Shown here one piece after another: positions 1 to 64,000 of a DNA stretch of 64,000 nucleotides (position 1 is the stretch's first letter; each line of letters begins with the position of its first letter). The notes under the pieces were generated by a model. It was not told the origin of the DNA. It did no database searches and saw only the letters and a list, made by a program, of their open reading frames with translations. The DNA is taken from assembly GCA_013388845.1 (NCBI GenBank), contig JACAEN010000026.1, positions 37,328-101,327 of the forward strand, in the 5' to 3' direction. The DNA comes from Chloroflexota bacterium (GTDB taxonomy: Bacteria; Chloroflexota; Dehalococcoidia; GIF9; AB-539-J10). A program made the position numbers and the translations under genes.

Positions 1-207
1 CAATGATTACGGGGAGCGCAACAGGACTGTTGATTTAGTTGACATAATATATCCAGCGAACATTGTGTCGTAGCGATGAGACGCTGCTTTCTGGGGAAAA
101 ATTACGGGTGCTGGAAAGAAAGTGATAAAGTATTGAAGGGCATTTGCTAGCTTCTGCAGCATTGAAAGGATCAAGCAAAACCGGGAGGCGGGGGTAATAC
201 GCGCATC

Positions 208-1251
208 TCACGGATAAATGGCTAAAGCTTCCAGCCCTGTGTTTTCCGGCAGGTCGAACATCAGATTCATATTTTGCACCGCTTGCCCGGCTCCTCCCTT
301 GACAAGGTTGTCCAGACAGCTAATCACTATAAGCCTGTTTGTCTTCGAATCGATAGTGGGATAAATCAGGCAATAATTGGTTCCCCAGACGTGCTTGGTA
401 TGGGGAGGCTTGGTCGTTATTTGAACAAAGGGGGCATGTTTGTAGAACTGCCGGTATAGCTGGCTTAGCTTTTTTTCAGCCTTGGCGTCTTTGGGCAATT
501 TGTCGTCTCTTAATTTAGCATAGCAGGTGCTCAATATGCCTCTGGTCATGGGCACCAGGTGGGGCACAAAGGTTATCGAAGGAGAAAGTGTGGGATTGAG
601 CGCCTCCAGTTCCTGTTCTATTTCGGGCAAATGGCGATGTCCTTCCAGAGAGTAGGCACAGACATCCTCGTTGGCTTCGGAATAATGAGTGGTCAAGCTC
701 AGGGTTCTGCCAGCGCCTGAGACGCCTGATTTGCTATCCACCACTATATCGGGGTAAATAAGCCCTTCTTTGACCAGGGGTGCTAAGGCTAGGATAGCAC
801 TGGTGCTATAGCACCCCGGGTTTGCTACCAGCGAAGCCGAGGCAATTTTCTCCCGATGCAGCTCGGGCAAGCCAAAAACCGCCTCTTTTAATAGCTCGGG
901 CGAGGGATGAGTAAATCCATACCATTTGGGATATTCGTCAGCGTTCTTTAACCGGAAATCAGCGCTGGCGTCAACAACCCTGATTCCTTCTTTTAGCAAA
1001 GATGGCACTATATCTATACTGCTTTTATGTGGCATTGCTGAGAAGGCGATGTCGATCTCGCTATCAAGCTCGGCTTTTATTATGTAGTCGGTTCCTGCGA
1101 AATTTGGAAAGACATCGCCTAATCTTTGCCCGGCTGCGCTTCTCCCGGTAATGGTGACGAGCTTTACCCGGGGATGCTGGCAAAGTAGGCGAGCTAATTC
1201 AGCACCGATGTACCCCGTAACATTTATTATGCCTGCTTTTATTTGTGACAT
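208..1251 (-). CDS. argC: N-acetyl-gamma-glutamyl-phosphate reductase
   Basis: 347 aa. N-terminal NAD-binding GxxGxxG (INVTGYIGAEL), the ArgC active-site region (ANPGCYST), and full-length similarity to ArgC. TGA stop at 208-210. Confidence 0.9.
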   Translation of the reverse strand: MSQIKAGIINVTGYIGAELARLLCQHPRVKLVTITGRSAAGQRLGDVFPNFAGTDYIIKAELDSEIDIAFSAMPHKSSIDIVPSLLKEGIRVVDASADFRLKNADEYPKWYGFTHPSPELLKEAVFGLPELHREKIASASLVANPGCYSTSAILALAPLVKEGLIYPDIVVDSKSGVSGAGRTLSLTTHYSEANEDVCAYSLEGHRHLPEIEQELEALNPTLSPSITFVPHLVPMTRGILSTCYAKLRDDKLPKDAKAEKKLSQLYRQFYKHAPFVQITTKPPHTKHVWGTNYCLIYPTIDSKTNRLIVISCLDNLVKGGAGQAVQNMNLMFDLPENTGLEALAIYP

Positions 1252-1494
1252 AGGATGTTTTCCGCATTATACTACCATAATAAGTAATGTCAGGGAAACA
1301 ATAAAGTTGTTTACCAATCCCTCTCCCCCTTGTAGATTTAAGAGGGGCGTGGCCCCTCTCTTACCAGCACGTTCCCCTCACTTATTAAGGGAATGAGGCA
1401 GGGGGGATAGGTTGCTGAGCATCTCTAGCCCATTAGATTGTGTGATGATGTATAATATGTTGTAAGATACTACATAAAGGGGGAGTTTGGAGAC

Positions 1495-1914
1495 ATGAGG
1501 TTTGAAAGCAGCATCGACGTCAATGCCCCTGCCGAGAAAGTCTGGGCGCTGATAGACAAACTTGAAGAGTGGCCCCAATGGATGCCGTCTATCAAGAAGA
1601 TTGAGAGAGCCTCTAAGGAGCCTTTGGCAGTGGGCTCACAGCTTTTTGTCACAGCTAAGGTAAGCGGGCTTACGGTCAAATTATTGATGACGATTACGGA
1701 ATTTGTCCCAGAACGGACCGTGGTTCTCGAGGGGAAAGCCTTAGGCACTAAGTTAAGACGCTTTTACACTCTGGAACCTGTAAATGGCAAGACGAAGGTG
1801 ACCATTGGCGGCGATGTCTCTGGGGCTTTAGCCTGGCTAGCGTGCCGAGGTGGGCAAAAGGTGTCAGCAGAAATTGCCCAAGCGGCGAAGGAAAAGGTCG
1901 AAGGGACGGGGTAA
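1495..1914 (+). CDS. SRPBCC (polyketide cyclase/START-like) family protein
   Basis: 139 aa, Polyketide_cyc2-like N-terminus (MRFESSIDVNAPAEKVWALIDKLEEWPQWMP). A GGGAG RBS sits before the ATG. Divergent from argC. Confidence 0.6.
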   Translation: MRFESSIDVNAPAEKVWALIDKLEEWPQWMPSIKKIERASKEPLAVGSQLFVTAKVSGLTVKLLMTITEFVPERTVVLEGKALGTKLRRFYTLEPVNGKTKVTIGGDVSGALAWLACRGGQKVSAEIAQAAKEKVEGTG

Positions 1915-1991
1915 GTAATAGAGTTGCCCAATCTGCTTTGTTGGGCACGCAACGACAAAAAGGCAGGTGCCTGACGAGTTAGGTACTTGTC

Positions 1992-3407
1992 ATGATTTTG
2001 TTTACTCTATCTGGCTTCAGACTTGCTATGCGAGGGAAAACAAAAAGCTCTGTCAGTGTAGTCCCGCTCAATTGCGCTGATAAATGCCTGCTGGCCCTTG
2101 ATAGCATAGGCGAACGTATGTATATTCACGTAATTCTGGAGCTCGAAGGAGAGGTGGACCCTGTTAGATTGAATCAAGCGATTTCGTCGGCACAACGAGC
2201 TTATCCCGTTATGAGAACGATTTTGCGGAGCAAAAATTTCAGGACTTTTCGCGAGATACAAGAAGACCTTGGGAAGGGGGTTTTGAGCGTCACAGACTGT
2301 GCTCAGTTTCATGATACTGACCCCGAAGGCTATCTTACCTCTTGGATGAATCGGCCTTTCAACCTCTGGAAAGAGTTCCCTGTGAGGATCCTTCTATTGA
2401 AGAAAAATGAACGAGAATCCTCGCTAGTTTTCACATTTCATCATTCGGCGGCAGACGGACTCCGTGCCCTTCTGTTCATAAGGAGAGTGGTCGAGAGTTA
2501 CAACAATGAGTGTTCTAAGAATTGTGAGTCCTCGGAGGACATTCGCATCAATCGAAAAGGAGATGAATTGCTGGAATTTGCCCACAGCCAGAGGGCAAGG
2601 GTAGAACATTATTATAGGAAAATGCTTTGTAGTCTATTCTATCGCTTTGTTATAGCTGCTGTTCCTCCCCCGACGAGAGTTTTCCACGACAGACAGGGAC
2701 AGTCTAGAGAACTCGGTTTTTGTTTCAAAGTTGTAGGCCCCAGGGATTTCAAGCAAATCCAATCCAAAGCAAGGGCGGCTGGAGTCGAGTTAAATCACGT
2801 CTTTCTGGCAGCTTGTTACCGAACAGTGGAGAAGTGGAATAGCATGCATGGGAAGACCAGCAAAAAGATCCGTATAATGGCTCCCGTAAATATAAGCCCG
2901 AAGGGTTTTCGCTATGTTGTTTCCAATCAGGCGTCGTGGTTTTCGCTACCTACCAAGCCCCAGGACAGAGCTGACCCCATAAAGCTATTGAGGAAAGTAA
3001 GAGCAGATACTATAGACGCAACGAGGAATAGAATAGCCTTCTCTTTGGTTTACTTCTTCTACTTTTGCTCTCGCTTTCCTCTATTTGTTATGAAGTGGAT
3101 GTGCCACTTCTTGATGATTACCCGCACATATGTTGATAGTATTCTCTTTACCAATGTTGGCTTCATCTGGCCCAAATTAGGCTCTGAAGAGCCGGCAGTG
3201 AGGAAAATAGGTGACGCTAAAATACTCAATATTACTGGCTCAGCACCGGTGGTGACTCCTATGGGGCTGAGCATCGCCTCCGGCACCTATAACAAACATC
3301 TAAATTTCTCTCTCAGTTACAGGCCCGCTATGTTCTCCGCAGAAAAAGCTCAGAAGTTCCTAGACCTATACCTCGGAGAGATTAAGAGCTATCAGGTTGG
3401 TGCGTAG
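1992..3407 (+). CDS. condensation-domain acyltransferase (HHxxxDG; WS/DGAT- or PapA5-like)
   Basis: 471 aa with an HHSAADG motif at ~aa 150, and a size and motif spacing typical of WS/DGAT or a stand-alone C-domain. The start is uncertain: 1992, or the ATG at 2028 (MRGKTKSS...). Confidence 0.55.
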   Translation: MILFTLSGFRLAMRGKTKSSVSVVPLNCADKCLLALDSIGERMYIHVILELEGEVDPVRLNQAISSAQRAYPVMRTILRSKNFRTFREIQEDLGKGVLSVTDCAQFHDTDPEGYLTSWMNRPFNLWKEFPVRILLLKKNERESSLVFTFHHSAADGLRALLFIRRVVESYNNECSKNCESSEDIRINRKGDELLEFAHSQRARVEHYYRKMLCSLFYRFVIAAVPPPTRVFHDRQGQSRELGFCFKVVGPRDFKQIQSKARAAGVELNHVFLAACYRTVEKWNSMHGKTSKKIRIMAPVNISPKGFRYVVSNQASWFSLPTKPQDRADPIKLLRKVRADTIDATRNRIAFSLVYFFYFCSRFPLFVMKWMCHFLMITRTYVDSILFTNVGFIWPKLGSEEPAVRKIGDAKILNITGSAPVVTPMGLSIASGTYNKHLNFSLSYRPAMFSAEKAQKFLDLYLGEIKSYQVGA

Positions 3408-3413
3408 AGCCTA

Positions 3414-4718
3414 ATGACAGTAGCGCTGGTAAAATTCAATGGCTCCCTGGATTCGCTTCGTGATGCTATCGAACTCTGTGACGGGTTTGGGAAGCTGCGC
3501 AAGAATGACAGAGTCTTGATAAAACCCAATAACTGTTTCCGACACAAAATAATGCCTCCTTATGGGATGGTGACTACGTCCTGGATTATAGACGGCGTCG
3601 TACAATTGTTGTTTGAATTTGGTTGCTACGATATTTCCATTGGTGAAGGTGCCATCATCGGTATATTTGATGAGCTTGAGCCGTATACGAAACGAGGTTT
3701 CAAAGGCACGGGCATTGACAGGATAGCGAAAAAATATGGAGTTAAACTGATTGATTTCAATAAGGGTGCTTTCCATGAGCTAGATTTAGAGGGGATAAAA
3801 GTCCAGGTCTCCAAAGTAGCCTTAGACACAGACTTTTTCATAAATATCCCCGTGCTCAAGACTCATTTTCAAGCCAAGGTCTCCTTGGGTTTCAAGAATC
3901 TGAAGGGTTGCCTCAGTCAGGACTCAAAAAGGAGATTTCATATTAGCAAGCGACTGGACACCCTAATTTGCCTTTTAAACGAAGCTATCAAGAGCGACTT
4001 GGTCATAATTGATGGTATCTATATGCTGGAGAAAGGGCCGGAGACTCTTGTGGGTGTAGCCCATCGCAAGGATTTGCTCATAGCCAGCCCGGACGTATTC
4101 GAGTGCGATGTTGTGGGGGCCACAATCTTAGGGATTGACCCGGCACAGGTGGACTATCTGAAAGAATTTGCCCGCAGACATGATCGCTCCTTTGATATCA
4201 GTGCGATTCAAATTAAAGGAGAGGCTATAGAATCTGTGAAGGAGCAGCTTGAATGGCGCTTTGAGCCAGACCAGGAGTTGCTCACGCCGGCCGGGGTAAC
4301 AGGGCTTTCCGCTCCTCATCCAGGGCAGACTCTTTGTTCCGCTTGTGGTGCCACGCTTGCTCTGGCGTTATCAATATTCGCCAAAGATAATCCTGGTACG
4401 GATTTTGGCGGTGTAGCGTTCTATTATGGGCTGGGATTGGAGCCGCAAGAAGATACTCCAAAGGTCATCCTTTACGGCGATTGTGCCATCGGAAGTAACA
4501 AGGGTTTGCAGAATGCCATCAAAATAAGGGGATGTCCGCCTACACTGACTAAGACTCTATTGGCCTTGATGAAAACCCTTCTTAGTAAGCCCAGAATGCG
4601 GAGGATGCTGTTCGTACAAGCCGCAAGATTGATTGGGATAAGGCTCGGGGTCGGCTCGGAGATTTTTCCTAGATGGAAGCGATACCGGTCAAAAGAATTC
4701 GACAGGACCCACTTTTGA
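3414..4718 (+). CDS. DUF362 domain protein (putative Fe-S protein) with Cys-rich C-terminal extension
   Basis: 434 aa. DUF362 hallmarks (RVLIKPNN..., NIPVLKTHFQAKVSLGFKN) plus a C-terminal CSACGA...C...C region. It starts 7 nt after the condensation gene stop. Confidence 0.6.
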   Translation: MTVALVKFNGSLDSLRDAIELCDGFGKLRKNDRVLIKPNNCFRHKIMPPYGMVTTSWIIDGVVQLLFEFGCYDISIGEGAIIGIFDELEPYTKRGFKGTGIDRIAKKYGVKLIDFNKGAFHELDLEGIKVQVSKVALDTDFFINIPVLKTHFQAKVSLGFKNLKGCLSQDSKRRFHISKRLDTLICLLNEAIKSDLVIIDGIYMLEKGPETLVGVAHRKDLLIASPDVFECDVVGATILGIDPAQVDYLKEFARRHDRSFDISAIQIKGEAIESVKEQLEWRFEPDQELLTPAGVTGLSAPHPGQTLCSACGATLALALSIFAKDNPGTDFGGVAFYYGLGLEPQEDTPKVILYGDCAIGSNKGLQNAIKIRGCPPTLTKTLLALMKTLLSKPRMRRMLFVQAARLIGIRLGVGSEIFPRWKRYRSKEFDRTHF

Positions 4719-4843
4719 GGAAAATTCTAAGCACTAAATACGAAATACTAAACAATATCAAAACAATAATGCCCAAAATCTGTAAAAGGCTTTGATATTG
4801 GAATTTGGAAATTGGGATTTGTTTAGAATTTCGTGCTTGGGAT
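4719..4843. repeat. AAATCC/GGATTT-rich inverted-repeat (MITE-like) element, copy A
   Basis: The left arm ..cactaaatacgaaatactaaacaat.. and the right arm ..ggaatttggaaattgggatttgtttagaatttcgtgcttgggatttaggatttgtc.. are mutually inverted. The same motifs recur at 28975-29160 and 50230-50350, each time at gene 3' ends. Confidence 0.35.
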
Positions 4844-5413
4844 TTAGGATTTGTCGAGGATTACCCATTCGACTTGGTTCTCGTTTTTGAGGACGGATAT
4901 GATGTGGTTATCGTACCTTAGTTGCTCCACTAGGGAAATTTGCCCCTTGTAGTCTAAAATAATATGGTTCTCATCCGGAACTGATACTATCCGACAAGTC
5001 TTCAACCCGCTTATGCCAACCCCCACCGCCTTCAGAACCGCTTCTTTCGCTGTCCAATAACGGAAAAATGTGTCCCAGGACTTCTCTGTTAGCTCCCATT
5101 CTTGGTCACTTGCCAGATAAGCAAAGAGCGATTCAGTCCGGGGCTTCATTTCTTCGACATCAATACCGACCCTGTCCTTGCTAACCACTGCCGCCACATA
5201 CTTCGGTTTATGGGAGAGAGACCAATAATTGCCATCAATCGGGCGGGGGACGCCATTTTCGTCTTGGTGCAGTTCTCCCAGCCTCACCCCACTTTTTTCG
5301 GCACTCAGTTTTAGCGCCTCTCGAGCAATCTGGCTTAGACGGTCTACCTTTTCTTCTCCTGAGGCTTTATGTGCGGCTTCGCCAACCGGCATAACTACTG
5401 GAAATAGAGTCAT
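4844..5413 (-). CDS. 4'-phosphopantetheinyl transferase (Sfp-type)
   Basis: 189 aa with the [12 protein letters not shown] PPTase signature and VGIDVEEM. Its start overlaps the fabI stop (ATGA). Confidence 0.75.
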
Positions 5414-6222
5414 GGGCTTATTGGACCCCTTAGTGCTTTCTTAATGGTATCCTTATCGAAGTAGTTAACCGACATCCCGGCATCGACGATAATACCCTGG
5501 GCATTGATGCCACTGGATCGCTCGCTTAACAGAAATGCCACTGTGTTGGCTACTTCCTTGGTGGTCAGAGCTTTTTTGCGCAAGGTTAATTGTTCTGCGA
5601 ACAGATAGTAATCTAGGTATCCGGGTATCCCGGCGGATGCCGAGGTTTTTAATAGCCCAGCGTTGACGGAATTAAATCGGATTTGGGAAAAAGAACTGAA
5701 AGATTTAGCCAGGAAACAGATGGTCGAGTCCAGGGCAGCCTTTACCGGAGCCATGAAGCCATATGGTTCGGCTGCCATTTTGGTGGTTGAGATGGAGATA
5801 GTAACTACGGATGCTTTTTCGTCAAGCAGGTCTTTAAACGCATTGGCAATAGCGATCAGGGAATAGCAAGAAATGTCAACTGACTGCAGGAAGTCTTTCT
5901 TTTTTGTTTCGTGAAACGGCTTGACTCCTCCTTCGTAATTGGCAAAAGCTATGGAATGAACGATGCCGTGGAGTTTGGGATACTTTTTGGCGACATCTTC
6001 GGCTAGTTTCTTGATTTCCTCCTCGTGTTCGACGTCACACACGAAAATATCAGCACCAGGCAGGATTTTGGAAACGCTCTCCTTTCTAGCCTCTGACCGA
6101 ACGCTGTAGACTACATTTGCCTTGGCTTCAGAAAGAACCTCTCCCACCGAGAAGGCGACGCTCTTCTTGTTAGCTACGCCAAAAACCAGGAAGGTCTTAT
6201 TCTGAATGTCTGGGAAATCCAT
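5410..6222 (-). CDS. enoyl-[ACP] reductase, FabI-like SDR
   Basis: FabI-like N-terminus ([16 protein letters not shown]), a Y..M..K catalytic region ([13 protein letters not shown]), and LLSERSSGI. Start moved to the ATG at 6222, which is preceded by an AAGGAG RBS; the track start 6252 lacks an RBS. Confidence 0.7.
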
Positions 6223-6260
6223 GTGACGCTCCTTATTATACCTCCCAGTCATATAACGTG

Positions 6261-6701
6261 TTAGGATGCCTCTTTAGCCAAGGTGACGGTAAACTCGACT
6301 GTGACCGAGGTCTTGCCGCCAACCGAGGCTTTGCCCTTCATATAATAGGCATTGCTGATTTTTTCGACTAACTCTGCTTCAATATCCAAGGTGCTGCCGG
6401 GCCTGACGATATTTTTGAACTTGGCGTTATTAATTCGGGTGAGGACAGGAATGCCGCCACTGAGACCGCCCATCATTTTCGAAAGCAAGATGGCGCCTGT
6501 CTGGAAGATGGATTCACAGATAAGTGCCCCAGGCATGATGGGCTGACCGGGATAGTGTCCCTGGAAGACCGGGTCATCGGGCTTTATCTCTTTCACTGTT
6601 TTAATTTTCGTTCCGCTTATTTCCACGATTTTATCAACAAATAGAAACGGTGGGCGATGGGGTATGGCGTTGAGAACCTCTTCCATCTCATAGTCCTCCA
6701 C
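6261..6701 (-). CDS. 3-hydroxyacyl-ACP dehydratase (FabZ-like hot-dog)
   Basis: 146 aa with HRPPFLFVD....[11 protein letters not shown], the classic FabZ/FabA motif. It overlaps the fabG stop. Confidence 0.75.
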
Positions 6702-7428
6702 TTACTTCAAGAACAGAACCGGTAACGTAGGATGCTTCTTTAGAAGCCAGGAAAAGTACACAAGCAGCTACTTCCTCGGCGTTTCCGAATCTCTTCATGG
6801 GAATCCTGGCCAGGTAAGCTTCACGCAATTTATCCGGAAGGTCCTGGATGAGTTCGGTGGCGATAAATCCCGGAGAGACGCAATTAACCGTAATGCCCCG
6901 AGTGGCGACCTCTTTAGACAACGCTTTGGTCAGGGCAACCAACCCGGCTTTGGAAGCGGCATAGTTGGCCTGGCCTTCGAAGGCGTATCTTTCCATTACA
7001 GAGCTTATGTTGATAATTCGTCCATATCGTTTCCGCATCATGTTCATGACAGCGAATTTGCACATGTAAAAGATGCCGGTGAGATTGACGTTCATCACAT
7101 CATGCCAGTCCGACTCTTTCATCATCGCCAGGACGGAGTCCTTACGGATGCCAGCGTTGTTCACCAGGATTTCAAAGCCTCCGTATTTGCTGTCTATATA
7201 TTTGAAAAACCTTTCCACCTCTTCATATTTGCTGACGTCAAGCTTCTGAACATTAAGGTTTTCGGCGAACTGGCTGTTGTCTTGTTTGAATTTGGCGGCT
7301 GCTGCTTCGTTGGTCAGATAGGTGGCAATAACTTTCGCACCTGACGTCAGGAAGCTCTCAGCGATGGTTTTGCCTATTCCTCTGGTGCCACCGGTAACGA
7401 TAACAGTCTGTCCTTTAAAATCATGCAT
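6688..7428 (-). CDS. fabG: 3-oxoacyl-ACP reductase FabG (SDR)
   Basis: 246 aa with TGGTRGIGKTIAE, an NNAG, and YxxxK (YAASKAG). Confidence 0.8.
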   Translation of the reverse strand: MHDFKGQTVIVTGGTRGIGKTIAESFLTSGAKVIATYLTNEAAAAKFKQDNSQFAENLNVQKLDVSKYEEVERFFKYIDSKYGGFEILVNNAGIRKDSVLAMMKESDWHDVMNVNLTGIFYMCKFAVMNMMRKRYGRIINISSVMERYAFEGQANYAASKAGLVALTKALSKEVATRGITVNCVSPGFIATELIQDLPDKLREAYLARIPMKRFGNAEEVAACVLFLASKEASYVTGSVLEVSGGL

Positions 7429-7445
7429 TTGGTAACTCCCCTAAC

Positions 7446-7466
7446 CCCCTCTTATCTTAAGAGGGG
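7446..7466. repeat. perfect 8-bp-stem hairpin repeat ccctctta-tct-taagaggg (copy 1)
   Basis: It lies between the CrtI-like #1 stop and the fabG start. An identical 19-mer recurs at 8981-8999, with the shared flank gaact. Confidence 0.5.
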
Positions 7467-7470
7467 AACT

Positions 7471-8889
7471 TCAACGGACGCCCCCTGCTGAAAGAAATTT
7501 ATCTACATCATTGGCGACGATTACTCCGTAATTGGCTGCGCCCAGCCAACCTGACATAATAATCCCAACGGACCCAGTGTGAAAAAGTCCCGCTACCTCT
7601 TTAGAAAGCCCCATGCTGATTTTCAAGCCTTCAAATTTGGTGCCAAAGGATGCGCCATTTAAATGGAGCGTATACCTTTGAAAAGTCCTGGGAGTAGCAG
7701 CTTCCAAGTGGTCTACTTTATCTCGAATCTTAGGAACATATTTTTCCAGAGCATCAAGCGTTCGTTGAATCAATTCTTCCTTAGAGGCTCGGTATTCTTC
7801 TTCCGATAGGTTTGCCCAGTCGTGGTAATTGGCGTGAGCAGAGGCGACAATGGAGTACATATCGGAGCCTGGCCGGGTCTGGGGATAATAGATGGAGAAC
7901 GACCGGCTGGTAGTGTTTTTGCTGCAGAGTTCCTGCGGGTCGAATTTCTCTGCCTCCGAGGTAAAGAGTAAATCCCCAATGTAGTCAATCTTCTCGCCCT
8001 TTTTGATGCTGATATAGACTTGGCAAGTGCTGTTATTGAGACGCACCTTCTTGGCCTCTTTAAGGAAGCTTTGGGAAAAGTATTCGTCTCCGACCAGTTT
8101 ATGGATGGTTGATAATAGATTACCGTTGGAGACAACTGCCTTGCTCTTGATCATATTTCCGTTTGCTATTACCCCGACAGCTTTTCTATCTTTGACTACA
8201 ATCTTTTCCACCAGGCACTTAGTTCGAATATCAACGCCATTTCTTAGAAGTTCTTCCTGCATTTTTCCAATAAACTGGTCAGTTCCCCCTCGAACAGTAT
8301 AAACACCCTTGCTCATGAAGTTGGAAAACACAATTCCATAAGTTATGGCAGGGTCATCCGGGGTTGACCCGTTGGCATAGGCAATCGGCTCCATTAACAG
8401 GCGGTGAACATCATCATGACCAGGGAAAAATTCTTCCAAGAATTGTCTGGTGGTCATGCTTGGGTCATCGTAGAAATTCATGCTTCTGGCTGTGTCGAAA
8501 AAGGCTTCAATATTCTCTTGGGGTATCTTAAACCGCTGCTCCAGGATGCGTGTGAAATCCTCCCGGTCGTAGGTTGTGGTAAAGGAGAACTGGGGGTTGT
8601 CAAATCTGATCCCTTTGAGTTGAACAATCATGCTAGCAATTTCCGGGCTCCAATATTTACGGCAGGTTTTAATCATGCCAACGGGAAATCCGTGCAAAGC
8701 GACATCAAAGATATGCTCCTTTCTTTTGAACCAGGTAGCCAAGCCACCAAGCTTGGAATGCTGCTCAAGAAGTAGGACTGAGTATCCTCCTTTAGCCAGC
8801 ATATTGGCACATGTCAATCCTGCCAGTCCACCGCCGATGACGATGACATCGTATTCCAGCTTTATCTCTTTTGCCCAATCCTGGCTCAT
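7471..8889 (-). CDS. FAD-dependent oxidoreductase, phytoene desaturase (CrtI)/amine-oxidase family, paralog 1
   Basis: 472 aa with an N-terminal [12 protein letters not shown]...E....GG Rossmann motif and the CrtI-like length. It is a paralog of 9050..10435 (shared LSEEEY(R/K)A.K motif). Confidence 0.7.
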
Positions 8890-8980
8890 ATGTTTTCCTT
8901 AAGTACTCGCATTTTGTAGCCTCTTTCCTTCATAACTCCCGCCGATTGCATCGGCATCCTCGACAGAGTCGGGACCTTGC

Positions 8981-8999
8981 CCCTCTTATCTTAAGAGGG
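8981..8999. repeat. perfect hairpin repeat ccctctta-tct-taagaggg (copy 2)
   Basis: It lies between the CrtI-like #2 stop and the CrtI-like #1 start, and is identical to 7447-7465. Confidence 0.5.
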
Positions 9000-9049
9000 A
9001 GAACTGTGATAAACCTAACTGTTACTGGATTTTAACATTTGGATTTTGA

Positions 9050-10435
9050 CTATGTCTTCTGTAGGACGTGAAGATTGGCCATGGAAATGCCACTCAGTAT
9101 GGCTCCCACGATTCCCAGAAATCCCTGGTCTGTGCCACAGATAAATAGATTATCCAGATGAGTCCTCCCTGTTTTGATTTTGCTTGGCGTTCCATAGACT
9201 GCGCCATTTATGTGGCCGGTGAATCTGTGGATTGTTTTGGGAGTAAAGATATCAGTAAAGATAATGGAATCGCGGAAGTCGGGGACAAAGTTCACCACTT
9301 CTTTGAGCGTGGTTTGCAACCAGGCGGCTTTCTGGGCTTTGTACTCTTCTTCACTTAATTTGTTCCAGAGCTCAAAGTTGGCTAAATTGGTTATCCTAAT
9401 TATGCCCTCCGGCAAAGGAGTTTCAAATTGAAAATTATTGGGGCAGCAGATAACGCCACTGGAGACGTCGACCAGCTCGTCCGGTTTTCGGTAATCAAAT
9501 CTATCCGAATTGTTGTAAAAGGTTATGGTTGTGTCATAACCCATTTTGGCAGGTTCCTTACCCAGGACCATAATAGACTCCATACATGAGATTTGACCCA
9601 CATCGTGGTTAAAACTTGCAGAATCGTAATCCGACAAAAGCCTCATGGTTTCAACATAGCCAGCGGATGATAGTATCCTGTCGGCTGTCAACACCTCGCC
9701 ATTTTCGAGCTGGATCGATTGAACTCTGCCGTTAGCGCACTCTAGACTTGTTACGGCACAGCGCATCCTTAACTCGCCGCCACAGGCCTTATATTTCCTT
9801 ACTAGCACGTCGAGAATTTGGCGGGCCCCGGCTCGAGGTCGAGCAAAACCTTCACAGAAGATGCTTTTGAACATGGTAACAAACTGTGCGAACTCCATGT
9901 CGTTCTCCTGGGCATTCCCGTAAAACATAAGCGGGCAGAAAATCATATCACTGAGGAGCGGGTCGGTGATAATGGAGCCGACAACTTCACGGGCCGAAAT
10001 CGGTTTGGCATACAGGTTCAGTTCATCATATTCGAAAATGGTCTTAAGCAGTCTTAGGAAGTTGTCAGCTTGTCTAGGAAAATTATCAACTACCTCCTGG
10101 ACGAAGAAGTCGAAGTTGTTATTAAACCTGAGGGTTTTGCCCGGGAATTTGATTACTGACATTTGTTGCGGACATAAGGCGAAATCTTCAGCTTTTAGCT
10201 TGAGCTGTCGGAGCAACTTGGGCAGTGGTGCTAGTTTAACACCTTTGGGGACATAATTAGTCATGGCATGGAGCCCCACATCGAATTTCCGCCCCCCAAG
10301 GTTGTAAAAAGAATTGAGACCTCCAACACGATAATGCTTTTCCACGATGCAGACCCTTTTGCCGTAGTAGGCTAATCTAATGCCGGCGGCAAGGCCAGAC
10401 ATTCCCGCACCGATAATTAGAACATCGTAATGCAT
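9050..10435 (-). CDS. FAD-dependent oxidoreductase, phytoene desaturase (CrtI)/amine-oxidase family, paralog 2
   Basis: 461 aa with MHYDVLIIGAGMSGLAAG...E....GG, and a C-terminal GTDQGFLGIVGA typical of the CrtI family. Confidence 0.7.
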   Translation of the reverse strand: MHYDVLIIGAGMSGLAAGIRLAYYGKRVCIVEKHYRVGGLNSFYNLGGRKFDVGLHAMTNYVPKGVKLAPLPKLLRQLKLKAEDFALCPQQMSVIKFPGKTLRFNNNFDFFVQEVVDNFPRQADNFLRLLKTIFEYDELNLYAKPISAREVVGSIITDPLLSDMIFCPLMFYGNAQENDMEFAQFVTMFKSIFCEGFARPRAGARQILDVLVRKYKACGGELRMRCAVTSLECANGRVQSIQLENGEVLTADRILSSAGYVETMRLLSDYDSASFNHDVGQISCMESIMVLGKEPAKMGYDTTITFYNNSDRFDYRKPDELVDVSSGVICCPNNFQFETPLPEGIIRITNLANFELWNKLSEEEYKAQKAAWLQTTLKEVVNFVPDFRDSIIFTDIFTPKTIHRFTGHINGAVYGTPSKIKTGRTHLDNLFICGTDQGFLGIVGAILSGISMANLHVLQKT

Positions 10436-10532
10436 GGTCAGGCTCTTCTTCAGAATAGAAGGCTAATCTAAACCTGCTATCCTCGGGAAAATGAATAGAA
10501 ACTTGCGTTCTTCAGCTTACCCACACTAACGG

Positions 10533-10784
10533 TTAAAGTTTTCTCATCCGGGGCTCTAGATAAACTACGGAGCTATCCAATGTGGCTAGATGTACATAGT
10601 CATCCTCGGGTACTTCGATACCGTAGCGCTTTCGCAGCTCCATAATAATGTCTAGGAAGTCCATGGAGTCCAGTTCCACTTGTTCTCGTATCGGGATATC
10701 ACCCTTAAGATTACTTAGATCTTCGTCGGGTATGATTTGGGCTATGATTTCCAGAATTGTGTCTCTAATTTGCTCCTTGGTCAT
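10533..10784 (-). CDS. acyl carrier protein (dedicated)
   Basis: 83 aa. A ~75-aa ACP fold with the Ser attachment site in the variant ELDSMDFLD motif. Confidence 0.75.
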   Translation of the reverse strand: MTKEQIRDTILEIIAQIIPDEDLSNLKGDIPIREQVELDSMDFLDIIMELRKRYGIEVPEDDYVHLATLDSSVVYLEPRMRKL

Positions 10785-10822
10785 ATACCCCCCATTTGTC
10801 TATTTCAAGAATGCTTTCAGCG

Positions 10823-12073
10823 TCATTGCTTGAATCTTTTTGCGATAACGACTGAATTGATGCCTAGCATTCCGAAGGAATTATTCAATATATAATCAAC
10901 CTTGTCAATCTTTTTCGGTTCATTAATAACAAAGTTGCTAAGACGACACTCAGGGTCCAAGTGGTCCAGATTTATCGTGGGATGGACAGTATTGTCTTCG
11001 AAAGAGGGTAAATTACCGGCTAATTCTAGGGCACCAGCAGCTCCCATAGCATGACCGATAAAACTTTTGGTGTTGTTTATATAGGCATGGGGATGTTCAC
11101 CAAAGACTTCTCTAATTGCCTGACATTCTACAGGGTCTCCTTCGATGGTACCTGTCCCATGGGTGTTGATGATATCAATGTCTTCTGGGGATATGCCGGC
11201 CTTGTTAAGGGCCAGTCTCATGCACTGGACTTGTCTTTCTTTATTGGGGAAAATAAAGTCAGCGGCATCTGAGTTAATAGCATAGCCCGCGATTTCACCG
11301 TAGATTTTAGCTCCTCTTTTGAGGGCATCGCTTAGTCTTTCCAGAACAAAGATACAGCCGCCTTCGGAAACAACCACACCATTTCTATCTTTATCGAAAG
11401 GACGGCATGCCTTGGTAGGGTCTGGGTGGGAAGCCAAAGCCCCTTCACTTCTAAAGCCAGCGAAAATACCAAAGGAGCCGGTGCACTCTGAAACCCCTCC
11501 ACCCAAGGCCAAATCGACTTCGTTCAGCAGCAGCATTTGTAAGCCGTGTATGAGCCCAATGTTGCCGCCAGCACAAGCAGCCCCCAAGGTGTAGTGTGGT
11601 CCCGTGATTCCCAGATTCAAGGTGACTTCACCAGCGGGATTATTAGCGACGACTCTAGGATTGTGATGGTGCGACCAATATTTCACGTCATAGTTAAATT
11701 GCTTAATTTCGTAGATTTCGTTTTCGGTTTCCACGGTGCCGTGTTCGGTAATCCCAAGATAGACACCAATCTTGGATTTGTCCAGGCAAGCAAGGTCCAA
11801 TTTGGCATCAGCTATTGCTTCTCGGGCACAGTAGATGGCGATGGAGCCTGCCCTCGTCCCCCGACGCAATTCCTTCTTTTTTTGATACTTCAAGGGGTCA
11901 AAGTGGCATATGCCTGCCAGTACATCACCCATATAGCGGATATTTAATTTTTGTATGCCGGATTTCCCCTCAAGCAAACTTTTTCGAAATTCCGCCAGAT
12001 TATTCCCGTTGGGCGCTGTTAAACCAACTCCGGTTATTACAATTCGCGTTTCGTTAGGTTCCTTTGCGACCAT
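10823..12073 (-). CDS. beta-ketoacyl-ACP synthase (KAS I/II, FabF/FabB-like)
   Basis: 416 aa with active-site ACAGG, HGTGT and GHAMGAAG motifs. Confidence 0.85.
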   Translation of the reverse strand: MVAKEPNETRIVITGVGLTAPNGNNLAEFRKSLLEGKSGIQKLNIRYMGDVLAGICHFDPLKYQKKKELRRGTRAGSIAIYCAREAIADAKLDLACLDKSKIGVYLGITEHGTVETENEIYEIKQFNYDVKYWSHHHNPRVVANNPAGEVTLNLGITGPHYTLGAACAGGNIGLIHGLQMLLLNEVDLALGGGVSECTGSFGIFAGFRSEGALASHPDPTKACRPFDKDRNGVVVSEGGCIFVLERLSDALKRGAKIYGEIAGYAINSDAADFIFPNKERQVQCMRLALNKAGISPEDIDIINTHGTGTIEGDPVECQAIREVFGEHPHAYINNTKSFIGHAMGAAGALELAGNLPSFEDNTVHPTINLDHLDPECRLSNFVINEPKKIDKVDYILNNSFGMLGINSVVIAKRFKQ

Positions 12074-12184
12074 ATCAGACCGGAACTTGAAAAAATATAT
12101 ATCAAAATACTTTGAGGAGACTCAAGCGCATCGCTGTTCGAAGGTGTACTTATCTGAGCTCATCTCGATGGGGGTCGTTTTTCG

Positions 12185-13234
12185 CTACCATTCCAGACCC
12201 AGCATAAGACAGACCAGACCACTGCCAATCCCTAGCATAGCAACCTTGTCACCAGATTTAAGTAGCCCCTGGTCAGTTCCGATAGCCATGGTAATGGGCA
12301 GAGAAACCGAGCCGATGTTCCCCAAATATTCCACAGTGGAAAAGTTTTTTGTGTAATCTAGTCCTAGGGTCTTGAACAGCAGTTTACTATGCGTAGCGCT
12401 AACCTGATGAGTAAAGAACCTATCTACATTGGAGTTCATCCACCCCAGCTCTTGTTTTGTAGCCTCCCAGGTGTCAGGTGCCAGTTTCAGTCCATTTTTC
12501 AGGACCTCTTCATAGTCTGTGCGCATGTCCGGGAGCTCGGCCAAGTCAAAGAAAGAGGCATCAGTGTCTATGCGACAAAGGCCATTATGTTGTGAAGCGG
12601 ACCGCGTCACTCCGCCGAGAAGCCTATGACCATCTTGCGATAAGGAGGAGTGGGTTAACACCGCTGCCACTGCTCCTGACCCCAAAGTTAGAGTGGCAAA
12701 GGCGAGCTTGAGCTTATCTTTCGTGATGTCGGAGTCTTTCAGGAGTTTATCGATCGTGGCCTCAACAAGAAGTCTACTGCTCTCACAGCCAACCACGACC
12801 CCAGCTTTTACCTGTCCCAACTCAATCATATTTGCCAGGGTTACCATGCCGTTGATGAACCCCAGGCAAGCATTGGAGATATCAAAGATAGTAGCCGTGG
12901 GAGGAAGGCCCAAAGAGTCATGGACCACGGTAGCTGTCGCTGGCTCCAAGAAATCACGCGATACCGAGGTATGGAGCAGGCATCCGATATCCTCTTTTCT
13001 GACTCCAGACTTACTAATGGCTTTTTCTGCTGCTTTTATACTGGCCTGACTGGGCGTTACGCCGTCGTCCCAGAATCGCCGTTCGCGAATTCCAGTGATC
13101 ATTTCTAGGCGCCCGTAGGAAAGTTTAAATTTGTCGTATATCGGGGCCAGTCTTTCTTCCAGGCTTAGAGACGTGACGATATTTTCAGGAAGTTCGTAAC
13201 CAAAAGACTCAACACAGACCTTTTCGTACCGCAT
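12185..13234 (-). CDS. 3-oxoacyl-ACP synthase III (FabH-like)
   Basis: 349 aa with ITGIRERRF, the Cys motif NACLGF, THQVS and GNIGS. Confidence 0.7.
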   Translation of the reverse strand: MRYEKVCVESFGYELPENIVTSLSLEERLAPIYDKFKLSYGRLEMITGIRERRFWDDGVTPSQASIKAAEKAISKSGVRKEDIGCLLHTSVSRDFLEPATATVVHDSLGLPPTATIFDISNACLGFINGMVTLANMIELGQVKAGVVVGCESSRLLVEATIDKLLKDSDITKDKLKLAFATLTLGSGAVAAVLTHSSLSQDGHRLLGGVTRSASQHNGLCRIDTDASFFDLAELPDMRTDYEEVLKNGLKLAPDTWEATKQELGWMNSNVDRFFTHQVSATHSKLLFKTLGLDYTKNFSTVEYLGNIGSVSLPITMAIGTDQGLLKSGDKVAMLGIGSGLVCLMLGLEW

Positions 13235-13305
13235 TCAGTACCCTACTTCTCCCTCACCAATACCGTGAGGAGCTACGATGAAAACAGCTATATCAACTCG
13301 CAGGC

Positions 13306-13731
13306 TTACTTTTGCCTGCTCGGCACCAATTTCGGAATGTGAAACTTGGTTCTAAGATTCTCCCATCTCCCCATAGATTCCGGGGGAATTATCTCGTCTG
13401 GAATGTACTTTCCTACTCCAGCCAGGACAGCACAGACCTTTCTGGAGTTCGCAACTTCGTCAGGGACGTACTCGTCGGCGGTAGCTATAAGGTTAGAGAG
13501 GAGCCTCCGAGGAGCCAATCTCTCGACCCACTTAATTGCGAAGGAAATTAGCCTATTTGGCACACGTTTATCCAAAAAGTTAAGGGCGAAAAGCAACAAC
13601 CTATCGGGGGCGTATTTATCCACTATTTTCACAAAAAGACGGAACCCCTTCTTTGCCAGGGACCTGATTATAAAATCAAACTTGGGCTTTTTTTCCTGTA
13701 ATGCCGTGTCCTCTGTCATGTCCTCTCTCAC
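13306..13731 (-). CDS. hypothetical protein with internal ~15-aa tandem repeats
   Basis: 141 aa. The repeated motif is KYAPDRLLLFALNFL / KRVPNRLISFAIKWV / ERLAPRRLLSNLIAT / DEYVPDE / KYIPDE. It sits at the head of the FAS-like operon. Confidence 0.4.
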   Translation of the reverse strand: MREDMTEDTALQEKKPKFDFIIRSLAKKGFRLFVKIVDKYAPDRLLLFALNFLDKRVPNRLISFAIKWVERLAPRRLLSNLIATADEYVPDEVANSRKVCAVLAGVGKYIPDEIIPPESMGRWENLRTKFHIPKLVPSRQK

Positions 13732-13799
13732 CGAGATATTATATTTTTATCATTTTTACTGCTATTTGTCAATCACGATAACTTACCTCTACCGCTGCG

Positions 13800-14061
13800 G
13801 AGGCTGAGATACATGGGTAATACTCATGGCATGGTTAGTAGTGATACTAAGTTAGCATGAAGAGTTACGAGATGACAAAGCCGGTCAGCTTCTCCCCCGA
13901 TGCTAATTGGAGAAAAACCATTGTCCCGACCTGTCGCGATAACTTCAACCGCCCGCACCAATCACTTGGCTACCTTGTTCTATGCAGCATAATGAAAAGC
14001 AACTTACCAAGATGTGTAGTCCAGTGTTACCCGTGTGGTCGGCCAGCACGCGGTATTGACA
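13800..14061. repeat. ~250-bp dispersed repeat, copy 1 (3' end = TTGACA)
   Basis: About 80-85% identical by eye to 27901-28166 and 48701-48929. It begins ..gctgagatacatgggtaa and ends ..gtggtc(a/g)gccagcac..attgaca. There is no conserved ORF across the copies. Confidence 0.6.
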
Positions 14062-14083
14062 CTTCCTTCACTATTGATATAAT
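14056..14083 (+). promoter_or_regulatory. sigma70-like promoter (TTGACA-16-TATAAT); -35 contributed by repeat copy 1
   Basis: ttgaca 14056-61 and tataat 14078-83. It is ~185 nt upstream of the 14269 ORF. Confidence 0.4.
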
Positions 14084-14268
14084 ATCTCATGCAATAGTAG
14101 TGTAAGACTAATGTGCAGTTGAAGTCAAATGTGTGCATCAGAGGATTGTCATAATTCTCATCAAGCTCAGTCGAGCATATATAGACCTGTGAATTCAGCT
14201 CTCTCTTCCTATAGCGACGAAATTTGCAATCTGCGTCGACCTGGTCAGAAAAGGAGACAGGAAACTCC

Positions 14269-14535
14269 ATGCCATGTAGAATCGGAATAACCACAGACCC
14301 GGAAGGAAGACGGGAATACTGGCAAAAGCAAGCCGCAGGTTTTGACAATTGGCAGATACTGGAAATCTTCAGAAGCAGAGCGGCAGCGAAGGAATACCAG
14401 ACCGAGTATGCCTTAAGACATGGATGTGAGGCAGCACTAGGCGATCTCGATGCGCCTGTCACAGCTAGGGAATTAGCGACTGAGCACGACTGGTGGTATG
14501 TCTACCACTTTGATTACGTCCTCAAGGCAGACTAA
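14269..14535 (+). CDS. hypothetical protein
   Basis: 88 aa (MPCRIGITTDPEGRREYWQKQ...). An AAGGAG RBS lies ~10 nt upstream. The track start 14224 has no RBS. Confidence 0.35.
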   Translation: MPCRIGITTDPEGRREYWQKQAAGFDNWQILEIFRSRAAAKEYQTEYALRHGCEAALGDLDAPVTARELATEHDWWYVYHFDYVLKAD

Positions 14536-14769
14536 TCAGATGCTGAGCAAACCGCATTGAAGTCCCTTTCCTTGGCCTTCACAGAACGATTATGGTGACA
14601 AAAGGGAGGAGAGACCTCCGTCAGCTATCCCGGGGACACAACACCTAATTTGCACTAGGCCTAGTCCTTCACCTTGTGAAGGATGGTGTCCCCGGAATTA
14701 CAAAAATAATCCCTCGCTCAGTCGGTGGCGACCTGCATCACGGTCTGACTTAAAGAGGCGGAAGCAGAG

Positions 14770-16086
14770 TTAAGCTGGCTTCTTGAGCTTTCCCGGGCCA
14801 AATGAAGAGTAATCCAGGTCATAAAATTGCCGGCATACGGTAAATAAACCATACTGCACGCCACCTAAAACTATTTTGGCTTCCGCAGAATCACGATAAT
14901 ACTTCTCGTAGTTGTTTTCACGGACATAACCGAAGGAACCCATGAGCTCCATCCCTCTCAGGATTAGTTCTGACGCTTTCCTGGTAATAAATACATGCAC
15001 CGCATGTCCTTTAGCTGCCATACTTACCGAATCCCAGGGGCCGTAAATCTCCCGATGGTCAAACTGATAGGCCAGTTCCAAAAAGGCGGCCCTGGCCACA
15101 GTTATTACCGATGCCATCTCGCCCAATATGACAGCCGATGAAAGGTGCTGGTTGATTGGTTTGCCGCCTACTACCCTCTTTCCTGTATAGTCAAGAAGGA
15201 CATCGAAGGCTCCTTGCAAAATACCTGTGGCATGCCCCGAGTTCATAGCCATAGGAGCAGCCAAGATTTCTTGAAAGATAGCCCAAGCTTCAGGCCCCTG
15301 TAGTCCCCACTCCTTGGGCACCCTGACATTATCAAAATAGGTAGAGGTGTTTCGGTCAGCTTGCATGCCACATTTGACCTCAAATTTGCCATGGGAAACG
15401 CCAGGCCAGGGTTCGGGAACATAAATCAAGGCAAAGCCATCTATCCCCAGCCTCGGGTCCATATTACAAACCACGCAATTGAGGTCAGCTATGCCACTAT
15501 TAGATGCCCAAAACTTGGTCCCGTTTATTACCCATTCGTTACCTTCAAGTTTAGCCCTCACCCCTATCGTTCTGCCTTCATTCAAGGTATTCTCAATATC
15601 AACGGCCGACTCGACTTCGCTAAAGTTCATGCAGGCAACGGCTAACTCTTTGCCGGTGAACTTGGGAGCAAACTCATCAAGCACCGCTTTCGCCCATGCT
15701 TTTGCCCGCCGAGAAAAGGGGCCGATATAGGCTGTAAAAGCCGGTTGCCACCCCCAGTCGGTGCAGGCACTGTGCATACTTATGCCATAGTCGCCGCGCC
15801 CTATCTGCTCTTGCCTTAAGGCAGCGCCAACAACGGTACTCCTCTCCCCAGTGCCACCATACTCCTCCGGTATCATGCTTTTCTGGCAACCAAGGTCTAC
15901 CTGTAATTTCTTCAGGATGGGAGTAATTATTTTTTCATGTGTTACGTCATCATCAATCTTGGCGCGAACTGGCATAATCTCCTTGTCAGTAAAATCAGCA
16001 AACACCTTCTGCAGCATCCGTTGCTCTTCATTAACAAAACACTCCGGGTATTGTAATTTGTACCATTGACTGCTCTGATTTAACAC
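14770..16086 (-). CDS. acyl-CoA (or acyl-ACP) dehydrogenase family protein
   Basis: 438 aa with the ACAD fold and a TKFWASNSG motif; the C-terminal helical domain is present. Confidence 0.75.
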   Translation of the reverse strand: MLNQSSQWYKLQYPECFVNEEQRMLQKVFADFTDKEIMPVRAKIDDDVTHEKIITPILKKLQVDLGCQKSMIPEEYGGTGERSTVVGAALRQEQIGRGDYGISMHSACTDWGWQPAFTAYIGPFSRRAKAWAKAVLDEFAPKFTGKELAVACMNFSEVESAVDIENTLNEGRTIGVRAKLEGNEWVINGTKFWASNSGIADLNCVVCNMDPRLGIDGFALIYVPEPWPGVSHGKFEVKCGMQADRNTSTYFDNVRVPKEWGLQGPEAWAIFQEILAAPMAMNSGHATGILQGAFDVLLDYTGKRVVGGKPINQHLSSAVILGEMASVITVARAAFLELAYQFDHREIYGPWDSVSMAAKGHAVHVFITRKASELILRGMELMGSFGYVRENNYEKYYRDSAEAKIVLGGVQYGLFTVCRQFYDLDYSSFGPGKLKKPA

Positions 16087-16396
16087 TTATCCCTCCTTTG
16101 AATGCGCACTTCTTGTCAAGTTCTGCACTTCGATATTAGATTCCTTCGGTTAATAGATGCTCTAATCCATGATTACCCTCCTTCCCAATCTTTTTTAGCC
16201 CTCCTTTGCTATGTAATACACCGTCACCCATGTTGAAAAACTCGTTATCCAAAGTACTGCCGCCAGTGTGAGCCAAAGTATTACCTATTCAACGAGGCTT
16301 GCAAGCCTTGTCCAGAGAGTCTGATAGATAGTCAAACTCATGCCTGAAGGCTTCCAATTTACTTCGTCTCTTATATTTAATGCCTTAGTCTGGTAG

Positions 16397-17146
16397 TCAA
16401 ATAGCAATTTCCTGCCTCAAGGCTTCCACGATTCCCTTAACTTTTTTCTTATGTTCCTCTCTACCTATAGTGTAGGAATGCGGAACCCAATTCATGTCCT
16501 GCAGATTCTTCACTATATTGGGAAGCAAAACCCGGGGGATGGATATAAGCAGCAGACCCTCCGGAAATAGCCTTCTTGACCTCATGCCGAAACTAAAACC
16601 GGGCATCATGAAATTCAATTCGCCACTTACATATGGGTAAATATATAGCCAGGCGCACGCTGCCACCGATGTCCCCTTAGCGGACCACATATTCCCCGTC
16701 GTATAGCTGTTTGCCCTCAGTATGACTTCTGCTTGACTCGGGTCGGCGGTGACAATTAATACGTCTGGCTCGAATGACAGTTTGTCTAAAGGAGAGAAAG
16801 TAACGTAGTTAACGGTATCCTTAGCCAGTCTCGGAATGAACTGATAGATTCTTCTGTTGGCACGTGCTTCCTTAAAGACTTCTAACTTAGGTCCTACTCG
16901 TCCGCTCTCGAAAATTGGGTCACTATCCACCATACCCAATATCAGCGGCCCTATACACGTGAAGTTCTCTTTTGTTACATAAAAAGTGCTGCCATCTTGT
17001 GCTTCTACAAGCATCTCACAAAAATCTAGAATCTTGTCTAACTTTTTAATTCCATCCGGTTTAGTAGGTAAGAACTTAACACCTACGGGTTTCCTCTCAA
17101 ATTTAAATTTGTTGAATATGGATAAGTCCTGTTGTATCGAACTCAC
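16397..17146 (-). CDS. DUF169 domain protein
   Basis: 249 aa. KPVGVKF...FCE...G..F....E.F.C.GP is consistent with DUF169 (COG2043). Confidence 0.55.
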   Translation of the reverse strand: MSSIQQDLSIFNKFKFERKPVGVKFLPTKPDGIKKLDKILDFCEMLVEAQDGSTFYVTKENFTCIGPLILGMVDSDPIFESGRVGPKLEVFKEARANRRIYQFIPRLAKDTVNYVTFSPLDKLSFEPDVLIVTADPSQAEVILRANSYTTGNMWSAKGTSVAACAWLYIYPYVSGELNFMMPGFSFGMRSRRLFPEGLLLISIPRVLLPNIVKNLQDMNWVPHSYTIGREEHKKKVKGIVEALRQEIAI

Positions 17147-17186
17147 ATCAATCTCCTTTTGGTTTCAGAATATGCCTGAGCGTGAC

Positions 17187-17969
17187 TTACTGCACTACAT
17201 GGTGACCGCAATTGACAACAAGCGTGTGCCCGGTTATCCCACTAGACTCGTCTGAAGCCAAGAACACTGCAGCAGCAGCTACCTCAGCTTCTTCAGTCGG
17301 TCTCTGGAGAGAATAGTTTGCAGTAATCTTGCTCATTAACTCTTCAAAAGGAACACCCGTAGCCTCGGACCTGCCCGTTACCACATTAGTAAGACGTTCT
17401 CCCCTGACCGCAGCAGGGCTAATGCAGTTGACACGAATGTTGTATTGTCCCACCTCGATAGCCAGTGTTTCGGTCAATCCAATGATCCCCCACTTAGAGA
17501 CACAGTAAGGACTTCTCATAGGATACCCAAACCTTCCCCCATCGCTACCCATGTTTATTATATTGCCCTTTCTGCGCGGAATCATGTGTTTAAGCACTTC
17601 CCTGGCACACAGCATACTCCCGGTTAGATTAATGGCCAGCACCTCGTTCCAATCCTGCAGTCTCAGGTCAACGACATTAACAGTAGGTCCAGCAATGCCA
17701 CTATTGTTAACCAGTATATCGACCTTGCCATAGTCATTAAGGGTTTCGGCTACCAGCCGCTGTACTTGCTTTTCATCAGAGACGTCGGTTTGTATGGCTT
17801 TTGCCCTACCTCCTCCTGATTTAATCTTCTCAACGGTCTCATCTAACCTCGAGACTGTCCGAGCGGCTATGACTACTATTGCCCCCTCATAAGCAAAGGC
17901 CATCGAGATAGCCTTGCCGATACCTCTCCCACCGCCAGTAACGATAGCTACTTTATCTTTTAATCGCAT
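17187..17969 (-). CDS. SDR family oxidoreductase
   Basis: 260 aa with TGGGRGIGKAI, NNSG and YCVSKWG (YxxxK). Confidence 0.75.
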   Translation of the reverse strand: MRLKDKVAIVTGGGRGIGKAISMAFAYEGAIVVIAARTVSRLDETVEKIKSGGGRAKAIQTDVSDEKQVQRLVAETLNDYGKVDILVNNSGIAGPTVNVVDLRLQDWNEVLAINLTGSMLCAREVLKHMIPRRKGNIINMGSDGGRFGYPMRSPYCVSKWGIIGLTETLAIEVGQYNIRVNCISPAAVRGERLTNVVTGRSEATGVPFEELMSKITANYSLQRPTEEAEVAAAAVFLASDESSGITGHTLVVNCGHHVVQ

Positions 17970-18139
17970 GTATTGTACCTCCCTTAAGCGCTAACTTGAT
18001 GTCTATATAATTCTTATATAACAAGCCGTGGTCGCCCAGCAGGCTGCAAAACAGACATATGGTCACGCCTCAACGGCACACACGCGACGTAGAGCATCCC
18101 TTCCGCTGTCTCTTTGTTAATTTATTTCTTTAATCGAGG

Positions 18140-18925
18140 TCAATGGCTGTACCAATCGGGGTAGATTTGTGTAAGAATTACAGACGGGTCGCACAGAGGT
18201 CCAAGATACATGACGGGATATCTGATTCCTCTTTTTCGAAGGGCTTGCAAACCTTCGACCGCCTTGGCCATCATTCCCGGTGGCAGCGCCATAACCATTT
18301 CATCTTCGGTAACAGTGCCGAATGCTCTCTCTCCCATGCAGGGAATAGCCAGGGCAGGCTTGCCAGTGGTATAACACTGAGCTAAGCCATCGGCGCAAGA
18401 GCCTTCACCGATGAAGAAAAACTGAAAGCGCTCGTAGTCTTTAAACTGGAGCCCGTTCATCAGCAACATCATCTGGGCAGGATTACCGTAGATTAAGATA
18501 ACGTCAGGGGCAAACTTCACCGAACCTAGTGGGGCGAGCACGATGGCCTCTCCAGGCGGAACCAGGGGATATACCACCATCTGCCTTCTGGCTTCTTCCA
18601 CGTTGGCAAACCAGGTATTGCCGAAGGCAGTTGCCTCCCAGGCGACCTCTTTTTTAGTAGTAGCTGCCAGACCAGAGATTCGAGCACAGCGCTCACCGAG
18701 GTTGTCTCTTGTCAATCCTACAGTCATGCCTCCCATTCGAGCCAACGCTGGTGCTTGGCAAAAAGAAGCTCTTCGATTGAGTCGCATCACGCCCGGTATT
18801 TTCTCCAGCTCTTTTACTTTCTCCAGTCTCTTGTAGGCAACGGGGGTTGTTTTGAGACGAAGCAAGCACTCCATCTCTTGGGTAAGCTTTGCCCAGTCAA
18901 CCACTGTAGCTTCTTTTTTCTTCAC
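18140..18925 (-). CDS. DUF169 domain protein (second copy)
   Basis: 261 aa, related to 16397..17146 (...VAYKRL...FCQ...G...E.C...). Confidence 0.55.
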   Translation of the reverse strand: MKKKEATVVDWAKLTQEMECLLRLKTTPVAYKRLEKVKELEKIPGVMRLNRRASFCQAPALARMGGMTVGLTRDNLGERCARISGLAATTKKEVAWEATAFGNTWFANVEEARRQMVVYPLVPPGEAIVLAPLGSVKFAPDVILIYGNPAQMMLLMNGLQFKDYERFQFFFIGEGSCADGLAQCYTTGKPALAIPCMGERAFGTVTEDEMVMALPPGMMAKAVEGLQALRKRGIRYPVMYLGPLCDPSVILTQIYPDWYSH

Positions 18926-19261
18926 TTGTTTCCTCCCTTTTTAGTTCGTTATTTAGCAAAACAATGATAAGCAGCTTAGCATGTGATTGTCAATATTACA
19001 CGCTCGGTTTTGTCAATTGGCCTTTCATGAGCGAACCAAGTTAAAGCTCTAAGCCAGTCTAAGAGACAGAAGTATTTGGGATTCGATTGAAGTATCCAGT
19101 GATTCATAGGCATTCAGTCTCCAAATCCGCGGCTGAACCACCAGCCAGCCAAAACATAAATCTTGCTCCCTCTTAAGTATGGCACTTGCTAGGTCAGTGA
19201 AGTCTGAGAATAGCTTGAGGCAAGTCCTGTAAAATGCTATTGTATTAGGTGGCTTTCCATC

Positions 19262-19346
19262 GGGGAAGTGTCGGAATTGGCAGACGAGCATGACTTAGGA
19301 TCATGTGCTGAAAGGCGTGGGGGTTCGAGTCCCCCCTTCCCCACCA
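19262..19346 (+). tRNA. tRNA-Leu (anticodon UAG)
   Basis: The acceptor stem GGGGAAG/CTTCCCC pairs correctly. The D-stem is TCG/CGA. The anticodon stem CATGA/TCATG closes a CTTAGGA loop, giving anticodon TAG. It has a 13-nt type-II variable arm, a GGGGG-TTCGAGT-CCCCC T-arm, discriminator A and an encoded CCA. Confidence 0.85.
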
Positions 19347-19388
19347 GTATAGGTACCTAGAAACCGTGATAGATTAAGGAGTCGCAAG

Positions 19389-19955
19389 ATGAAAGTCATA
19401 GGTATAGTCGGCAGTCCCAGGAAGAATGGCAACACAGAATTGTTAACCAAACATACGCTTAAAGCAATCTCTGAAGAAGGGTTGGATACTGAGCTTATTC
19501 GCTTAGCTGGCCTGGAAATAAAACCGTGCACTGCCTGTATGGCCTGCAAGAAACAAGAGCTTTGCTCTATCAAGGATGACCTATTTCCTATATACCTCAG
19601 AATGAAAGAAGTCGATGGTATAATTCTAGCTTCACCGGTATATTATGGCTCAGCTACGTCGCTGATTAAGGCACTTATGGAGCGTGTTGGCTACATCGCA
19701 CACTGGAATGGTGAACCCTTCCACGGTAAAGTTGGTGGCCCACTGGTGGTGGCGCGCCGCGCCGGCCAGAACCTCACAATCGCTCAACTTACCTTGTGGT
19801 TTCAGATTCTGGGGTTCTTTATTCCTGGCTCTACGTACTGGAATGTGGCTTTCGGCCGAGAAAAAGGCGAAGTTAAACAGGATGAAGAAGGACTCCAAAC
19901 AGCCTGGAATTTTGGCAAAAATATGGCCTTTCTAATCAAGAAGTTGAGCGCTTGA
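19389..19955 (+). CDS. iron-sulfur flavoprotein (Isf) / NADPH-dependent FMN reductase family
   Basis: 188 aa with a flavodoxin-like N-terminus (IGIVGSPRKNGNTE) and the compact Cys motif C-x2-C-x2-C-x5-C (CTACMACKKQELC). Confidence 0.65.
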   Translation: MKVIGIVGSPRKNGNTELLTKHTLKAISEEGLDTELIRLAGLEIKPCTACMACKKQELCSIKDDLFPIYLRMKEVDGIILASPVYYGSATSLIKALMERVGYIAHWNGEPFHGKVGGPLVVARRAGQNLTIAQLTLWFQILGFFIPGSTYWNVAFGREKGEVKQDEEGLQTAWNFGKNMAFLIKKLSA

Positions 19956-20038
19956 CATAATCACACAGTCGGCGAGATTGTGTGAATAACACATTACCTG
20001 CTTTCTCAGACTTTCCAAGGAATCTACCAGCGGTGCCA

Positions 20039-20992
20039 TTATAGGCCTCTGAGAAATTCAGGCCGGAGCAAAGAAGGGTCTCTGGCATCCAAGACTGCTT
20101 GTATTTGCCTGAGCATCCTAGCTTTGTCTTGCGGTAATCTTCCACGGACGGAAAGGTAGTTTGAGGCGTGCATGGAGCTGAAGAAGCAATCGGTAAAGTG
20201 GGAATCCTCTATGATTAGCTTTAGTTCCTCCAGCGACTGAAAAGGAGAAAGGGGATGGAATTCACCTCGTTCTCGTTGCTCGTAGAGTGGGGTGCCGGGA
20301 ACGAAGGTTAAGGTTAGGGCTCCCACATATTCTGGGTCAATTTCACTGAGAACTCGGGCTGTCTCCAACGCATGCTTCTGGCTTCCCTCGACACCACCAA
20401 GTCCCAAAATTATCGTTATAGAAGAGATTATCCTGGCTTCCTTTACTTTCTTTCCTGCCTCTATCAACTCATCTGAAGTTGCCCCTTTACCTATCTTCCG
20501 GAGAAGTTCATCATCACCGCTCTCCAGCCCGGTATAGAAAATACCCACTTTGAGCTGCTTTAATTCTTTGAGCTCATCTACACTGCGGCGCAGAATATCC
20601 TGCGGTGTGGCGTATGTGCCAACCCTTTCGATAGAAGGCAATTTTTCATTCAAGTACTGGAGAACCTCTCTCAATTTGGGAAAGGGGTAAACAAGAGCAT
20701 CGCCATCCTGAAGAAATACCTTTTTGCCGTCCCAACCTTGAGCTATGTCATATACCACCTTAGGAACATTAGGAAGCCGAATGCCCTTTCGCGTGAATAA
20801 GGCTAGAGCATCTATTTCATTCTTGACGTCCTCAACGTCTCGTATCCGGAGTTTTGAGCCATAGTACATACAGAAGGTGCAGGTGTTGGTAGAACACCCG
20901 CTGGTTAGTGGTAGAAAATAGCTGTTCCACTCGCTGGGAGGTCGGATAATCTCAGGTCTCTCGAAGCTCATGTGCCGATTTAATTTTCGCAC
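20039..20992 (-). CDS. radical SAM domain protein (non-canonical CX4CX2C motif)
   Basis: 317 aa. GCSTNTCTFC lies near the N-terminus, there is a glycine-rich SAM-binding region (FLQDGDAL), and a TIM-barrel-length core. No SPASM domain. Confidence 0.6.
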   Translation of the reverse strand: MRKLNRHMSFERPEIIRPPSEWNSYFLPLTSGCSTNTCTFCMYYGSKLRIRDVEDVKNEIDALALFTRKGIRLPNVPKVVYDIAQGWDGKKVFLQDGDALVYPFPKLREVLQYLNEKLPSIERVGTYATPQDILRRSVDELKELKQLKVGIFYTGLESGDDELLRKIGKGATSDELIEAGKKVKEARIISSITIILGLGGVEGSQKHALETARVLSEIDPEYVGALTLTFVPGTPLYEQRERGEFHPLSPFQSLEELKLIIEDSHFTDCFFSSMHASNYLSVRGRLPQDKARMLRQIQAVLDARDPSLLRPEFLRGL

Positions 20993-21110
20993 AGTACCGC
21001 AGCGGTTTTCAGGTACTGTTGCAAGCCTATTTTATCACCGAGGCAAGCTGGCCTCAAGAAAATACAACATTGCCACAAGCAACCCACACCTTTCCACTTC
21101 CTCTGCTTCC

Positions 21111-21905
21111 TCAATCAGCTTCCATCTTGGAGAAGAAGTAAGAACCTAATGTTGCTAAAGCCAGACACACTATAAGAAGAACAGTGAAATCAAGCCAGAG
21201 CGGAAAGGCGGCAACGCCAATAAGAGTATGCCTCAGCCCATCCACTCCGTAAGTCAAAGGATTGATGTACATTATGTATTTCAGCCAGGACGGCATAGCC
21301 TGCACAGGGAACATGGCACCTGAGAGTAGAAATATGGGAAATACTATTAAATTCATTATAGCCATGAAGCCTTCTAGATTGCCTAACTTGGTGGCAATAA
21401 TCAAGCCAAATCCCGTGAATGCGGCACAGGTCAGAATCATAATTAGTATGGCCAAAAAGAATCCTGGGACACTGGATAATTTGACCCCCATGGCTACGGC
21501 TATTCCCACGATGATGAGAGCTTGAACTATGGTTGTCGTTATGCCACCCAAGCTCCTACCCAGTATAACGGAAAAACGACTGACGGGAGCCACTAAAACC
21601 TCTTTGAGAAAGCCGAATTCTTTATCCCAAATAACCGATGCCCCAGACATGGTACCAGCAAATAATAGGGTCATGCCCACTATTCCAGGAGCCAGAAAGT
21701 CAAGGTAACCTATGCCTTCCAGCCCCGGTATTTGCCGGACAGGCACGAAGCTCATAGGCAATCCCAGAAAAGCCAGAAAGAATAGAGGCATCAATATTGA
21801 ACTAACTATTCTGGCCTTTACCCTCAAAAATCTCTTCATCTCCCGCAGCCACATGGTATAAATTGGCAGCGGGTCTATGAGGCGCTGGGCTCCGATTGCT
21901 CGCAT
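21111..21905 (-). CDS. ABC-2 type transporter permease
   Basis: 264 aa with six predicted TM helices. It is translationally coupled to the upstream ATPase, with 1 nt between them. Confidence 0.7.
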   Translation of the reverse strand: MRAIGAQRLIDPLPIYTMWLREMKRFLRVKARIVSSILMPLFFLAFLGLPMSFVPVRQIPGLEGIGYLDFLAPGIVGMTLLFAGTMSGASVIWDKEFGFLKEVLVAPVSRFSVILGRSLGGITTTIVQALIIVGIAVAMGVKLSSVPGFFLAILIMILTCAAFTGFGLIIATKLGNLEGFMAIMNLIVFPIFLLSGAMFPVQAMPSWLKYIMYINPLTYGVDGLRHTLIGVAAFPLWLDFTVLLIVCLALATLGSYFFSKMEAD

Positions 21906-21906
21906 G

Positions 21907-22923
21907 TTATCTCTTGCCTCCGCTCCTTCTCATCCAGGCTTTCCAGAATTCTTTCAGATTTCCTTCCTCCTCCCTTATAGTCCTGCCAGTGTAATAATGT
22001 AGAAAAGTATCCTCCAAACTGGGCTTATATAATTTGATTGATGATATAACAAATCCACGACTATCGGCAAAATCAATGAGCTCCGGTATTCTTTCCTCGC
22101 CGCCATCGATACTCAGCTCCAGTGAGCCGTCACGTGCTTCAATCTTCGTTATCCAGTCGAACTGCTTTAGCGAATCCGCCAGCCTGGCGTTGCTCTCCTG
22201 AGCTACTTGTAGCGAAATCAAATTCAAACCCACTGCCTGCTTGAGCTTTTCCGGCGTATCCATGGCTACTATGCGACCGTGGTCTATGATAGCCACCCGG
22301 TGGCACAGATAATCCGCCTCTTCCATATAATGGGTAGTCAGGATTATGGTTATGCCTTCTTTCTCATTTAGCAGCCTGATGTAATCCCAGAGGTCTCTCC
22401 TGGCCTGCACATCCAGACCCAAAGTCGGCTCGTCCAGAAACAGGACTTTAGGATGGGTCAGAAATCCTCGGGCAACCTCAAACCTGCGCTGTGTTCCGCC
22501 AGAGCATTCACTAATCCTCATATTCTCCTTCCCCTTCAGATCCAGCAGAGCCAGCACCTCCGCGATTCTCTTCTCTCTGGTTCTCCTGTCCAGATGATAC
22601 ATCCGGGCATGAAAATCCAGGTTTTCCTTACCGGTCAGAAAGGTATCAATAGCTCGGTCTTGAAACACAATTCCTGTGCACTCTCGGACCTTATCTCTTT
22701 CTCGGACGATATCATAGCCACAAACCTTGGCTGAGCCTGAAGTGGGATTGAGTATGGTGCAGAGCATCTTTACCAGCGTTGTCTTGCCAGCGCCGTTGGG
22801 GCCAAGGAAACCAAATACCTCTCCTTCCCGGACACTCAAGGTAACATGGTCGACAGCTACCAAGCCATCGAACTCTTTGGTCAGACCTTCAGTTTTGATT
22901 GTAATCGGGATTACATTATTCAT
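21907..22923 (-). CDS. ABC transporter ATP-binding protein (ABC-2/DrrA-like, with C-terminal extension)
   Basis: Walker A (GPNGAGKTT), the signature LSGGTQRR, Walker B (LFLDEPTLGLD) and the H-loop (THYMEEAD). Start chosen at MNNVIPI (22923) rather than the upstream track start. Confidence 0.8.
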   Translation of the reverse strand: MNNVIPITIKTEGLTKEFDGLVAVDHVTLSVREGEVFGFLGPNGAGKTTLVKMLCTILNPTSGSAKVCGYDIVRERDKVRECTGIVFQDRAIDTFLTGKENLDFHARMYHLDRRTREKRIAEVLALLDLKGKENMRISECSGGTQRRFEVARGFLTHPKVLFLDEPTLGLDVQARRDLWDYIRLLNEKEGITIILTTHYMEEADYLCHRVAIIDHGRIVAMDTPEKLKQAVGLNLISLQVAQESNARLADSLKQFDWITKIEARDGSLELSIDGGEERIPELIDFADSRGFVISSIKLYKPSLEDTFLHYYTGRTIREEEGNLKEFWKAWMRRSGGKR

Positions 22924-23869
22924 GGTCTTCGTCTGGCAACTTTCTCCCAACATAATGGAGGAAGACATCCTCCAGGCTGGGCTTGTGCTCTCCAATCGAG
23001 GAAATAGCGAAGCCGCGCTGCCGAGCCAATCTGACTACCTCGGGTATCTTCATCCCCTTGTCGCTTATAGTTAATTCCAGTTGGGCGTTATGCTGATGAA
23101 TCCGTCTGACCCAGCTCATTCCATTAAGCAAGCTGGCAAAGTCCTTAGCTAGAGCCTCCTGCGAAAACTTGATAGAAAGGACGCTGCTACCCAAGGAATC
23201 TCTTAGTGCCTGGGGTGTATCCGCCCTCAGAATCTTTCCATGGTCCAGGATAGCTATTCTATGGCAGAGATAGTCCGCCTCTTCAACATAATGAGTGTTG
23301 AGCAGCACAGTCGTACCGTGCTCTTCGTTCAATTTCTTGACATAATCTCACAATAGCCTCCTCGTCTGCACATCCAAGCCCAGGGTTGGCTCGTCGAGGA
23401 ACAGGACTCTAGGAGCATTCAACATGGCCCTGGCTATCTCCAGTCTGCGCTGCATGCCGCCGGAGTAATACTTCACCAATGTATTCTGTCTATCGCTTAA
23501 CCCCACCAAGTCCAGAGCCTGAGATATCCACTCATCCCTCACCCTTTTGGGAAGGTGATACAATCTGGCGTGGAAGTCCAGATTTTCTTTCGCTGTGAGA
23601 TTGATGTCCAAGCTCAGTTCTTCAAAAACAATGCCTATTGATTCCCGAACCTTGCCTCGCTCTTTGGTGATATCGTACCCAAACACCGTAGCTGTCCCGG
23701 CAGTGGGATTAAGCGCTGTCGCTAGCATCATGATAGTGCTGGTCTTGCCCGCTCCGTTAGCGCCCAGAAAGCCAAAAACTTCTCCCTCCTCAACCTCAAA
23801 TGAAATATGGTCCACGGCCAGCACACGACCAAATATCTTGGTCAGGTTGTCAGCTCTTATTGCCTTCAT
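22916..23869 (-). pseudogene. tandem paralog of ABC ATPase interrupted by in-frame TGA (Trp codon TGG->TGA)
   Basis: The N-half 23348..23869 ends ...LGLDVQTRRLL*, and the C-half continues in the same frame as DYVKKLNEEHGTTVLLNTHYVEEADYL. The intact paralog has W at this position (DLWDYIRLLNE). Confidence 0.6.
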
Positions 23870-24449
23870 TGTCCGTGCTACTTCCCAGAACCAGTTTTTG
23901 ACCGAGGCGAAATGCATCTTGTAGAGCTTCACGATTTTCTTCAATTTGAGCTTTGTTATCAATTCCCCTGACTAATAAATCGGCAAAATACCTTACACCT
24001 ATGGCGTCGAAAAAGTATTTCACCGTGAGCACTGCGCCATCAAAGAGCTTCTTCCCTCGAGTAGCTCCAACCGAGATGAATAGCCCTCTCCGCGCTCTCG
24101 CATCCTCTTTTCCTATACCCAACACATGCCTTCTCATCCAGAGCGCCTGACATCTATCTACCACAGCTTTCGTCTGGCTGGTAATGCCGTAGAAGAATAT
24201 GGGTGAAGCAAGAATGATATGGTCGGCTTCCAGAAGCTTATCGTAGAGCAATTGCATATCATCCTTGATAGCACAGTTGCCATCTTTGCGACAGGCATAT
24301 ATTTCCAGGCAAGGTGAGATTTTGAGTTTAGAGACCAGTACTTTCTCCACCTCAGCTCCAGCTTCTTGGGCACCTTCCAGCGCCTTATCCAGCAGGATTT
24401 CGGTATTGCTGTGCCTCCTTGGGCTGCCCATAATGCCTAATACTTTCAT
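23850..24449 (-). CDS. flavodoxin-like NADPH-dependent FMN reductase family protein
   Basis: MKVLGIMGSPRRHSNTE, and overall similarity to the Isf/FMN reductase fold. It lacks the compact 4-Cys motif. Confidence 0.6.
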   Translation of the reverse strand: MKVLGIMGSPRRHSNTEILLDKALEGAQEAGAEVEKVLVSKLKISPCLEIYACRKDGNCAIKDDMQLLYDKLLEADHIILASPIFFYGITSQTKAVVDRCQALWMRRHVLGIGKEDARARRGLFISVGATRGKKLFDGAVLTVKYFFDAIGVRYFADLLVRGIDNKAQIEENREALQDAFRLGQKLVLGSSTDNEGNKS

Positions 24450-24459
24450 ATTATTATCC

Positions 24460-25542
24460 CTATACACCGTATCTATCTCTCAGTATGTGCGACAGCTCAG
24501 GCAAGTAGGCAAATGCCTTTTCCACAATCCCTTCCTCAGAGCCAAGGGCGGGCTGACACTGGCTTACCTTCTCATTCACTATCCCCATCTGGCTTGTATC
24601 TCTGAGCAGGCACCTGGCAGGAGCCACCAGTGCCTGCCTAGCAATTTGGTTCACAGATAAACCGGTATGTTCCGAGATTACCTCCCAGTAATCTGAAAGC
24701 GTCGCCGCCAGCCTTTCTGGTGTCTGCGTCGCCAGAACTGTAGGTTCGGTAGGAACAATGCCCCACGAGATAATTCCACCTTTTTTGATAAATTCAGCCA
24801 CGGTAGCAGCATATTCCTTGGGCATAAACCCAATTTGATAAGCGTCGAAGGATAGAATTTCCACCCTCAGCTCCAACAGATAGGGCAAATTCACCTCGGC
24901 ACAGAGATGCACCCCTTTGGGACCTTCCTGCCCAGCCACAAAACTATGGTAGTCCTCTTTAGCCTGTTGGTCATTATAGCCCGAAAGACCGCTAAATACA
25001 TAACCCAGTCCTGGCTCGTCCAGCCAGACAAAGGCATTGGGATTCTTTTCCTTAAGCGCCCGATACTGGACATTGGCTTTCTTCTGCATAAAATCAAACA
25101 AAATAGTCCTCACCACATCGTTATAGATGATGGGCTTGAGGTTCTCGTCAAGCACCTTAAAGCCGAAACTCATGGGACCGATGTTCTGTCCCCTGATAGC
25201 TCTATAGCCTCCAAGCTCCTTCGAGAGAAACTTGTGGAATACTGCCGAATACTCAGATGTGAGAGTGAAGGTCTCCGGACTATCCATTTTCGCAAAATAA
25301 TCGTCGAGCTCTTGTTCAAATCGGCCAGTGTCAAAGGTAAGCCTCCCTCTATCAAAGTCAATGGCTATGCCCGGAAAATTCTGCGATGCTTGAACATACA
25401 TATCTTCATACAAGCTCACTTTGGGAAGCTGCGGCCAGAATGGAATATCCAGGCTCAAGGCAAGCTCCAGTGCCCGCTCCACATCCCGATGAGGCATTAT
25501 TCCCATAGCGGTCGTGCCGCATCTCGCCTCAAATGCTATCAT
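24460..25542 (-). CDS. MetE-like (UROD/MetE superfamily) zinc methyltransferase; possible core methionine synthase
   Basis: 360 aa with VWLDEPGLG, an H-x-C motif (VHLCAE), and a late Cys (APARCLL) resembling the MetE zinc ligands. The short length is like the archaeal and Dehalococcoides core-MetE. Confidence 0.5.
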   Translation of the reverse strand: MIAFEARCGTTAMGIMPHRDVERALELALSLDIPFWPQLPKVSLYEDMYVQASQNFPGIAIDFDRGRLTFDTGRFEQELDDYFAKMDSPETFTLTSEYSAVFHKFLSKELGGYRAIRGQNIGPMSFGFKVLDENLKPIIYNDVVRTILFDFMQKKANVQYRALKEKNPNAFVWLDEPGLGYVFSGLSGYNDQQAKEDYHSFVAGQEGPKGVHLCAEVNLPYLLELRVEILSFDAYQIGFMPKEYAATVAEFIKKGGIISWGIVPTEPTVLATQTPERLAATLSDYWEVISEHTGLSVNQIARQALVAPARCLLRDTSQMGIVNEKVSQCQPALGSEEGIVEKAFAYLPELSHILRDRYGV

Positions 25543-25681
25543 GAATTTCCAGTCTCTCTTCCCACAAATATCCCATAAATCATAACACGGACGTAAGTTA
25601 GTCTCGGAGCGAGAGTCCCCTTCCGAGGATTAGATTCTTTCCGATTGGTAATGTTGGACTTCTTTTTACCTGCGCTAAACT

Positions 25682-27586
25682 TTATATTCCCAGCTTTTTT
25701 CGATTCGCTTCTATGTGGGCCAAGATAGCATTGGCAGCCTGGACGGGGTCCTTTTCGACATTCAGTATACCGCCAGTTAACTGCCTACAGTCTTGTGTCA
25801 ACAAGTGAACCAAATTCGGTGCGCCGGTAACAGGGGGCACAGGATTCACATAGGTATAAAGACCAAAAGCCAGAGCAAAAATGGCATCAATAGTCGCTTT
25901 CTGTTCCATATACTCAGGGGCAACGGCAGCCACAGGTAGTTGGGAGACAGGTACATTGCCCAGAGCGCTGGATAGACTGGCCAGCAGATCAGCAATACGC
26001 CCGGTATCGGTGCACGTTCCGTAACTCAATACCGGCGGTATGCCCAAAGTCTGGCAGAGACCCTTAAGACCATTGCCGGCAAACTCGCTAGCCTCGGGGC
26101 GGCATAAACCTGCTACCTGCATGGCCCCATTGCCACAGCCCACAGACAGGACAAGCAGGTCGCGCTTAATCAGTTCCTTAGCCATCCGCACACTGTGGAC
26201 GTCCTGGCCGGTGTCTCTCAGAGTAGTGCATGAGACAAGTCCGATCACGCCCCGGATAGTACCGTCTTTGATTACCTTCAGGAGCAGCTCCAGAGAGCCA
26301 CCCAGGGCTTCAACTATGCTTTCTAAGGAGAAGCCGACTAAGGCTTCGTTCATCGGCAAACCTGTAACCGGCGGCACTAAGGCACGGCGTTCCTTAAAAT
26401 TCCCTACGGCCATCTGTAACAGCTGGGCTGCCTGTTCTTCAGCCTTTTCAGGTTCATAGTTGATACGCTCAGTAATGCCCTCGAAAGCAACTAGGTCGCT
26501 GACCGGCACCAGCTTTATTTTATATCTCTTGGCATAAGCGGGGTCGATAGGCATGGAGCAGTTCATATCGCAGGCAAAGAGGTCAACACAACCACTGCCG
26601 AGAACAGTCTCCTGCATTATCCAGTTACCGGTAAAACCATAGAAGGCGTCATCCATTTCCCATCTTTGAATCATCTCCTGCCCGGTCTCGATGTTGGCAA
26701 TAACGCGCAATCCCTTTGCCCCAACCGCCCGGGCTTTATTCTGCCATTCCGGCTTTCTAGCCAACTGAACCATGGCGAAACCCAAGAAGGGCTCATGGCC
26801 ATTGGGCAAAGCATTAACATAGTCGGGGTCAAGGACCCCGAGGTCAACACGCATCTTATGTGGCTTGGGCAGACCGAACATAATATCCTGGCAGTACTCA
26901 TTGACAATTTGACTCTGGTAAGCCATGGCTATGCTCAGGCGCAGTGCTTTCAGTGCCAAGCTGACATAATAGCCATCTACATTGGTGAGGCAGGAGCTTG
27001 TGGTACGCATCATCTCGCCGTATATTCCGCCAGGAAACAAATCCAGATTTTTCCAGATTTTCTTTCGTTCGTCGGGGGCTAGGGCTTCAACTATCTGGCT
27101 CGGCTCATCAGCTTTACGATTGAAGTCAGCTTCAACAAAATCGCAGAGAGCCAACGCTGTTTTCCCGATTGTGCCCGAGGTGGCTATCCCCAGCCTAGCA
27201 GCAAATGTCTTCAATTTGTCTTTTTCGATTATTCTAAAAGGAGTTTTACCTCTAGCTGTAGCTCGCAGAGTCTTGATGGTCTGCTCAGTGTGGTAGTGAT
27301 ATGTTGAAGCTCCCAGGACATTCCTGAAGAGCATCATACGCATCGCCATACCATCCCCGGTGATGCCACATACGCCTCTTTTGTCCTTGGCAACATCAGC
27401 GCGACACGGCCCGTTGGAGCATAAGTCACAGCGAACTCCTCCCATACAGAAGGGACAACGCTGGTCGGGATTGCCTCCCATTCCTTGGGCTTCGTATCTG
27501 TCCCAAATATTACTCATGCCATCTTTCTTAATCCTGTCATATACTCGAAGTACGGACTCGTGATATGAAATTCTTTGTTTCTCCAT
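25682..27586 (-). CDS. cooS: anaerobic carbon-monoxide dehydrogenase catalytic subunit (Ni-CODH, CooS/AcsA family)
   Basis: 634 aa with N-terminal Cys clusters CPFCMGGVRCDLCSNGPCR (D/B-cluster ligands, GPCR motif), and the size and architecture of CooS. Confidence 0.8.
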   Translation of the reverse strand: MEKQRISYHESVLRVYDRIKKDGMSNIWDRYEAQGMGGNPDQRCPFCMGGVRCDLCSNGPCRADVAKDKRGVCGITGDGMAMRMMLFRNVLGASTYHYHTEQTIKTLRATARGKTPFRIIEKDKLKTFAARLGIATSGTIGKTALALCDFVEADFNRKADEPSQIVEALAPDERKKIWKNLDLFPGGIYGEMMRTTSSCLTNVDGYYVSLALKALRLSIAMAYQSQIVNEYCQDIMFGLPKPHKMRVDLGVLDPDYVNALPNGHEPFLGFAMVQLARKPEWQNKARAVGAKGLRVIANIETGQEMIQRWEMDDAFYGFTGNWIMQETVLGSGCVDLFACDMNCSMPIDPAYAKRYKIKLVPVSDLVAFEGITERINYEPEKAEEQAAQLLQMAVGNFKERRALVPPVTGLPMNEALVGFSLESIVEALGGSLELLLKVIKDGTIRGVIGLVSCTTLRDTGQDVHSVRMAKELIKRDLLVLSVGCGNGAMQVAGLCRPEASEFAGNGLKGLCQTLGIPPVLSYGTCTDTGRIADLLASLSSALGNVPVSQLPVAAVAPEYMEQKATIDAIFALAFGLYTYVNPVPPVTGAPNLVHLLTQDCRQLTGGILNVEKDPVQAANAILAHIEANRKKLGI

Positions 27587-27900
27587 GGCAATTCCTCCTT
27601 TCGCTTGTCGCTACTCTCTAAGCTACAGTCTGATTCCCGAATAATGGTGAAGGATAGTATATTTTGTAAATAAGAGCAAGATTCCAAGAGGCACCATGCA
27701 AATTAACCATACTTTATGTCCTGATTTCTTAGATAACAAAGCGTAAACCTGCTTCTAGTCAAGGTTAGAGAACAAGCACTGGGCAGGTAACAAAAACTAG
27801 CCTGCGCTCGAGCACCAAGAGGGTTCCAATTGGCTACTATATCCTCTACCCCAATGCATAATATAGCGACACCGGGTACTGAACGAGGACATGAGCTGTG

Positions 27901-28166
27901 AAGGCTGAGATACATAGGTAACATCCATGGTATGGTTAGTAGTGGTAGTAAGTTAGCATGAGGAGTTACCGGGAGGAGAAAGCCGGTCAGCGTCAACTCC
28001 GATGTTAATCCGAGAAACCGCGTTGTCCCGACCTGTCGGGATAACTTCAATCGACCGCACCAATCACTTGGCTATCTTGCCCTTGTGGAGTATATCGAAA
28101 AGAAACTTGCTAAAATATCTTCCCCAGTGTTACCCATGTGGTCAGCCAGCACGGTTATAATTGACA
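27901..28166. repeat. ~250-bp dispersed repeat, copy 2
   Basis: The same element as 13800-14061. Its terminal ttgaca at 28161-66 serves as the rpsU -35. Confidence 0.6.
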
Positions 28167-28189
28167 CACTTAAGTGACTGGGGTAAAAT
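28161..28189 (+). promoter_or_regulatory. promoter TTGACA-17-TAAAAT for rpsU (very short leader)
   Basis: ttgaca 28161-66, a 17-nt spacer, and taaaat 28184-89. The rpsU ATG is at 28203, so the leader is only ~6-8 nt. Confidence 0.55.
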
Positions 28190-28202
28190 ACACTGTTTTG
28201 AT

Positions 28203-28379
28203 ATGGCTGATGTAAGACTTGGTTCAGGAGAGAGTTTCGAGGCCCTGCTGCGTAGATTTAATAGGCAGGTGCAGCAAGACCGTATTTTAGCCGAAGTTCG
28301 CCGCCGCAAGCATTATGAAAAACCTAGTGAAGAGAGAAGAAAGAAAGCGGCAGCGAAAAGGCGAAAAAGTTTAAGATAG
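28203..28379 (+). CDS. rpsU: 30S ribosomal protein S21
   Basis: MADVRLGSGESFEALLRRFNRQVQQDRILAEVRRRKHYEKPSEERRKK matches S21. The track ORF began at the TTG that is actually the -35 hexamer. Confidence 0.85.
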   Translation: MADVRLGSGESFEALLRRFNRQVQQDRILAEVRRRKHYEKPSEERRKKAAAKRRKSLR

Positions 28380-28386
28380 CCCGGAG

Positions 28387-28833
28387 ATGGCGCTAAAGGA
28401 TAACATTCAGGAAGCCCTCAAGAGAGCACTTAAGCAGCAGAGAGTAGAGGTTGCTACATTAAGGTTATTATTATCTGAAATAAGGAATGCCGAAATTGCG
28501 CAGCAAAAGCCTGCTGATGATAACAAAGTGCTTGATGTTATTGCCAAGGAAGTAAAACGTCGCCGGGAGAGCATTGAGGCTTTTAAGAAAGGGAATCGTA
28601 GCGATCTGGTGGCGCAGGAGGAAGCAGAACTGGCTGTTCTTATGAGCTATCTTCCTAAGCAAATGAGTCGGGCGGATATCATAGCAGCGGCACGACAGGC
28701 GATTGAGGCAATTGGAGCTAAGGGGCCGAGTGACAAAGGCAAAGTCATGTCTCAGCTTATGCCTCAACTCAAAGGCAAGGCTGATGGCAAAGAAGTGAGC
28801 GATATAGTTTCAGAATTGCTTGCTACCAGCTAG
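28387..28833 (+). CDS. GatB/YqeY domain protein
   Basis: 148 aa. The rpsU-yqeY pairing is conserved, and the GatB_Yqey-like sequence is present (EAFKKGNRSDLVAQEEAELAVLMSYLP). Confidence 0.8.
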   Translation: MALKDNIQEALKRALKQQRVEVATLRLLLSEIRNAEIAQQKPADDNKVLDVIAKEVKRRRESIEAFKKGNRSDLVAQEEAELAVLMSYLPKQMSRADIIAAARQAIEAIGAKGPSDKGKVMSQLMPQLKGKADGKEVSDIVSELLATS

Positions 28834-28870
28834 GTTTAGAAGGCGATCGAGGTTTTCAAATTACGATGTG

Positions 28871-28905
28871 ATGGCGGTAAAAGAGCGCCGCCATTGTTCT
28901 TTTGT
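28871..28905 (+). terminator. rho-independent terminator
   Basis: A 7-bp stem (atggcgg) closes a 10-nt loop (taaaagagcg) and pairs with ccgccat. It is followed by tgttcttttg. Confidence 0.6.
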
Positions 28906-28974
28906 GGTGATATTGGCTTTAAAAGTGAATGCCCCAGGGTGACAAGAACTTGGTGAGATAGCCTTAGGAGACAA

Positions 28975-29160
28975 ATCCTAGGCACGAAATCCTAAATGCT
29001 AAACAATTCAGAGAGTTAATGACCAATCCCGATAAAATCGGCACAAAACGGAATGAGTTTTAGTATCCGAATTTGGAATTTTGAATTTGTCCCGACTTCG
29101 ACGAGGATGCTCGATGAAATCGGCATTTAGAGCTTAGAATTTAGGATTTGGGATTTAATT
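28975..29160. repeat. AAATCC/GGATTT-rich inverted-repeat (MITE-like) element, copy B
   Basis: The left arm caaatcctaggcacgaaatcctaaatgctaaacaa matches the reverse complement of the right arm tagaatttaggatttgggattta. The internal sequence gaatttggaattttgaatttgtcccgacttcg matches copy A. Confidence 0.4.
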
Positions 29161-29162
29161 AG

Positions 29163-30542
29163 ATGGAAGTTTCTTCGTTTCGGGGTATACGCTATAACCA
29201 AAGGATAGTCGGAGATTTAGCTCAAGTCCTTTGTCCTCCTTATGATATTATCACGCCCGAACAACAGAAACTTTACTACAAGAAGAGCGATTACAACGCC
29301 ATTCGTTTGGAATTGCCCGCTGAAAGCCAGGAGCCAGCAGTCGATCGTTATCAGGGAGCAGCTATCACCTTTCAGCGATGGCTAGAACAAGGGATTCTTC
29401 AAACCGATAGTGTATCCGGCTTCTATTTGCATGACCATTGTTTTGAGTATGCAGGCGAAAAGAGGGTAAGGCGTGGGCTGATAGCTCGTGTTAAGCTCGA
29501 GCCCTGGGGCGGTGGTATATATCCCCACGAAGAAACATTTTCTAAAGCTAAAGGCGACCGGTTGCAGTTAATGCGAGCTTGCCGAGCTAACTTCAGCCCG
29601 TTGTTTTCTCTTTACCAGGATTCTGAGCGAAAAATCGCCTCAATATTATCCCACGTAGCACAAAGAAAACCACTAATGTCATTGCGGGCCCCGATTTTGT
29701 TGGGACAAAGCAATCTCCTTGACTCTAATGAAGCCCATACTCTGTGGGCGATAACTGACCCAGAAATCAAGCGGCAGCTAAGTCAGCTTCTATCCTCTCA
29801 ACCCCTTTACATTGCTGATGGGCATCACCGCTACGAAACAGCGTTGGCTTACCAGCAAGAAAGAGCGAAAGAGCAATCTGATTTCTTTGACTCCTCTGTC
29901 ATTGCGAGTCCCGATTTTGTCGGGACGAAACAATCTCTAACCCCGATGAGATCAGGGGGAGCCTTCAATTATGTAATGATGGAATTAGTTGACTTTTCTG
30001 ACCCGGGACTTGTTGTTCTCCCCATCCACAGATTAGTGCATGGTATAGCGCCTGCTACCTTAACAGGGCTGGAAGACCGACTTAGGAAGTTTTTTGTCCT
30101 GGAGTCCGTTCCCTTAAAAACTGATAGCCCCGACGCGTTGAGGTTGCCATCCAATAGCTGTTTGGGAATCCTAGGTTTACAACCCGGCTCATTGGTCGTG
30201 TTGAAGAGGCGTCACCCCGATTCCATCGGGGTTTCCCTTGAGGCCATGATGCCCGGTAACAGGTCCCAAGCTTATCGGGAATTTGGCGTTAGCATTCTTA
30301 ATCATATTATTTTGGATGATGTCCTGAGCGGAGCGAAGGATCTGGACGTCGCTTATACCGTGGATTTGCAAGAAGCCTACCAGCAGGTAAGGGAAGGGAA
30401 ATATCAATTGGCTTTCCTATTAAATCCTCCGCAGCCGGACATAGTCAAGGCTGTTGCCGACGCTCAAGACAGGATGCCCAGCAAATCAACTTATTTTTAC
30501 CCCAAGCTCCCCGCTGGTTTAATCATTAATCCCCTGGACTGA
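29163..30542 (+). CDS. DUF1015 domain protein (with two in-frame palindromic-repeat insertions)
   Basis: 459 aa with the IADGHHRYE motif and overall DUF1015 similarity. It is about 40 aa longer than typical because of the repeat copies at 29677-29717 and 29897-29937. Confidence 0.75.
   Translation: MEVSSFRGIRYNQRIVGDLAQVLCPPYDIITPEQQKLYYKKSDYNAIRLELPAESQEPAVDRYQGAAITFQRWLEQGILQTDSVSGFYLHDHCFEYAGEKRVRRGLIARVKLEPWGGGIYPHEETFSKAKGDRLQLMRACRANFSPLFSLYQDSERKIASILSHVAQRKPLMSLRAPILLGQSNLLDSNEAHTLWAITDPEIKRQLSQLLSSQPLYIADGHHRYETALAYQQERAKEQSDFFDSSVIASPDFVGTKQSLTPMRSGGAFNYVMMELVDFSDPGLVVLPIHRLVHGIAPATLTGLEDRLRKFFVLESVPLKTDSPDALRLPSNSCLGILGLQPGSLVVLKRRHPDSIGVSLEAMMPGNRSQAYREFGVSILNHIILDDVLSGAKDLDVAYTVDLQEAYQQVREGKYQLAFLLNPPQPDIVKAVADAQDRMPSKSTYFYPKLPAGLIINPLD
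29677..29717. repeat. ~40-bp palindromic repeat unit (gtcattgcg.g.cccgatttt.t.gggac.aa.caatc), copy a, inside DUF1015 CDS
   Basis: Similar to 29897-29937 and 30610-30649, and to 37082-37109 in reverse complement. In the protein it is translated as MSLRAPILLGQSNL. Confidence 0.55.
29897..29937. repeat. ~40-bp palindromic repeat unit, copy b, inside DUF1015 CDS (different frame)
   Basis: ctgtcattgcgagtcccgattttgtcgggacgaaacaatctc, translated as SVIASPDFVGTKQS. Confidence 0.55.
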
Positions 30543-30609
30543 CCAGCAATTTCCTCTCCTTCGATGCGACAGTGTGCTTCCCTATCTTTTCCCCTTCCTC
30601 GACTCCCAG

Positions 30610-30649
30610 TGTCATTGCGAGTCCCGATTTATCGGGACGAAGCAATCCG
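30610..30649. repeat. ~40-bp palindromic repeat unit, copy c (intergenic)
   Basis: gtcattgcgagtcccgatttatcgggacgaagcaatcc, located 68 nt after the DUF1015 stop. Confidence 0.55.
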
Positions 30650-30759
30650 TTCTTCCGTGAAGGGAGGTGAGGCTAGTCCTGAGCCGAAGCCCTGAGCAAA
30701 GCGAAGGGTCAGCGAAGGATGAGGGTAAATATAAAAGAGTGAACAAGGGAGGTGCAGCA

Positions 30760-31025
30760 ATGGAAAAAGGCAGATTGATAGGCAAAATCTTTGGGATTGT
30801 ACTTATATTGGTGCTGATTGGGGCGATGCTTGGCAGGTTGCCTGTTTAACGAGCGAAGCTGGAGCCTCTCCGGGAACTATTTGTGTCCCCGATAGCTATC
30901 TAACAATCCAGGCAATGGTGAATACTGCTAATCCAGGCGATACCATAATCGTCTATCCGGGTACATACACCGAAAATGTGGATGTCAACAAGAGCTTAAC
31001 CATCAAAATCAGAGAACGGAACTGA
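30760..31025 (+). pseudogene. decayed 5' fragment of a paralog of the 31807 beta-helix gene (signal anchor + first beta-helix turns)
   Basis: The 30600-31020 region aligns at ~75% with 31690-32100, covering the leader, RBS, signal anchor MEKGRLIGKIFGIVLILVLIGAMLG and a frameshifted ...PGDTIIVYPGTYTENVDVNK. It is interrupted by a short deletion and stops. Confidence 0.45.
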
Positions 31026-31081
31026 GGCAATGATTGCTAAGGCAGTGAACAAGTGACTATAATAGTGATAAAGGAGGCGTA

Positions 31082-31294
31082 ATGAATTCGAGGATTATTT
31101 CAGATCCAAATATCTGCGGTGGGGAACCCTGTATTAGGGATACTCGCATTCCAGTGCATGTAATCCTTAGCCATCTGGCAGCCGGAGAGGATTACGACAC
31201 CATATTAAAGAATTTCCCCCGACTCAAGCGCGAAGATATCTTGGCTTGTCTCGAATATGCCGCGTATCTGTCTACTGAAAAGGTAGCTCTGTAG
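31082..31294 (+). CDS. DUF433 domain protein (putative antitoxin)
   Basis: 70 aa with the DUF433-typical C(I/V)RDTRIPV..IL motif. A tataat/AAGGAGG signal lies upstream, and its stop abuts the ATG of the next gene. Confidence 0.7.
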   Translation: MNSRIISDPNICGGEPCIRDTRIPVHVILSHLAAGEDYDTILKNFPRLKREDILACLEYAAYLSTEKVAL

Positions 31295-31645
31295 ATGAAA
31301 ATCGTGGTGGATGAGAATGTCAGCTATGGACTCGTGGAAAGATTGCGTATGAGAGGGTATGATGTTATCTCTACCTCTGAACTTCCTGAAAGGGGAATAT
31401 TGGACGAGGATATTTACACTTTGATACTACGAGAACAAGCAATTTTTGTCACCAGAGATCATCATTTTACTAATCCCATTCGCTTTCCAGCAGAGAAAAC
31501 TAAGGGGATTATTTATGTTCGGCATGGTAATCTGAAGTCGGAAGAAGAAATTATGATAGTAGAGAATTGTCTTCGTAGCCATGATTTGGAAATATTCCAG
31601 GGGAAGTTGGTTACTCTTTACAGAGATAGTATGAGAATTCGGTGA
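31295..31645 (+). CDS. DUF5615 (PIN-like) domain protein (putative toxin)
   Basis: 116 aa (MKIVVDENVS...FVTRD). This is the usual DUF433 partner, and it is translationally coupled. Confidence 0.65.
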   Translation: MKIVVDENVSYGLVERLRMRGYDVISTSELPERGILDEDIYTLILREQAIFVTRDHHFTNPIRFPAEKTKGIIYVRHGNLKSEEEIMIVENCLRSHDLEIFQGKLVTLYRDSMRIR

Positions 31646-31806
31646 GTATAGCATCCTGCATAACTTCTCTCTCCCTTTATGGGAGAGGATTAAGAGCCTG
31701 TCCTGAGCCGAAGCCCTGAGCCGAAGCTCTGAACGGAGTGAAGAGGCAGCGAAGGGTCAAGAAGGATGAGGGTAAATATAAAATAGTGAACAAGGGAGGT
31801 ACATCA

Positions 31807-32739
31807 ATGAAAAGAGGCAAATTGATCGGCAGAATCTTTGAGATTGCGGTTGTGTTTGTGATGATTGGGGCGATGCTTGGCGGGTTGCCTGCATTGGTGA
31901 GCCAAGTTGAAGCCTCTCCAGCAACGATCTATGTTCCCGACGACTATTCCACAATTCAAGCCGCCGTATATGCGGCAAGCCCTGGGGACACCATAATCGT
32001 AAGGGATGGAACTTATACAGAGAATGTATGTGTGAACAAAGGCCACTTCACTATTCGGTCACAGAACGGGGCAGAAAAAACGATTGTTCAGGCGGCTGAT
32101 CCGGATTTCTGCGTCTTTTGGGTGGAAGCGGATTATGTGACCATAAGGGGATTTACAATATCAAACGGCTGCGATGGTATCGAGTTGGCATATTCTCATA
32201 ACAATACGTTAGCCGATAACACTGTTATTGACAACGCAGAGGATGGCATTGAGCTAATAGGCTCAGAAAACAATATTTTGAGCGGAAACACAATATCGAA
32301 TAATAATGGTGACGGCATTTATTTGAGTGATAGTTCAAATAATAACACCTTGGTTAATAATATGATTGTTTCAAACTACCACTCCGGCATCCTTTTATTC
32401 AGATCATCCAACAATACGATCTGGAGTAATATTGGCAAATTAAATAACATAGGTATTAGTTTTTGGGAGTCAAGTGGCAATGCCATATACTTTAACAATT
32501 TCGGGGAAAATACTGGCGGCAATGTTGGTTATTATGACCCTTCAACTAACATTAATACTTGGAATTCTCCAGAAAAAATAACCTACACCTACGACGGCAA
32601 CATTTACACAAACTTCCTCGGCAACTACTGGAGCGACTATGCCGGAAGCGACACTGACGGGGATGGCATTGGGGATACTCCTTACCCAATAGATTCAGAT
32701 GCAGACAATTATCCGCTGGTGGAGCCTTTTGAGAATTAG
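31807..32739 (+). CDS. right-handed parallel beta-helix repeat protein with N-terminal signal anchor
   Basis: Start at the ATG at 31807, after an AGGGAGG RBS. It has a TM/signal region (IAVVFVMIGAMLGGLPALVSQVEA) and repeated NNxxxxN beta-helix turns (NosD/pectate-lyase-like). It ends in a TAG that is in frame with the next ORF. Confidence 0.65.
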   Translation: MKRGKLIGRIFEIAVVFVMIGAMLGGLPALVSQVEASPATIYVPDDYSTIQAAVYAASPGDTIIVRDGTYTENVCVNKGHFTIRSQNGAEKTIVQAADPDFCVFWVEADYVTIRGFTISNGCDGIELAYSHNNTLADNTVIDNAEDGIELIGSENNILSGNTISNNNGDGIYLSDSSNNNTLVNNMIVSNYHSGILLFRSSNNTIWSNIGKLNNIGISFWESSGNAIYFNNFGENTGGNVGYYDPSTNINTWNSPEKITYTYDGNIYTNFLGNYWSDYAGSDTDGDGIGDTPYPIDSDADNYPLVEPFEN

Positions 32740-32763
32740 GAGGTTGCGGAAATCCCGTGGCCA

Positions 32764-35700
32764 ATGTTCCAGCACGACCCTCAGCATACAGGGCAAAGCC
32801 CTTATATTGGGCCGCAGACAGATGATTTATTGTGGAGCTATGATGTCGGAGATTTTGCGGTTGGTTCACCAGTTGTCGGTTCAGATGGAACTATCTATGT
32901 ACCCGTTAAACATATCTGGGGCCCTTGTTTAGTAGCTGTTAAGCCTAACGGAAGCCTTAAGTATTCTGTAGGCCGTGGCCCCGGTGTTACCCCGGCAATA
33001 GGAACGGATGGCACAATATACATAGGACGAGCTTTTGTGTGGAAGGAAGGCATTCGAGGCTCTCTAGCTGCTCTTGATCCTGACACGGGTGCACCTAAGT
33101 GGGGGCTGCAAATAACAGGTCTCCGCACATCGCTACTAATCGCGCCGGACGACACTATTTATGTTGGAGCTGGGTATGAGGGGGAGGAAGGCGCAACATT
33201 ATATGCTATCAATCCTGATGGAACGATTAAGTGGAAATTTGTCTCGACTCCTAGAGAAGGTTGGTTTCTCTCCCCTCCAGCTCTTGGATTAGATGGCTCA
33301 ATAATTGCTTGTGCAACATTCAGTCCGATAGCAGAGGGTCCGCCTAATCCAACAATTTATGCCCTTAATGCAGAGGACGGGAGTCTAGAATGGCAGTTTG
33401 AACTTCCCTTCTGGACCTCTGTATCAATGCCAGCCGTAGGCCCCGATGGGACAATCTACGTTGGATCGAGCGGAGGAGAGGGAGGAGTACTTTACTCAGT
33501 TAGTCCGAATGGGAACCTCAACTGGGAAGTGAAACTTGGCACTGGCACCTCCTCTCCGGCAGTAGGATCAGATGGAACTGTATACATTGCAGCGGCTTCC
33601 TCTGAAGGAGGAGCTTTGTTTGCTGTTAATCCCGATGGAACTGTCAAATGGAGTTACCCGTGCTCTTATGCTTGCCACACACCTGTGATCGGCGCTGACG
33701 GAACAACATACTGGCCAACCAACTGGCCTTCAGGAAGAGGTGTCTTAATGGCTCTTGATTCTGAGGGGAGTCTGAAATTGGAATATGCTATTGATAGTCA
33801 CTGGGCATCATCGGCTTCCATTTCCGCCAATGGCACTCTTTATATAGGGTCAGCTGATGGCATGCTGTACGCTATCGGCCCGGGGCCTGCTGACACCACT
33901 CCACCTACAGTGGTTAGCGCATTTCCGGAGGGCGGCGCCACCGATGTCAGCATTGATACAGTAATAACTGCCACATTCAGCGAGGCCATGGATAGCTCTA
34001 CCATAACTACCGACAGCTTTACCCTAGCTGGCAGCGCAGTTTCAGGGACAGTAACCTATGACCCCGAAACCTATACTGCTACCTTCACCCCTGGGGCTAA
34101 CTTGGATTACGACCATGAATATACTGCCACCTTGAGCACTGATATTACTGATGAAGCTGGCAATCCACTAGCTGAACCCTATACTTGGAGCTTTACCAGT
34201 GAGTCAGCGCCTGCTGATACCACCCCGCCGAACACTGAAGTAACTAGCGGCCCTAGCGGAACGATAGACTATGACGATGTCATCTTCACCTGGACTGGCG
34301 TGGATAACGTCACTCCCACCTCCGGGCTGGTCTACTCTTATTATCTGCAAGGCTACGACAGCGACTGGTCAGCCTGGACATCTGATACGACCAAGCAATA
34401 CACCGACTTGCCCGACGGAGACTACACCTTCAAGGTAAAGGCAAAGGATCAAGCAGGGAATACGGATCCCACTCCGGCGGAAAGGTCTTTTACAGTCGAG
34501 GTCGTATGGTCTTTTGCCATCATCACCGATTTGCATATTGGCCGGGGTTACCTCGATTATGGTGGGGAAGGAATCGGGCCTGAGGATTGGCAGGTAGAGG
34601 GGCAAGATTACTACCTTACCAACAGATTGCACAGGACAGTTGATTGGATAATACAAAATCAAGATAACTACGACCTTAAATTCGTGATTGTTCTTGGAGA
34701 CATCAGTGATAGCGGTGAATATTCAGAATTGAAAAAAGCAAAAGATATTCTGGATGAGCTAAATGATGCAGGCATTCCCTATGTGCCTATGATAGGCAAT
34801 CACGATGTTTTGCCCTATACTGAAGACGAGGAATTTGAACATGTAAGATACTTCGAATTTGTTTTTGAAGAACAATTCGAAAGCCTTATGGAGGATCCTT
34901 CTTTCAATTTAATAAAGCAACCGGCCCCTGAGCCTTATGATTTGCAGAACTATGCTTTTGGTTATGGAGGAATAGGATTCGTTATTTTGGATTGTGTGGC
35001 AAGAGAACCAGTGCCTGGCGCTGCGAAAGGGGTAGGTTCTGATGCTGTACTTCGGGATAGCACATTGCTTTGGCTCACTGAAAACTTAAAGGAAGGCCAG
35101 CCGACAGTTATACTATCACATCATCCGCTTGTAACCCCTGAAGGGGGTTTCGATCCTTGGGAGATAGTTACGATTGATGAGGCTATTAAGATTAGCGGAG
35201 CCGATGTTCTAGCCGACTTCGCTGGACACGTTCATGGCTTTTACGATCCGTCCACATTGTGGCGACCAGGGCTCCCCTATCCTATTGGAAATCCATCGTT
35301 CATGGATGCTAACACAATATATGCTGGCCTAGGAGTTCCAGAAGGTGTGCCCGCAATAACTACGGAAGCTCTCATGGTTGCATCAAATGACCCAATATCA
35401 AAAGGCGTCGTGAGAATCATAGAAGCAGAAGGTAGCCAAATCACAATTCCTCTTGAGGTTCAGGGAGAGCTCCCTGCATTGAATCCCTATTTCAAACAAG
35501 TAGATGTTGAATTGCAGCCCGCATTAGGATGGCCACCATTTAAGTGGGTTATTGAGGTTGAAGCTTACGCTTTTACGAAGTTGTTTAGCGAGGAACATCC
35601 CGTTACCTATACTTTGTACATAGACGGTGAGGAGGTGGGTAGCGTCCAGAGCGTGAGCTGGCTTAACGCAGTTGAGTTCGAGCACGAATATCGGGGTGAT

Positions 35701-36462
35701 AAGTTCTACAATTTCAATTTAACTGTCGAAGGTTATGTACCTGGGAGCGAGAGCATAAGCCAGACAAGATATCTGTGTCGCCCTGATTTACTGTTCGCAG
35801 CTTTCAGCCCAGTTGATATTACCGTCATAGATCCCGACGGCCTCACGATTGGCAAGCAACTGAATCAGATTCCAGGAGCAACCTATATTGAAGAGGATTT
35901 CAACGGAGATGGTAATCCCGACGACGTCATCACTATCCCTGATCGTAAGATAGGAGATTACATCGTAACAGTATTATCAGACCCCGGCGCTAGTCCCACA
36001 GATACTTATAGCCTAGGAGTTTTGGCAGAAGACGGTACAATCCTACCTTTGGCTGAAAATGTTGCGATTAGTAATATCCCAAGCTTGCCATATATAGTCA
36101 GATCAACAGAAACTGAAATCATACAAATCATACTAGCCCGCATAGACTTCGACCCAGACACCTTAAACCTGAAGACCAAGGACAAGTATGTCACCGTCTA
36201 TATCGAGCTTCCGCCGGGCTACGATGTCGCCAAGATCGACGTTTCCAGCATCAGGCTGAACGGCACCGTTCCAGCCTTGACCAAGCCAACCAACGTTGGT
36301 GACTACGACAGTGATGGCATTCCCGACCTGATGGTCAAGTTTGATAGAGCTGCAGTGAAGGATCTACTCACGCCCGGTAGCCAAGTAGAGATAACAGTAA
36401 CGGGAGAGGTCGCTGGAATTGGCTTTGAGGGCAGCGATACTATCAGGGTAATAAGTAAGTAA
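32764..36462 (+). CDS. large multidomain protein: PQQ-like beta-propeller + SbsA-type Ig (Big_5) + Y_Y_Y-like domain + calcineurin-like metallophosphoesterase + C-terminal beta-rich/Ca-binding region
   Basis: 1232 aa with more than 8 DGTIY blades. The Big_5 domain reads TTPPTVVSAFPEGGATDVSIDTVITATFSEAMD. The Y_Y_Y-like domain reads YSYYLQGYDSDWSAW...DGDYTFKVKAKD. The MPP motifs are DLHIG, GDISDSG, GNHD, SHHP and GHVHG. The C-terminus has a DYDSDGIPD loop. There is no signal peptide, and the first residues (W)PMFQHDPQHTG form the canonical start of propeller blade 1. Confidence 0.7.
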   Translation: MFQHDPQHTGQSPYIGPQTDDLLWSYDVGDFAVGSPVVGSDGTIYVPVKHIWGPCLVAVKPNGSLKYSVGRGPGVTPAIGTDGTIYIGRAFVWKEGIRGSLAALDPDTGAPKWGLQITGLRTSLLIAPDDTIYVGAGYEGEEGATLYAINPDGTIKWKFVSTPREGWFLSPPALGLDGSIIACATFSPIAEGPPNPTIYALNAEDGSLEWQFELPFWTSVSMPAVGPDGTIYVGSSGGEGGVLYSVSPNGNLNWEVKLGTGTSSPAVGSDGTVYIAAASSEGGALFAVNPDGTVKWSYPCSYACHTPVIGADGTTYWPTNWPSGRGVLMALDSEGSLKLEYAIDSHWASSASISANGTLYIGSADGMLYAIGPGPADTTPPTVVSAFPEGGATDVSIDTVITATFSEAMDSSTITTDSFTLAGSAVSGTVTYDPETYTATFTPGANLDYDHEYTATLSTDITDEAGNPLAEPYTWSFTSESAPADTTPPNTEVTSGPSGTIDYDDVIFTWTGVDNVTPTSGLVYSYYLQGYDSDWSAWTSDTTKQYTDLPDGDYTFKVKAKDQAGNTDPTPAERSFTVEVVWSFAIITDLHIGRGYLDYGGEGIGPEDWQVEGQDYYLTNRLHRTVDWIIQNQDNYDLKFVIVLGDISDSGEYSELKKAKDILDELNDAGIPYVPMIGNHDVLPYTEDEEFEHVRYFEFVFEEQFESLMEDPSFNLIKQPAPEPYDLQNYAFGYGGIGFVILDCVAREPVPGAAKGVGSDAVLRDSTLLWLTENLKEGQPTVILSHHPLVTPEGGFDPWEIVTIDEAIKISGADVLADFAGHVHGFYDPSTLWRPGLPYPIGNPSFMDANTIYAGLGVPEGVPAITTEALMVASNDPISKGVVRIIEAEGSQITIPLEVQGELPALNPYFKQVDVELQPALGWPPFKWVIEVEAYAFTKLFSEEHPVTYTLYIDGEEVGSVQSVSWLNAVEFEHEYRGDKFYNFNLTVEGYVPGSESISQTRYLCRPDLLFAAFSPVDITVIDPDGLTIGKQLNQIPGATYIEEDFNGDGNPDDVITIPDRKIGDYIVTVLSDPGASPTDTYSLGVLAEDGTILPLAENVAISNIPSLPYIVRSTETEIIQIILARIDFDPDTLNLKTKDKYVTVYIELPPGYDVAKIDVSSIRLNGTVPALTKPTNVGDYDSDGIPDLMVKFDRAAVKDLLTPGSQVEITVTGEVAGIGFEGSDTIRVISK

Positions 36463-36613
36463 TACGGCAAGATTTTTGCCCTGGTTGTGCTGCTTTTGGT
36501 TGGGGTGGCTCGCTGGGATAGGGGAAAAGAGGTTCCGCGTGGCTCAAGGATAGGCCTTTAAGCCAAAGAGTAAGGGGGGGCGGCTTTTTCAAATGTGCCG
36601 TCCCCTTTTTCAC

Positions 36614-36641
36614 TTGACATCCCATTGCGGAACGCTATAAA
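36614..36641 (+). promoter_or_regulatory. promoter TTGACA-16-TATAAA upstream of hicB
   Basis: ttgaca 36614-19 and tataaa 36636-41, with an AAGGAG RBS at ~36673. Confidence 0.5.
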
Positions 36642-36686
36642 TTATACAGGAGTCCGACATGTCTGAAACCTAAAGGAGTCAGCTTT

Positions 36687-36917
36687 ATGAAAAAGATCGT
36701 CCAGGTCAAAATCTATAAAGGGGAGAAATTTTACGTTGCTGAGTGTGTTGACTTGCCTGTGGTTACTCAAGGCAAGACCCTAGACGAAGTTGTGGAGAAT
36801 ATGAGGGAAGCTATTGACCTCCATCTTGAGGGGGAGAGTCTAGAGGAGTGGGATATTTCCCCCGATTTTTCCATTTTGGCCAATTTTGAGCTTGAGCCAG
36901 TTCATGCCAAAACTTAG
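36687..36917 (+). CDS. hicB: HicB-family antitoxin (UPF0150)
   Basis: 76 aa, MKKIVQVKIYKGEKFYVAECVDLPVVTQGKTLDEVVENMREAIDLHLEG, which is HicB_lk-like. Confidence 0.7.
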   Translation: MKKIVQVKIYKGEKFYVAECVDLPVVTQGKTLDEVVENMREAIDLHLEGESLEEWDISPDFSILANFELEPVHAKT

Positions 36918-37050
36918 AAGCCTAAGCGGAGAGGATGTTGTGAGATTCATAAAGAACTGGATAAAGGCACCTTAAGAGCCATCTTCAGGCAAGCTTTAAG
37001 ATATTTCCCGGAAAAGCAGCTTAAGCCGTATTTCTATAGATAGAAGTATT
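36904..37050 (+). pseudogene. decayed hicA toxin remnant
   Basis: MPKLRSLSGEDVVRFIKNWIKAP* resembles a HicA N-terminus (MPKL..SGKE..). A +1 frame continues KSHLQASFKIFPGK, resembling the HicA KGSH..F.HP.G motif, and then reaches stops. Confidence 0.4.
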
Positions 37051-37081
37051 ATGTCTGGGTTAGTACAGTTGTGCTGAGGTT

Positions 37082-37109
37082 GAGATTGCTTCGCTTCGCT
37101 CGCAATGAC
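37082..37109. repeat. short palindromic repeat unit, copy d (reverse orientation, shorter core)
   Basis: The reverse complement reads gtcattgcgagcgaagcgaagcaatctc, with the same termini as the DUF1015-associated copies. Confidence 0.45.
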
Positions 37110-37182
37110 GTGCTCTCGCTTCAAGCCAGAGGGATACTACATGAAATTATGCGGGAGGCTCTAAATCCCCTCTTAAGACGAC

Positions 37183-38745
37183 CTATAGCTTTACTGCTTT
37201 AGCGCCGTAAATACCAGGGAGGGCACGTATCTCCTGTAGTTGTTCTTCACCCAGAGGTTCATCGAGAGCTAAAATCATGAGGGCTTTACCCCGGGGCTGG
37301 AGTCGAGATAAGTGCATGGAACTGATATTAATATCGGCTTTGCCGGTTATGTTGCCGATAGAGCCAACAAGCCCAGGTCGGTCGAGATGGTCGCAGAAGA
37401 GGAAATAGCCCCCTGTAGGCACGATATCCATCCAGAAGTCATTGACCTGGACAATGTGAGTCTCGCTATCTCTAACAGTACCCGATATAGTGGTGGTTCC
37501 GGCATCGGTGTTGACCTCTAAAGTGAGTAGGTTGGAGTAATTCTGGCAAGTTGCCGCTTTTTCTTCGCTGATCTTCAAGCCACGCTGGGCGGTGATAAGA
37601 CCGACATTGACCAGATTGATTCTTTCCTCGCTTGTTTGCTGCAATAGACCGCTGATGAGCGCCGTCTTAATCGGGTTGCAATCGTAGTTGCTTACTCCGC
37701 CGCTATACTTGATGTGTGTTGAGGTTATTTGTCCTTCCATTAGCTGGCTGGCAAGGTTGCCAATAGTGGCTGCTACTTTCATGAATGGTACCAGCTCAGG
37801 AGCTATGTGCGGAGCATTAACAGCGTATTTACTGAATTGCCCTTGAAGCACAGCTAAGACTTCTGTAGCAACGTCCTTAGCTACGCTGGTCTGAGCTTCG
37901 ACTGTGGAAGCACCCAGATGAGGGGTAACAATTATCTTGTCTTCTTTGAAGAGAGGGCTATCTATTACTGGCTCCTTATCAAAGACATCAAAAGCAGCGC
38001 CAGCTAATTTTCCAGCCTTGATTGCTTTGACTAGGGCTTCCTCATCAATCAATCCGCCCCGAGCACAATTGATAATCCGGGCTGTGGGCTTTAATTTTGC
38101 TAATTCCTTAGCTCCAATTAGTTTCCTGGTGGCTGCTGTCAGAGGCACATGGAGGGTGATAAAGTCCGCCTCTCTGAGGAGCTGATCTAGGGGCACAAGC
38201 TCGGCTTTGAGGTTGTGGGCATAGTCCTGGGAGACAAACGGGTCGTGGGCAATAACGCGCATTTCAAAAGCCTGAGCCCGCTTAGCTACTTCAGAGCCGA
38301 CATTACCCAGGCCGATGATGCCCAGTGTCTTGTTCCTGATTTCCGTGCCGACAAATTCCTCTCTTTGCCATTTACCGGATTTAAGGTGGTTATTCGCTTG
38401 TGGCACATTACGTGCCAGGGCAAGCATGAGGGCAATGGTGTGTTCTGCGGCAGCTATAATATTGCCTGTAGGGGCGTTAACCACCACAATGCCCTTTCTG
38501 GTGGCAGCTTGGACATCAATGTTGTCTATGCCTACTCCAGCTCTGCCAATCACCTTAAGTTTCTTCCCCGATTCAATAATCTCTGCCGTTACTTTGGTCT
38601 GGCTGCGCACAATCAAAGCATCGTAATCGCCAATAATAGCTTTGAGCTGCTCTGGCTGTAACTTGGTCTTGATATCCACCTGAGCGCAGCTACGCAGAAT
38701 CTGTATTCCTTCTTCAGCAATTGGGTCAGCGACTAGAATTTTCAT
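37183..38745 (-). CDS. serA: D-3-phosphoglycerate dehydrogenase (with ACT domain)
   Basis: 520 aa with the 2-hydroxyacid dehydrogenase NAD motif GIIGLGNVG, catalytic His and Arg, and a C-terminal ASB plus ACT. Confidence 0.85.
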   Translation of the reverse strand: MKILVADPIAEEGIQILRSCAQVDIKTKLQPEQLKAIIGDYDALIVRSQTKVTAEIIESGKKLKVIGRAGVGIDNIDVQAATRKGIVVVNAPTGNIIAAAEHTIALMLALARNVPQANNHLKSGKWQREEFVGTEIRNKTLGIIGLGNVGSEVAKRAQAFEMRVIAHDPFVSQDYAHNLKAELVPLDQLLREADFITLHVPLTAATRKLIGAKELAKLKPTARIINCARGGLIDEEALVKAIKAGKLAGAAFDVFDKEPVIDSPLFKEDKIIVTPHLGASTVEAQTSVAKDVATEVLAVLQGQFSKYAVNAPHIAPELVPFMKVAATIGNLASQLMEGQITSTHIKYSGGVSNYDCNPIKTALISGLLQQTSEERINLVNVGLITAQRGLKISEEKAATCQNYSNLLTLEVNTDAGTTTISGTVRDSETHIVQVNDFWMDIVPTGGYFLFCDHLDRPGLVGSIGNITGKADINISSMHLSRLQPRGKALMILALDEPLGEEQLQEIRALPGIYGAKAVKL

Positions 38746-38752
38746 ATTTTAG

Positions 38753-39835
38753 TTAGCCTTTCTTCGCTTGAGGAAGAGCCTTGGTTAATGCCTCCAGTAC
38801 CGCTTTGATATCCTTTTCGTATACCAAGCCGAGATGGCCAATGCGGAAGATTTTGCCTGACAACTTTTGTTGTCCTCCGGCAATGACTACCTCATGTTCC
38901 TCCCTGAGTATCCGAACTAGTTTAGAAACATCAACTTTGTCAGAGGCATTCACTGCTGTCACTGTGTTGGAAGCATATTTCTCGTCCGGGAAAAGGGAGA
39001 ACCCCAGTGATTTAACGCCGTTTCTGGCTACTTGGGCTACCCGAGTATGTCTGGCGAATACATTATTCAGTCCTTCGCTTAACATTAAATCCAGGGTGGT
39101 GTCCAGAGCGAAGAAAACGGAGATGGCAGGTGTCCAGGGAGTTTGCCCTTTCTGAAGAAAATCTTTGGCTTTAGTGAAATCCCAGTAATAGCGGGGCATT
39201 TTCGCCTGAGCATGAGCCCGCCAGGCTTTTTCACTGACACTAACCATAGCTAGTCCGGGAGGCACCATCCACCCCTTTTGGGAAGCAGTGACCACTATGT
39301 CGCAATGCCAATCGTCGGTAGGTAAATTGATGCAGCCCAGGCTTGAGATGGCGTCAACCAAAAGGAGTTTGTCGGATTTCTTGACTATGGCGCTTATCTC
39401 CTTAACATCGTTAGTCATCCCAGTGGATGTTTCATTGTGAGTTGCCAGCACCGCCTTGATGTTGCCATCTGCCTTCAATGCCTTTTCTACGGCTTTGAGG
39501 TCGACTGGCTTACCCCATTCAAAGTTCAGGCGGGTTACTTCAGCGCCATAGCTTTCGGCAATGTCGGCAAATCGCTCACCGAAGTATCCATTGGAGATAG
39601 ACAAAACCCTGTCACCTGGCGACAATGTATTCACAATGGCGGCTTCCAAGCCACCAGTGCCCGAACCGGTAAGCAGGAAAACATCTCCCTTGGTCTGAAA
39701 TGCCTGTTTCAGTTTCCCCGTTACCGAATTGAGAATTTTGCCAAATTCCTCTCCCCGATGGTTTATCATTTGCCGCCCCATGGCCTCAAGGGCTTGTGGC
39801 GGACAAGGCGTTGGTCCCGGAATACGTAGCTGCAT
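38753..39835 (-). CDS. class-V PLP aminotransferase (archaeal-type phosphoserine / serine-glyoxylate aminotransferase-like)
   Basis: 360 aa with the PLP-Lys region (TASQKGWMVPPGL). It is adjacent to serA. Confidence 0.7.
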   Translation of the reverse strand: MQLRIPGPTPCPPQALEAMGRQMINHRGEEFGKILNSVTGKLKQAFQTKGDVFLLTGSGTGGLEAAIVNTLSPGDRVLSISNGYFGERFADIAESYGAEVTRLNFEWGKPVDLKAVEKALKADGNIKAVLATHNETSTGMTNDVKEISAIVKKSDKLLLVDAISSLGCINLPTDDWHCDIVVTASQKGWMVPPGLAMVSVSEKAWRAHAQAKMPRYYWDFTKAKDFLQKGQTPWTPAISVFFALDTTLDLMLSEGLNNVFARHTRVAQVARNGVKSLGFSLFPDEKYASNTVTAVNASDKVDVSKLVRILREEHEVVIAGGQQKLSGKIFRIGHLGLVYEKDIKAVLEALTKALPQAKKG

Positions 39836-39853
39836 TTTTACCTCCTAATTAGA

Positions 39854-41107
39854 CTATTTTTTATCAGCATCGGCGATTTTGACAAAGCGGCGCTTACCTA
39901 CTTTGATAATGCTACCGTCTATGGGAACCATTTTCCCATCAATGCTTATAAGGAGCGTGCCGTCTGCGTAATGCAGTGTGATGTCCTTGGGAATTTTTTT
40001 GGCGTCAACTTCGACAGACTGTTCAGCGATTAAGCGTTTTGCCTCACTCTTACTACTGGCAAGACCGCTGGCATAAATCAGGCCAGATAAGGATACGCCT
40101 TGGAGCTTTTTGAAAGACTCCTTATACACAGGTATCTCTTCTGGCAACTCTCTTTTCTGAAATACCTTGGCGAAGTGTTCTTGCGCCTCATCCGCTGCTT
40201 CTTGGCTGTGGAATTGCCTGACAATTTCATGGGCTAGGCGTTTCTTGAGGTTCATGGGGTTAACTGAGTGGGTTTTCAGTTGCTCCTTGAACTCAGCGAT
40301 TTCTTCGTCACAAACGTCGGTCGCCAGCTCAAAATAGTCCAGGATAAGGGAATCCGGGATGGACATTAGCTTGCCGTATATCTCCCGGGGAGGTTCAGCA
40401 ATGCCTATATGGTTATTTAAGCTCTTGCTCATCTTTTGATTGCCATCAGTGCCAATCAGGAGAGGGACAAGGAAAACTTGCTGAGGAGGTTGTCCCATAC
40501 CTTGCTGTAGCTCTCTGCCCACAAGGCAATTGAATTTCTGGTCGATGCCACCGAACTCAACATCGGCTCGGATAGCTACTGAATCGTAGCCCTGTAGCAA
40601 AGGATAAAGCATTTCCGTTAGGGATATGGGGTTGCCGCAACTATACCTCTTGCTAAAATCCTCTCTGGCGAGAAGTTGAGCAACGGTAAATTTGCTGGTA
40701 AGCTTAATTATTTCATCCAAAGTGAACTGAGAAAACCATTCGCTTTGCCATCTTAGCTCTGTTTTATCCTTATCCACCACCTTGAAGAATTGTTCCATGT
40801 AAGTTCTGGCATTAGCCTCTATTTCACCAGGGGAAAGCATGGGGCGAGTAGCCGATTGCCCGCTGGGGTCGCCAATTCGAGCTGTCCAGTCGCCAACTAT
40901 GAGAGTGACTTTGTGTCCGAGCTCTTGAAATTGACGCAGCTTCCTCAGTCCCACCACATGTCCCAAGTGGATGTCAGGAGCGCTGGGGTCAAAGCCTTGC
41001 TTTAAGTTCAAAATCCTGCCCGATTTCAGCAACTTCAGTAGCTCGGCTTCTGTAATAACTTCAGCTACTCCTCGTTTCAATAGGGGTTTGAACTTTGCCT
41101 CAATCAT
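39854..41107 (-). CDS. tyrS: tyrosine--tRNA ligase
   Basis: 417 aa with HIGH-like (DIHLGH) and KMSKS motifs and a C-terminal S4 domain. Confidence 0.9.
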   Translation of the reverse strand: MIEAKFKPLLKRGVAEVITEAELLKLLKSGRILNLKQGFDPSAPDIHLGHVVGLRKLRQFQELGHKVTLIVGDWTARIGDPSGQSATRPMLSPGEIEANARTYMEQFFKVVDKDKTELRWQSEWFSQFTLDEIIKLTSKFTVAQLLAREDFSKRYSCGNPISLTEMLYPLLQGYDSVAIRADVEFGGIDQKFNCLVGRELQQGMGQPPQQVFLVPLLIGTDGNQKMSKSLNNHIGIAEPPREIYGKLMSIPDSLILDYFELATDVCDEEIAEFKEQLKTHSVNPMNLKKRLAHEIVRQFHSQEAADEAQEHFAKVFQKRELPEEIPVYKESFKKLQGVSLSGLIYASGLASSKSEAKRLIAEQSVEVDAKKIPKDITLHYADGTLLISIDGKMVPIDGSIIKVGKRRFVKIADADKK

Positions 41108-42039
41108 TTTAGCTCTTTAGCTAGGATTATTTCGGCCTCTCGAACATCTTTTTCGATTTGTGCCTTTAGCTCTTCAGAAGAGGGAAAGCGCTGCTCATTC
41201 CTTAATTTTTGCACAAATTCTACCCTTATTTCTTTGCCATATAAATCACCTGTATAGTTTAAGAGGTGAGTCTCTACTAATTTTCTCCCTTCTCCAAAGG
41301 TGGGGCGGATGCCAATATTAGTTACTGAGGGAAATTGCTTGCCATCTACTTGAGTGATGGTGGCGTAGATGCCGTTGCCTGGTAATGCTTGTCCCGATGT
41401 AATCGGAATGTCCAGGTTAGCGGTGGGGAACCCCAAAACTCGCCCCCGTTTATCAGAGGTAATGACTTTGCCTCCCAGGTGGAAATAGCGCCCCATCAAC
41501 TTGTTTACCTTTCGCATATCGCCTTGAGCTAAGGCTCGTCGGATGAGAGTGCTGCTCACTACTTCGCCGTTGATTGTATAAAGGGGGATAACTTCCACGC
41601 TGAACTTCATTTCACGTCCCAGTGAGCGAAGTAGGTTAATGTCGCCCTCTCGGCCTCGTCCTAAAGCAAAATCGGGCCCTACCATGATGCCCTGCATCCT
41701 GAGGTGTTTCTTAATCAAGGACATAAACCCCTTTGTGCTTAGCCGGGCTACCTCAGGAGTGAAAGTTAGCACTGCGACTATGTTTATGCCTAGCTCTTTG
41801 AGGGTTTTGATTCTATCCTCCACATCGCTTAACCAGGGGAGCTGGTCATGAGGATGTAATACTGACTGAGGATGAGGGTTAAAGGTAACTACGCCGCTGA
41901 GCAAGTTTTTCTCCGCTGCTCGCTGCTGTAATTTTTCCAGCAAGTAGCGATGCCCGGCATGAACACCATCAAACACGCCTATAGCAAGGAGCGTTTCCCG
42001 TTGGGGAACTATTTTAGCTAGTTCTGACAGAATTTCCAT
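41104..42039 (-). CDS. ribF: bifunctional riboflavin kinase / FMN adenylyltransferase
   Basis: 311 aa with GVFDGVHAGH and a C-terminal riboflavin kinase domain. Confidence 0.85.
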   Translation of the reverse strand: MEILSELAKIVPQRETLLAIGVFDGVHAGHRYLLEKLQQRAAEKNLLSGVVTFNPHPQSVLHPHDQLPWLSDVEDRIKTLKELGINIVAVLTFTPEVARLSTKGFMSLIKKHLRMQGIMVGPDFALGRGREGDINLLRSLGREMKFSVEVIPLYTINGEVVSSTLIRRALAQGDMRKVNKLMGRYFHLGGKVITSDKRGRVLGFPTANLDIPITSGQALPGNGIYATITQVDGKQFPSVTNIGIRPTFGEGRKLVETHLLNYTGDLYGKEIRVEFVQKLRNEQRFPSSEELKAQIEKDVREAEIILAKELK

Positions 42040-42043
42040 GGTT

Positions 42044-43084
42044 TCAGGGTTTGGTCTTTGCGCTTGGAGTAGCTAGCTTTCTGTTCCTAGCTTGGGCTAT
42101 GAGCAATAATTGAGACATTAAGAGGCGAAAGCCATCGAAGTTGAGTGATTGAGGACCGTCGGCGAGTGCTGAGTCGGGATTGGGATGGACTTCTATGAGA
42201 AGTCCATCTGCCCCGGCAGCTATTGCCGCTAATGCCATAGGAGACACTAGATACCATTTACCCGTGGCATGGCTGGGGTCAGCGATAATAGGCAGATGGC
42301 TGGCTTTTTCTATGACAGGTATGGAACTAATGTCCATGGTATTACGGGTAAAGGTCTCGAAAGTTCTGATACCCCGTTCGCAAAGGATGACATTCTCGTT
42401 TCCTTGATTCAGAATATATTCGGCAGCCAATAGCCACTCTTGAATGGTAGATGATAAACCACGTTTCAGCAACACTGGCTTCTTTATTTTCCCTACCTCG
42501 TCGAGCAAAATAAAGTTTTGCATGTTTCTCGCTCCAATCTGGAGTATATCAACATATCTAGCCACCAAATCAACATCGTGAGGCGCCATAACCTCGGTAA
42601 TTACCGGCATCTTGGTTTCCTTTCCTACTGCCGCCAGTATTTCCAGCCCGGTTGCTCCTAACCCTCGAAAGTCGTAAGGTGAAGTGCGTGGTTTGAAGGC
42701 GCCACCGCGCAGCACTGTGGCACCAGCGGCTTTGACTGCTTGAGCGGTGGCCAGGAGTTGCTCCTCACTCTCTATAGCGCAAGGGCCGGCCATGACGACT
42801 ATTTCATTGCCACCGATAGCTACGCCATCTACTTTGACTATGGTGTCTTTGGGGTGGAACTCGCGGCTGGTAAGTTTGTAGGGTTTGCTCACAGGGATGA
42901 CCTGTTCTACGCCAGGGAGCAATTCCAAGCTATCGCGAAGTTCAGGGAAAACTTTCCCCAGCACGCCAATCACAGTATGTTCAATGCCCTCTGAGATGTG
43001 TGCTTTTAAGCCTGCGTCTTCAATTCTTTTCGTAACCCTGCTTATTGCATCCTGGCTGGAACCGGGTTTCATGACTACAATCAT
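42044..43084 (-). CDS. 3-deoxy-7-phosphoheptulonate (DAHP) synthase, type I-beta with N-terminal ferredoxin-like regulatory domain
   Basis: 346 aa with the KDO8PS/DAHPS core (MAGPCAIES, KPRTSPY, GARNMQN) preceded by a ~75-aa regulatory domain. Confidence 0.8.
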   Translation of the reverse strand: MIVVMKPGSSQDAISRVTKRIEDAGLKAHISEGIEHTVIGVLGKVFPELRDSLELLPGVEQVIPVSKPYKLTSREFHPKDTIVKVDGVAIGGNEIVVMAGPCAIESEEQLLATAQAVKAAGATVLRGGAFKPRTSPYDFRGLGATGLEILAAVGKETKMPVITEVMAPHDVDLVARYVDILQIGARNMQNFILLDEVGKIKKPVLLKRGLSSTIQEWLLAAEYILNQGNENVILCERGIRTFETFTRNTMDISSIPVIEKASHLPIIADPSHATGKWYLVSPMALAAIAAGADGLLIEVHPNPDSALADGPQSLNFDGFRLLMSQLLLIAQARNRKLATPSAKTKP

Positions 43085-43464
43085 GCCTTGCCTCCGATTG
43101 GCGGCGATGTCTTGTCTTTTAGCTTCTTGGCCCCTCCTAAGTAAACATGTACGATTTCCCCAGGTTCCTTTTCAGTGTTTACTAACATCAGGATTCTCAG
43201 ACAACGAGGCAAGTCGTTAGGGACGTTCATTTCATGTCCGCAAAGCAGGGCCAGATGCTGTGGCCATCCGAGCTCCCGTGTCGCTGCCGCAGGAAACTCA
43301 GCATTCAGGTCTGATGTGGTGCTGAAAAGGATAGCAGCTATGTCCTTGATTTCAATTTTGTTAGCCCGTGCCATTTCTGTCAGTAGCTCTTTAGTTGCAG
43401 CTATGATGCTCTCTTTGTTATTTGCTGGCACCGTAATGGCACCTCGGATGCCGCGGCACTGCAA
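43081..43464 (-). CDS. aroH: chorismate mutase, AroH class
   Basis: 127 aa, with the MQCRGIRGAITV... N-terminus characteristic of monofunctional AroH. Confidence 0.7.
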   Translation of the reverse strand: MQCRGIRGAITVPANNKESIIAATKELLTEMARANKIEIKDIAAILFSTTSDLNAEFPAAATRELGWPQHLALLCGHEMNVPNDLPRCLRILMLVNTEKEPGEIVHVYLGGAKKLKDKTSPPIGGKA

Positions 43465-43709
43465 TTTAATTTTCCCCTTTTCAGATTTAAATTAATAGCC
43501 TACCCTAATTCTCATCCTTCGTCAAGAACGCTTGCCTTGGTAGCGGGATAAACTGTTGTAATTATGTGTGCTAAGGCCAGCTCGACCAATGTAAAGGGCT
43601 AGGTTCTAATGATACCATCATTTGCTATTGGCTTATCTGGTAGCAGCCTTACATGGTAGAATGAACGTGGGTATATCACGGTTACTGGTAGTATCGGTGA
43701 TTTGTAAAT

Positions 43710-44093
43710 ATGGAGAAGGAGAAATTTGAAGCTCTCGTAGTCAAGGCGATTGATAATTTGCCACTGGAGTTTCAGCGCAAGCTGGAGAATGTTGATATTG
43801 TGGTGGAAGATTGGCCGACACGCAGGCAACTGAGACAGGCTAAGCGCAGTCATCCCACCCAATTGCTTGGTCTTTATCAGGGGGTGCCCCAAACTAGACG
43901 AGGCGAGGGGTATGGAATGGTTTTGCCTGATAAGATAACTATCTTTCAAAAGCCCATAGAGGCGCAGTGCCGCTTTGGCGATGAAATTAAAACAACAGTA
44001 GAGGAAGTAGTGCGCCACGAAATAGCCCACCATTTTGGCCTCGACGAAAAGGCTTTGCGGAAGATAGAAGGTAAGAAACGCAGTAAGAAGTGA
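43710..44093 (+). CDS. zincin-like metallopeptidase family protein (HExxH)
   Basis: 127 aa with HEIAHHFG. Confidence 0.55.
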   Translation: MEKEKFEALVVKAIDNLPLEFQRKLENVDIVVEDWPTRRQLRQAKRSHPTQLLGLYQGVPQTRRGEGYGMVLPDKITIFQKPIEAQCRFGDEIKTTVEEVVRHEIAHHFGLDEKALRKIEGKKRSKK

Positions 44094-44096
44094 GTT

Positions 44097-44759
44097 GTGC
44101 CTACAGCTATGCCGGATGGTGTTAAAAGTTCCGAAAAAGTTTCAAGGAGAGTTTTTCGGAGATATTTTCCCCTGATATTTATACTATGGATTCTTTTTGT
44201 GTTATATCCCAATCCTCTAAACTTAATCATTAGTATCCACAGGGTTCTTAACTTTGATGCTGACCCTAGTGCTGTTGAATTTATGCTGAATGACTTTCCT
44301 TCCGACCCTGTAGATATAGAGAAAGAAATCCTAGCTAGAATCCCTTATCGCCATGATTGGGAGCTTTATAGCATGCCTTGGTATTGTCCCACCGTTGAAG
44401 AAGTGCTGGAAAAAAGAGAGGGGGATTGCAAAGCCCGAGCTCTGGTCTTAGCTTCTGTTTTGGAAGCAAAAAACATTACCTATCAGGTTCGTTCATCCCC
44501 TATACATACTTGGGTAGACTATGGAGGTAAGCAGGAGACTTCACTTGAGAATGCTCAAGTCGAGTTTTACCAATACGACCCCGAAACAGGTGAGAGGCGA
44601 TTCCAGATTCCTCATATTGCTCTGAGCGAGGTGATGGATTCCTTCTGGCGAGCCTTTTGGGGTCCCATGCCCGACGGCAGAAAGGCACTTCTAATTTCGG
44701 GCTTATTAGCTTTGGTAGCAGCCAGAGTTATTTTGCGCAAGAAGAGGGTTGCCCAGTAA
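44097..44759 (+). CDS. transglutaminase-like cysteine protease domain membrane protein
   Basis: 220 aa with an N-terminal TM and a Cys-His-Asp core (EGDCKARALVLASVLEA ... IHTWVDY ... D). Confidence 0.6.
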   Translation: MPTAMPDGVKSSEKVSRRVFRRYFPLIFILWILFVLYPNPLNLIISIHRVLNFDADPSAVEFMLNDFPSDPVDIEKEILARIPYRHDWELYSMPWYCPTVEEVLEKREGDCKARALVLASVLEAKNITYQVRSSPIHTWVDYGGKQETSLENAQVEFYQYDPETGERRFQIPHIALSEVMDSFWRAFWGPMPDGRKALLISGLLALVAARVILRKKRVAQ

Positions 44760-44877
44760 AATGCTATTTTATATTATTTATATTAAGGGGTGCCATTTGT
44801 AATTTTTGAAGCATATCGATGGGAGTTCGAAGGCGAAGGCTGACCAGGTATGGAGCTGAAGGGATGCGATATAATCA

Positions 44878-45906
44878 GTGGCAGTGTTGAATAGGGTATC
44901 CTTGCGCATAATTTTGTCAGTGGGGCTGGCCATCGTATTCACTATTGGTCTGAGCTTCGCAACGTTGGAAATTCCTCAGCTACTTGCTGCAGCTCTGCGC
45001 GGCGTCATCCCAGACCCAGGTTATGATCCTAGTGCCATCGAGAAGTTTATTCGAGACCATCATGTGAGAGCTATTGGGTATGCTTGCCTTGGAACTATTT
45101 GCGGTTTGATAGTTGCCGGATTCCTGACCAGAAAGAGGTCACTGGCATCCGCCGGGGCAGTACTGATGTTTCTGCCAACCTTTGGTTATTTTGCCAGCTC
45201 TATGTTTTTCCTGGCTGGGTTGGGAATTCTGAGGGTCCCTTGGATGCCGATCTGGGATGCATCCTTTGACCTACTGAAACTTGGTGATGTTGCTTATTTG
45301 CCCTATATGGCAGTTGTGTATCCGCTTTCCTTAGTATGTGGGTCTCCGACCTCGGGGAGCGACGTTAGGGAGATCATCGGGGTATTTGTCGTAATGGTCG
45401 GACTCTTTATATTTCTGCTCGGCACAATTACTTGGTTATATGGGAAGTATCAGAAGAAGGGCGTGATAGATTTCTGGATATACAAGTACTCCCGCCATCC
45501 TCAATACTTGGGATTTATTATCTGGAGCTATGGTGTCATGATACTGGCGGCACTCACCCCGGTTGTGAAAGGCGGGGTTAATCCGGGAGCCAGCCTGCCC
45601 TGGCTATTATCTTCATTGGTGATAATCGGCATTGCCTTGAATGAAGAAATCATGATGGTTAAGAAATATGGTCAGGTGTACTTGGAGTACCAGAAACGGA
45701 CGCCATTTATGTTACCAGTAGGTAGATTCATTTCATCGGCAATATCGACGCCTGCCAGGATTTTATTTCATACAAACCTGCCACAGAGCAGGATGCAGAT
45801 TGCTGTTATTTTGGTGATATATTTTGTGTTTCTCGTGCTGGTATCGCTACCATTCGTTCTCCTTCAGTGGCCACCGCTGCCGGGGTGGTCTGCTTGGCCC
45901 CTCTAA
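44878..45906 (+). CDS. ICMT/PEMT-family membrane methyltransferase
   Basis: 342 aa, polytopic, with SRHPQYLGF and an EEIMMVKKYGQVYLEYQKRTP C-terminal signature. Confidence 0.6.
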   Translation: MAVLNRVSLRIILSVGLAIVFTIGLSFATLEIPQLLAAALRGVIPDPGYDPSAIEKFIRDHHVRAIGYACLGTICGLIVAGFLTRKRSLASAGAVLMFLPTFGYFASSMFFLAGLGILRVPWMPIWDASFDLLKLGDVAYLPYMAVVYPLSLVCGSPTSGSDVREIIGVFVVMVGLFIFLLGTITWLYGKYQKKGVIDFWIYKYSRHPQYLGFIIWSYGVMILAALTPVVKGGVNPGASLPWLLSSLVIIGIALNEEIMMVKKYGQVYLEYQKRTPFMLPVGRFISSAISTPARILFHTNLPQSRMQIAVILVIYFVFLVLVSLPFVLLQWPPLPGWSAWPL

Positions 45907-45972
45907 TAGATTGCCTCGGCGTCACAGTGATACTTCGACATTGGGACTTCTTCGGTGTAGAATACCCCCTAT

Positions 45973-46905
45973 ATGAGCACAAAGAGGCCGGTAAGGCTGG
46001 ATACGGTCTACTGGGGTCTTCTTCTTTTTGTCGTCGCTCAAATGCTCATCCTTGTTGTTGCACCTCGTATAGGCCCATTCTTGGATGAAAATAATATAGA
46101 AATACCGACCCAGCCATCCGCGCCGATAGCTTGGTGGCCTGGGGAAGTGACATTACCCGATGGGGAGGTTATCGACGTTCCTGCCCATTCAGCATTAGGC
46201 CCAATTTTAATCTATATTTTTGCCGCAGCAGCCGTGCTTGGACTTACGCTCTCCAAGATTCCGCTTAAAGCTCTGAAGGTTCTTCTTAGACTCTTGTTTG
46301 CCCTTCTATTTAGCTGGGGTGCTCTCATCGCAACTGTCTTCTACATGCCCCTTCCACTAGCTGTCGCTGTCGCTGTCGTATTTGGAACATTCTGGTTCGT
46401 GATACCCCTCGTCTGGTTACATAATCTGGTCATGATTCTGGCGGTTAGTAGTCTAGGAGCAGTTTTTGGTCGCTTTATTACGCCGTGGACGGCGATGGCC
46501 ATTATTTTGGCACTCGCCGTCTATGACTTCCTGGCAGTTCGTTTTAGGTTCATGCTCTGGATGGCAGACAGGCTATCGCAAATAAATGCCTTACCAGCGC
46601 TAATCATCCCCAAAAACTCTTCCGAGTGGAATTTCAACTTGAAAAAACGGGAGAAGATAGTAGAGGTGAATCCCGCTGACAGGGAATACTCCATACTAGG
46701 TGGTGGCGACATCGCCTTCCCTTGTCTGCTGACAGCCTCCGTTTATTTTGCCAGAGGGCTAGCTCCAGCGGCTACCATTGCAGTATTCGGATTACTGGGA
46801 TTGGTTAGCGTCTATGCGATTCAAGCGAGATTTTTAAAGGGGAAGCCGATGCCGGCTCTGCCACCTATCGCTGCCTTTACATTGGTTGGATTATTGATTG
46901 TCTAG
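45973..46905 (+). CDS. presenilin/signal-peptide-peptidase-like (A22 family, GxGD) intramembrane aspartyl protease
   Basis: 310 aa, polytopic. It has YD (AVYDFLA), GxGD (LGGGDIAFP) and PAL (MPALPP) motifs in the canonical order. Confidence 0.55.
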   Translation: MSTKRPVRLDTVYWGLLLFVVAQMLILVVAPRIGPFLDENNIEIPTQPSAPIAWWPGEVTLPDGEVIDVPAHSALGPILIYIFAAAAVLGLTLSKIPLKALKVLLRLLFALLFSWGALIATVFYMPLPLAVAVAVVFGTFWFVIPLVWLHNLVMILAVSSLGAVFGRFITPWTAMAIILALAVYDFLAVRFRFMLWMADRLSQINALPALIIPKNSSEWNFNLKKREKIVEVNPADREYSILGGGDIAFPCLLTASVYFARGLAPAATIAVFGLLGLVSVYAIQARFLKGKPMPALPPIAAFTLVGLLIV

Positions 46906-46962
46906 TGCCACAGTAAATCCTTGCTCTAAGCTGGATTTTTCAATATACTGACGAGTAACGAG

Positions 46963-48684
46963 ATGAAATTGGACAGGCGAATAACTAATCTCATTATTAC
47001 CGGTTTCTCGGGCACCGGTAAATCTCTGGTGGCTATGGAGGTAGCCCGGAGATTAAATTGGGATTTCCTGGATACCGATGACGAGATAGTTAAACAAACC
47101 GGCAAGTCTATCGCCGAGATTTTTCGTCAGGATGGGGAGGCAAGGTTCAGGGAACTGGAACGGGAGATGATTAGAAAAGCTTGCCAGCAAAGGCAGACAG
47201 TCATAGCTATTGGCGGCGGTGCCATAGTTGACCCACAAAACTATGAGGTGCTGGCCAAAACCGGGTTGATTGTTTGCCTGGAGGCTAAAGCAGAGACAAT
47301 CTATGAGCGCTTATTCCATGAGGCTGCTTGTAGCCCTGAGACCGAAGTGCGCCCGCTTTTAGCTACCGATAACCCTTTGGAACGCATCAGGCAGCTTAAA
47401 GCCTCCCGGCAGCCTTACTATGCCAAGGCGGATTGGACAATCCATACTGATGGCTTAAGCATCAAGGAAGTAGCAGAAGAGGTAGTAAGGGCTTGGAGAT
47501 TGCTTCGTCGCTACACTCCTCGCAATGACAATGATAGGGACATCGCTTGCTGGGTAGAGACTGCGACTCAAAGTTATCCTGTCTTTGTTGGCTATGGTTT
47601 ATTAGACAAGCTGGGCGAAAAGATGAAGAAAGCTGCTTTGTCTGGCACAGCCACCATAATTAGCGACGAAAATGTCTTCTCTATTTACGGCAGCAAGGTT
47701 GAGGGAACCCTCAAGGACACTGGCTTTGCGGTTAATTCCTTTGTAGTTCCGCCGGGCGAGGAAGCGAAAAGCATGGACTATGCTGTCAAGATTTATGATT
47801 TCCTTGTCGAGCATCGAGCGGAGCGAGACGATATTATCATCGCCTTGGGTGGGGGTATGGTCGGTGACTTAGCGGGTTTTGTCGCTGCCACCTTCTTACG
47901 AGGCATGCCTTGGGTGCAAGTGCCAACCAGTTTGGTAGCTATGGTTGATGCCAGCATCGGTGGTAAGGTCGGGGTTAATCATCCTGAGGGGAAAAACCTT
48001 ATTGGCGCCTTCTATCAGCCTAATTTGGTTTTGGCTGACCCTCAGACTCTGACCACTCTGCCTCAGCGTGAGCTGATCTCAGGCTGGGCTGAAGTTATTA
48101 AGCATGGCTTGATTCTTGATGAGGAATTTGTTCAATTTCTGGAGAGCAATGTTAATAAGCTGACAAAGCTGGAGCCGGGGTTGCTTACCCGAGCTATTGC
48201 CCGTAGCGCTGCTATCAAGGCTCAGGTCGTCAGCCAGGATGAAAAAGAAAGGGAGGGGAAGCGCACCATCTTAAACTATGGGCATACCATTGCTCATGGA
48301 CTGGAGGCGGCTACTCAGTATAAGCGCTTTCTTCATGGCGAAGCAGTAGCCATTGGCATGATGGGAGCCGCCAGGCTTAGTCAGCGACTGGGTCTTTTGC
48401 CTTCAGCGGCAGTGGAACGCCAACAAGCCCTATTGCAGAAATTCGGCCTACCCACATCATTGCGAGCCGAAGCTGCAAGCCCCGACTTGTCAGGGCGTGG
48501 TAGGAAGCGAGGCAATCTCAAGTTGAGCCTGGCCGGGGTAACTAGAGCCATGGAACTGGATAAAAAAGTGAAAGGAAAGGCAATTCGCTGGGTGCTGTTA
48601 CAAGATATCGGCAAAGCAGTAATTTGTACTGATGTGCCTCAGCAGGATGTGTTAGCTGTTATTCAGGAGCTAGCGGAGCCGTGA
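46963..48684 (+). CDS. bifunctional shikimate kinase / 3-dehydroquinate synthase fusion
   Basis: 573 aa. The N-terminus has the AroK P-loop (GFSGTGKS). The C-terminus is the DHQS core (GGGMVGDLAGFVAATFLRG...GGKVGVNHPEGKN). Confidence 0.8.
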   Translation: MKLDRRITNLIITGFSGTGKSLVAMEVARRLNWDFLDTDDEIVKQTGKSIAEIFRQDGEARFRELEREMIRKACQQRQTVIAIGGGAIVDPQNYEVLAKTGLIVCLEAKAETIYERLFHEAACSPETEVRPLLATDNPLERIRQLKASRQPYYAKADWTIHTDGLSIKEVAEEVVRAWRLLRRYTPRNDNDRDIACWVETATQSYPVFVGYGLLDKLGEKMKKAALSGTATIISDENVFSIYGSKVEGTLKDTGFAVNSFVVPPGEEAKSMDYAVKIYDFLVEHRAERDDIIIALGGGMVGDLAGFVAATFLRGMPWVQVPTSLVAMVDASIGGKVGVNHPEGKNLIGAFYQPNLVLADPQTLTTLPQRELISGWAEVIKHGLILDEEFVQFLESNVNKLTKLEPGLLTRAIARSAAIKAQVVSQDEKEREGKRTILNYGHTIAHGLEAATQYKRFLHGEAVAIGMMGAARLSQRLGLLPSAAVERQQALLQKFGLPTSLRAEAASPDLSGRGRKRGNLKLSLAGVTRAMELDKKVKGKAIRWVLLQDIGKAVICTDVPQQDVLAVIQELAEP

Positions 48685-48700
48685 CTTCTTAGCTCTATGC

Positions 48701-48929
48701 GGAACCTGAGATACATGGGTAACACTCATGGTATGGTTAGTAGTGATACTGACTTACCATGAGGAGTTACCAGTATAAGAAAGCCCATTGTCTCGACCTG
48801 TCGGAATAACTTCAACCGCCCGCACCAATCACCTGGCTACCTTGCCGCTACGGAGTATATTGAAAAGGAACCTACTAAGATGCGCAGTCTAGTGTGACTG
48901 GTGTGGTCAGCCAGCACACGTAATTGACA
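48701..48929. repeat. ~250-bp dispersed repeat, copy 3 (with ~40-bp internal deletion)
   Basis: The same element again. Its terminal ttgaca at 48924-29 forms the padR -35. Confidence 0.6.
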
Positions 48930-48952
48930 ACAGAATTAGCCAATGCTATAGT
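48924..48952 (+). promoter_or_regulatory. promoter TTGACA-17-TATAGT for padR
   Basis: ttgaca 48924-29 and tatagt 48947-52, with a GAGGTG RBS before the ATG at 48984. Confidence 0.5.
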
Positions 48953-48983
48953 GAAGGAGAGGTTAATATATTAGTGAGGTGCA

Positions 48984-49322
48984 ATGATGAATTATGGGCG
49001 TGAGCTGTTGAAAGGAAACACTGACTCCCTACTGCTTTCTTTAATTAGCCGTCAGCCTACCTATGGCTATCAAATAGTAAAGGAACTGGAGAAAAGGAGC
49101 AATGGGTATTTCCAATTTAAGGAAGGCACTCTTTATCCTGCCCTCCACCGCTTGGAGCGAGACAATCTTATCACTGGTAAATGGCAGATACTACCTAATG
49201 GACAGCAAAGACGTTATTACTACATAACTGAAAAGGGGAAGCAGGTCCTAGCTAACAGGTTAGCTACCTGGCAGGATTTTTCTACGGCAGTTAAAGCAGT
49301 TATACAAGCGGAAACAACCTAG
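48984..49322 (+). CDS. PadR family transcriptional regulator
   Basis: 112 aa with a winged-helix PadR motif (PTYGYQIVKELEKRSNGYFQFKEGTLYPALHRLE). Confidence 0.8.
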   Translation: MMNYGRELLKGNTDSLLLSLISRQPTYGYQIVKELEKRSNGYFQFKEGTLYPALHRLERDNLITGKWQILPNGQQRRYYYITEKGKQVLANRLATWQDFSTAVKAVIQAETT

Positions 49323-49329
49323 GGTTAAA

Positions 49330-50226
49330 ATGCCAAGTAACATAAGCCATTATCTAAACAAATTCAAAGCCAATCTCCCGATTGATCAGACTATAAGAGA
49401 CGGCGTGGCTGAGGAGCTTTACACACATCTCGAAGAGAAAACTCAAGAGCTAGAAGAAAATGGGCTAAGCAGAGAGGAAGCGAGCAAAATCGCAGTACAG
49501 TCTCTGGGTGCCCCTGAATTAATTGCCCAGCAAATCTATGAAACACATGCTCAAGGTAGCTGGAAAGAAGCACTTTTCAGCGCCTTGCCCCATTTGCTTG
49601 TTGCTTTACTCTTCACTTCATATTACTGGCAAAATATCGTCTGCGTGTCAATTGTGCTAGCGTTAATCGTAGGGATAGCAATTTATGGTTGGCATCGAGG
49701 TAAGCCAATATGGTTTTTCCCTTGGTTAGGATACTATCTTATGCCAGTAATAGTTACCGGTATATTGTTGCTTTCTCTGCCTCAAGGTTGGGGCTGGATA
49801 GCAGCGCTCATCTATATTCCCCTAGCTCTTTTCGTTTTTATCCATATAGTAAGACAAACTGCAAGGCGGGATTGGCTATATGCATCACTGATGCTAGCCC
49901 CTATACTTGTGACGCTCAGTTGGTTTTCATCATTGGGCGTAGGAAACGGGTTCCTGAGAGGTGGTATGTGGCTGGCAAGCTTGCAAACAAATGCACTTTG
50001 GATAGTTATTAGTTTTGTTGCTTTGGCAGCAGCAACTATCGCCTTCATCCGCCTCAAGCCGCGCAGGTATAAAATTATTAGTTTATTAATTCCACCTCTT
50101 GTGATCTTATTCTCAGTAACCGCGGCCAGCCGAGGAAACATTAACTCCTGGGGTTGGCTGATACTGCTCTTCTCTTTATCGGCTTTTGCCATCCCAGTAT
50201 GGATGCAAGCCAGAGCATACCAATAG
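49330..50226 (+). CDS. DUF1700/HAAS-like membrane protein (PadR partner)
   Basis: 298 aa. It has the N-terminal helical DUF1700-like region (EELYTHLEEKTQELEENGLSREEASKIAVQSLGAPELIA) followed by multiple TMs. It is adjacent to padR, as is usual for this pair. Confidence 0.5.
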   Translation: MPSNISHYLNKFKANLPIDQTIRDGVAEELYTHLEEKTQELEENGLSREEASKIAVQSLGAPELIAQQIYETHAQGSWKEALFSALPHLLVALLFTSYYWQNIVCVSIVLALIVGIAIYGWHRGKPIWFFPWLGYYLMPVIVTGILLLSLPQGWGWIAALIYIPLALFVFIHIVRQTARRDWLYASLMLAPILVTLSWFSSLGVGNGFLRGGMWLASLQTNALWIVISFVALAAATIAFIRLKPRRYKIISLLIPPLVILFSVTAASRGNINSWGWLILLFSLSAFAIPVWMQARAYQ

Positions 50227-50229
50227 CCA

Positions 50230-50350
50230 TCCCTAGAAGAACTGAAAATCTCAAATTCTAAACCCTAAACAACCTCAAAATTCAAGTCTCAAATGTTCAA
50301 AACTATCTTGGATTTTGGATTTGGTCGTTTGAATTTGTTTAGGATTTTAA
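50230..50350. repeat. AAATCC/GGATTT-rich inverted-repeat (MITE-like) element, copy C
   Basis: The left arm is aaaatctcaaattctaaaccctaaacaa. The right arm is ttggattttggatttggtcgtttgaatttgtttaggatttt. It lies between convergent genes. Confidence 0.35.
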
Positions 50351-50383
50351 AGATTTATGCGGTTAACCATAAAGAGCTGAAGT

Positions 50384-51421
50384 CTAACTTTGTTTCTGAT
50401 TCCACAAGCTAGGTTGGGGCTGAATATCCTTTTTGTAAGGCAGCCCCAGATGTTCGTAAGCCAGCCTAGCAGCCACTCTGCCACGAGGTGTCCGCTCCAG
50501 AAAACCTAACTGAAGAAGGTACGGCTCGTAAACATCCATAATAGTATCGGCATCCTCATTAATAGAAGCGGCAATGGTATCCAGACCCACAGGACCACCA
50601 TCGAATTTGTCAATTATTGTATGCAACACTCTATGGTCTATATCATCCAAACCCACAGAATCTATCTCTAGCTTGGAAAGCCCCTCCAAGGCTACTTCCT
50701 TGGTGACCACCCCATCTGCCATGACTTGAGCATAATCTCTGATTCTCTTTAAGAGACGATTGGCCACTCGCGGGGTGCCTCTAGCACGCTGGGCAATCAG
50801 GACAAGCCCTTCCCTCTCTGCTTTCACATTAAGAATAGCTGCCGACCTCTCCAAAATCTTCTGTATTGCTGCCTCATCATAGAAATCAAGATGGTATGTC
50901 ATCCCAAATCTATCGCGAAGGGGAGGACTTAGTAGAGCAAAGCGTGTAGTAGCCCCAATCAAGGTAAAGCGGGGCAAAGTCAATCGTAAATTTCTGGCAG
51001 CTGGACCTTTCCCTAAAAAGATGTCAAAAACAAAATCCTCCATTGCTGGATAGAGCTTTTCTTCTACCGCGCGGCTAAGCCTGTGTATCTCATCAATAAA
51101 AAGGATGTCCCCCTCACGCAGATTAGTAAGAATAGCCGCTAAGTCTCCGGTGCGTTCTATCGCTGGCCCAGAACTAACTTTAATATTGACTCCCATCTCG
51201 GCAGCAATGATGTAGGCCAGGGTAGTCTTCCCCAAACCAGGAGAACCATAGAGAATAATATGATCTAGCGGCTCGTCTCTTTTTTGAGCAGCGACAATAG
51301 CTATTTTCAGATTATCTTTAATTTTCTCTTGACCTATGAATTCACTCAGGCACCTGGGACGCAGGTCAAAGTCAATAAAGCTATCCTCTGCTGTTGTTTT
51401 ACCTGAAACAAGCCGCATCAC
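50384..51421 (-). CDS. ruvB: Holliday junction branch migration helicase
   Basis: 345 aa with Walker A GPPGLGKTT and the RuvB AAA+ and winged-helix domains. Confidence 0.9.
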
Positions 51422-51454
51422 TAAACCCTTGCCCCGACTTAGTCGGGGAAAATT

Positions 51455-54400
51455 TTACTGGCTCTCTAATTCTAGATTCGCAGTCTTCTCTTCATCAAGA
51501 TTCCCCTCTGTCAATTTTTTCTCGTCGTCAAGGCTCGGAGAGAGGAGCCGAGATGGGATGAGCTTACCGAGAATAACATTTTCCTTAAGGCCACGAAGCC
51601 TATCCACCTTGCCTTTGATGGCGGCATCAACAAGAACACGGCCAGTTTCCTGGAAAGAAGCAGCCGCTAGCCAGCTGTCCTTGCTTAAGCTAGCTCTGGT
51701 TATCCCAAGAAGCGCAGCTTGAGCTGTCGCTGGCTCACCCCCTTCAGCCAGCACCTTGGCATTTATATCTTCATAGTCAAATCGGTCAACTAACTCGCCG
51801 GGCAAGAGTTTTGTATCTCCTGAGGAAATAATTCTCACGTTGCCTAACATCCGCCGAGTAATGATGGCAATATGTTTGTCGTGTATACTCACCCCTTGCG
51901 CGCGATATACTTTTTGTATTTCATCAATCAGATATTGCTGGACTGCATCTTTTCCCACAATACGCAAGATGTCATGAGGGTCAATGGGACCTCTAGTAAG
52001 CCGATCACCTGCCTTGACCTTATCCCCTGATCGAACAAGTAAATATGCACCATGGGGGATGCTATATTCTCTTTCCTCCCTCTCTTCATACCTAACACAA
52101 ACGTGGTCACCTTCAATGACAACTTGACCGGCTACTCTAGCTACTATAGATTGCCCGGCTTTACCGTAGCCCCGACTTGTCGGGGCTGGTAATCTCTTTT
52201 TGCTCCTCTCTGGCAGAGAAAATAGGATACTACCAACATCCACCGATTGCCCATCACTTACAGCTAGCTCTGCTCTTGGCGGAATTGGATATTCATCCAA
52301 ATAGGATTCAGAGCTAATAACCTTGACTATCGTTGTTCCATCAGTATGGGTTACTTCAACAGTACCATCAATCTCAGAAATAATTGCACTGCCACTCGGT
52401 GTTCTAGCCTCGAAAAGCTCTTCCACTCGAGGCAACCCAGTAGTAATATCGACACCTACTACGCCCCCTGTATGGAAAGTGCGCAGTGTGAGTTGAGTTC
52501 CAGGCTCGCCGATGCTCTGAGCAGCGATAACTCCTACAGCAGTGCCAGGCTTTACCAATTGCTTCTTCCCCAGATCTCTTCCATAGCAGTTTTGACAAAT
52601 GCCAAATCGAGAACGACAGGTAAGAGGCGATCTTATGTGCACTCGGGTAATGCCCGCCTCGACAATTTGTTTCACCTTACCTTCGTCAATTTCCTCATCC
52701 CTCTTAACAATGAGTGCATTTGTACGGGGGTCAATAATATCGCTCGCCGCTAAGTAGCCAGTAATCCGTTCTTCAAATGGGGGGAGGGAGCTGTCAGCAG
52801 CTTCCCGAGATATCCAAACTCCCTCGGTGCTGCCACAATCTGTTTCCGTTATGATGACATCCTGAGCAATATCAACCAGGCGTCTGGTAAGATAACCACT
52901 ATCTGATGTCCTCAGGGCAGTATCAGCTAATCCTTTACGCGCGCCATGAGTAGAAATGAAATACTCCATGGGTGTCAGTCCATCACGGAGACTCGATCTA
53001 ATGGGGAAATCTATTATCCTTCCTGCGGGGTCATGCATCAACCCGCGTATCCCCGCCATCTGCGTAATTTGAGAAATATTCCCCTTGGCGCCCGATGTAG
53101 ACATCATGTAGATGCTACCATAAGGGTCCAGCGCCCGGGATACATCCCTGGTAATCTTATCTGTAGCCTCCATCCACACCTGAACTGCCTTCTCATATTT
53201 TTCATCCTCATCAATCAAGCCATGGTTGAATTGATCCTCAATAAGGCTAAGTTGCTCGTCGGCTTCCTTGAGGAGCTTGACTTTATTTGGAGGTTCTTCA
53301 ATATCATTCATAGCAATGGAAATACCTGACTTTGTGGCATAGTCAAACCCCATTTGCTTAAGCTTATCAAGAACACCAGCTGCACCTTCATTACCCAACA
53401 AGCGGATACAATCAGCGGTTAATGCTCTTAAGGAAGCCTTATCTGCTGTTTTGTTATAGAAGCGAAGCTGCGGTGGCAGGGCATCATTAAACAAAATTCT
53501 GCCCACTGTAGTGCTTATCCTTCCTCCATCCGAATCCCGATTGAATCGGGACGAAGGATCCTGCACAATGATTTCAGCACCAAGTTCGATAACTCCGAGT
53601 TCATAAGCTAACTTGGCCTCGTCAAAACTAGCAAAGAATTTCCCTTCCCCTTTGGCTCCAGGCTTCGAAATGGTGAGGTAATAACAACCCAGAACTATAT
53701 CCAGGGTAGGTGTTGTCACAGGTTCACCACAACTTGGTAGCAGCATATTATAAGGACTAAGCATGTGTTCCCGGGCTTCCTTCACCGCTGCCTTGGACAA
53801 TGGCACGTGAACCGCCATCTGGTCACCATCGAAATCGGCATTAAAGGCAGTGCAAACCAAAGGGTGAATTTGAAAGGCGTCTCCATCAATTAACACCGGT
53901 TCAAAAGCTTGAATGCTGAGCCGATGTAATGTGGGGGCGCGATTAAGCAATACGGGGCGCTCCTTAACCACTTCATAAAGTGCGTCCCAAACTTCAGGGC
54001 TACCCCTTTCCACCAAACGGCGGGCACTTTTCAGATTATTGGCATAGCCATTCGCTATGAGTTTGTGCACAACCGAAGGCTTAAATAGCTCTAAAGCGAC
54101 ATAGCGTGGCAAACCGCATTGGTGAAGTTTGAGTTTAGGACCAACGACAATGACCGAGCGACCGCTATAATCTACTCGCTTACCGAGAAGATTCTGCCGA
54201 AACCGCCCTTGCTTGCCCTTCAGGATATCAGCAAGAGATTTCAAGACATGCTTATTACCAGTGGTAACTGCGCGCCCTCTTCGACCGTTGTCGATAAGAG
54301 CATCAACGGCTTCTTGCAACATGCGCTTCTCATTTCGGATAATTATCTCTGGTGCACCTAACTTCATAAGACGGCGGAGACGGTTGTTACGATTAATAAC

Positions 54401-55393
54401 TCTCCGATAGAGGTCATTAAGGTCGCTAATAACAAAGCGACCGCCATCCAATTGAACTATGGGGCGAAGCGCCGGAGGCAATACAGGAAGCAGGGTTAGA
54501 ACCATCCACTCAGGCTTATTCCCACTGAGCTTGAAAGCTTCAACTAATTGTAGCCGTTGACTGACCCTTTTATGGTATCCTCCTGATGTGCTATGGATTT
54601 GCTCACGAAGTTTCTGGTGCAAAACATCCAAATCTATTTGCTTCAATATTTGTAGAATGGCCTCAGCCCCCATGCCAGCTTCAAAAATGACACCATACTT
54701 ATCTTTAAGTTTTCTGTATTCTTCTTCGTTAAGCAGTTTTAGCGGCTGAAGACTTTCTAGCTCTTCAATGCTTGTTTTTAGCTCCTCTTCAAGTTTTTCC
54801 TTCTTTTCCATAAATTTAGCACGAAGCTCGTTTACCTCTTTTACCTTAAGCTCTTCCTCCAAACTCTGAGCTTCCAATTCCTCGATTTTTTTACCTAGAC
54901 GCTCCTCCTGCTCAGTAATCTTTTGGACTAGTTCCTCCTCAAAGTGGCGAAGTTTCTTTTGTTTAGCCTCCTCATCAACGGAGATAACAATGTACCGCGC
55001 AAAATAAATGACACTCTCTAAATCCCGTGGAGAAAGATCAAGGAGTAGGCCCAGCCGACTAGGTACCAACTTAACAAACCATATATGAGTAACTGGCGCA
55101 GCTAGCTCTATATGCCCCATGCGTTCCCGACGCACGCTGGAATGAGCTACTTCGACACCACACTTATCGCAAATAACTCCCTTATACCTCGCCTTTTTAT
55201 ATTTGCCACAATGGCATTCAAAATCTTTGACAGGGCCGAAAATCTTCTCACAGAATAGGCCATCTCTTTCTGGCTTCAACGTGCGGTAGTTTATCGTCTC
55301 TGCCTTGGTTACCTCACCGTGAGACCAACTCTTGATCTGTTCCGGTGAGGCCAGACTTATTCGAATACCGTTAATGCCATCAAATTGAGACAT
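51455..55393 (-). CDS. rpoC: DNA-directed RNA polymerase subunit beta'
   Basis: Full-length beta' with the NADFDGD motif. Start reassigned to the ATG at 55393 ([23 protein letters not shown]), which has an AGGGGGAAA RBS. The track's TTG at 55423 overlaps rpoB. Confidence 0.9.
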
Positions 55394-58300
55394 TTTCCCC
55401 CTCGCTAAGTAGTTCAACGGCAAAACCTAAACTACGTAGCTCCATAAACAAAACTTTGGTTGATTCTGGAATACCAAGTTGTTGAATATCCTCGCCTTTA
55501 ACAAGGGCCTCATAGGCCTTAGCCCGTCCCATTACATCATCTGACTTTATGGTGAGCATCTCCTGAAGTGTGTGAGCCGCGCCGTGCGCTTCCAATGCCC
55601 ATACCTCCATCTCACCGAACCTTTGACCACCAAACTGAGCTTTTCCTCCCAACGGTTGCTGGGTGATGAGTGAGTAGGGACCAGTAGACCGGGCATGTAC
55701 CTTATCACCGACAAGATGAATCAGTTTCATCATGTAGATATTGCCTACGGTTATGGGTTTGTCAAATACCTCGCCTGTTCTCCCGTCTCGGAGTTCTATT
55801 TTGCCAAAAATGGGAGGATAGAGTTTTCGCTCTTTGTAAACTCTCTGCGCTAATTCCTCTAAATCCCTATCACTGACAGCTCTGAGCTGGTGATTGTCAC
55901 CTATGCCCAGTTCCTCAAGCCATATAGAGAGAGCAGCTCTTCTGGCCGCACCTTTATACCCCTCATCCATTATTTCCTTGGCATCAAAACCATGATTAGA
56001 AAGCCATTCCCCGACCTTCTCTAGGTCGGTCCTGGCATCCCTGGGATTCTCAGGACTAAAGCTAACGGCGTTAGCTTTCCAAGCTATCCAAGTCCGGGCT
56101 AAAGCATCCTCGATAGTTGTGGCATCAGCCCCGTCAAAAATGGGGTTAATAGCTCTAAAGCCCAGTACGTGGGCTGCCCAACCCAAATGAGCCTCCAAAA
56201 CCTGCCCTATGTTCATACGAGATGGAACGCCGAGTGGATTAAGGATGATATCTACAGGCGTGCCATCTGGCAAAAATGGCATATCTTCCTCAGGCAATAT
56301 GATAGAAATAACCCCTTTATTGCCATGTCTTCCTGACATTTTATCTCCCACTGATATTTTGCGCTTTTGAGCCACCCAAACCTGTATAAGTTTGTTCACT
56401 CCAGCCGGTAATTCATCATGGTTATCACGTGAAAACACTTTAGTCCCGATCACCCTCCCCCACTCTCCTGAGGGCATTCTCAGAGAGCTATCTTTCACCT
56501 CCCGCGTTTTTTCACCAAAAATAGCTCGCAACAATTTTTCTTCCGCTGAAGGTTCAGTTTCACCCTTTGGGGTAATCTTTCCCACCAGAATGTCATTGGG
56601 CTTCACTTCAGCTCCGATACGTACAATACCCATTTCATCAAGGTTAGCGAGGCTCTCTTCACTTACATTGGGTATATCTCTGGTTATTTCTTCAGGACCA
56701 AGCTTGGTATCACGCTCCTCTATTTCATATTTTTCAATGTGAACGGAAGTATAGACATCATCCTTAACCAGCCTTTTACTGATAATAATGGCATCTTCAA
56801 AGTTATATCCTTCCCAGCTCATGAAAGCACAAATGATATTTTGCCCCAAGGCGAGGTTTCCACCATCTATAGAAAAACTATCCACCAATGCCTGCCCTTT
56901 CTTAACCTTGTCTCCTTTGCTCACGATAGGATGTTGATTTATGCACGTCCCCTGATTAGTTCTGGCAAACTTGATCAAATCGAACGCTTGCTCTTCGCCT
57001 CCTCCATTTTTGATTACTATTCTTGAGCTTGTCGCCGAAGTAACTACGGCATCGTCAGGGGCAAATATCACCTGCCCGCTGTATTTAGCCACCTCCTTTT
57101 CCATACCCGTGGCCACCAAAGGACACTCGGGACGCAATAACGGAACCGCCTGTCGCTGCATATTGCAGCCCATTAAAGCCCGGTTAGCATCGTCATGTTC
57201 AAGAAAGGGAGTAAGACAAGCAGCTACGCTAAACAACTGTTTTGGTGAAACATCGATAAAGCTTACTTTGTCTACTGATTCTTTGAAATATTTGTCCCCC
57301 TTCTTAACCTCAACCTTGTCATAAACAAACTCATTTCTTTCATTGAGGAGAGTATTAGCCTGGGCGATGGCATATTGACCCTCTTCGTCGGCTGCCAGAT
57401 AAACGATTTGACTGGAAACAAAAGGAACTACTTTGATATTACGAGCTGGAAGAGAAGATAACCTTCGTGCCAGCTGCTTCGTGATTAATGTTCCGGCCTT
57501 GGCTACAAGCTTGCCCTCGCTATCTACTATATCCTCCCCGATTGTTCTCCCCATCAGCTCTTTCACAGTATTGGGGACTTCGTGAATGACTTTGCGATAT
57601 GGCGTCTCGATAAAACCATATTCGTTAACCGAAGCATAAGTAGCCAGAGAGCCAATAAGACCAATGTTTGGCCCCTCAGGTGTTTCTATAGGACAAATCC
57701 TGCCATAATGAGAATGATGTACATCGCGAACCTCAAATCCCGCCTGTTTTCTGGAGAGGCCTCCAGGACCCATCGCAGAAAGACGCCGCTTGTGAGTTAG
57801 CTCAGCTAGCGGATTAGTTTGATCCATGAATTGAGATAGCTGTGACCGGCCGAAGAACTCCCTTATAGCGACTGCCACGGGACGAATGTTGATTAGAGAA
57901 ACAGGAGTTGCCACTTCAGGGCCAAGGATACTCATCCGTTCTTTAATAGCCCTCTCTAATCTCAATAAGCCAATACGAAATTGCTTCTGTATTAGAAAAC
58001 CTACTGCTTGGGCCCTTCGATTGCCTAAATGATCAATGTCATCAGGAGCTTCCTTACCGAGGTTAACCGCAATAATACGGCGGACTATTTGCACCACATC
58101 TTCAGGGGTCAAGCCAGTATAATTCCCAGGGACATTGAGACCCAATTTTTTATTAAGCTTGTAACGACCAACTTTGCCCAGACTGTAGCGGCGAGGATTA
58201 AATAGGAAATTATTCAGCAAGGCTTGGGCACTACTGAGGCTAGCGGCTTCACCAGAAGATAGCTTTCTATAGATATCGAACAGGGCATCAGCCTTGTTTT

Positions 58301-59012
58301 TGATCAGAGGGTCTCGCTCTATCGTAGAGCGGATAAAAGCATGCTCAGGCGAGTTGTCGACATCCTGGAAAAGGGAATACAGGGTTTCATCGCTCTCAAA
58401 GCCTATGGCACGCAAGAGAGTGGTGACCGGTATTTTTCGTTTGCCACTCACCTTGACGGAAATCACATCTCGGTTAGAAGTATCAAAATCAAGCCATGCC
58501 CCATGTTCAGCCACAAGCTTGGCAAAGCCCAATTCCCGCCCACTGGAAGGATCTCTTTCCAAAGTGAAATAGACACCGGGAAAGCGAGTCAATTGATTAA
58601 CTACCACCCGCTCTACTCCAGAAATAATGAAAGTGCCATTATCCGTCATCAAAGGGAAATCACTGAAGAACAATTCCTGTTCCTTGATCTCCCCCGTCTC
58701 CTTGACTACCAGCCGTGCAGTGACATGAATAGGAGAAGAATAAGTCAGGCCTCGTTCAAGACACTCGGAGATAGAATGCGGAGGTTCTCGAAACTCGTAA
58801 TCAACGAAATGTAATTCTAGCCGGGTGTTGGTATAATCTTGAATTGGTGAGATTTCCTCAAACAGCTCCTTCAAACCCTCTTCTTGAAACCAGCGAAAGG
58901 AATCAAGCTGAACCCGGATAAGGTCAGCTATTTCTAAAGTCTCGGGCAATTTAGCGAAAGACTTCACCAACTCGTGTTCAAGCATGGAAGGAACGATCTG
59001 ATTCTTCTTCAA
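55380..59012 (-). CDS. rpoB: DNA-directed RNA polymerase subunit beta
   Basis: 1210 aa with the conserved beta motifs. TTG start per the track. TGA stop at 55380-82. Confidence 0.9.
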
Positions 59013-59427
59013 AACAATATCTTGAAGACACTAACTAGGAAAACTTAGGATGAGAAAACTAAAAGAGAATAGGAGCATATACAAACTATCAAGTTTAACA
59101 TCATCATTTAATTTTGTCAAGAGGGTGTTTCAATAGCTACCAACATTTTTAAAATTTTATCACTGCAAAGCAACAGTTCCCATCCCGGGTCTCCAAGACA
59201 TTCTAAGACATACCATACAGTTTTCAGGAGTATGTGTCTTGCATTATGCATTTGCAGGTTTGCAGAAAGTTTATGGAGCTAATCTAAATCTTGCCCTGGG
59301 AAGCTCTTATCACCTTTTCCTCTGTATGTTTCCACCAAATTAGAGGCTGCGTCGTTCTTGAAAAGTTCAGCCTCCGTTGCTCTTTGGGACTTCTCTCCCT
59401 CAATGCTATAATAGTTCCTGAGTCTCC

Positions 59428-61629
59428 GTGGACATCTTAGCCAAGCTCAATCCTGCCCAGAGAGAAGCCGTAGAAGCTATAGACGGGCCTGTGCTTATCC
59501 TGGCTGGACCAGGCAGCGGCAAGACCAGGGTGATTACCCATCGCATCGCCTATCTGATTAAATCCTGCGGCATTAGCCCCCACAACATTATGGCGGTTAC
59601 CTTCACCAACAAAGCTGCCCGGGAGATGAGAGAGAGACTGGAACGACTCCTTGGGCAGGCAGTAGAAGCTCTAACTTTGGGCACCTTTCACGCCACCTGC
59701 GCCCGGATTCTCCACCGGGAAGGCAAAGCGATAGGGCTGGATTCCAGCTTTGTTATCTATGATGAAGAGGACCAGCTAAGCTTAATTAAACAAGCTCTGG
59801 AAGAACTGAACCTCGACCCCAAGCAATATGCCCCCCGCGCTATACACTCAGCCATCAGCGCCGCCAAGAGCCGCCTCATCAGCTCCGAGGTCTATGCTCA
59901 ACGGGTTAATAGTTACTTCGAAGAGATAGTTCACAGAGTTTACCAGCGCTACCAGCAACTCCTCAATCAGGGTCAGGCGCTGGATTTTGACGACTTGCTC
60001 ATGAAAACGGTGCGGTTGCTCCAAGACAATCCTCAAATCCTCAAGAGATACCAATCAAGGTATGTTCATATTCTGGTTGATGAATTTCAAGATACCAACA
60101 TCGCCCAGTATGTGTTGATGAAGCAGCTAGCCGGCAAATATCGAAACCTATGTGTGGTGGGTGACCCTGACCAATCCATTTATTCCTGGAGATTTGCCGA
60201 TTTGCGTAATATCCTGAGCTTCGAGAAAGACTACCCCGAAGCTAAAGTGATTTTTCTAGAGCAAAACTATCGTTCCACCAAGACTATTTTAGCCGTAGCT
60301 TCGGATATTATCTCAGCAAATGTGCAGCGCAAACCCAAAAAACTATGGACGGAAAACGAAGATGGCTCCCCGGTATGCATCATCGAGAGCTACAGCCCTG
60401 AAGAAGAGGCGCAATGTGTAGTCAGCGAAATAGAGAAGTTGGTTAGCCAAGGCCAAATATTCCTCAAAGACTGCGCTGTCATGTATCGGGTTAATGCCCA
60501 GTCACGAGCATTAGAAGAAACCTTCCTGAGATACGGTGTGCCTTATAAACTTGTCGGTGGCACCCGCTTCTATCAGAGGCAAGAGGTCAAAGATATCATC
60601 GCTTACCTCAGGGTTATCCATAATCCCCAGGACAATGTCAGTTTGACTCGTATCCTAAATGTGCCGGGCAGAGGCATTGGACAAGGTACCCTTAGCAAGC
60701 TTCAAGACTGGGCAAAAGCCCACGATGTCTCTCTCTTTGAGGCTTTAAAACAGGCGAGCCATCCCGATTCTGTCGGGGCGAAGCAATTTCTTCCCACACG
60801 CATCACTCAAGCCGTGGCAGGATTTGCTGCTCTTATATCTGAACTCACTGCCCAAAGCCATGAGCTCAGGCTTTCTAATCTATTGGAAGAGATACTACAG
60901 CGTACAGGATATAAAGAGTATATTCTGGGCAAAGAGGATGGAGAGGATAGGTGGGAAAACATAACGGAACTGAAAAATGTCGCCCGCGAGTATGATGAGC
61001 TCGACCCTGCAGAGGCTTTAGCCGAATTTCTGGAAAAAGTAAGCCTGGTATCGGACATAGATGAACTGGATGAAAAAGCCGATGCCGTGACCTTGATCAC
61101 ACTGCATCAGGCCAAGGGATTAGAGTTTCCCGTAGTTTTTATCGTCGGTCTGGAGGAAGGGATTCTCCCCCATAGGAAATCTTTCGACGACCCCGAAGAG
61201 ATGGAAGAGGAGCGCCGCCTTTGCTATGTGGGCGTAACCAGAGCCAAGAAGCAACTTTACCTCCTGCGCAGTTACCGCCGGAGCTTGTTCGGTGGCACCA
61301 CGGCCAACCCACCCTCTCGCTTCCTGCAGGATATCTCGCCACATCTAGTACGCACCAAAAGACTATGGGAAGAAAGCCTGACTCTTGCCACCGGTTCCGA
61401 TTTTAATCGGGATTTCCCGCCCTCGCCAGAGCCTATTCGCACCTTCACCCTCAAAGTCGGTGACCATGTCCGCCACAGCAAATTTGGCTCGGGCATAGTG
61501 ATGAATTGCCTGTCCACGAAGGATGACCAGGAGCTGACCGTAGCCTTTGAAGAAGCGGGGGTTAGGAAGCTCCTGGCCAGCCTGGCACCATTGGAAAAAA
61601 TCGAAAAAGATTTCGATTTTTCCTCCTAA
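59428..61629 (+). CDS. pcrA: ATP-dependent DNA helicase PcrA/UvrD
   Basis: 733 aa with AGPGSGKTRV (Ia), TFTNKAAREM, the DEFQDT Walker B, and a C-terminal UvrD_C. GTG start 7 nt after a tataat. Confidence 0.8.
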   Translation: MDILAKLNPAQREAVEAIDGPVLILAGPGSGKTRVITHRIAYLIKSCGISPHNIMAVTFTNKAAREMRERLERLLGQAVEALTLGTFHATCARILHREGKAIGLDSSFVIYDEEDQLSLIKQALEELNLDPKQYAPRAIHSAISAAKSRLISSEVYAQRVNSYFEEIVHRVYQRYQQLLNQGQALDFDDLLMKTVRLLQDNPQILKRYQSRYVHILVDEFQDTNIAQYVLMKQLAGKYRNLCVVGDPDQSIYSWRFADLRNILSFEKDYPEAKVIFLEQNYRSTKTILAVASDIISANVQRKPKKLWTENEDGSPVCIIESYSPEEEAQCVVSEIEKLVSQGQIFLKDCAVMYRVNAQSRALEETFLRYGVPYKLVGGTRFYQRQEVKDIIAYLRVIHNPQDNVSLTRILNVPGRGIGQGTLSKLQDWAKAHDVSLFEALKQASHPDSVGAKQFLPTRITQAVAGFAALISELTAQSHELRLSNLLEEILQRTGYKEYILGKEDGEDRWENITELKNVAREYDELDPAEALAEFLEKVSLVSDIDELDEKADAVTLITLHQAKGLEFPVVFIVGLEEGILPHRKSFDDPEEMEEERRLCYVGVTRAKKQLYLLRSYRRSLFGGTTANPPSRFLQDISPHLVRTKRLWEESLTLATGSDFNRDFPPSPEPIRTFTLKVGDHVRHSKFGSGIVMNCLSTKDDQELTVAFEEAGVRKLLASLAPLEKIEKDFDFSS

Positions 61630-61633
61630 CATA

Positions 61634-61662
61634 TTGACAAAATACACGAAACCGTGTAAAAT
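61634..61662 (+). promoter_or_regulatory. near-consensus promoter TTGACA-17-TAAAAT producing a leaderless mutL mRNA
   Basis: ttgaca 61634-39 and taaaat 61657-62. The mutL ATG is at 61671, only 9 nt after the -10, with no room for an SD. Confidence 0.55.
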
Positions 61663-61670
61663 GGCCTTAA

Positions 61671-63356
61671 ATGCCTATTAAAGTTTTAGCGCCCGAGGTA
61701 ATTTCCAAGATTGCTGCCGGGGAGGTGATTGAGAGGCCGGCTTCGGTGGTCAAGGAGCTTGTAGAGAATTCCCTGGATGCGGGAGCCACCCAGATCGCTA
61801 TAGAAGCTCAGGGTGGTGGAGTAGAATTAATCAAGGTTAGCGACAACGGGGCAGGGATCCCAGCAGCGGAGGTGGAGCTAGCTTTTCATAGATATGCTAC
61901 GAGTAAGATTGGCAATTTAGATGATTTACAGAGAATCTCCAGCCTGGGCTTTCGGGGCGAAGCTCTGCCCAGCATCGCCGCCGTTGCCGAAGTGGAAATT
62001 TCCACCCAGGCGTCGTCAGAGTCTGTTGGCAGCTACCTGCATTTAAGGAAAGGTGAAGTAGTCCGTAAAGAAAGCCATGCTAGACCTATGGGCACAACGG
62101 TGACCGTGCACCGACTGTTCCGTTATTTTCCGGCGCGACTCAAGTTCCTCAAATCGGTGAGCACCGAGAATAGCCATATTGCTCATCTGGTCAGCCAATA
62201 CGCTTTAGCTTTCCCTGAGGTCAAGTTCAGTCTGGTTTTCGATAAACGCCCCAGCTTGCGGACTATGGGCAATGGCGACCTGCGCGAGGTGGTGGGCGAG
62301 ATATATGGTGCTGAGTTAGCTCAGAGGATGCTGAAGGTGGAACAAAAGGACGGCCTGGCTAAAGTCAGCGGTTTAATAAGCCCACCCTCCCTAGCCCGCT
62401 CTAATCGCAACTACCTCAGCTTCTTCGTCAATCGCAGGTGGGTGCGCAGTCCCTTACTAACCCGGGCTACTGAAGAAGCCTTTCATGGCTTACTTATGGA
62501 TGGTCAGCATCCCATCGCGGTAATCAACATCTCCTTGCCAGTTCAAGAACTCGACGTCAATGTTCATCCCGCCAAAGCCCAGATAAAGTTCTGCCAGGAA
62601 CAAACTATCTTTGCCAATGTAAAGAAAGCCATAGAGGAGGCACTAGCCAGGACGTCGATAGCCAGCTCGAAAACTGTGCCTTTCTCAGTCAATCTAGAGC
62701 ACTGGGAGAAGCCCCGTATGGTAATGGATAACGAGCCAGTTTTTATGGTTGCCCAGTTGCCGACCATGGAATTACCAGTTTTAAGAGTATTAGGACAGCT
62801 AGCTAATACCTATATTATCGCTGAGGGACCCGATGGACTCTATCTCATTGACCAGCACGCCGCTCATGAACGCATACTTTATGACCGAATTTCGGCGCAG
62901 TGGGTACAAAAGGAAGTGGAAGCACAAGGCTTACTTCAGCCCATAACCATAGAGCTTAGCCCCAGAGAGGAGGAAACCCTGAAAACTAGTCAAGAACTTC
63001 TGGCTCAATTCGGCTTCGCCATTGAGCCTTTCGGAAATAGAAGCTATCTGATACGCACCATACCGGCTCAGGTGGCCAGGGCGAATCCCGATGGAATCGG
63101 GATTGAGATAATAACCATGCTGCTTGATGACCTCGCCAGCAAAGACAGCCTCACTCCCTGGGAGGAAAAGATAATTCAATCTTTAGCCTGCCACGGTGCT
63201 ATCAGAGCAGGACAGCAGCTAAGCCACGAAGAGATGCGAGAGCTAATAAAACAGCTTGAACAAACTAAACAACCACGAGCCTGTCCCCACGGCCGGCCAA
63301 CTATGATTCATTTAAGTGCTCATCAACTAGAGAGGGAATTTGGCAGAATAGGCTAG
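61671..63356 (+). CDS. mutL: DNA mismatch repair protein MutL
   Basis: 561 aa with an N-terminal GHKL ATPase (IAAGEVIERPASVVKELVENSLDAGA) and a C-terminal dimerisation domain. Confidence 0.85.
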   Translation: MPIKVLAPEVISKIAAGEVIERPASVVKELVENSLDAGATQIAIEAQGGGVELIKVSDNGAGIPAAEVELAFHRYATSKIGNLDDLQRISSLGFRGEALPSIAAVAEVEISTQASSESVGSYLHLRKGEVVRKESHARPMGTTVTVHRLFRYFPARLKFLKSVSTENSHIAHLVSQYALAFPEVKFSLVFDKRPSLRTMGNGDLREVVGEIYGAELAQRMLKVEQKDGLAKVSGLISPPSLARSNRNYLSFFVNRRWVRSPLLTRATEEAFHGLLMDGQHPIAVINISLPVQELDVNVHPAKAQIKFCQEQTIFANVKKAIEEALARTSIASSKTVPFSVNLEHWEKPRMVMDNEPVFMVAQLPTMELPVLRVLGQLANTYIIAEGPDGLYLIDQHAAHERILYDRISAQWVQKEVEAQGLLQPITIELSPREEETLKTSQELLAQFGFAIEPFGNRSYLIRTIPAQVARANPDGIGIEIITMLLDDLASKDSLTPWEEKIIQSLACHGAIRAGQQLSHEEMRELIKQLEQTKQPRACPHGRPTMIHLSAHQLEREFGRIG

Positions 63357-63418
63357 TCCTCCTCCTAACTCTGTCGGGTGGTAAATTGGGGCTCTGCCTC
63401 GCTCTACTGAAATATTAC

Positions 63419-64000
63419 CTATCGATAACTCCGATACCAGCCCTCAGTCACCGGGGCGAATTTGCCGTTTTCAAACCCCAGCTTGAAATACCAGGGCTTA
63501 CCATAGCTATCGGCTATTTCAGCCAATTGCTTCAGCCTTGAAGCAGCTGTATTTTTGAAGAATCTCATCCTCTCTTCCCGAGAACGAATTTGGGCGCCTT
63601 CCTGCCACAAGGCACGCCCGGCCAGAAAACCGGAAGCCCCCGCTTTACAGGCTATCTCTACCTGTTTTTTGAATGAGTTGAAGTCCACGCCAGCACTGAG
63701 CAGTACCCACGGTCGTCGGGATGCCTGGTTTAACTCCTGGCATAACTTCAGCAGCTTTCCTTCATCCTGCTCAAATCTAATATCAGCCGGAAATTCCGCC
63801 TTCAACACATCGATGGGTAAGGCAGTAATCTGCCGAGCAGTTTCGATTACCAGACCAGGTTTTATCTCAGCAAACTTCTTCATGGACAGTCCAATTTCTT
63901 CAATGGGGTAGCTTATCGGCTCAACCAGAAAGGCCATATCTTCTTCAAGGCACTGGTCGGCTAGCCTGGCCACCAAAGCAAGCTGTTTTGAGGCAACGTC
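63419..64000 (-). CDS. class-I aldolase family (LacD/DeoC-like) protein, 5'-partial (runs off window)
   Basis: The C-terminal ~190 aa carry a ...PWVLLSAGVDF...GASGFLAGRALW region typical of the LacD/tagatose-bisphosphate aldolase family. The ORF is open to the window edge. Confidence 0.45.
   Translation of the reverse strand, partial: DVASKQLALVARLADQCLEEDMAFLVEPISYPIEEIGLSMKKFAEIKPGLVIETARQITALPIDVLKAEFPADIRFEQDEGKLLKLCQELNQASRRPWVLLSAGVDFNSFKKQVEIACKAGASGFLAGRALWQEGAQIRSREERMRFFKNTAASRLKQLAEIADSYGKPWYFKLGFENGKFAPVTEGWYRSYR

Follow-up and report, generated by a model that had tools for sequence, protein, structure and literature searches.

A putative OleA-centred lipid cluster combining fatty-acid synthase enzymes and CrtI-like flavoproteins in uncultured Dehalococcoidia

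What might a bacterium make with a type II fatty-acid synthase (FAS II) operon that carries its own acyl carrier protein (ACP), its own phosphopantetheinyl transferase (PPTase) and two flavoproteins of the carotenoid-desaturase superfamily? Such an operon, ten genes on the minus strand running from hyp141 to the PPTase gene (Table 1), is found in an uncultured Chloroflexota bacterium (Dehalococcoidia; GIF9; AB-539-J10), in a 64-kb stretch of DNA that we analysed as a whole (the window). From gene context we propose, at a probability of about one half, that the locus is an OleA-centred lipid cluster in which a dissociated, O2-independent synthase of unsaturated, possibly polyunsaturated, acyl chains feeds head-to-head condensation. 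On the same basis, unsaturated long-chain neutral lipids, formed without oxygen, are the probable product of the core module.

Table 1 Genes of the cluster and the matches on which their annotation rests
Gene product	Position	Strand	Annotation and evidence
hyp141	13306..13731	-	small conserved protein; no Pfam or NCBIfam match
OleA-type thiolase (first called KASIII)	12185..13234	-	head-to-head Claisen condensing enzyme; PDB and NF006720 scores
FabF-like elongating KS	10823..12073	-	Pfam ketoacyl-synt N and C domains
ACP, DSM serine motif	10533..10784	-	PF00550
Crt1, FAD flavoprotein, CrtI/CrtISO/amine-oxidase superfamily	9050..10435	-	PF01593
Crt2, FAD flavoprotein, CrtI/CrtISO/amine-oxidase superfamily	7471..8889	-	PF01593
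FabG 3-ketoacyl-ACP reductase	6688..7428	-	TIGR01830
FabZ 3-hydroxyacyl-ACP dehydratase	6261..6701	-	NF000582
FabI-like enoyl-ACP reductase (Tyr-x6-Lys)	5410..6252	-	PF13561
Sfp-type 4'-phosphopantetheinyl transferase	4844..5413	-	PF01648
DUF362, putative Fe-S protein, Cys-rich C-terminal half	3414..4718	+	PF04015, 125 bits
Condensation-domain/WS-DGAT/PapA5-like acyltransferase, HHSAADG	1992..3407	+	PF00668, E 9e-18; WS_DGAT_C, E 0.0017
SRPBCC (Polyketide_cyc2), small lipid-binding-fold protein	1495..1914	+	PF10604, E 7e-16

All 13 open reading frames that a preliminary description had listed at 1495–13731 are present with the coordinates and domains it gave, except for the KASIII identity of one. 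On inspection of the sequences, the catalytic motifs of the cluster proteins are intact, and the operon junctions are tight: FabG and FabZ overlap by 14 nt, FabI and the PPTase by 4 nt, and the remaining gaps measure 8–160 nt. Because this arrangement is kept in dozens of independent contigs, it lies far beyond chance. The SRPBCC, condensation-type and DUF362 genes had been described as divergent from the operon; the 3' end of this plus-strand trio is at 4718 and that of the operon at 4844, so the two are in fact convergent (tail-to-tail). The upstream ACAD, SDR and DUF169 genes had also been assigned to the island, but none of 96 related loci has them in synteny, and 11 relatives lack, between hyp141 and YqeY, the 14.5 kb to which they belong.

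The gene first read as KASIII (FabH) encodes an OleA-type thiolase. Its best PDB matches are structures of Xanthomonas campestris OleA (3ROW, 3S21, 4KU2 and 5VXD; E 1e-72, 248 bits), whereas FabH structures reach at most 83 bits, and it scores 456 bits against NF006720 (cut-off 285). The equivalents of OleA Glu117, Cys143, His285 and Asn315 are kept in 29/29 homologues, and the protein shares 55% identity with the OleA of an oleABCD cluster at a related locus, L078. Given the structural scores and the four conserved residues, we rejected the FabH assignment; with OleA in its place, the predicted product is a lipid formed by head-to-head condensation and no longer a tailored fatty acid.

Crt1 and Crt2 are paralogues (25% identity). 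They share an FAD Rossmann fold and a GxGxxG motif with CrtI, CrtD, CrtISO and RetSat, and their best structural matches are γ-carotene desaturase (4REP) and CrtI (4DGK), but at 15–18% identity; an AF2 model of Crt2 (pLDDT 69) lies closest to 4REP, 3KA7 and 4DGK. The top NCBIfam match of Crt1 is carotenoid isomerase (104 bits), and Crt2 scores 120 bits against CrtD and 115 bits against carotenoid isomerase. Against TIGR02734, with a cut-off of 238 bits, they reach 64 and 89 bits, respectively, and the 64-kb window holds no crt genes. On these grounds we rejected carotenoid enzymes as the identity of the pair. Homologues from Kuenenia did not complement crtI (PMC4790861).

No gene of the surrounding module is better conserved or more widespread than Crt2. 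Its identity is 62–66% on contigs of diverse GC content and 63% in named Planctomycetota and Victivallaceae genomes, and it occurs in named genomes of five phyla; at identities of ≥41% there are only about six full-length 50%-identity clusters, after which relatives fall to about 30%. Among judgeable loci, meaning those in which the contig permits a call, Crt2 lies beside or near FabZ or FabG in 62/70, which bears out the earlier claim that the flavoenzymes are linked to the FAS cycle, and Crt1 is present in 57/71. Crt2 and FabZ form the smallest conserved unit, found as a pair alone in L010, L016, L061, L062 and L067 and, with more than 80% identity within the family, in Planctomycetaceae; the flavoprotein is thereby assigned to the FAS cycle and not to a finished product.

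The full module, KS-ACP-Crt1-Crt2-(FabG)-FabZ-FabI-(PPTase), recurs across many phyla on contigs of 38–65% GC. Across contigs of widely differing GC, identity is 62–72% for the KS and 60–72% for the FabI-like enzyme; ACP adjoins KS in 50 of 65 judgeable loci, and the PPTase is present in 34 of 50. Dehalococcoidia-like loci carry OleA in all 21 judgeable cases, and no other module gene is missing from more than one such locus (ACP 29/30). Outside Dehalococcoidia, 2 of 22 module copies have a KASIII-like gene.

Some distant copies are physically joined to oleB, oleC and/or oleD, which, with an OleA orthologue that retains all four catalytic residues, recalls the oleABCD systems of Xanthomonas and Shewanella. 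At L078 (64% GC), oleA-oleB-oleC-oleD lies directly upstream of, and co-directional with, KS-ACP-Crt1-Crt2-FabG-FabZ-FabI; oleC and/or oleD immediately precede KS at L090 (58%), L094 (38%) and L064 (65%); and at L097 a Crt2-like-FabG-FabZ-FabI set lies about 6 kb from oleDCBA. Ole genes are nearby in only about five of the more distant loci, most having none within 10 kb. Unlike oleABCD systems, the window and every Dehalococcoidia-like locus, within 10 kb, lack OleB, OleC and OleD. Known contexts of OleA are oleABCD, oleBC fusions and oleACD, and do not include the interior of a FAS II operon (PMC7064751).

Gene context suggests the following substrates, flavoprotein role and product. The FabF-like KS, the dedicated ACP, FabG, FabZ and the FabI-like reductase would build acyl-ACP, with the ACP activated by the Sfp-type PPTase. 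Crt1 and Crt2 would intervene at the dehydratase step, while intermediates are still bound to ACP, and may install or shift double bonds independently of O2, through flavin-dependent reactions that dehydrogenate and/or isomerise the enoyl intermediate. OleA would then join two chains by non-decarboxylative Claisen condensation into a 2-alkyl-3-keto acid and, because OleB, OleC and OleD are absent here, this would be expected to decarboxylate to a long-chain unsaturated ketone. Alternatively, the OleA product could undergo reduction, after which the PapA5/WS-DGAT-like acyltransferase would turn it into a derived ester. PapA5 itself esterifies long-chain secondary alcohols using ACP-bound acyl chains, and a PapA5-type esterification is a plausible fate of the reduced OleA product. 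The DUF362 (Fe-S) protein may be a redox partner and the SRPBCC protein a lipid binder. Characterised OleA works on acyl-CoA, and the cluster holds no obvious enzyme for ACP-to-CoA hand-over, which counts against our proposal. OleB, OleC and OleD could be encoded elsewhere in the genome, or OleA could have been recruited to another role. FabI in the module is also odd for a polyene or polyunsaturated fatty acid (PUFA) product unless it is active only in some cycles.

The preliminary description recognised no precedent for this architecture, but FAS II clusters with phytoene-dehydrogenase (PD)-like genes have been described in Kuenenia stuttgartiensis (kuste3603-3608 and kuste3335-3352), Desulfotalea psychrophila (DP2405/DP2406 and DP1860), Geobacter and Pelobacter (PMC2649909). 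An anaerobic route to PUFAs or ladderanes has been proposed for them (Rattray 2009, PMC2649909; Javidpour 2016, PMC4790861; Dietl 2023, PMC10139942), and our proposal extends the 2009 idea for Kuenenia and Desulfotalea on the strength of gene context. By gene content, those clusters likewise bring together a dedicated ACP, FabZ, a FabF-type KS and PD-like proteins of the amine-oxidase family, and Desulfotalea has two adjacent PD-like genes, a likeness in layout; the function of either kind of cluster is a proposed one. They differ in that FabI lies inside the module here and is reported elsewhere in the genome there, and in that our operon has OleA and an Sfp-type PPTase and lacks radical-SAM, methylase and non-canonical FabF genes. 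Desulfotalea, in which Pfa is reportedly absent, contains C31:8 and C31:9 hydrocarbons together with the FAS II clusters that include DP2405/DP2406 (PMC2649909), and oleA expressed alone yields long-chain ketones (PMC3122158). Linkage of Pfa PUFA synthases, which feed C31:9 formation, to ole genes is a known analogue (PMC4882568, PMC3098273): in Geobacter bemidjiensis, too, an acyl-chain factory (pfa) lies beside ole genes (PMC4882568), although the factory here consists of separate type II enzymes plus CrtI-like flavoproteins and not of a multidomain synthase. Against our reading, heterologous expression of Kuenenia PD-like and FAS genes gave no PUFAs (PMC4790861, PMC10139942).

Of the alternatives, the one that survives best, although we consider it unlikely, is that these Dehalococcoidia use the operon as their housekeeping FAS II, with the OleA-like thiolase as initiating ketosynthase and Crt2 and FabZ, with or without Crt1, making unsaturated membrane fatty acids independently of O2, in functional analogy to FabA/FabB or the flavin/Fe-S enzyme FabX. 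O2-independent routes of this kind include FabA/FabB, FabM, FabN and FabX of Helicobacter pylori, a flavin and [4Fe-4S] acyl-ACP dehydrogenase/isomerase. The logic is similar, in that a flavoprotein with an Fe-S protein nearby is predicted to divert a FAS II intermediate at the dehydratase step in the company of a specialised KS and FabZ; FabX, however, belongs to an unrelated FMN/nitronate-monooxygenase-type family, and the module here has its own ACP and PPTase. In keeping with a housekeeping role, the cluster encodes a full set of elongation enzymes and is conserved in its entirety within the lineage, it is surrounded by core genes (argC-like, serA, serC, aro genes and rpoBC) with no other fab genes in the 64-kb window, and Crt2 homologues are very abundant in metagenomes; the conservation of the lone Crt2–FabZ pair in Planctomycetaceae suggests a core function. 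FabD, correctly noted earlier as missing from the cluster itself, follows the PPTase in seven related loci.

Several protein scores point the other way. FabG (298.3 bits against TIGR01830, cut-off 297.75) and FabZ (124 bits against NF000582, cut-off 113; His and Glu motifs present) pass their models. The KS, with its Cys-His-His triad and ACAGG, HGTGT and GHAMG motifs, reaches 318 of the 494 bits of TIGR03150, the ACP falls under the cut-off of every AcpP model (top score 40.7 versus 66), and the FabI-like enzyme scores 181 bits against the top FabI equivalog (cut-off 362). The PPTase is Sfp-type and not AcpS, with HetI, AusB and EntD as its top NCBIfam matches, all under cut-off, and there is no plsX, so the earlier view of a dedicated cluster distinct from a canonical fab operon holds. 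Further against a housekeeping role, the thiolase retains the OleA-specific Glu117 and its closeness to an oleABCD-encoded OleA, and in other phyla the module is accessory, sits with ole genes and rarely has a KASIII-like gene.

Less probable still is a specialised-metabolite cluster unrelated to olefin-type lipids, yielding a conjugated polyene by CrtI-like desaturation of enoyl-ACP, or a ladderane-type precursor, that the condensation-type enzyme would off-load onto an alcohol or amine. CrtI-type enzymes do extend conjugation beside existing double bonds, and the dedicated ACP with its Sfp-type PPTase, the HHxxxDG condensation-domain enzyme and a radical SAM gene adjoining SRPBCC in nine relatives would fit. 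So would the resemblance in layout to the anammox amxACP-amxFabZ-FabF-PDH-rSAM cluster proposed to make ladderane precursors (PMC10139942). However, FabI and FabG belong to the module, which is 60–70% identical across several phyla, atypical for a secondary metabolite; the operon lacks a B12-rSAM, the condensation enzyme is lineage-specific and replaceable, and the FabZ encoded here, at 76 bits against amxFabZ and 91 bits against ordinary FabZ, shows no special kinship with the anammox enzyme. Although UfaD belongs to the CrtI-like desaturases of fatty-acyl chains and Dehalococcoides is reported to contain furan fatty acids, the anaerobic furan-fatty-acid route through UfaD-like desaturases once speculated for this locus is highly improbable: the cluster at 1495–13731 has no SAM methyltransferase (UfaM), no UfaO-like gene is recognised among its Pfam and NCBIfam annotations (which include no UfaO model), the known UfaM/UfaD/UfaO route needs O2 and acts on phospholipid-bound acyl chains, and the flavoproteins, which keep company here with ACP, FabZ and OleA, are spread over many phyla that are not known to make such lipids.

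Around the OleA-centred core that we favour, the DUF362, condensation-type and SRPBCC genes are lineage-specific accessories. The DUF362 gene, whose product has no relative in the PDB, occurs in 14 Dehalococcoidia-like loci; in L032, L036 and L039 it follows the PPTase immediately and in the same direction, and it lies within the operon in L041, where the condensation-type gene is also co-directional. The latter encodes a condensation-fold HHxxxDG acyltransferase domain, as in PapA5 and WS-DGAT, but its matches are weak (50 bits against TIGR02946, cut-off 310; E 8e-4 against PapA5), and in L005, L022, L028 and L050 a BcrAD/DUF2229 protein replaces it and DUF362. SRPBCC is kept at the same cluster end in at least ten Dehalococcoidia-like loci. 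Hyp141, with four to five repeats of phi-[DG]-K-[YR]-phi-P-[DN]-[RE]-phi, is found in 19 loci and stands directly upstream of OleA in every Dehalococcoidia-like locus that carries it; L006 has a second, diverged pair of hyp141 and an OleA-like gene, duplicated together.

The genes named in a preliminary description of the cluster were all recovered by ORF listing and profile searches (see the table below), and the catalytic motifs of the KS, FabZ, the FabI-like reductase and the ACP are complete. The cluster is real and had been described largely accurately, including the view that this is not the usual fab layout: the window holds neither FabD nor PlsX, the PPTase is of the Sfp type rather than AcpS, and the ACP carries a DSM motif. 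The SRPBCC, condensation-type and DUF362 genes had been called divergent from the operon, but the three plus-strand genes stop at 4718 and the minus-strand operon at 4844, so the two units are convergent. The earlier interpretation stood only in part and missed both the key enzyme, OleA, and a literature precedent. The remainder of the window consists of core chromosomal genes (argC-like, serA, serC, tyrS, ribF, aro, ruvB, rpoB, rpoC, uvrD and mutL), and no further fab, crt, ole or pfa gene was found across the rest of the 64 kb. An Rfam scan returned a tRNA as its sole match, and promoter and terminator scans gave nothing informative. A protein identical to Crt2 has been deposited from a MAG of a ‘Chloroflexi bacterium’.

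Features of the cluster and of the adjoining stretch in the window
Feature	Coordinates	Strand	Basis or content
SRPBCC	1495–1914	+	profile search
Condensation/WS-DGAT-like enzyme	1992–3407	+	HHSAADG
DUF362	3414–4718	+	profile search
Sfp-type PPTase	4844–5413	−	profile search
FabI-like reductase	5410–6252	−	Tyr-x6-Lys intact
FabZ	6261–6701	−	profile search; His/Glu motifs intact
FabG	6688–7428	−	profile search
Crt2	7471–8889	−	PF01593 flavoprotein
Crt1	9050–10435	−	PF01593 flavoprotein
ACP	10533–10784	−	profile search; DSM motif
FabF-like KS	10823–12073	−	profile search; Cys-His-His intact
Thiolase (formerly ‘KASIII’)	12185–13234	−	OleA by profile and PDB match
hyp141	13306–13731	−	ORF listing
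Possible insertion or rearrangement	13800–28300		doubtful ORF hyp152, ACAD, two DUF169, SDR, tRNA-Leu, two FMN reductases, radical SAM (rSAM) gene, ABC-2 transporter, prismane/CODH-family gene
tRNA-Leu	19262–19346		
rSAM	20039–20992	−	
DrrA-like ATPase, intact paralogue	21907–22995		
DrrA-like ABC ATPase, split	22916–23962	−	in-frame TGA at 23348–23350
Prismane/CODH-family gene	25682–27586		

The thiolase assigned as KASIII in the preliminary description is, judged by its sequence, an OleA with a complete active site. In a PDB search it matched Xanthomonas campestris OleA structures with 248 bits (E = 1e-72), against 83 bits for the best FabH, and its best twelve structure matches, which include 3ROW, 3S21, 4KU2 and 5VXD, are, by their codes, X. 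campestris OleA entries with the exception of 3FK5. It scores 456 bits with NF006720 (cut-off 285), a profile also matched by the OleA of a related locus, L078, which is encoded in a bona fide oleABCD operon and shares 55% of its residues with the window thiolase. In the HMMER alignment, E97, C123, H276 and N306 correspond to OleA Glu117, Cys143, His285 and Asn315, and all four positions are unchanged in each of 29 homologues taken from related loci. As cited in PMC7064751 (its reference 17), Glu117 is the OleA-specific base that defines head-to-head condensation. Always directly 5′ of OleA lies hyp141, a protein of 141 amino acids with no family assignment and 4–5 repeats of the form phi-[DG]-K-[YR]-phi-P-[DN]-[RE]-phi. 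At 8711–10009 of locus L006, a diverged hyp141 copy (28% identity) forms a duplicated pair with an OleA-like gene (30% identity) that keeps the catalytic residues. Separately, the operon head is duplicated in tandem in L007, L031, L037 and L038 (OleA-KS-ACP-OleA-KS-Crt1-Crt2 and onwards); this pairing of OleA paralogues is reminiscent of lipstatin biosynthesis, with its LstA/LstB heterodimer.

Crt1 and Crt2 are 25% identical to each other and share an N-terminal GxGxxG FAD motif. Against the CrtI phytoene desaturase family (TIGR02734, cut-off 238.1), Crt2 reaches 89.4 bits and Crt1 64 bits; their best specific matches, to CrtD and carotenoid isomerase equivalogs, stay at or below 120 bits, with cut-offs of 550–587. 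PDB sequence matches were weak (4REP and 4DGK). A first AlphaFold model of Crt2 had a pLDDT of 61.6, and a second, with Crt1 paralogues in the alignment, a moderate 69; the latter is closest to 4REP, 3KA7 and 4DGK at 15–18% identity, and Foldseek places it in the CrtI/amine-oxidase fold. No SQS_PSY or other crt domain occurs in the annotated ORFs of the 64-kb window, and no crt gene is among the conserved neighbours in the 96 loci compared. With sub-threshold scores and no crt context, a carotenoid function is excluded. Crt1 and Crt2 are thus distant members of the CrtI/CrtISO superfamily rather than carotenoid enzymes.

In a genome collection, the cluster was found in about 10 Dehalococcoidia MAGs, and orthologues of Crt2 in MAGs that bear the labels Deltaproteobacteria, Nitrospirae, Planctomycetia and Victivallaceae; a metagenome scan seeded with an alignment of these proteins added 80 loci. 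Synteny across 96 loci, established by tblastn and all-against-all ORF clustering, revealed a recurring module, KS-ACP-Crt1-Crt2-(FabG)-FabZ-FabI-(PPTase), on contigs of 38–65% GC; across this GC range, identity to the proteins of the window is 62–72% for KS, 60–72% for FabI, 62–66% for Crt2 and 46–64% for Crt1. Beyond the module itself, ORF clustering of the 96 loci found no widely conserved neighbour gene. Presence was counted only on contigs long enough to judge, and loci were termed Dehalococcoidia-like when Crt2 identity was at least 74%. Most of the metagenome loci have no taxonomic label. Among Dehalococcoidia-like loci, all module genes but one are universal, for example OleA (21/21), KS (27/27) and FabZ (30/30), the sole exception being ACP (29/30). 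Distant loci retain FabZ (32/40), Crt1 (26/40), KS (16/26) and FabI (19/31), and also FabG (14/40), PPTase (12/28) and OleA (2/22). The minimal unit is Crt2 plus FabZ, which stand alone in L010, L016, L061, L062 and L067; L016, in the order Crt2–hypothetical–FabZ, belongs to the planctomycete Thalassoroseus pseudoceratinae, the sole cultured host seen. The Crt2 family is tight: among 1.84 billion cluster representatives, about six full-length clusters show at least 41% identity, after which identity falls to about 30%. The cluster is a widely distributed, tightly conserved and uncharacterized lipid module.

Several loci depart from this layout. L054 and L056 carry Crt2-FabG-FabZ-FabI-PPTase without the upstream Crt1, KS and ACP; in their place there is a TPR protein, encoded on the other strand, and the variant block is followed by a gene resembling LeuA/homocitrate synthase. 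In 38%-GC copies, two genes resembling PMT-family membrane glycosyltransferases follow the PPTase (L094, 15588–18864; L073, 6619–9212), and L094 has a SAM methyltransferase between Crt2 and FabG (11531–12472); these extra genes suggest that the product is tailored differently in that low-GC lineage. The Crt1 of L008, from a MAG labelled Deltaproteobacteria, has nearest relatives that are all of the Dehalococcoidia type (69–74% identity), which indicates a mis-binned contig or a recent transfer.

Annotation of neighbours in distant loci with Pfam and NCBIfam placed the remaining genes of the head-to-head olefin pathway near the module: an OleC-type beta-lactone synthetase (NF045786, 580–586 bits; PRK09274 above cut-off), OleD (NF042422, 381 bits) and a haloalkane dehalogenase-like hydrolase of the OleB type. 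In L078, oleA-oleB-oleC-oleD is directly 5′ of, and co-directional with, KS-ACP-Crt1-Crt2-FabG-FabZ-FabI; oleC and/or oleD immediately precede KS in L090, L094 and L064; and in L097, a 2.48-Mb contig, some 6 kb separate oleD-oleC-oleB-oleA from a Crt2-like-FabG-FabZ-FabI block. OleBCD are therefore encoded with OleA in the relatives L078 and L097. Queries for OleB, OleC and OleD taken from L078, L094 and L097 gave no tblastn match in the window or within 10 kb of any Dehalococcoidia-like locus. Because ole genes are uncommon, their recurrent adjacency to the module on contigs of differing composition, together with the presence of OleA in every Dehalococcoidia-like copy, argues for a strong functional link. 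Documented contexts of OleA are oleABCD, oleBC fusions and oleACD (PMC7064751), to which OleA alone within a FAS II operon adds a fourth; known C31:9 producers pair ole with pfa (PMC4882568, PMC3098273). We found no literature linking OleA or oleABCD with phytoene-dehydrogenase-like genes.

The window encodes type II elongation enzymes that form a dedicated set, ACP and PPTase included; all functional claims are drawn from homology and gene context. In the reading that we propose, about as likely as not, the module would make acyl-ACP whose double bonds Crt2, alone or with Crt1, places without O2 in concert with FabZ; the constant adjacency of Crt2 and FabZ suggests that the flavoproteins act on enoyl or 3-hydroxyacyl intermediates while these are bound to ACP. 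More speculatively, with a probability of roughly one in four, KS-ACP-Crt1-Crt2-FabG-FabZ-FabI would be a dissociated type II, oxygen-independent PUFA synthase in which Crt1 and Crt2 supply the trans-2 to cis-3 and trans-2 to cis-2 isomerizations, or a dehydrogenation equivalent. In Pfa synthases both isomerizations are supplied by FabA-like DH domains, whereas here they are proposed for CrtISO-like flavoproteins. The window proteins do not form a Pfa-type synthase with multidomain type I KS-MAT-ACPn-KR / DH / ER proteins: they are discrete and monofunctional, and the KS scores 90 bits against PfaA (cut-off 1010). In the main reading, OleA would join two long acyl thioesters by non-decarboxylative Claisen condensation into a 2-alkyl-3-keto acid, which without OleBCD would decarboxylate to a long-chain ketone; oleA expressed alone yields ketones (PMC3122158). 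Alternatively, the condensation product may undergo reduction, after which the PapA5/WS-DGAT-like enzyme would esterify it. A possible Fe–S redox partner of Crt1 and Crt2 is DUF362, by analogy with FabX, which combines a flavin with a [4Fe–4S] cluster. If the type II PUFA synthase is correct, Crt2 and FabZ by themselves would be a new, minimal pathway by which monounsaturated chains arise anaerobically, the C31:8 and C31:9 hydrocarbons of Pfa-less anaerobes such as Desulfotalea would be explained, the phytoene-dehydrogenase-like genes of anammox ‘ladderane’ clusters would gain a role, and unrecognized long-chain polyunsaturated ketones or esters would be predicted in sediment Dehalococcoidia.

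The core-gene surroundings and full conservation would also suit a housekeeping FAS that makes unsaturated fatty acids anaerobically by a flavin-based route, a possibility that we nevertheless doubt given the OleA signature, the ole linkage, the Sfp-type PPTase and the scores of ACP (40.7 bits, cut-off 66), FabF (318, cut-off 494) and FabI (181, cut-off 362), which fall below housekeeping thresholds. FabG and FabZ reach theirs. A FabD-type malonyl-CoA:ACP transacylase (PF00698) lies directly 3′ of the PPTase in seven relatives (L007, L029, L033, L034, L037, L041 and L042), but not in the window copy.

The architecture had earlier not been recognized as any named pathway, but there is a precedent: Kuenenia, Desulfotalea, Geobacter and Pelobacter have FASII clusters that include ‘phytoene dehydrogenase-like’ genes (Rattray et al., PMC2649909). 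Desulfotalea, which has adjacent DP2405 and DP2406 plus DP1860, contains C31:8 and C31:9 hydrocarbons with no Pfa pathway reported, and a new anaerobic PUFA route was proposed in 2009 (PMC2649909). The Kuenenia proteins did not complement CrtI, and their heterologous expression gave no PUFA (PMC4790861, PMC10139942); the role of the phytoene-dehydrogenase-like genes was still called unproven in reviews of 2023 (PMC10139942) and 2026 (PMC13459092), the latter treating the desaturase step as hypothetical. By described architecture, the anammox and Desulfotalea clusters share with the window a dedicated ACP, FabZ, a FabF-type KS and one or more PF01593 flavoproteins (PMC2649909, PMC10139942). Clusters of that type are also described with radical-SAM or B12-rSAM genes and a non-canonical FabF. 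The window operon is without rSAM, although a plain rSAM gene lies 6 kb away, and its KS triad is the canonical Cys-His-His. A polyene or ladderane-like specialized metabolite is improbable. Furan fatty acids, the product on which the preliminary description had speculated, are rejected as highly improbable, because 1495–13731 holds no methyltransferase domain (UfaM) and the gene context is wrong. The FabZ of the window showed no special tie to anammox FabZ (amxFabZ 76 bits, Campylobacter FabZ 91 bits). Three things are new here: a lone OleA within a FAS II operon; an operon that combines a pair of paralogous flavoproteins with FabI and an Sfp-type PPTase; and acyltransferase, DUF362 and SRPBCC genes specific to the lineage. 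What phytoene-dehydrogenase-like genes do in FAS II clusters, the anammox ‘ladderane’ cluster among them, has been a question since 2009 (PMC2649909), and polyunsaturated hydrocarbons occur in some anaerobes that reportedly have no Pfa synthase. The extremely conserved unit of 8–10 genes, the minimal Crt2/FabZ pair and the ole linkage make the problem tractable by expression. Sediment Dehalococcoidia are abundant, and unrecognized long-chain unsaturated ketones or esters would bear on the interpretation of lipid biomarkers.

The SRPBCC, condensation-type and DUF362 genes occur in Dehalococcoidia-like loci only. All three are co-directional with the operon in L041, and DUF362 follows the PPTase on the same strand in L032, L036 and L039. 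L005, L022, L028 and L050 have, in place of the condensation enzyme and DUF362, a protein of 1438 aa with BcrAD/BadFG ATPase and DUF2229 domains, of the CoA-enzyme activase type and located between PPTase and SRPBCC (14364–18680 in L005). PDB searches with the condensation enzyme, DUF362 and rSAM returned nothing useful.

At the other end of the cluster, YqeY directly adjoins hyp141 in 11 relatives, with DUF1015 beyond it in eight, whereas in the window 14.5 kb lies between hyp141 and YqeY/DUF1015; this stretch, next to a tRNA gene, is therefore probably an insertion or rearrangement specific to the lineage. The ACAD, SDR and DUF169 genes in it had been suggested, up to the tRNA-Leu, as part of the same island, a suggestion that does not hold, as they have no syntenic counterpart in any of the 96 loci. 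The stretch also contains a plain rSAM gene, 6 kb from hyp141, whose orthologue (72–81% identity) is beside and divergent from SRPBCC in nine relatives (L002–L005, L012, L013, L022, L028 and L050). Relative to those loci the window rSAM has moved to the other side of the cluster, to which it may belong functionally. Close by, a DrrA-like ABC ATPase gene that adjoins an intact paralogue is split by an in-frame TGA where Trp is expected (RRLL*DYV), and could be a pseudogene, a sequencing error or a case of read-through.

Follow-up and report, generated by a model that had tools for sequence, protein, structure and literature searches.

The TnGBS ICEs, the ISLre2 family and the ISKra4 group insert in one orientation, 13-17 bp upstream of the -35 box of sigmaA promoters (Brochet 2009, Guerillot 2014, PMC3942029). 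These elements are moved by Mutator-like DDE transposases, their right inverted repeat lies on the promoter-proximal side, and the behaviour has been read as a means of avoiding gene disruption (PMC3942029). Oriented insertion is also known from the ISAba32 subgroup of the IS1202 family, whose rve-type transposases are distantly related to those of IS481 and IS3; here a fixed orientation goes with a 5-6-bp duplication abutting XerCD sites (bioRxiv 10.1101/2022.12.17.520857).

Here, we analysed a repeat found in three copies in a 64-kb window (by which we mean the whole stretch of Chloroflexota DNA under study). Judging from sequence comparisons, we consider it probable, at roughly 85%, that the repeat is a relic of an IS481-like insertion sequence (IS) which integrates in a single orientation 5 bp upstream of the -35 box of sigma70/sigmaA promoters. 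Like TnGBS, ISLre2 and ISKra4, the parent IS inserts in one orientation, keeps a short and fixed distance to a -35 downstream of it and has its right inverted repeat on the promoter side. However, the enzyme is rve-type and IS481-like instead of Mutator/IS256-like, the distance is 5 bp with the target-site duplication (TSD) abutting the -35 instead of 13-17 bp, the transposase ORF ends in the target -35, and the hosts are Chloroflexota/Dehalococcoidia, whereas those elements live mainly in Firmicutes. In keeping with the first of these differences, the transposase has neither the Mutator-like (p-MULT) signature motif between domains N1 and N2 nor any Mutator-type domain. With the ISAba32 subgroup it shares the rve-type enzyme, the oriented insertion and a short duplication directly abutting a DNA site that is recognised by a protein. 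There, however, the sites are XerC/XerD recombination sites with the left inverted repeat (IRL) proximal, while here they are promoter -35 boxes with the right one (IRR) proximal, and the elements and transposases of that subgroup are larger. The present IS thus has the target of TnGBS/ISLre2/ISKra4 together with the geometry and enzyme type of the ISAba32 subgroup. In our literature search promoter targeting was reported for Mutator-like elements only, and for no IS481, IS3 or other rve-type transposase. The IS described here would add an unrelated transposase class to the known bacterial promoter-targeting elements. This suggests that the use of a "safe haven upstream of promoters" evolved convergently, with Ty1/Ty3 of yeast as an analogue.

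The repeat copies and their parent insertion sequence

An nhmmer search of the 64-kb window with an HMM built from the copies gave three matches, all in direct orientation on the plus strand (13793-14063, E 4.5e-96; 27891-28169, E 1e-95; 48695-48929, E 6.5e-79), and all remaining matches had an E value of at least 0.2. The initial annotation had therefore counted the copies correctly, and it was also right that none of them carries a conserved ORF, as no intact one was found upon translation. Copies 1 and 2 are 81% identical, either of them is 69-73% identical to copy 3 with gaps, and the internal deletion in copy 3, estimated before at ~40 bp, measures 36 nt. With the ends set by comparison with full-length IS copies and their flanks, the copies and the parts of copy 1 are as follows:

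13796..14050, plus strand: copy 1, a 255-bp internally deleted, MITE-like derivative of a 1.14-kb IS481-like IS
27897..28153, plus strand: copy 2, a 257-bp derivative with a deletion identical to that of copy 1
48698..48918, plus strand: copy 3, a 221-bp derivative with the same junction and the further 36-nt deletion
13796..13824, plus strand: left terminal inverted repeat of copy 1, TGCGGAGGCTGAGATACATGGGTAATACT, in agreement with the IRL of 34 elements
13872..13941, plus strand: remnant of the transposase 5' end in copy 1, MTKPVS..., originally MRKPAS..., running to the deletion junction
13942..14050, plus strand: remnant of the transposase 3' end in copy 1, NFNRPHQSLGYL...VLP.WSAST, including the right inverted repeat (14023-14050)

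The 5'-end remnant was assigned by comparison with P0098/P0013 and intact ORFs, and the 3'-end remnant by translation, by the rve_3/rve Pfam matches of the parent protein and by tblastn of the intact transposase against the window.

A conserved 18-mer was used to scan a genome collection and 30 loci were obtained, 28 of which were chance matches. The two true loci (L011 and L025; L numbers denote loci throughout) come from Dehalococcoidia MAGs and match the 3' half of the repeat alone; it was their translation that revealed the transposase ancestry. The 3' half encodes the C-terminus of an rve/rve_3 integrase-core transposase (...NFNRPHQSLGYLTPVEYIEKELAKIRSPVLPMWSAST), translating as NFNRPHQSLGYL..VLPMWSAST, and the parent protein matches rve_3 (5e-16) and rve. 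In metagenomes we found 439 homologous proteins. Homologues with a complete N-terminus start with MRKPAS..., and the same codons follow a GAGGAG Shine-Dalgarno sequence in the window copies; the 5' half of the repeat consists of the IS left end and these MRKP... codons. Roughly 100 unrelated loci carry the parent IS.

Full-length elements are 1138-1144 bp long and nine of them have an intact ORF, a single uninterrupted one of 357-368 aa with HTH_23/HTH_28/HTH_32, rve and rve_3 domains (Pfam). The best NCBIfam family is IS481 (NF033577), with 190.5 bits and so below the curated cut-off of 224 bits, followed by IS3 with 106 bits. Apart from this difference in score, the element is much like members of the IS481 family (e.g., IS481 of Bordetella): it has a single-ORF DDE transposase with an N-terminal HTH and an rve core, a length of ~1.1 kb (within the range of ~1-1.3 kb), TG(T/C) inverted repeats (TGT-starting in the family), a short TSD (5 bp, in a subset of copies) and an ORF that reaches the very end of the element. 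A second difference lies in the target, which for IS481 itself is NCTAGN. A PDB sequence search with the transposase returned no match. No stop codon for the transposase ORF lies inside the IS in the intact copies (L095, L097, L107, L084, L101, L111). Of 95 sites, 48 have their first in-frame stop past ...SAST at the third codon; 45 of these stops are supplied by the TGA of TTGACA, so that the ORF appears to rely on the TGA within the target TTGACA as its stop. After copy 1, this TGA occupies window positions 14057-14059.

The window copies hold approximately the first 140 and the last 112 nt of the parent IS (breakpoints of copy 1 on the L095 IS, ~1-140 / 1027-1139), which leaves the first ~22 and the last ~37 transposase codons. 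The deletion junction is common to all three and is found, within 4 nt, in L088 and L103 from other metagenomes, while the deletions in derivatives from other loci have different breakpoints. Both of the parent's terminal inverted repeats are kept, the IRL and IRR of the window copies aligning to those of the 1.14-kb elements; none of the copies encodes a functional transposase, and autonomous relatives with intact ORFs exist (L095, L097, L107, L084 and others), although tblastn with the intact transposase found no autonomous copy within the 64-kb window. We conclude that the repeat is a non-autonomous, MITE-like, internally deleted IS derivative, and the three window copies are probably inert relics. 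The MITE-type nature proposed by the initial annotation was borne out: the repeat is a non-coding derivative of a mobile element which lies 5' of a gene in the same orientation.

Element ends and the promoters beside the window copies

To examine the ends of the element, we searched metagenomes with an anchor placed in the last 26 nt of the IS and obtained 120 loci. IS copies that are 100% identical over the last 200 nt (L117, L148, L128, L097, L149 and others) diverge right past ...GCCAGCACA, and the similarity among them is lost immediately after ...GGTCAGCCAGCACA. The conserved right end of the window copies reads ...GTGGTCRGCCAGCAC(A/G), conservation stops at ...GCCAGCAC(A), 5-7 nt short of TTGACA, and the nucleotides just past the end differ among copies 1, 2 and 3 (cggta, gttataa and cgtaa). 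On the left, the element begins with TG(C/T)GGAGGCTGAGATAC..., at 13796, 27897 and 48698. The terminal inverted repeats are ~28 bp long and of the form TGYG...CACA (pattern TGTGnnGGCTGA...ACATRGGTAACACT), with TGCGG/TGTGG at the tip of IRL and TGTGC at that of IRR'. The boundaries given before had to be corrected accordingly, with the left ones moved a few bases farther to the left and the right ends placed at 14050, 28153 and 48918.

Among 29 elements with both ends, perfect 5-bp TSDs were found in L084 (CTAAG), L095 (ATTTA) and L107 (ACCTC), where ~0.03 perfect matches would be expected by chance, and L031 and L111 match at four of five positions. The right-hand copy of the TSD in L084, L095 and L107 separates the TTG... 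hexamer from the IS end, which makes this hexamer part of the target DNA. TTGACA thus lies outside the element, since identical IS copies diverge before it, TSDs intervene, and relatives without the element keep the rpsU promoter (see below). The initial annotation had taken the copies to end in ...attgaca, which proved to be too far, as the element ends earlier and TTGACA belongs to the flanking host DNA. A site-specific element can mislead in this way, because its conserved target DNA passes for a part of the element itself; the "promoter-donating MITE" would really be a promoter-seeking one.

A recognisable TSD is missing in 22 of the 29 two-ended elements, including the young intact L097 and all three window copies, whose flanks match at 0/5, 0/5 and 2/5 positions. 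A search for terminal inverted repeats and TSDs had been proposed for these copies, and it is only the former that they display. The flanks of copies 1 and 2 are demonstrably reshuffled, as seen in comparison with L159. Recombination, adjacent rearrangement or deletion, and a TSD-less pathway are candidate causes for the copies without TSD. Besides L097, the two-ended elements without a 5-bp TSD include L101, L119 and L086. We also considered TGTCAAT (13768; L031:2876) and ATTGACA as inverted repeats and rejected them, since identical IS copies and TSDs put the ends at TGYG...CACA; the TGTCAA motifs of left flanks are -35 boxes of divergent promoters.

The following features lie directly downstream of the copies; the promoter calls rest on consensus and conservation:

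14051..14055, plus strand: five host bases between the end of copy 1 and the -35, corresponding to the 5-bp TSD position in intact copies
14056..14083, plus strand: predicted native sigma70-type promoter after copy 1, with -35 TTGACA (14056-61), a 16-nt spacer, TG (14075-76) and -10 TATAAT (14078-83)
28161..28189, plus strand: native rpsU-yqeY promoter after copy 2, with -35 TTGACA (28161-66), a 17-nt spacer and -10 TAAAAT (28184-89); rpsU ATG at 28203
48924..48952, plus strand: predicted padR promoter after copy 3, with -35 TTGACA (48924-29), a 17-nt spacer, TG (48944-45) and -10 TATAGT (48947-52); padR ATG at 48984

TTGACA followed by a -10-like hexamer at 16-17 bp is indeed present after each copy, as had been described. 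Copies 1 and 3 end 5 nt from the -35, copy 2 ends 7 nt from it, and the offset of the padR promoter from the end of copy 3 is the family-wide +6. In a promoter scan, the promoter after copy 1 matched at 12 of 12 positions and had an extended TG; the ATG of the downstream gene lies at ~14270.

Some properties of these neighbourhoods may be mentioned. The promoter after copy 1 is separated from an 88-aa ORF (14270-14535) by a ~185-nt untranslated leader (14084-14269) without any Rfam match. The start codon of rpsU (28203) is located 13 nt past the -10 with no Shine-Dalgarno sequence, an arrangement kept in L154, L155, L156 and L159, which suggests that the rpsU mRNA may be leaderless or near-leaderless. 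On the minus strand, a TTGACA (13772-13767) located 24 nt to the left of copy 1 is the -35 of a divergent promoter (13743-13772, minus strand; L159 counterpart 2210-2250) of a 141-aa gene starting at 13731. For copy 3, an exact look-up of the window PadR gave no record, and the region downstream of aroKB orthologues is not syntenic, so that no empty site was available.

Insertion sites, the empty rpsU site and the block between copies 1 and 2

In order to assess the association with promoters across insertion sites, we used 95 independent right flanks from which orthologous duplicates had been removed. Their consensus is N5-TTGACA-N16-18-(TG)nTAnAAT. There is no conservation from +1 to +5, the counts from +6 to +11 are T80 T75 G74 A57 C58 A52 (of 95), 50 sites have G at +27, and TAnAAT spans +29 to +34. 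TTG stands at +6 in 61 of the 95 flanks (control offsets, mean 1.6) and TANNNT starts at +28 to +30 in 75 (control mean 5.5). The offset of the -35 is essentially invariant, being +6 in 57 sites, the spacer is 16, 17 or 18 nt long in 10, 28 and 15 sites, respectively, and an extended -10 TG accompanies 34 of the 75 -10 motifs. This spacer and extended -10 layout is the architecture of sigma70/sigmaA promoters. Left flanks, read outward, gave no signal (2/36 and 4/36). By a crude test, the dominant downstream ORF was co-directional at 66 sites and opposite at 18.

The association is oriented, has a fixed distance and extends to the youngest insertions, that is those whose IS end is at least 98% identical to that of another site: both TTG at +6 and the -10 were found in 12 of 14, a signal at least as high as in older copies. 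It extends also to insertions of the IS into itself. At the nested sites L137 (minus strand, ~1320-1500) and L036 (7860-8045) the right end lies 5 nt upstream of an IS-internal TTGGCT/TTGCCT-N17-TATATT, formed by the codons for SLGYLTPVEYIE; the nested tails at L036 differ in sequence, which indicates insertion and not a slippage duplication. Of the 34 sites that lack TTG, 17 still carry a -10 in register. About 14 of the 95 flanks show no promoter-like motif. Among the motif-less right flanks, those of L038, L088, L105 and L125 share CTGATCTAGTTCAGATAG..GGTGACA directly past the IS end, while the sequences farther downstream differ; this shared flank could belong to the end of some other repeat or represent a different kind of target. 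Taken together, the ~100 insertion flanks amount to an experiment-free map of putative sigmaA-type promoters of uncultivated Chloroflexota, with the pattern TTGACA-N17-(TG)nTAnAAT.

For copy 2, an empty site is available. The rpsU promoter, TTGACA-N17-TAAAAT, is present in the element-less relatives L159, L154, L155 and L156 (YqeY 89-92% identical), and the -35 before rpsU is thus native. These relatives are annotated as Dehalococcoidia. In L159 the left flank of copy 1 is contiguous with the right flank of copy 2: window positions 13690-13795 joined to 28154-28240 align to it gap-free across the junction, and no target duplication is seen. The segments concerned are:

13306-13731, minus strand: 141-aa gene with the divergent promoter
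13796..28153, plus strand: block of 14.36 kb including copies 1 and 2, which form its two ends in direct orientation; compared with related genomes, it is inserted between the promoters of the 141-aa gene and of rpsU

The bracketed segment between the copies is 13.8 kb long and includes a tRNA-Leu (19262-19346). In L158/L159 the genes for KAS and KAS III and a 137-aa gene are syntenic beside rpsU-yqeY; relatives (L159, L154, L155) lack the block and have the 137-aa gene next to rpsU, the two genes pointing away from each other and their -35 boxes standing back to back. The 13.8-kb segment with copies 1 and 2 at its ends thus appears to have reached the region upstream of rpsU by one of two routes, as a composite transposon or through MITE-MITE recombination. 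Both promoters that flank the block are intact, and the pair of MITEs around the translocated segment illustrates how such relics may remodel genomes while leaving promoters unharmed. The clean absence of the block from L159, together with the TSD-less majority of elements, points to recombination, adjacent rearrangement or a TSD-less route as a part of the insertion history.

Competing readings and the proposed targeting mechanism

Insertion sequences are well known to carry outward -35 boxes at their termini, and hybrid promoters arise in this way, for instance, with Correia elements, IS257 or IS1. The initial annotation proposed that the 3' terminus of the repeat has such a -35 and builds a hybrid promoter with a -10 in the flank, which on this reading would be fortuitous, and the TTGACA with a -10 at 16-17 nt after all three window copies agrees with that. 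The repeat is also like Correia/CREE and ISs with an outward -35 in being a short non-coding repeat immediately 5' of genes, beside a -35/-10 pair; it differs from them in that the -35 is not inside the element, as conservation ends 5-7 nt before TTGACA (5 nt in copies 1 and 3). Since 5-bp TSDs separate the IS end from TTGACA, since the unoccupied sites have their rpsU promoter including TTGACA, which refutes the proposal for copy 2, since the flanks diverge, and since chance would hardly supply 75 of 95 flanks with a -10 against a background of 5.5, we regard promoter donation as very improbable; both the -35 and the -10 are native. A variant in which the complete promoter (-35, spacer and -10) travels with the IS as hypervariable cargo at its right end would account for the promoter after the conserved end of most copies. 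It has the least to recommend it of all the readings, as copies with 200 identical nucleotides have neither spacer nor downstream sequence in common, the TSD positions put the promoter outside the element and the empty site keeps it.

Nor does the repeat behave as a structured sRNA or as a cis-regulatory RNA or protein-binding module shared by the three downstream genes. This suggestion, also made initially, could appeal to the internal palindromes and to the fact that all copies are intergenic and co-oriented with the genes downstream. The palindromes, however, are explained otherwise: catgggtaatactcatg lies inside the left inverted repeat, and gtcccgac-ct-gtcgggat, which adjoins the deletion junction, represents transposase codons ~17-23. 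No curated Rfam covariance model matched at the gathering threshold, and at E values up to 10 only chance hits (MS2 hairpin, snoRNA) were seen. As the conserved stretches are the transposase codons and inverted repeats of a 1.14-kb IS that occupies some 100 unrelated loci, and relatives have the same rpsU operon context without the element, a regulatory module is hardly credible. More weight, though still little, is due to random insertion followed by selection, in which a copy would persist only where it does no harm or even some good, namely directly upstream of a promoter. Insertions inside genes are certainly purged, and the co-occurrence of -10 and -35 could partly reflect survival in true promoter regions. 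However, tolerance would permit any intergenic position, yet a single offset of +6 is seen in 57 sites, for the right end only and in a single orientation. Moreover, the youngest copies show a signal at least as high as the older ones, and the nested insertions strike a promoter-like motif within an IS copy, where no host gene is at stake. Such selection is therefore unlikely to be the main cause, although purifying selection and integration preference are not fully separable by sequence analysis. We infer that the association with promoters reflects target choice at integration: the parent IS would target promoters and not build them.

The targeting reading can be put as follows. The parent IS, with one HTH + rve DDE transposase (357-368 aa) and ~28-bp inverted repeats, would integrate in a single orientation with its right end 5 bp upstream of a -35 hexamer, so that the 5-bp target duplication abuts the hexamer. 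The -35 would serve as the anchor, read by the transposase directly or through promoter-bound RNA polymerase/sigma (region 4). The whole promoter would be pre-existing host DNA, left intact downstream of the insertion, and as a result every copy would seem to "end" in TTGACA-N17-TATAAT. The presumed benefit is a "safe haven", in which neither a gene nor a core promoter is interrupted. Against this model stand the 22 of 29 elements without TSD, the ~14 of 95 motif-less flanks, the 7 nt at copy 2 and the sub-cut-off IS481 score.

The two ways of finding the -35 seem about equally probable to us. A promoter-level cue is favoured by the in-register -10 at half of the sites without TTG, and also by the conservation of the -35 at insertion sites, which seems no stronger than is usual in promoter compilations; survivorship can produce the -10 co-occurrence as well. 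Direct reading of the sequence is favoured by the offset, which is fixed to the -35 and not to the -10. By-eye comparison showed no convincing similarity of the IS ends or the circle junction to the target promoter that could be taken for mimicry. The fixed 5-bp geometry makes it testable whether the transposase reads the -35 or the bound RNA polymerase. We lean slightly towards the broader view that an rve-type, IS481-like transposase evolved sigma70/sigmaA-promoter targeting independently of the Mutator-like TnGBS/ISLre2, anchored on the -35 with a 5-bp offset, possibly via sigma region 4 or RNA polymerase, and that it became committed to this target to the point of giving up its own stop codon for the TGA of TTGACA. 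If true, the element would be a compact natural machine (357 aa, 28-bp ends) for insertion upstream of promoters, and its copies would constitute a ready-made promoter atlas for uncultivated Dehalococcoidia.

The IS tail itself contains an outward promoter-like motif, TTGGCT-N16-17-TATATT, 91 nt from the right end and within the SLGYLTPVEYIE codons, which could act as a weak outward promoter. In the window this TTGGCT-type motif is located at 13966-13993, 28073-28101 and 48837-48865.

What the first reader, a model, noticed from the sequence alone, without database searches (positions are those of the whole stretch)
30600..32766. Single in-frame TAG separates a signal-anchored beta-helix protein from a 1232-aa signal-less propeller/MPP protein. 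The junction looks like a natural interdomain linker
ORF 31738..32739 and ORF 32764..36462 are in the same frame, separated only by a TAG at 32737-39 and 8 sense codons: ...YPLVEPFEN*EVAEIPWPMFQHDPQHTG.... The motif W-P-M-F-x-H-D-P-Q-H-T-G is the canonical start of the first PQQ/BamB-like propeller blade. It is normally found just after a signal peptide or linker. The downstream protein has an obviously extracytoplasmic architecture (propeller, Big_5, Y_Y_Y, metallophosphoesterase, Ca-binding C-terminus) but no signal peptide of its own. The upstream gene has a signal anchor. This leaves three readings. It may be a recently nonsense-interrupted ~1570-aa fusion gene. It may be a programmed readthrough or fusion. 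Or it may be two genes, with the second one exported by an unknown route. An AGGAGG sits at 32738-43, 20 nt before the ATG and 8 nt before an in-frame ATC.
Basis: seen in the sequence. Interest (0 to 1): 0.6.

Follow-up and report, generated by a model that had tools for sequence, protein, structure and literature searches.

The report
Secreted-protein gene split by one stop
A single-base change (TAT tyrosine to TAG stop) has cut one large secreted multi-domain protein gene of a Dehalococcoidia bacterium into two open reading frames; this is an ordinary recent gene interruption, not a new export route or recoding signal.

Summary
TAG at 32737-39 separates two ORFs in the same frame, and it is also present in an independent Logan assembly of run SRR10095340.

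- **The stop replaces a tyrosine.** The beta-helix module of this family ends in a conserved motif, DNYPL(V/M)EPFENY. The window reads ...DNYPLVEPFEN-TAG. The two closest comparable genes have TAT at exactly that codon.
- **Relatives are single ORFs.** At least 12 homologues run from the beta-helix through a short linker into PWPMFQHDxQHTG. Single BLASTP alignments cross the stop (E = 8e-138).
- **A positional counterpart is one gene.** In a related species, the gene between the same flanking genes is one 1419-aa ORF with the same signal peptide and the same C-terminal domain.
- **The downstream start is not a start.** Its "start" Met is the conserved internal M of the WPMF motif. The AGGAGG is created by the T-to-G change itself and lies 20 nt from that ATG. 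The downstream part has no signal peptide.
- **The event looks recent.** 1240 downstream codons are still open and the phosphoesterase motifs are intact.

TAG is an ordinary stop here (11 of 40 genes). Pyrrolysine read-through cannot be fully excluded, because PylRS genes are reported in a Dehalococcoides/Chloroflexi lineage, but nothing supports it. Interest is low.

The parts
31792..31799 (+). Ribosome-binding site AAGGGAGG, 7 nt before ATG 31807
   Evidence: Sequence. The site is invariant in the alignment with the remnant copy, L032 and L010.
31807..31914 (+). Signal peptide MKRGKLIGRIFEIAVVFVMIGAMLGGLPALVSQVEA (predicted cleavage VEA|SP)
   Evidence: Hydropathy maximum 2.6. The same leader occurs in nine proteins, eight of them relatives and one this gene's own 310-aa product, and in L032 and L010.
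31807..32736 (+). 5' part of the interrupted gene: signal peptide plus NosD/CASH-type right-handed beta-helix, 310 codons, ending ...DNYPLVEPFEN
   Evidence: Pfam NosD 116 bits and Beta_helix 109 bits. The best relatives are 384-6361 aa long, so a stand-alone 310-aa form is exceptional.
32737..32739 (+). Premature stop TAG, derived from TAT (Tyr) by a T-to-G change at 32739
   Evidence: L032 and L034 have TAT in an otherwise alignable nucleotide context. Tyr fills this position in 53 of 60 motif occurrences. The TAG is also present in the Logan contig.
32738..32743 (+). AGGAGG, a Shine-Dalgarno look-alike created by the mutation (ancestral ATGAGG), 20 nt from ATG 32764
   Evidence: The few GGAGG-to-start spacings in this window cluster at 5-8 nt.
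32740..32763 (+). Interdomain linker codons EVAEIPWP, now untranslated
   Evidence: They align with the linker and the start of the WPMF motif in single-ORF homologues.
32764..33880 (+). PQQ/BamB-like beta-propeller. Its first codon, ATG, is the internal Met of the WPMF motif
   Evidence: Pfam PQQ_2 and Beta-prop_ACSF4. The motif is internal in 21 homologues and follows a signal peptide in 2.
33892..34197 (+). Big_5 Ig-like domain
   Evidence: Pfam 87 bits.
34321..34497 (+). Y_Y_Y domain
   Evidence: Pfam 44 bits.
34513..35238 (+). Metallophosphoesterase domain with intact DxH, GDxxD, GNHD and GHxH motifs
   Evidence: Pfam 48.6 bits. Motifs located.
36106..36462 (+). Conserved C-terminal Ig-like tail domain (DFDPDTLNLK...GDYDSDGIPDLMVKFD...) and the TAA stop
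   Evidence: 80% identical to the tail of the single-ORF L032 gene. It is present in 15 proteins, always as the C-terminal 103-127 residues. AlphaFold pLDDT 78, beta-sandwich.
30660..31040 (+). Decayed duplicate of the 5' UTR, signal peptide and first ~60 codons of a gene of the same family (1-nt deletion, stops)
   Evidence: 87% identity over 131 nt. Alignment. tblastn.
31082..31645 (+). DUF433/DUF5615 (PIN-like) toxin-antitoxin pair between the remnant and the gene
   Evidence: Pfam. The same pair stands alone at this site in L008 and L009.
30611..30647 (+). Left copy of a small palindromic repeat at the border of the island
   Evidence: The Logan contig ends here.
37084..37109 (-). Right copy of the palindromic repeat at the border of the island
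   Evidence: The Logan contig ends here.

Best explanation
ORFs 31807..32739 and 32764..36462 are the two halves of one gene. That gene encoded a 1551-aa Sec-exported multi-domain protein. In order, its parts are a signal peptide, a NosD/CASH beta-helix, a short linker, a PQQ-type beta-propeller, Big_5, Y_Y_Y, a metallophosphoesterase and an Ig-like C-terminal tail.

A single T-to-G transversion at 32739 turned the conserved tyrosine codon of the module-ending motif PFENY (TAT) into TAG.

**Shown**
- The ancestral architecture was a single ORF.
- The mutated codon is identified.

**Inferred consequences**
- Ribosomes now terminate after 310 codons and release a secreted, probably still foldable, beta-helix-only protein.
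- The remaining 1232 codons are transcribed on the same mRNA. They are either not translated or translated only weakly from the fortuitous internal ATG, giving a leaderless cytoplasmic product that cannot reach its normal extracellular location.
- The event is recent. The downstream frame is still fully open and its catalytic motifs are intact.

The gene lies in a variable, dispensable island between two housekeeping genes. That setting fits relaxed selection.
For: - **The stop sits where relatives have Tyr.**
  - The motif D-N-Y-P-L-x-E-P-F-E-N-Y ends the beta-helix module in homologues. 44 of 60 occurrences read ENY, and Tyr is at the TAG-aligned position in 53 of 60.
  - 59 of 60 occurrences continue into further domains.
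- **Nucleotide context.**
  - L032: GAGCCTTTTGAGAATTATGAA
  - L034: AAGCCTTTTGAGAGTTATGTA
  - window: GAGCCTTTTGAGAATTAGGAG
- **Homologues are single ORFs across this junction.**
  - Five single-ORF proteins (P0017, P0041, P0055, P0109, P0111) have the beta-helix-to-linker-to-WPMFxHD junction.
  - At least 7 further metagenome contigs do too, for example L037 with PFENYEIGADSPWPMFQHDPQHTG. None has a stop.
  - Single collinear BLASTP alignments cross the stop: P0109 covers query 5-694 at E = 8e-138, and P0055 covers query 111-650.
- **Synteny.** L032 carries, between the same DUF1015 and serA genes, one 1419-aa ORF.
  - It has the same leader and beta-helix head (51% identity) and the same 118-aa tail (80% identity).
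  - It is followed by the same HicB-like gene (95% identity).
- **Leader and tail on one polypeptide.** P0022, P0054, P0092 and P0203 carry both.
- **Length of relatives.** The best 149 relatives of the 310-aa product are 384-6361 aa long.
- **No independent expression signals.**
  - The downstream N-terminus has no hydrophobic segment (maximum 1.12, against 2.6 upstream).
  - WPMF is never a leaderless N-terminus in homologues.
  - No terminator-like site and only one weak promoter-like match (9 of 12, about 270 nt upstream of the ATG) lie near the junction.
- **Recency.** There are 0 stops in 1240 codons in frame, against 75 and 100 in the other two frames. The phosphoesterase motifs are intact.
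- **Two assemblies agree on TAG**.
Against: - No read-level data, so a minority allele or a consensus error cannot be excluded. Both assemblies probably derive from the same run.
- No close orthologue (above about 50% identity over the whole length) exists in the databases searched. The single-ORF ancestry therefore rests on family architecture and one positional counterpart with a different middle section.
- The stop falls exactly at a domain boundary and an ATG follows soon after. That is also what a successful gene fission would look like.
- Some Dehalococcoidia/Chloroflexi are reported to carry pyrrolysine machinery (PMC5424206). Translation of the TAG is therefore not formally excluded.
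Confidence: 0.8

Rival explanations
1. The gene is intact in the organism. The TAG would be a sequencing, assembly or consensus artefact, or a minority allele fixed in the consensus of a mixed population.
For: - The source is a metagenome-assembled genome.
- Only one sample carries the sequence.
- The downstream frame shows no decay at all, which is what an intact gene would show.
Against: - Two different assemblies (the NCBI MAG and the Logan contig) give the same base over 6.5 kb with zero differences.
- Substitution errors in a covered consensus are far rarer than real nonsense alleles (established knowledge).
- The locus shows other real decay: the remnant 5' copy and a HicA remnant.
Confidence: 0.1
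2. Gene fission. Both halves would be functional genes, with the downstream 1232-aa protein translated from ATG 32764 by re-initiation or the new AGGAGG. It would work in the cytoplasm or leave the cell by an unknown route.
For: - The stop lies exactly at a domain boundary.
- An ATG follows 8 codons later, and an SD-like AGGAGG precedes it.
- The downstream ORF and its catalytic motifs are intact.
- One homologue, P0071, ends right after the PWENYF motif. The beta-helix can therefore be a C-terminal module.
Against: - The SD-to-ATG spacing of 20 nt is outside the functional range. The window's own spacings cluster at 5-8 nt.
- The ATG is a conserved internal residue of the WPMF motif.
- There is no signal peptide, yet every domain is of an extracytoplasmic type.
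- No homologue begins leaderless at this motif.
- No related locus shows a two-gene arrangement.
Confidence: 0.06
3. The TAG is translated. This could be as pyrrolysine in a Pyl-decoding Dehalococcoidia lineage, or through a suppressor or near-cognate tRNA. The cell would then make both a short beta-helix protein and the full-length 1551-aa protein.
For: [quoted passage not shown]
- A relative found here, RBG_13_51_36 (L016), is one of that paper's SepRS-carrying genomes.
- The position is a linker, where any residue would be tolerated.
Against: - TAG is not conserved at this site. Relatives have Tyr (TAT).
- TAG terminates 11 of 40 genes in the window, including serA, ruvB, mutL and an aminoacyl-tRNA synthetase.
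- TAG-ending genes show no excess of nearby back-up stops (p = 0.37).
- The window has no tRNA-Pyl. The Pfam scans found no Pyl or methylamine methyltransferase gene; they covered 46 ORFs, but not all ORFs of 100 aa or more.
- No unusual RNA structure follows the stop (z = -0.19).
Confidence: 0.04

Closest known systems
Nonsense-interrupted gene (unitary pseudogene or split gene) in a bacterial genome
   Same: - A single in-frame stop lies where homologues have a sense codon.
- Both halves align collinearly to single-ORF relatives.
- The downstream half lacks its own targeting signal and a proper RBS.
- The gene sits in a dispensable, variable island.
   Different: - Nothing essential differs.
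- The stop falls exactly at a module boundary, so the truncated product is probably a complete, secretable beta-helix domain rather than a misfolded fragment.
NosD/CASH-domain multi-domain secreted or surface proteins of sediment archaea and Chloroflexi
   Same: - A signal peptide and a right-handed beta-helix (Pfam NosD, Beta_helix) are followed by Ig-like, propeller and enzyme modules.
- Relatives are annotated 'parallel beta-helix repeat protein' or 'CASH domain-containing protein'.
- NosD-like proteins that lack the canonical NosD features are interpreted as adhesion or glycan-binding proteins in PMC13452462.
   Different: - This is not a canonical NosD. TIGR04247 scores 86.8 bits against a cut-off of 300.
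- No nos operon was found among the 46 window ORFs scanned with Pfam.
- Here the polypeptide is interrupted.
Pyrrolysine (UAG) decoding and programmed stop-codon read-through
   Same: - An in-frame UAG lies inside what is otherwise one coding sequence.
- The organism belongs to a class in which PylRS genes have been reported (PMC5424206).
   Different: - In genuine Pyl genes the UAG is conserved among homologues. Here relatives have Tyr.
- The protein is not a methylamine methyltransferase.
- The window holds no Pyl machinery, there is no downstream RNA structure, and TAG is used normally as a stop.
BamB (PQQ-like beta-propeller lipoprotein)
   Same: An eight-bladed PQQ_2-type propeller repeat (Pfam PQQ_2, 68 bits).
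   Different: - The NCBIfam BamB equivalogs score 34 and 26 bits against cut-offs of 285 and 423.
- The propeller is an internal module of a large secreted protein, not a lipoprotein of the BAM complex.

Membership tests
Nonsense-interrupted single gene | The in-frame stop aligns with a sense codon in homologues | tested here: met
   Tyr in 53 of 60 motif occurrences. TAT in L032 and L034 at the same nucleotide position.
Nonsense-interrupted single gene | Homologues or positional counterparts encode both halves in one ORF, collinearly | tested here: met
   for junctions. for the L032 positional counterpart. for leader and tail in one ORF.
Nonsense-interrupted single gene | The downstream half lacks independent expression and targeting signals | tested here: met
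   The ATG is the internal Met of WPMF. AGGAGG is 20 nt away and was created by the mutation. There is no signal peptide. No terminator-like site and only a weak promoter-like match lie near the junction. This rests on sequence only; expression was not measured.
Nonsense-interrupted single gene | The stop is real at read level and fixed in the population | not testable with these tools
No strain variants were found in JGI contigs.
Pyrrolysine-encoding or programmed read-through gene | UAG conserved at the same position in homologues | tested here: not met
   Homologues have Tyr, or other sense residues, or gaps. None of the alignments contains a stop.
Pyrrolysine-encoding or programmed read-through gene | pylT, pylS and pylBCD present in the genome | not testable with these tools
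   Only 64 kb is available. It holds no tRNA-Pyl, and the Pfam scans of 46 of its ORFs found no Pyl gene; about nine smaller ORFs were not scanned. Some Dehalococcoides/Chloroflexi lineages do carry PylRS (PMC5424206).
Pyrrolysine-encoding or programmed read-through gene | Stimulatory RNA structure after the stop, or depleted or backed-up TAG stops | tested here: not met
   Fold z-score -0.19. TAG ends 11 of 40 genes. No excess of nearby second stops.
Canonical NosD (N2O reductase maturation) | Scores above the TIGR04247 cut-off, with nos operon context | tested here: not met
   86.8 bits against a cut-off of 300. The neighbours are a TA pair, DUF1015 and serA.
NosD/Beta_helix (CASH-type) domain proteins | Pfam NosD or Beta_helix domain above the gathering score | tested here: met
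   NosD 116.3 bits (cut-off 23.6). Beta_helix 109.3 bits (cut-off 25.9).
Calcineurin-like metallophosphoesterases | Pfam Metallophos above cut-off, with metal-binding motifs DxH, GDxxD, GNH[DE] and GHxH | tested here: met
   48.6 bits against 21.5. All four motifs are present at residues 589, 645, 678 and 821 of the downstream ORF.
BamB | Scores above the BamB equivalog cut-off | tested here: not met
   34 bits against 285.2, and 25.9 bits against 423.

The most novel reading that the evidence does not exclude
The organism belongs to one of the Dehalococcoidia lineages that carry pyrrolysine machinery. The UAG at 32737 would then be partly decoded as Pyl, or by a suppressor tRNA. One gene would yield two secreted isoforms: a 274-aa mature beta-helix protein and the full 1551-aa enzyme-bearing protein. 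That would be a stop-codon 'dimmer' on a surface protein, outside methylamine metabolism.
Probability: 0.04. Interest if true: 0.6.

Novelty: already known. Interest (0 to 1): 0.15.

Why it matters
**For annotation.** The two ORFs should be joined and flagged as one interrupted gene. One of them is deposited as 'Ig-like domain-containing protein'. The 1232-aa ORF is not evidence for a leaderless export route.

**For biology.** This is one more example of decay in a fast-changing accessory locus that encodes large surface proteins. The locus around it is of more interest than the stop:
- the insertion hot spot between DUF1015 and serA;
- the conserved leader and tail modules with exchangeable middles;
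- the small palindromic repeats that also sit inside coding sequence.

Tried and rejected
- **Strain variants.** I looked for alleles with a sense codon using a 39-nt pattern with N at the third stop base in JGI metagenome contigs. It gave no hits.
- **Close orthologues.**
  - I searched the 5.8-billion-protein set, the 1.84-billion representative set and metagenome contigs.
  - Nothing exceeded about 50% identity over long stretches. A strict orthologue comparison was therefore impossible and was replaced by family architecture plus synteny.
- **Global TAG recoding.** Rejected. TAG ends 11 of 40 genes, and the only other in-frame TAG pair joins unrelated families.
- **Back-up stops after TAG genes.** They are no different from those after TAA and TGA genes.
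- **Read-through-stimulating RNA structure.** None found.
- **Independent promoter or terminator at the junction.** No terminator-like site; the nearest + strand promoter-like match (32463-32491) scores only 9 of 12.
- **Pyl genes and tRNA-Pyl in the window.** No tRNA-Pyl. None of the 46 ORFs scanned with Pfam is a Pyl or methylamine methyltransferase gene; about nine smaller ORFs were not scanned.
- **SD spacing statistics.** The window gives too few GGAGG-bearing starts (12) to be more than indicative.
- **Identity of the C-terminal tail domain.**
  - It has no Pfam, NCBIfam or PDB sequence match.
  - The AlphaFold model (pLDDT 78) matches only generic Ig-like folds, at E above 0.001.

Full report
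**1. Observation**

The window has TAG at 32737-39, then GAG GTT GCG GAA ATC CCG TGG CCA, then ATG at 32764.
- The upstream ORF, listed from GTG 31738, and the 1232-aa downstream ORF (32764..36462) share one frame.
- Reading through the TAG from ATG 31807 gives a single 1551-codon frame with exactly one stop.
- AGGAGG lies at 32738-43.
- Pfam confirms NosD/Beta_helix upstream. Downstream it confirms PQQ_2, Big_5, Y_Y_Y and Metallophos.
- The downstream ORF is deposited at NCBI as 'MAG: Ig-like domain-containing protein [Chloroflexi bacterium]' (P0001).
- An independent Logan contig from run SRR10095340 equals window 30618-37109 with no mismatch, TAG included.

The true start of the upstream gene is ATG 31807.
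- It lies 7 nt after AAGGGAGG, which is invariant in relatives.
- The Logan gene call is 310 aa.
- The N-terminus, MKRGKLIGRIFEIAVVFVMIGAMLGGLPALVSQVEA|SP, has the n-h-c layout of a cleavable signal peptide (cleavage is inferred).

**2. Is it more than chance?**

Frame agreement alone is not enough. The same window holds another TAG-separated in-frame pair (1992..3407 and 3414..4718). Its halves are a Condensation-domain protein and a DUF362 protein, which are unrelated. The case here rests on homology across the stop.

**3. The stop replaces a conserved tyrosine at a module boundary**

Among the 120 best homologues, the beta-helix module ends with D-N-Y-P-L-x-E-P-F-E-N-Y.
- 44 of 60 occurrences read ENY, and Tyr fills the position aligned with the TAG in 53 of 60.
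- In 59 of 60 the protein continues into further domains.
- The window reads DNYPLVEPFEN-TAG.

At nucleotide level the closest comparable genes have TAT at that codon:
- L032: GAGCCTTTTGAGAATTATGAA
- L034: AAGCCTTTTGAGAGTTATGTA
- window: GAGCCTTTTGAGAATTAGGAG

One T-to-G transversion at 32739 therefore explains the stop. The same change turns ATGAGG into AGGAGG.

**4. Homologues are single ORFs across this junction**

- Five proteins from the first search go from beta-helix through a 7-13-residue linker into WPMFxHD in one polypeptide. An example is P0055, with PFENYGITPAESPWPMFQHDPQRTG.
- BLASTP of the read-through translation gives single collinear alignments over the stop. P0109 covers query 5-694 at E = 8e-138, and P0055 covers query 111-650.
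- A scan of JGI metagenome contigs added at least seven more contigs with an uninterrupted junction. An example is L037, with PFENYEIGADSPWPMFQHDPQHTG. No stop appears in any alignment.
- In homologues the WPMF motif is internal (21 proteins) or follows a signal peptide (2 proteins). It is never a leaderless N-terminus.
- The 'start' Met of the 1232-aa ORF is therefore the conserved internal Met of that motif.

**5. Synteny**

Relatives found through the neighbouring DUF1015 gene are Dehalococcoidia MAGs, at most 80% identical.
- In about 17 species, DUF1015 and serA abut directly. The 6.6-kb stretch 30543-37182 is therefore an accessory island.
- L008 and L009 carry only the DUF433/DUF5615 pair there.
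- L002 and L005 carry a HicB-like gene plus a duplicated serA 3' end.
- L010 carries a different 1877-aa secreted protein with the same leader.
- L032 carries one 1419-aa ORF at this site.
  - Its leader and beta-helix head match the window's upstream ORF: MKKGKLIAKIFGIVLVFVMVGSMLGGLPALVSKVEA|SPGTIYVPDDY.
  - Its last 118 residues are 80% identical to the end of the window's downstream ORF.
  - It is followed by the same HicB-like gene (95% identity) and serA.
- P0022, P0054, P0092 and P0203 also carry this leader and this tail on one polypeptide.

Head and tail therefore belong to one gene. Only in the window are they on separate ORFs.

**6. The 310-aa product is atypically short**

An exhaustive HMMER search of 1.84 billion representatives returned relatives of 384-6361 aa. 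Only two were under 500 aa. The closest full-length match, P0203 at 61% identity, is the N-terminal 314 residues of a 1038-aa protein.

**7. No signs of independent expression or recoding**

- No terminator-like site lies near the junction. The only nearby promoter-like match on the + strand (32463-32491, 9 of 12) is weak.
- AGGAGG is 20 nt from the ATG, whereas the few GGAGG-bearing starts in the window cluster at 5-8 nt.
- The in-frame ATC at 32752 would still give a leaderless protein.
- The downstream N-terminus has no hydrophobic segment.
- TAG terminates 11 of 40 genes, including serA, ruvB, mutL and an aminoacyl-tRNA synthetase.
- TAG-ending genes have no excess of close second stops.
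- The RNA after the stop folds no better than shuffles (z = -0.19).
- The window has only tRNA-Leu. No Pyl-related gene turned up in the 46 ORFs scanned.
- One caveat comes from the literature. [quoted passage not shown] One relative found here, RBG_13_51_36 (L016), is a SepRS carrier in that study (PMC5424206). Pyl decoding cannot be excluded from 64 kb, but the lack of TAG conservation at this site argues against a programmed event.

**8. Age and consequence (inferred)**

- The frame after the TAG has 0 stops in 1240 codons, against 75 and 100 in the other two frames.
- All four metallophosphoesterase motifs are intact. The interruption is therefore recent, or the base call is wrong.
- The likely products are two.
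  - A secreted 274-aa beta-helix protein ending at a natural domain boundary. Homologue P0071 ends right after the same motif.
  - Little or no product from the downstream half, which would in any case stay in the cytoplasm.
- The intact protein belongs to the NosD/CASH-type multi-domain secreted proteins, which are interpreted as glycan-binding or adhesion proteins (PMC13452462). Here it carries a phosphoesterase module.
- It is neither a canonical NosD nor a BamB.

**9. Verdict**

This is one gene, split by a single TAT-to-TAG change: an ordinary nonsense interruption.
- Confidence is about 0.8 for a real nonsense allele.
- It is about 0.1 for an artefact or minority allele.
- It is about 0.06 for a functional fission.
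- It is about 0.04 for translated UAG.

No new export route needs to be invoked.

Noticed in passing
window 30543-37182; L002-L032: The whole stretch between DUF1015 and serA is a variable island. It is empty in about 17 related Dehalococcoidia species. In others it holds different cargo: a TA pair only, a HicB-like gene plus a duplicated serA 3' end, a 1877-aa vWA-type protein, or a 1419-aa beta-helix protein. It looks like an insertion or recombination hot spot for large secreted-protein genes.
   Followed up: partly
window 31755-31915 and 30714-30867; L032 11900-12260; L010 4590-4800: Genes with quite different mature parts share a conserved 5' UTR (GATGAGGGTAAATATAAAAGAGTGAACAAGGGAGGTACATCAATG) and signal peptide (MKKGKLIGKIFGI...). 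Nine proteins carry the leader, one of them the window's own 310-aa product. A conserved ~103-aa C-terminal tail occurs in 15 proteins. Nucleotide homology between the window and the L032 gene breaks right after the PFENY codon. This suggests module exchange between a fixed head and a fixed tail.
   Followed up: partly
window 30660-31040: A decayed second copy of the leader, signal peptide and first ~60 codons of a beta-helix gene. It has a 1-nt deletion and stops, and it is cut off where the DUF433/DUF5615 toxin-antitoxin pair begins. It looks like a relic of an earlier gene replacement or insertion.
   Followed up: yes
window 30611-30647, 37084-37109, 47498-47529; degenerate copies at 29677-29715 and 29883-29935: A small palindromic repeat, GTCATTGCGAG...GAAGCAATC. 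Three intergenic copies were found against 0 expected. Two of them bracket the island and coincide with the ends of the Logan contig. Degenerate copies lie in frame inside the DUF1015 coding sequence (SVIASPDFVGTKQS). Orthologues in L032 and L010 carry comparable 'SVIASEAKQS' insertions in their DUF1015 proteins.
   Followed up: partly
window 36687-37050: A HicB-like antitoxin gene (76 aa, 95% identical in L032, L002 and L005). It is followed by what looks like a truncated HicA toxin remnant (...HKELDKGTLRAIFRQA...). The toxin partner seems to be decayed.
   Followed up: no
window 36040-36459: The C-terminal tail domain (DFDPDTLNLK...GDYDSDGIPDLMVKFD...) has no Pfam, NCBIfam or PDB sequence match. 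AlphaFold (pLDDT 78) gives an Ig-like beta-sandwich with a DxDxDG-type loop. It is a possible uncharacterised surface-attachment or Ca-binding module that always sits at the C-terminus.
   Followed up: partly
window 1992-4718: A second pair of ORFs in the same frame, separated only by TAG and two sense codons: a Condensation-domain protein and a DUF362 protein. The families are unrelated and a proper ATG lies 6 nt after the stop, so this is judged coincidental. It serves as a control.
   Followed up: yes
window 16397-18925: Two paralogous DUF169 genes flank a short-chain dehydrogenase. They lie next to a fatty-acid or polyketide-like cluster at about 1.5-16 kb (KS, KR, DH, ER, PPTase, Condensation domain).
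   Followed up: no
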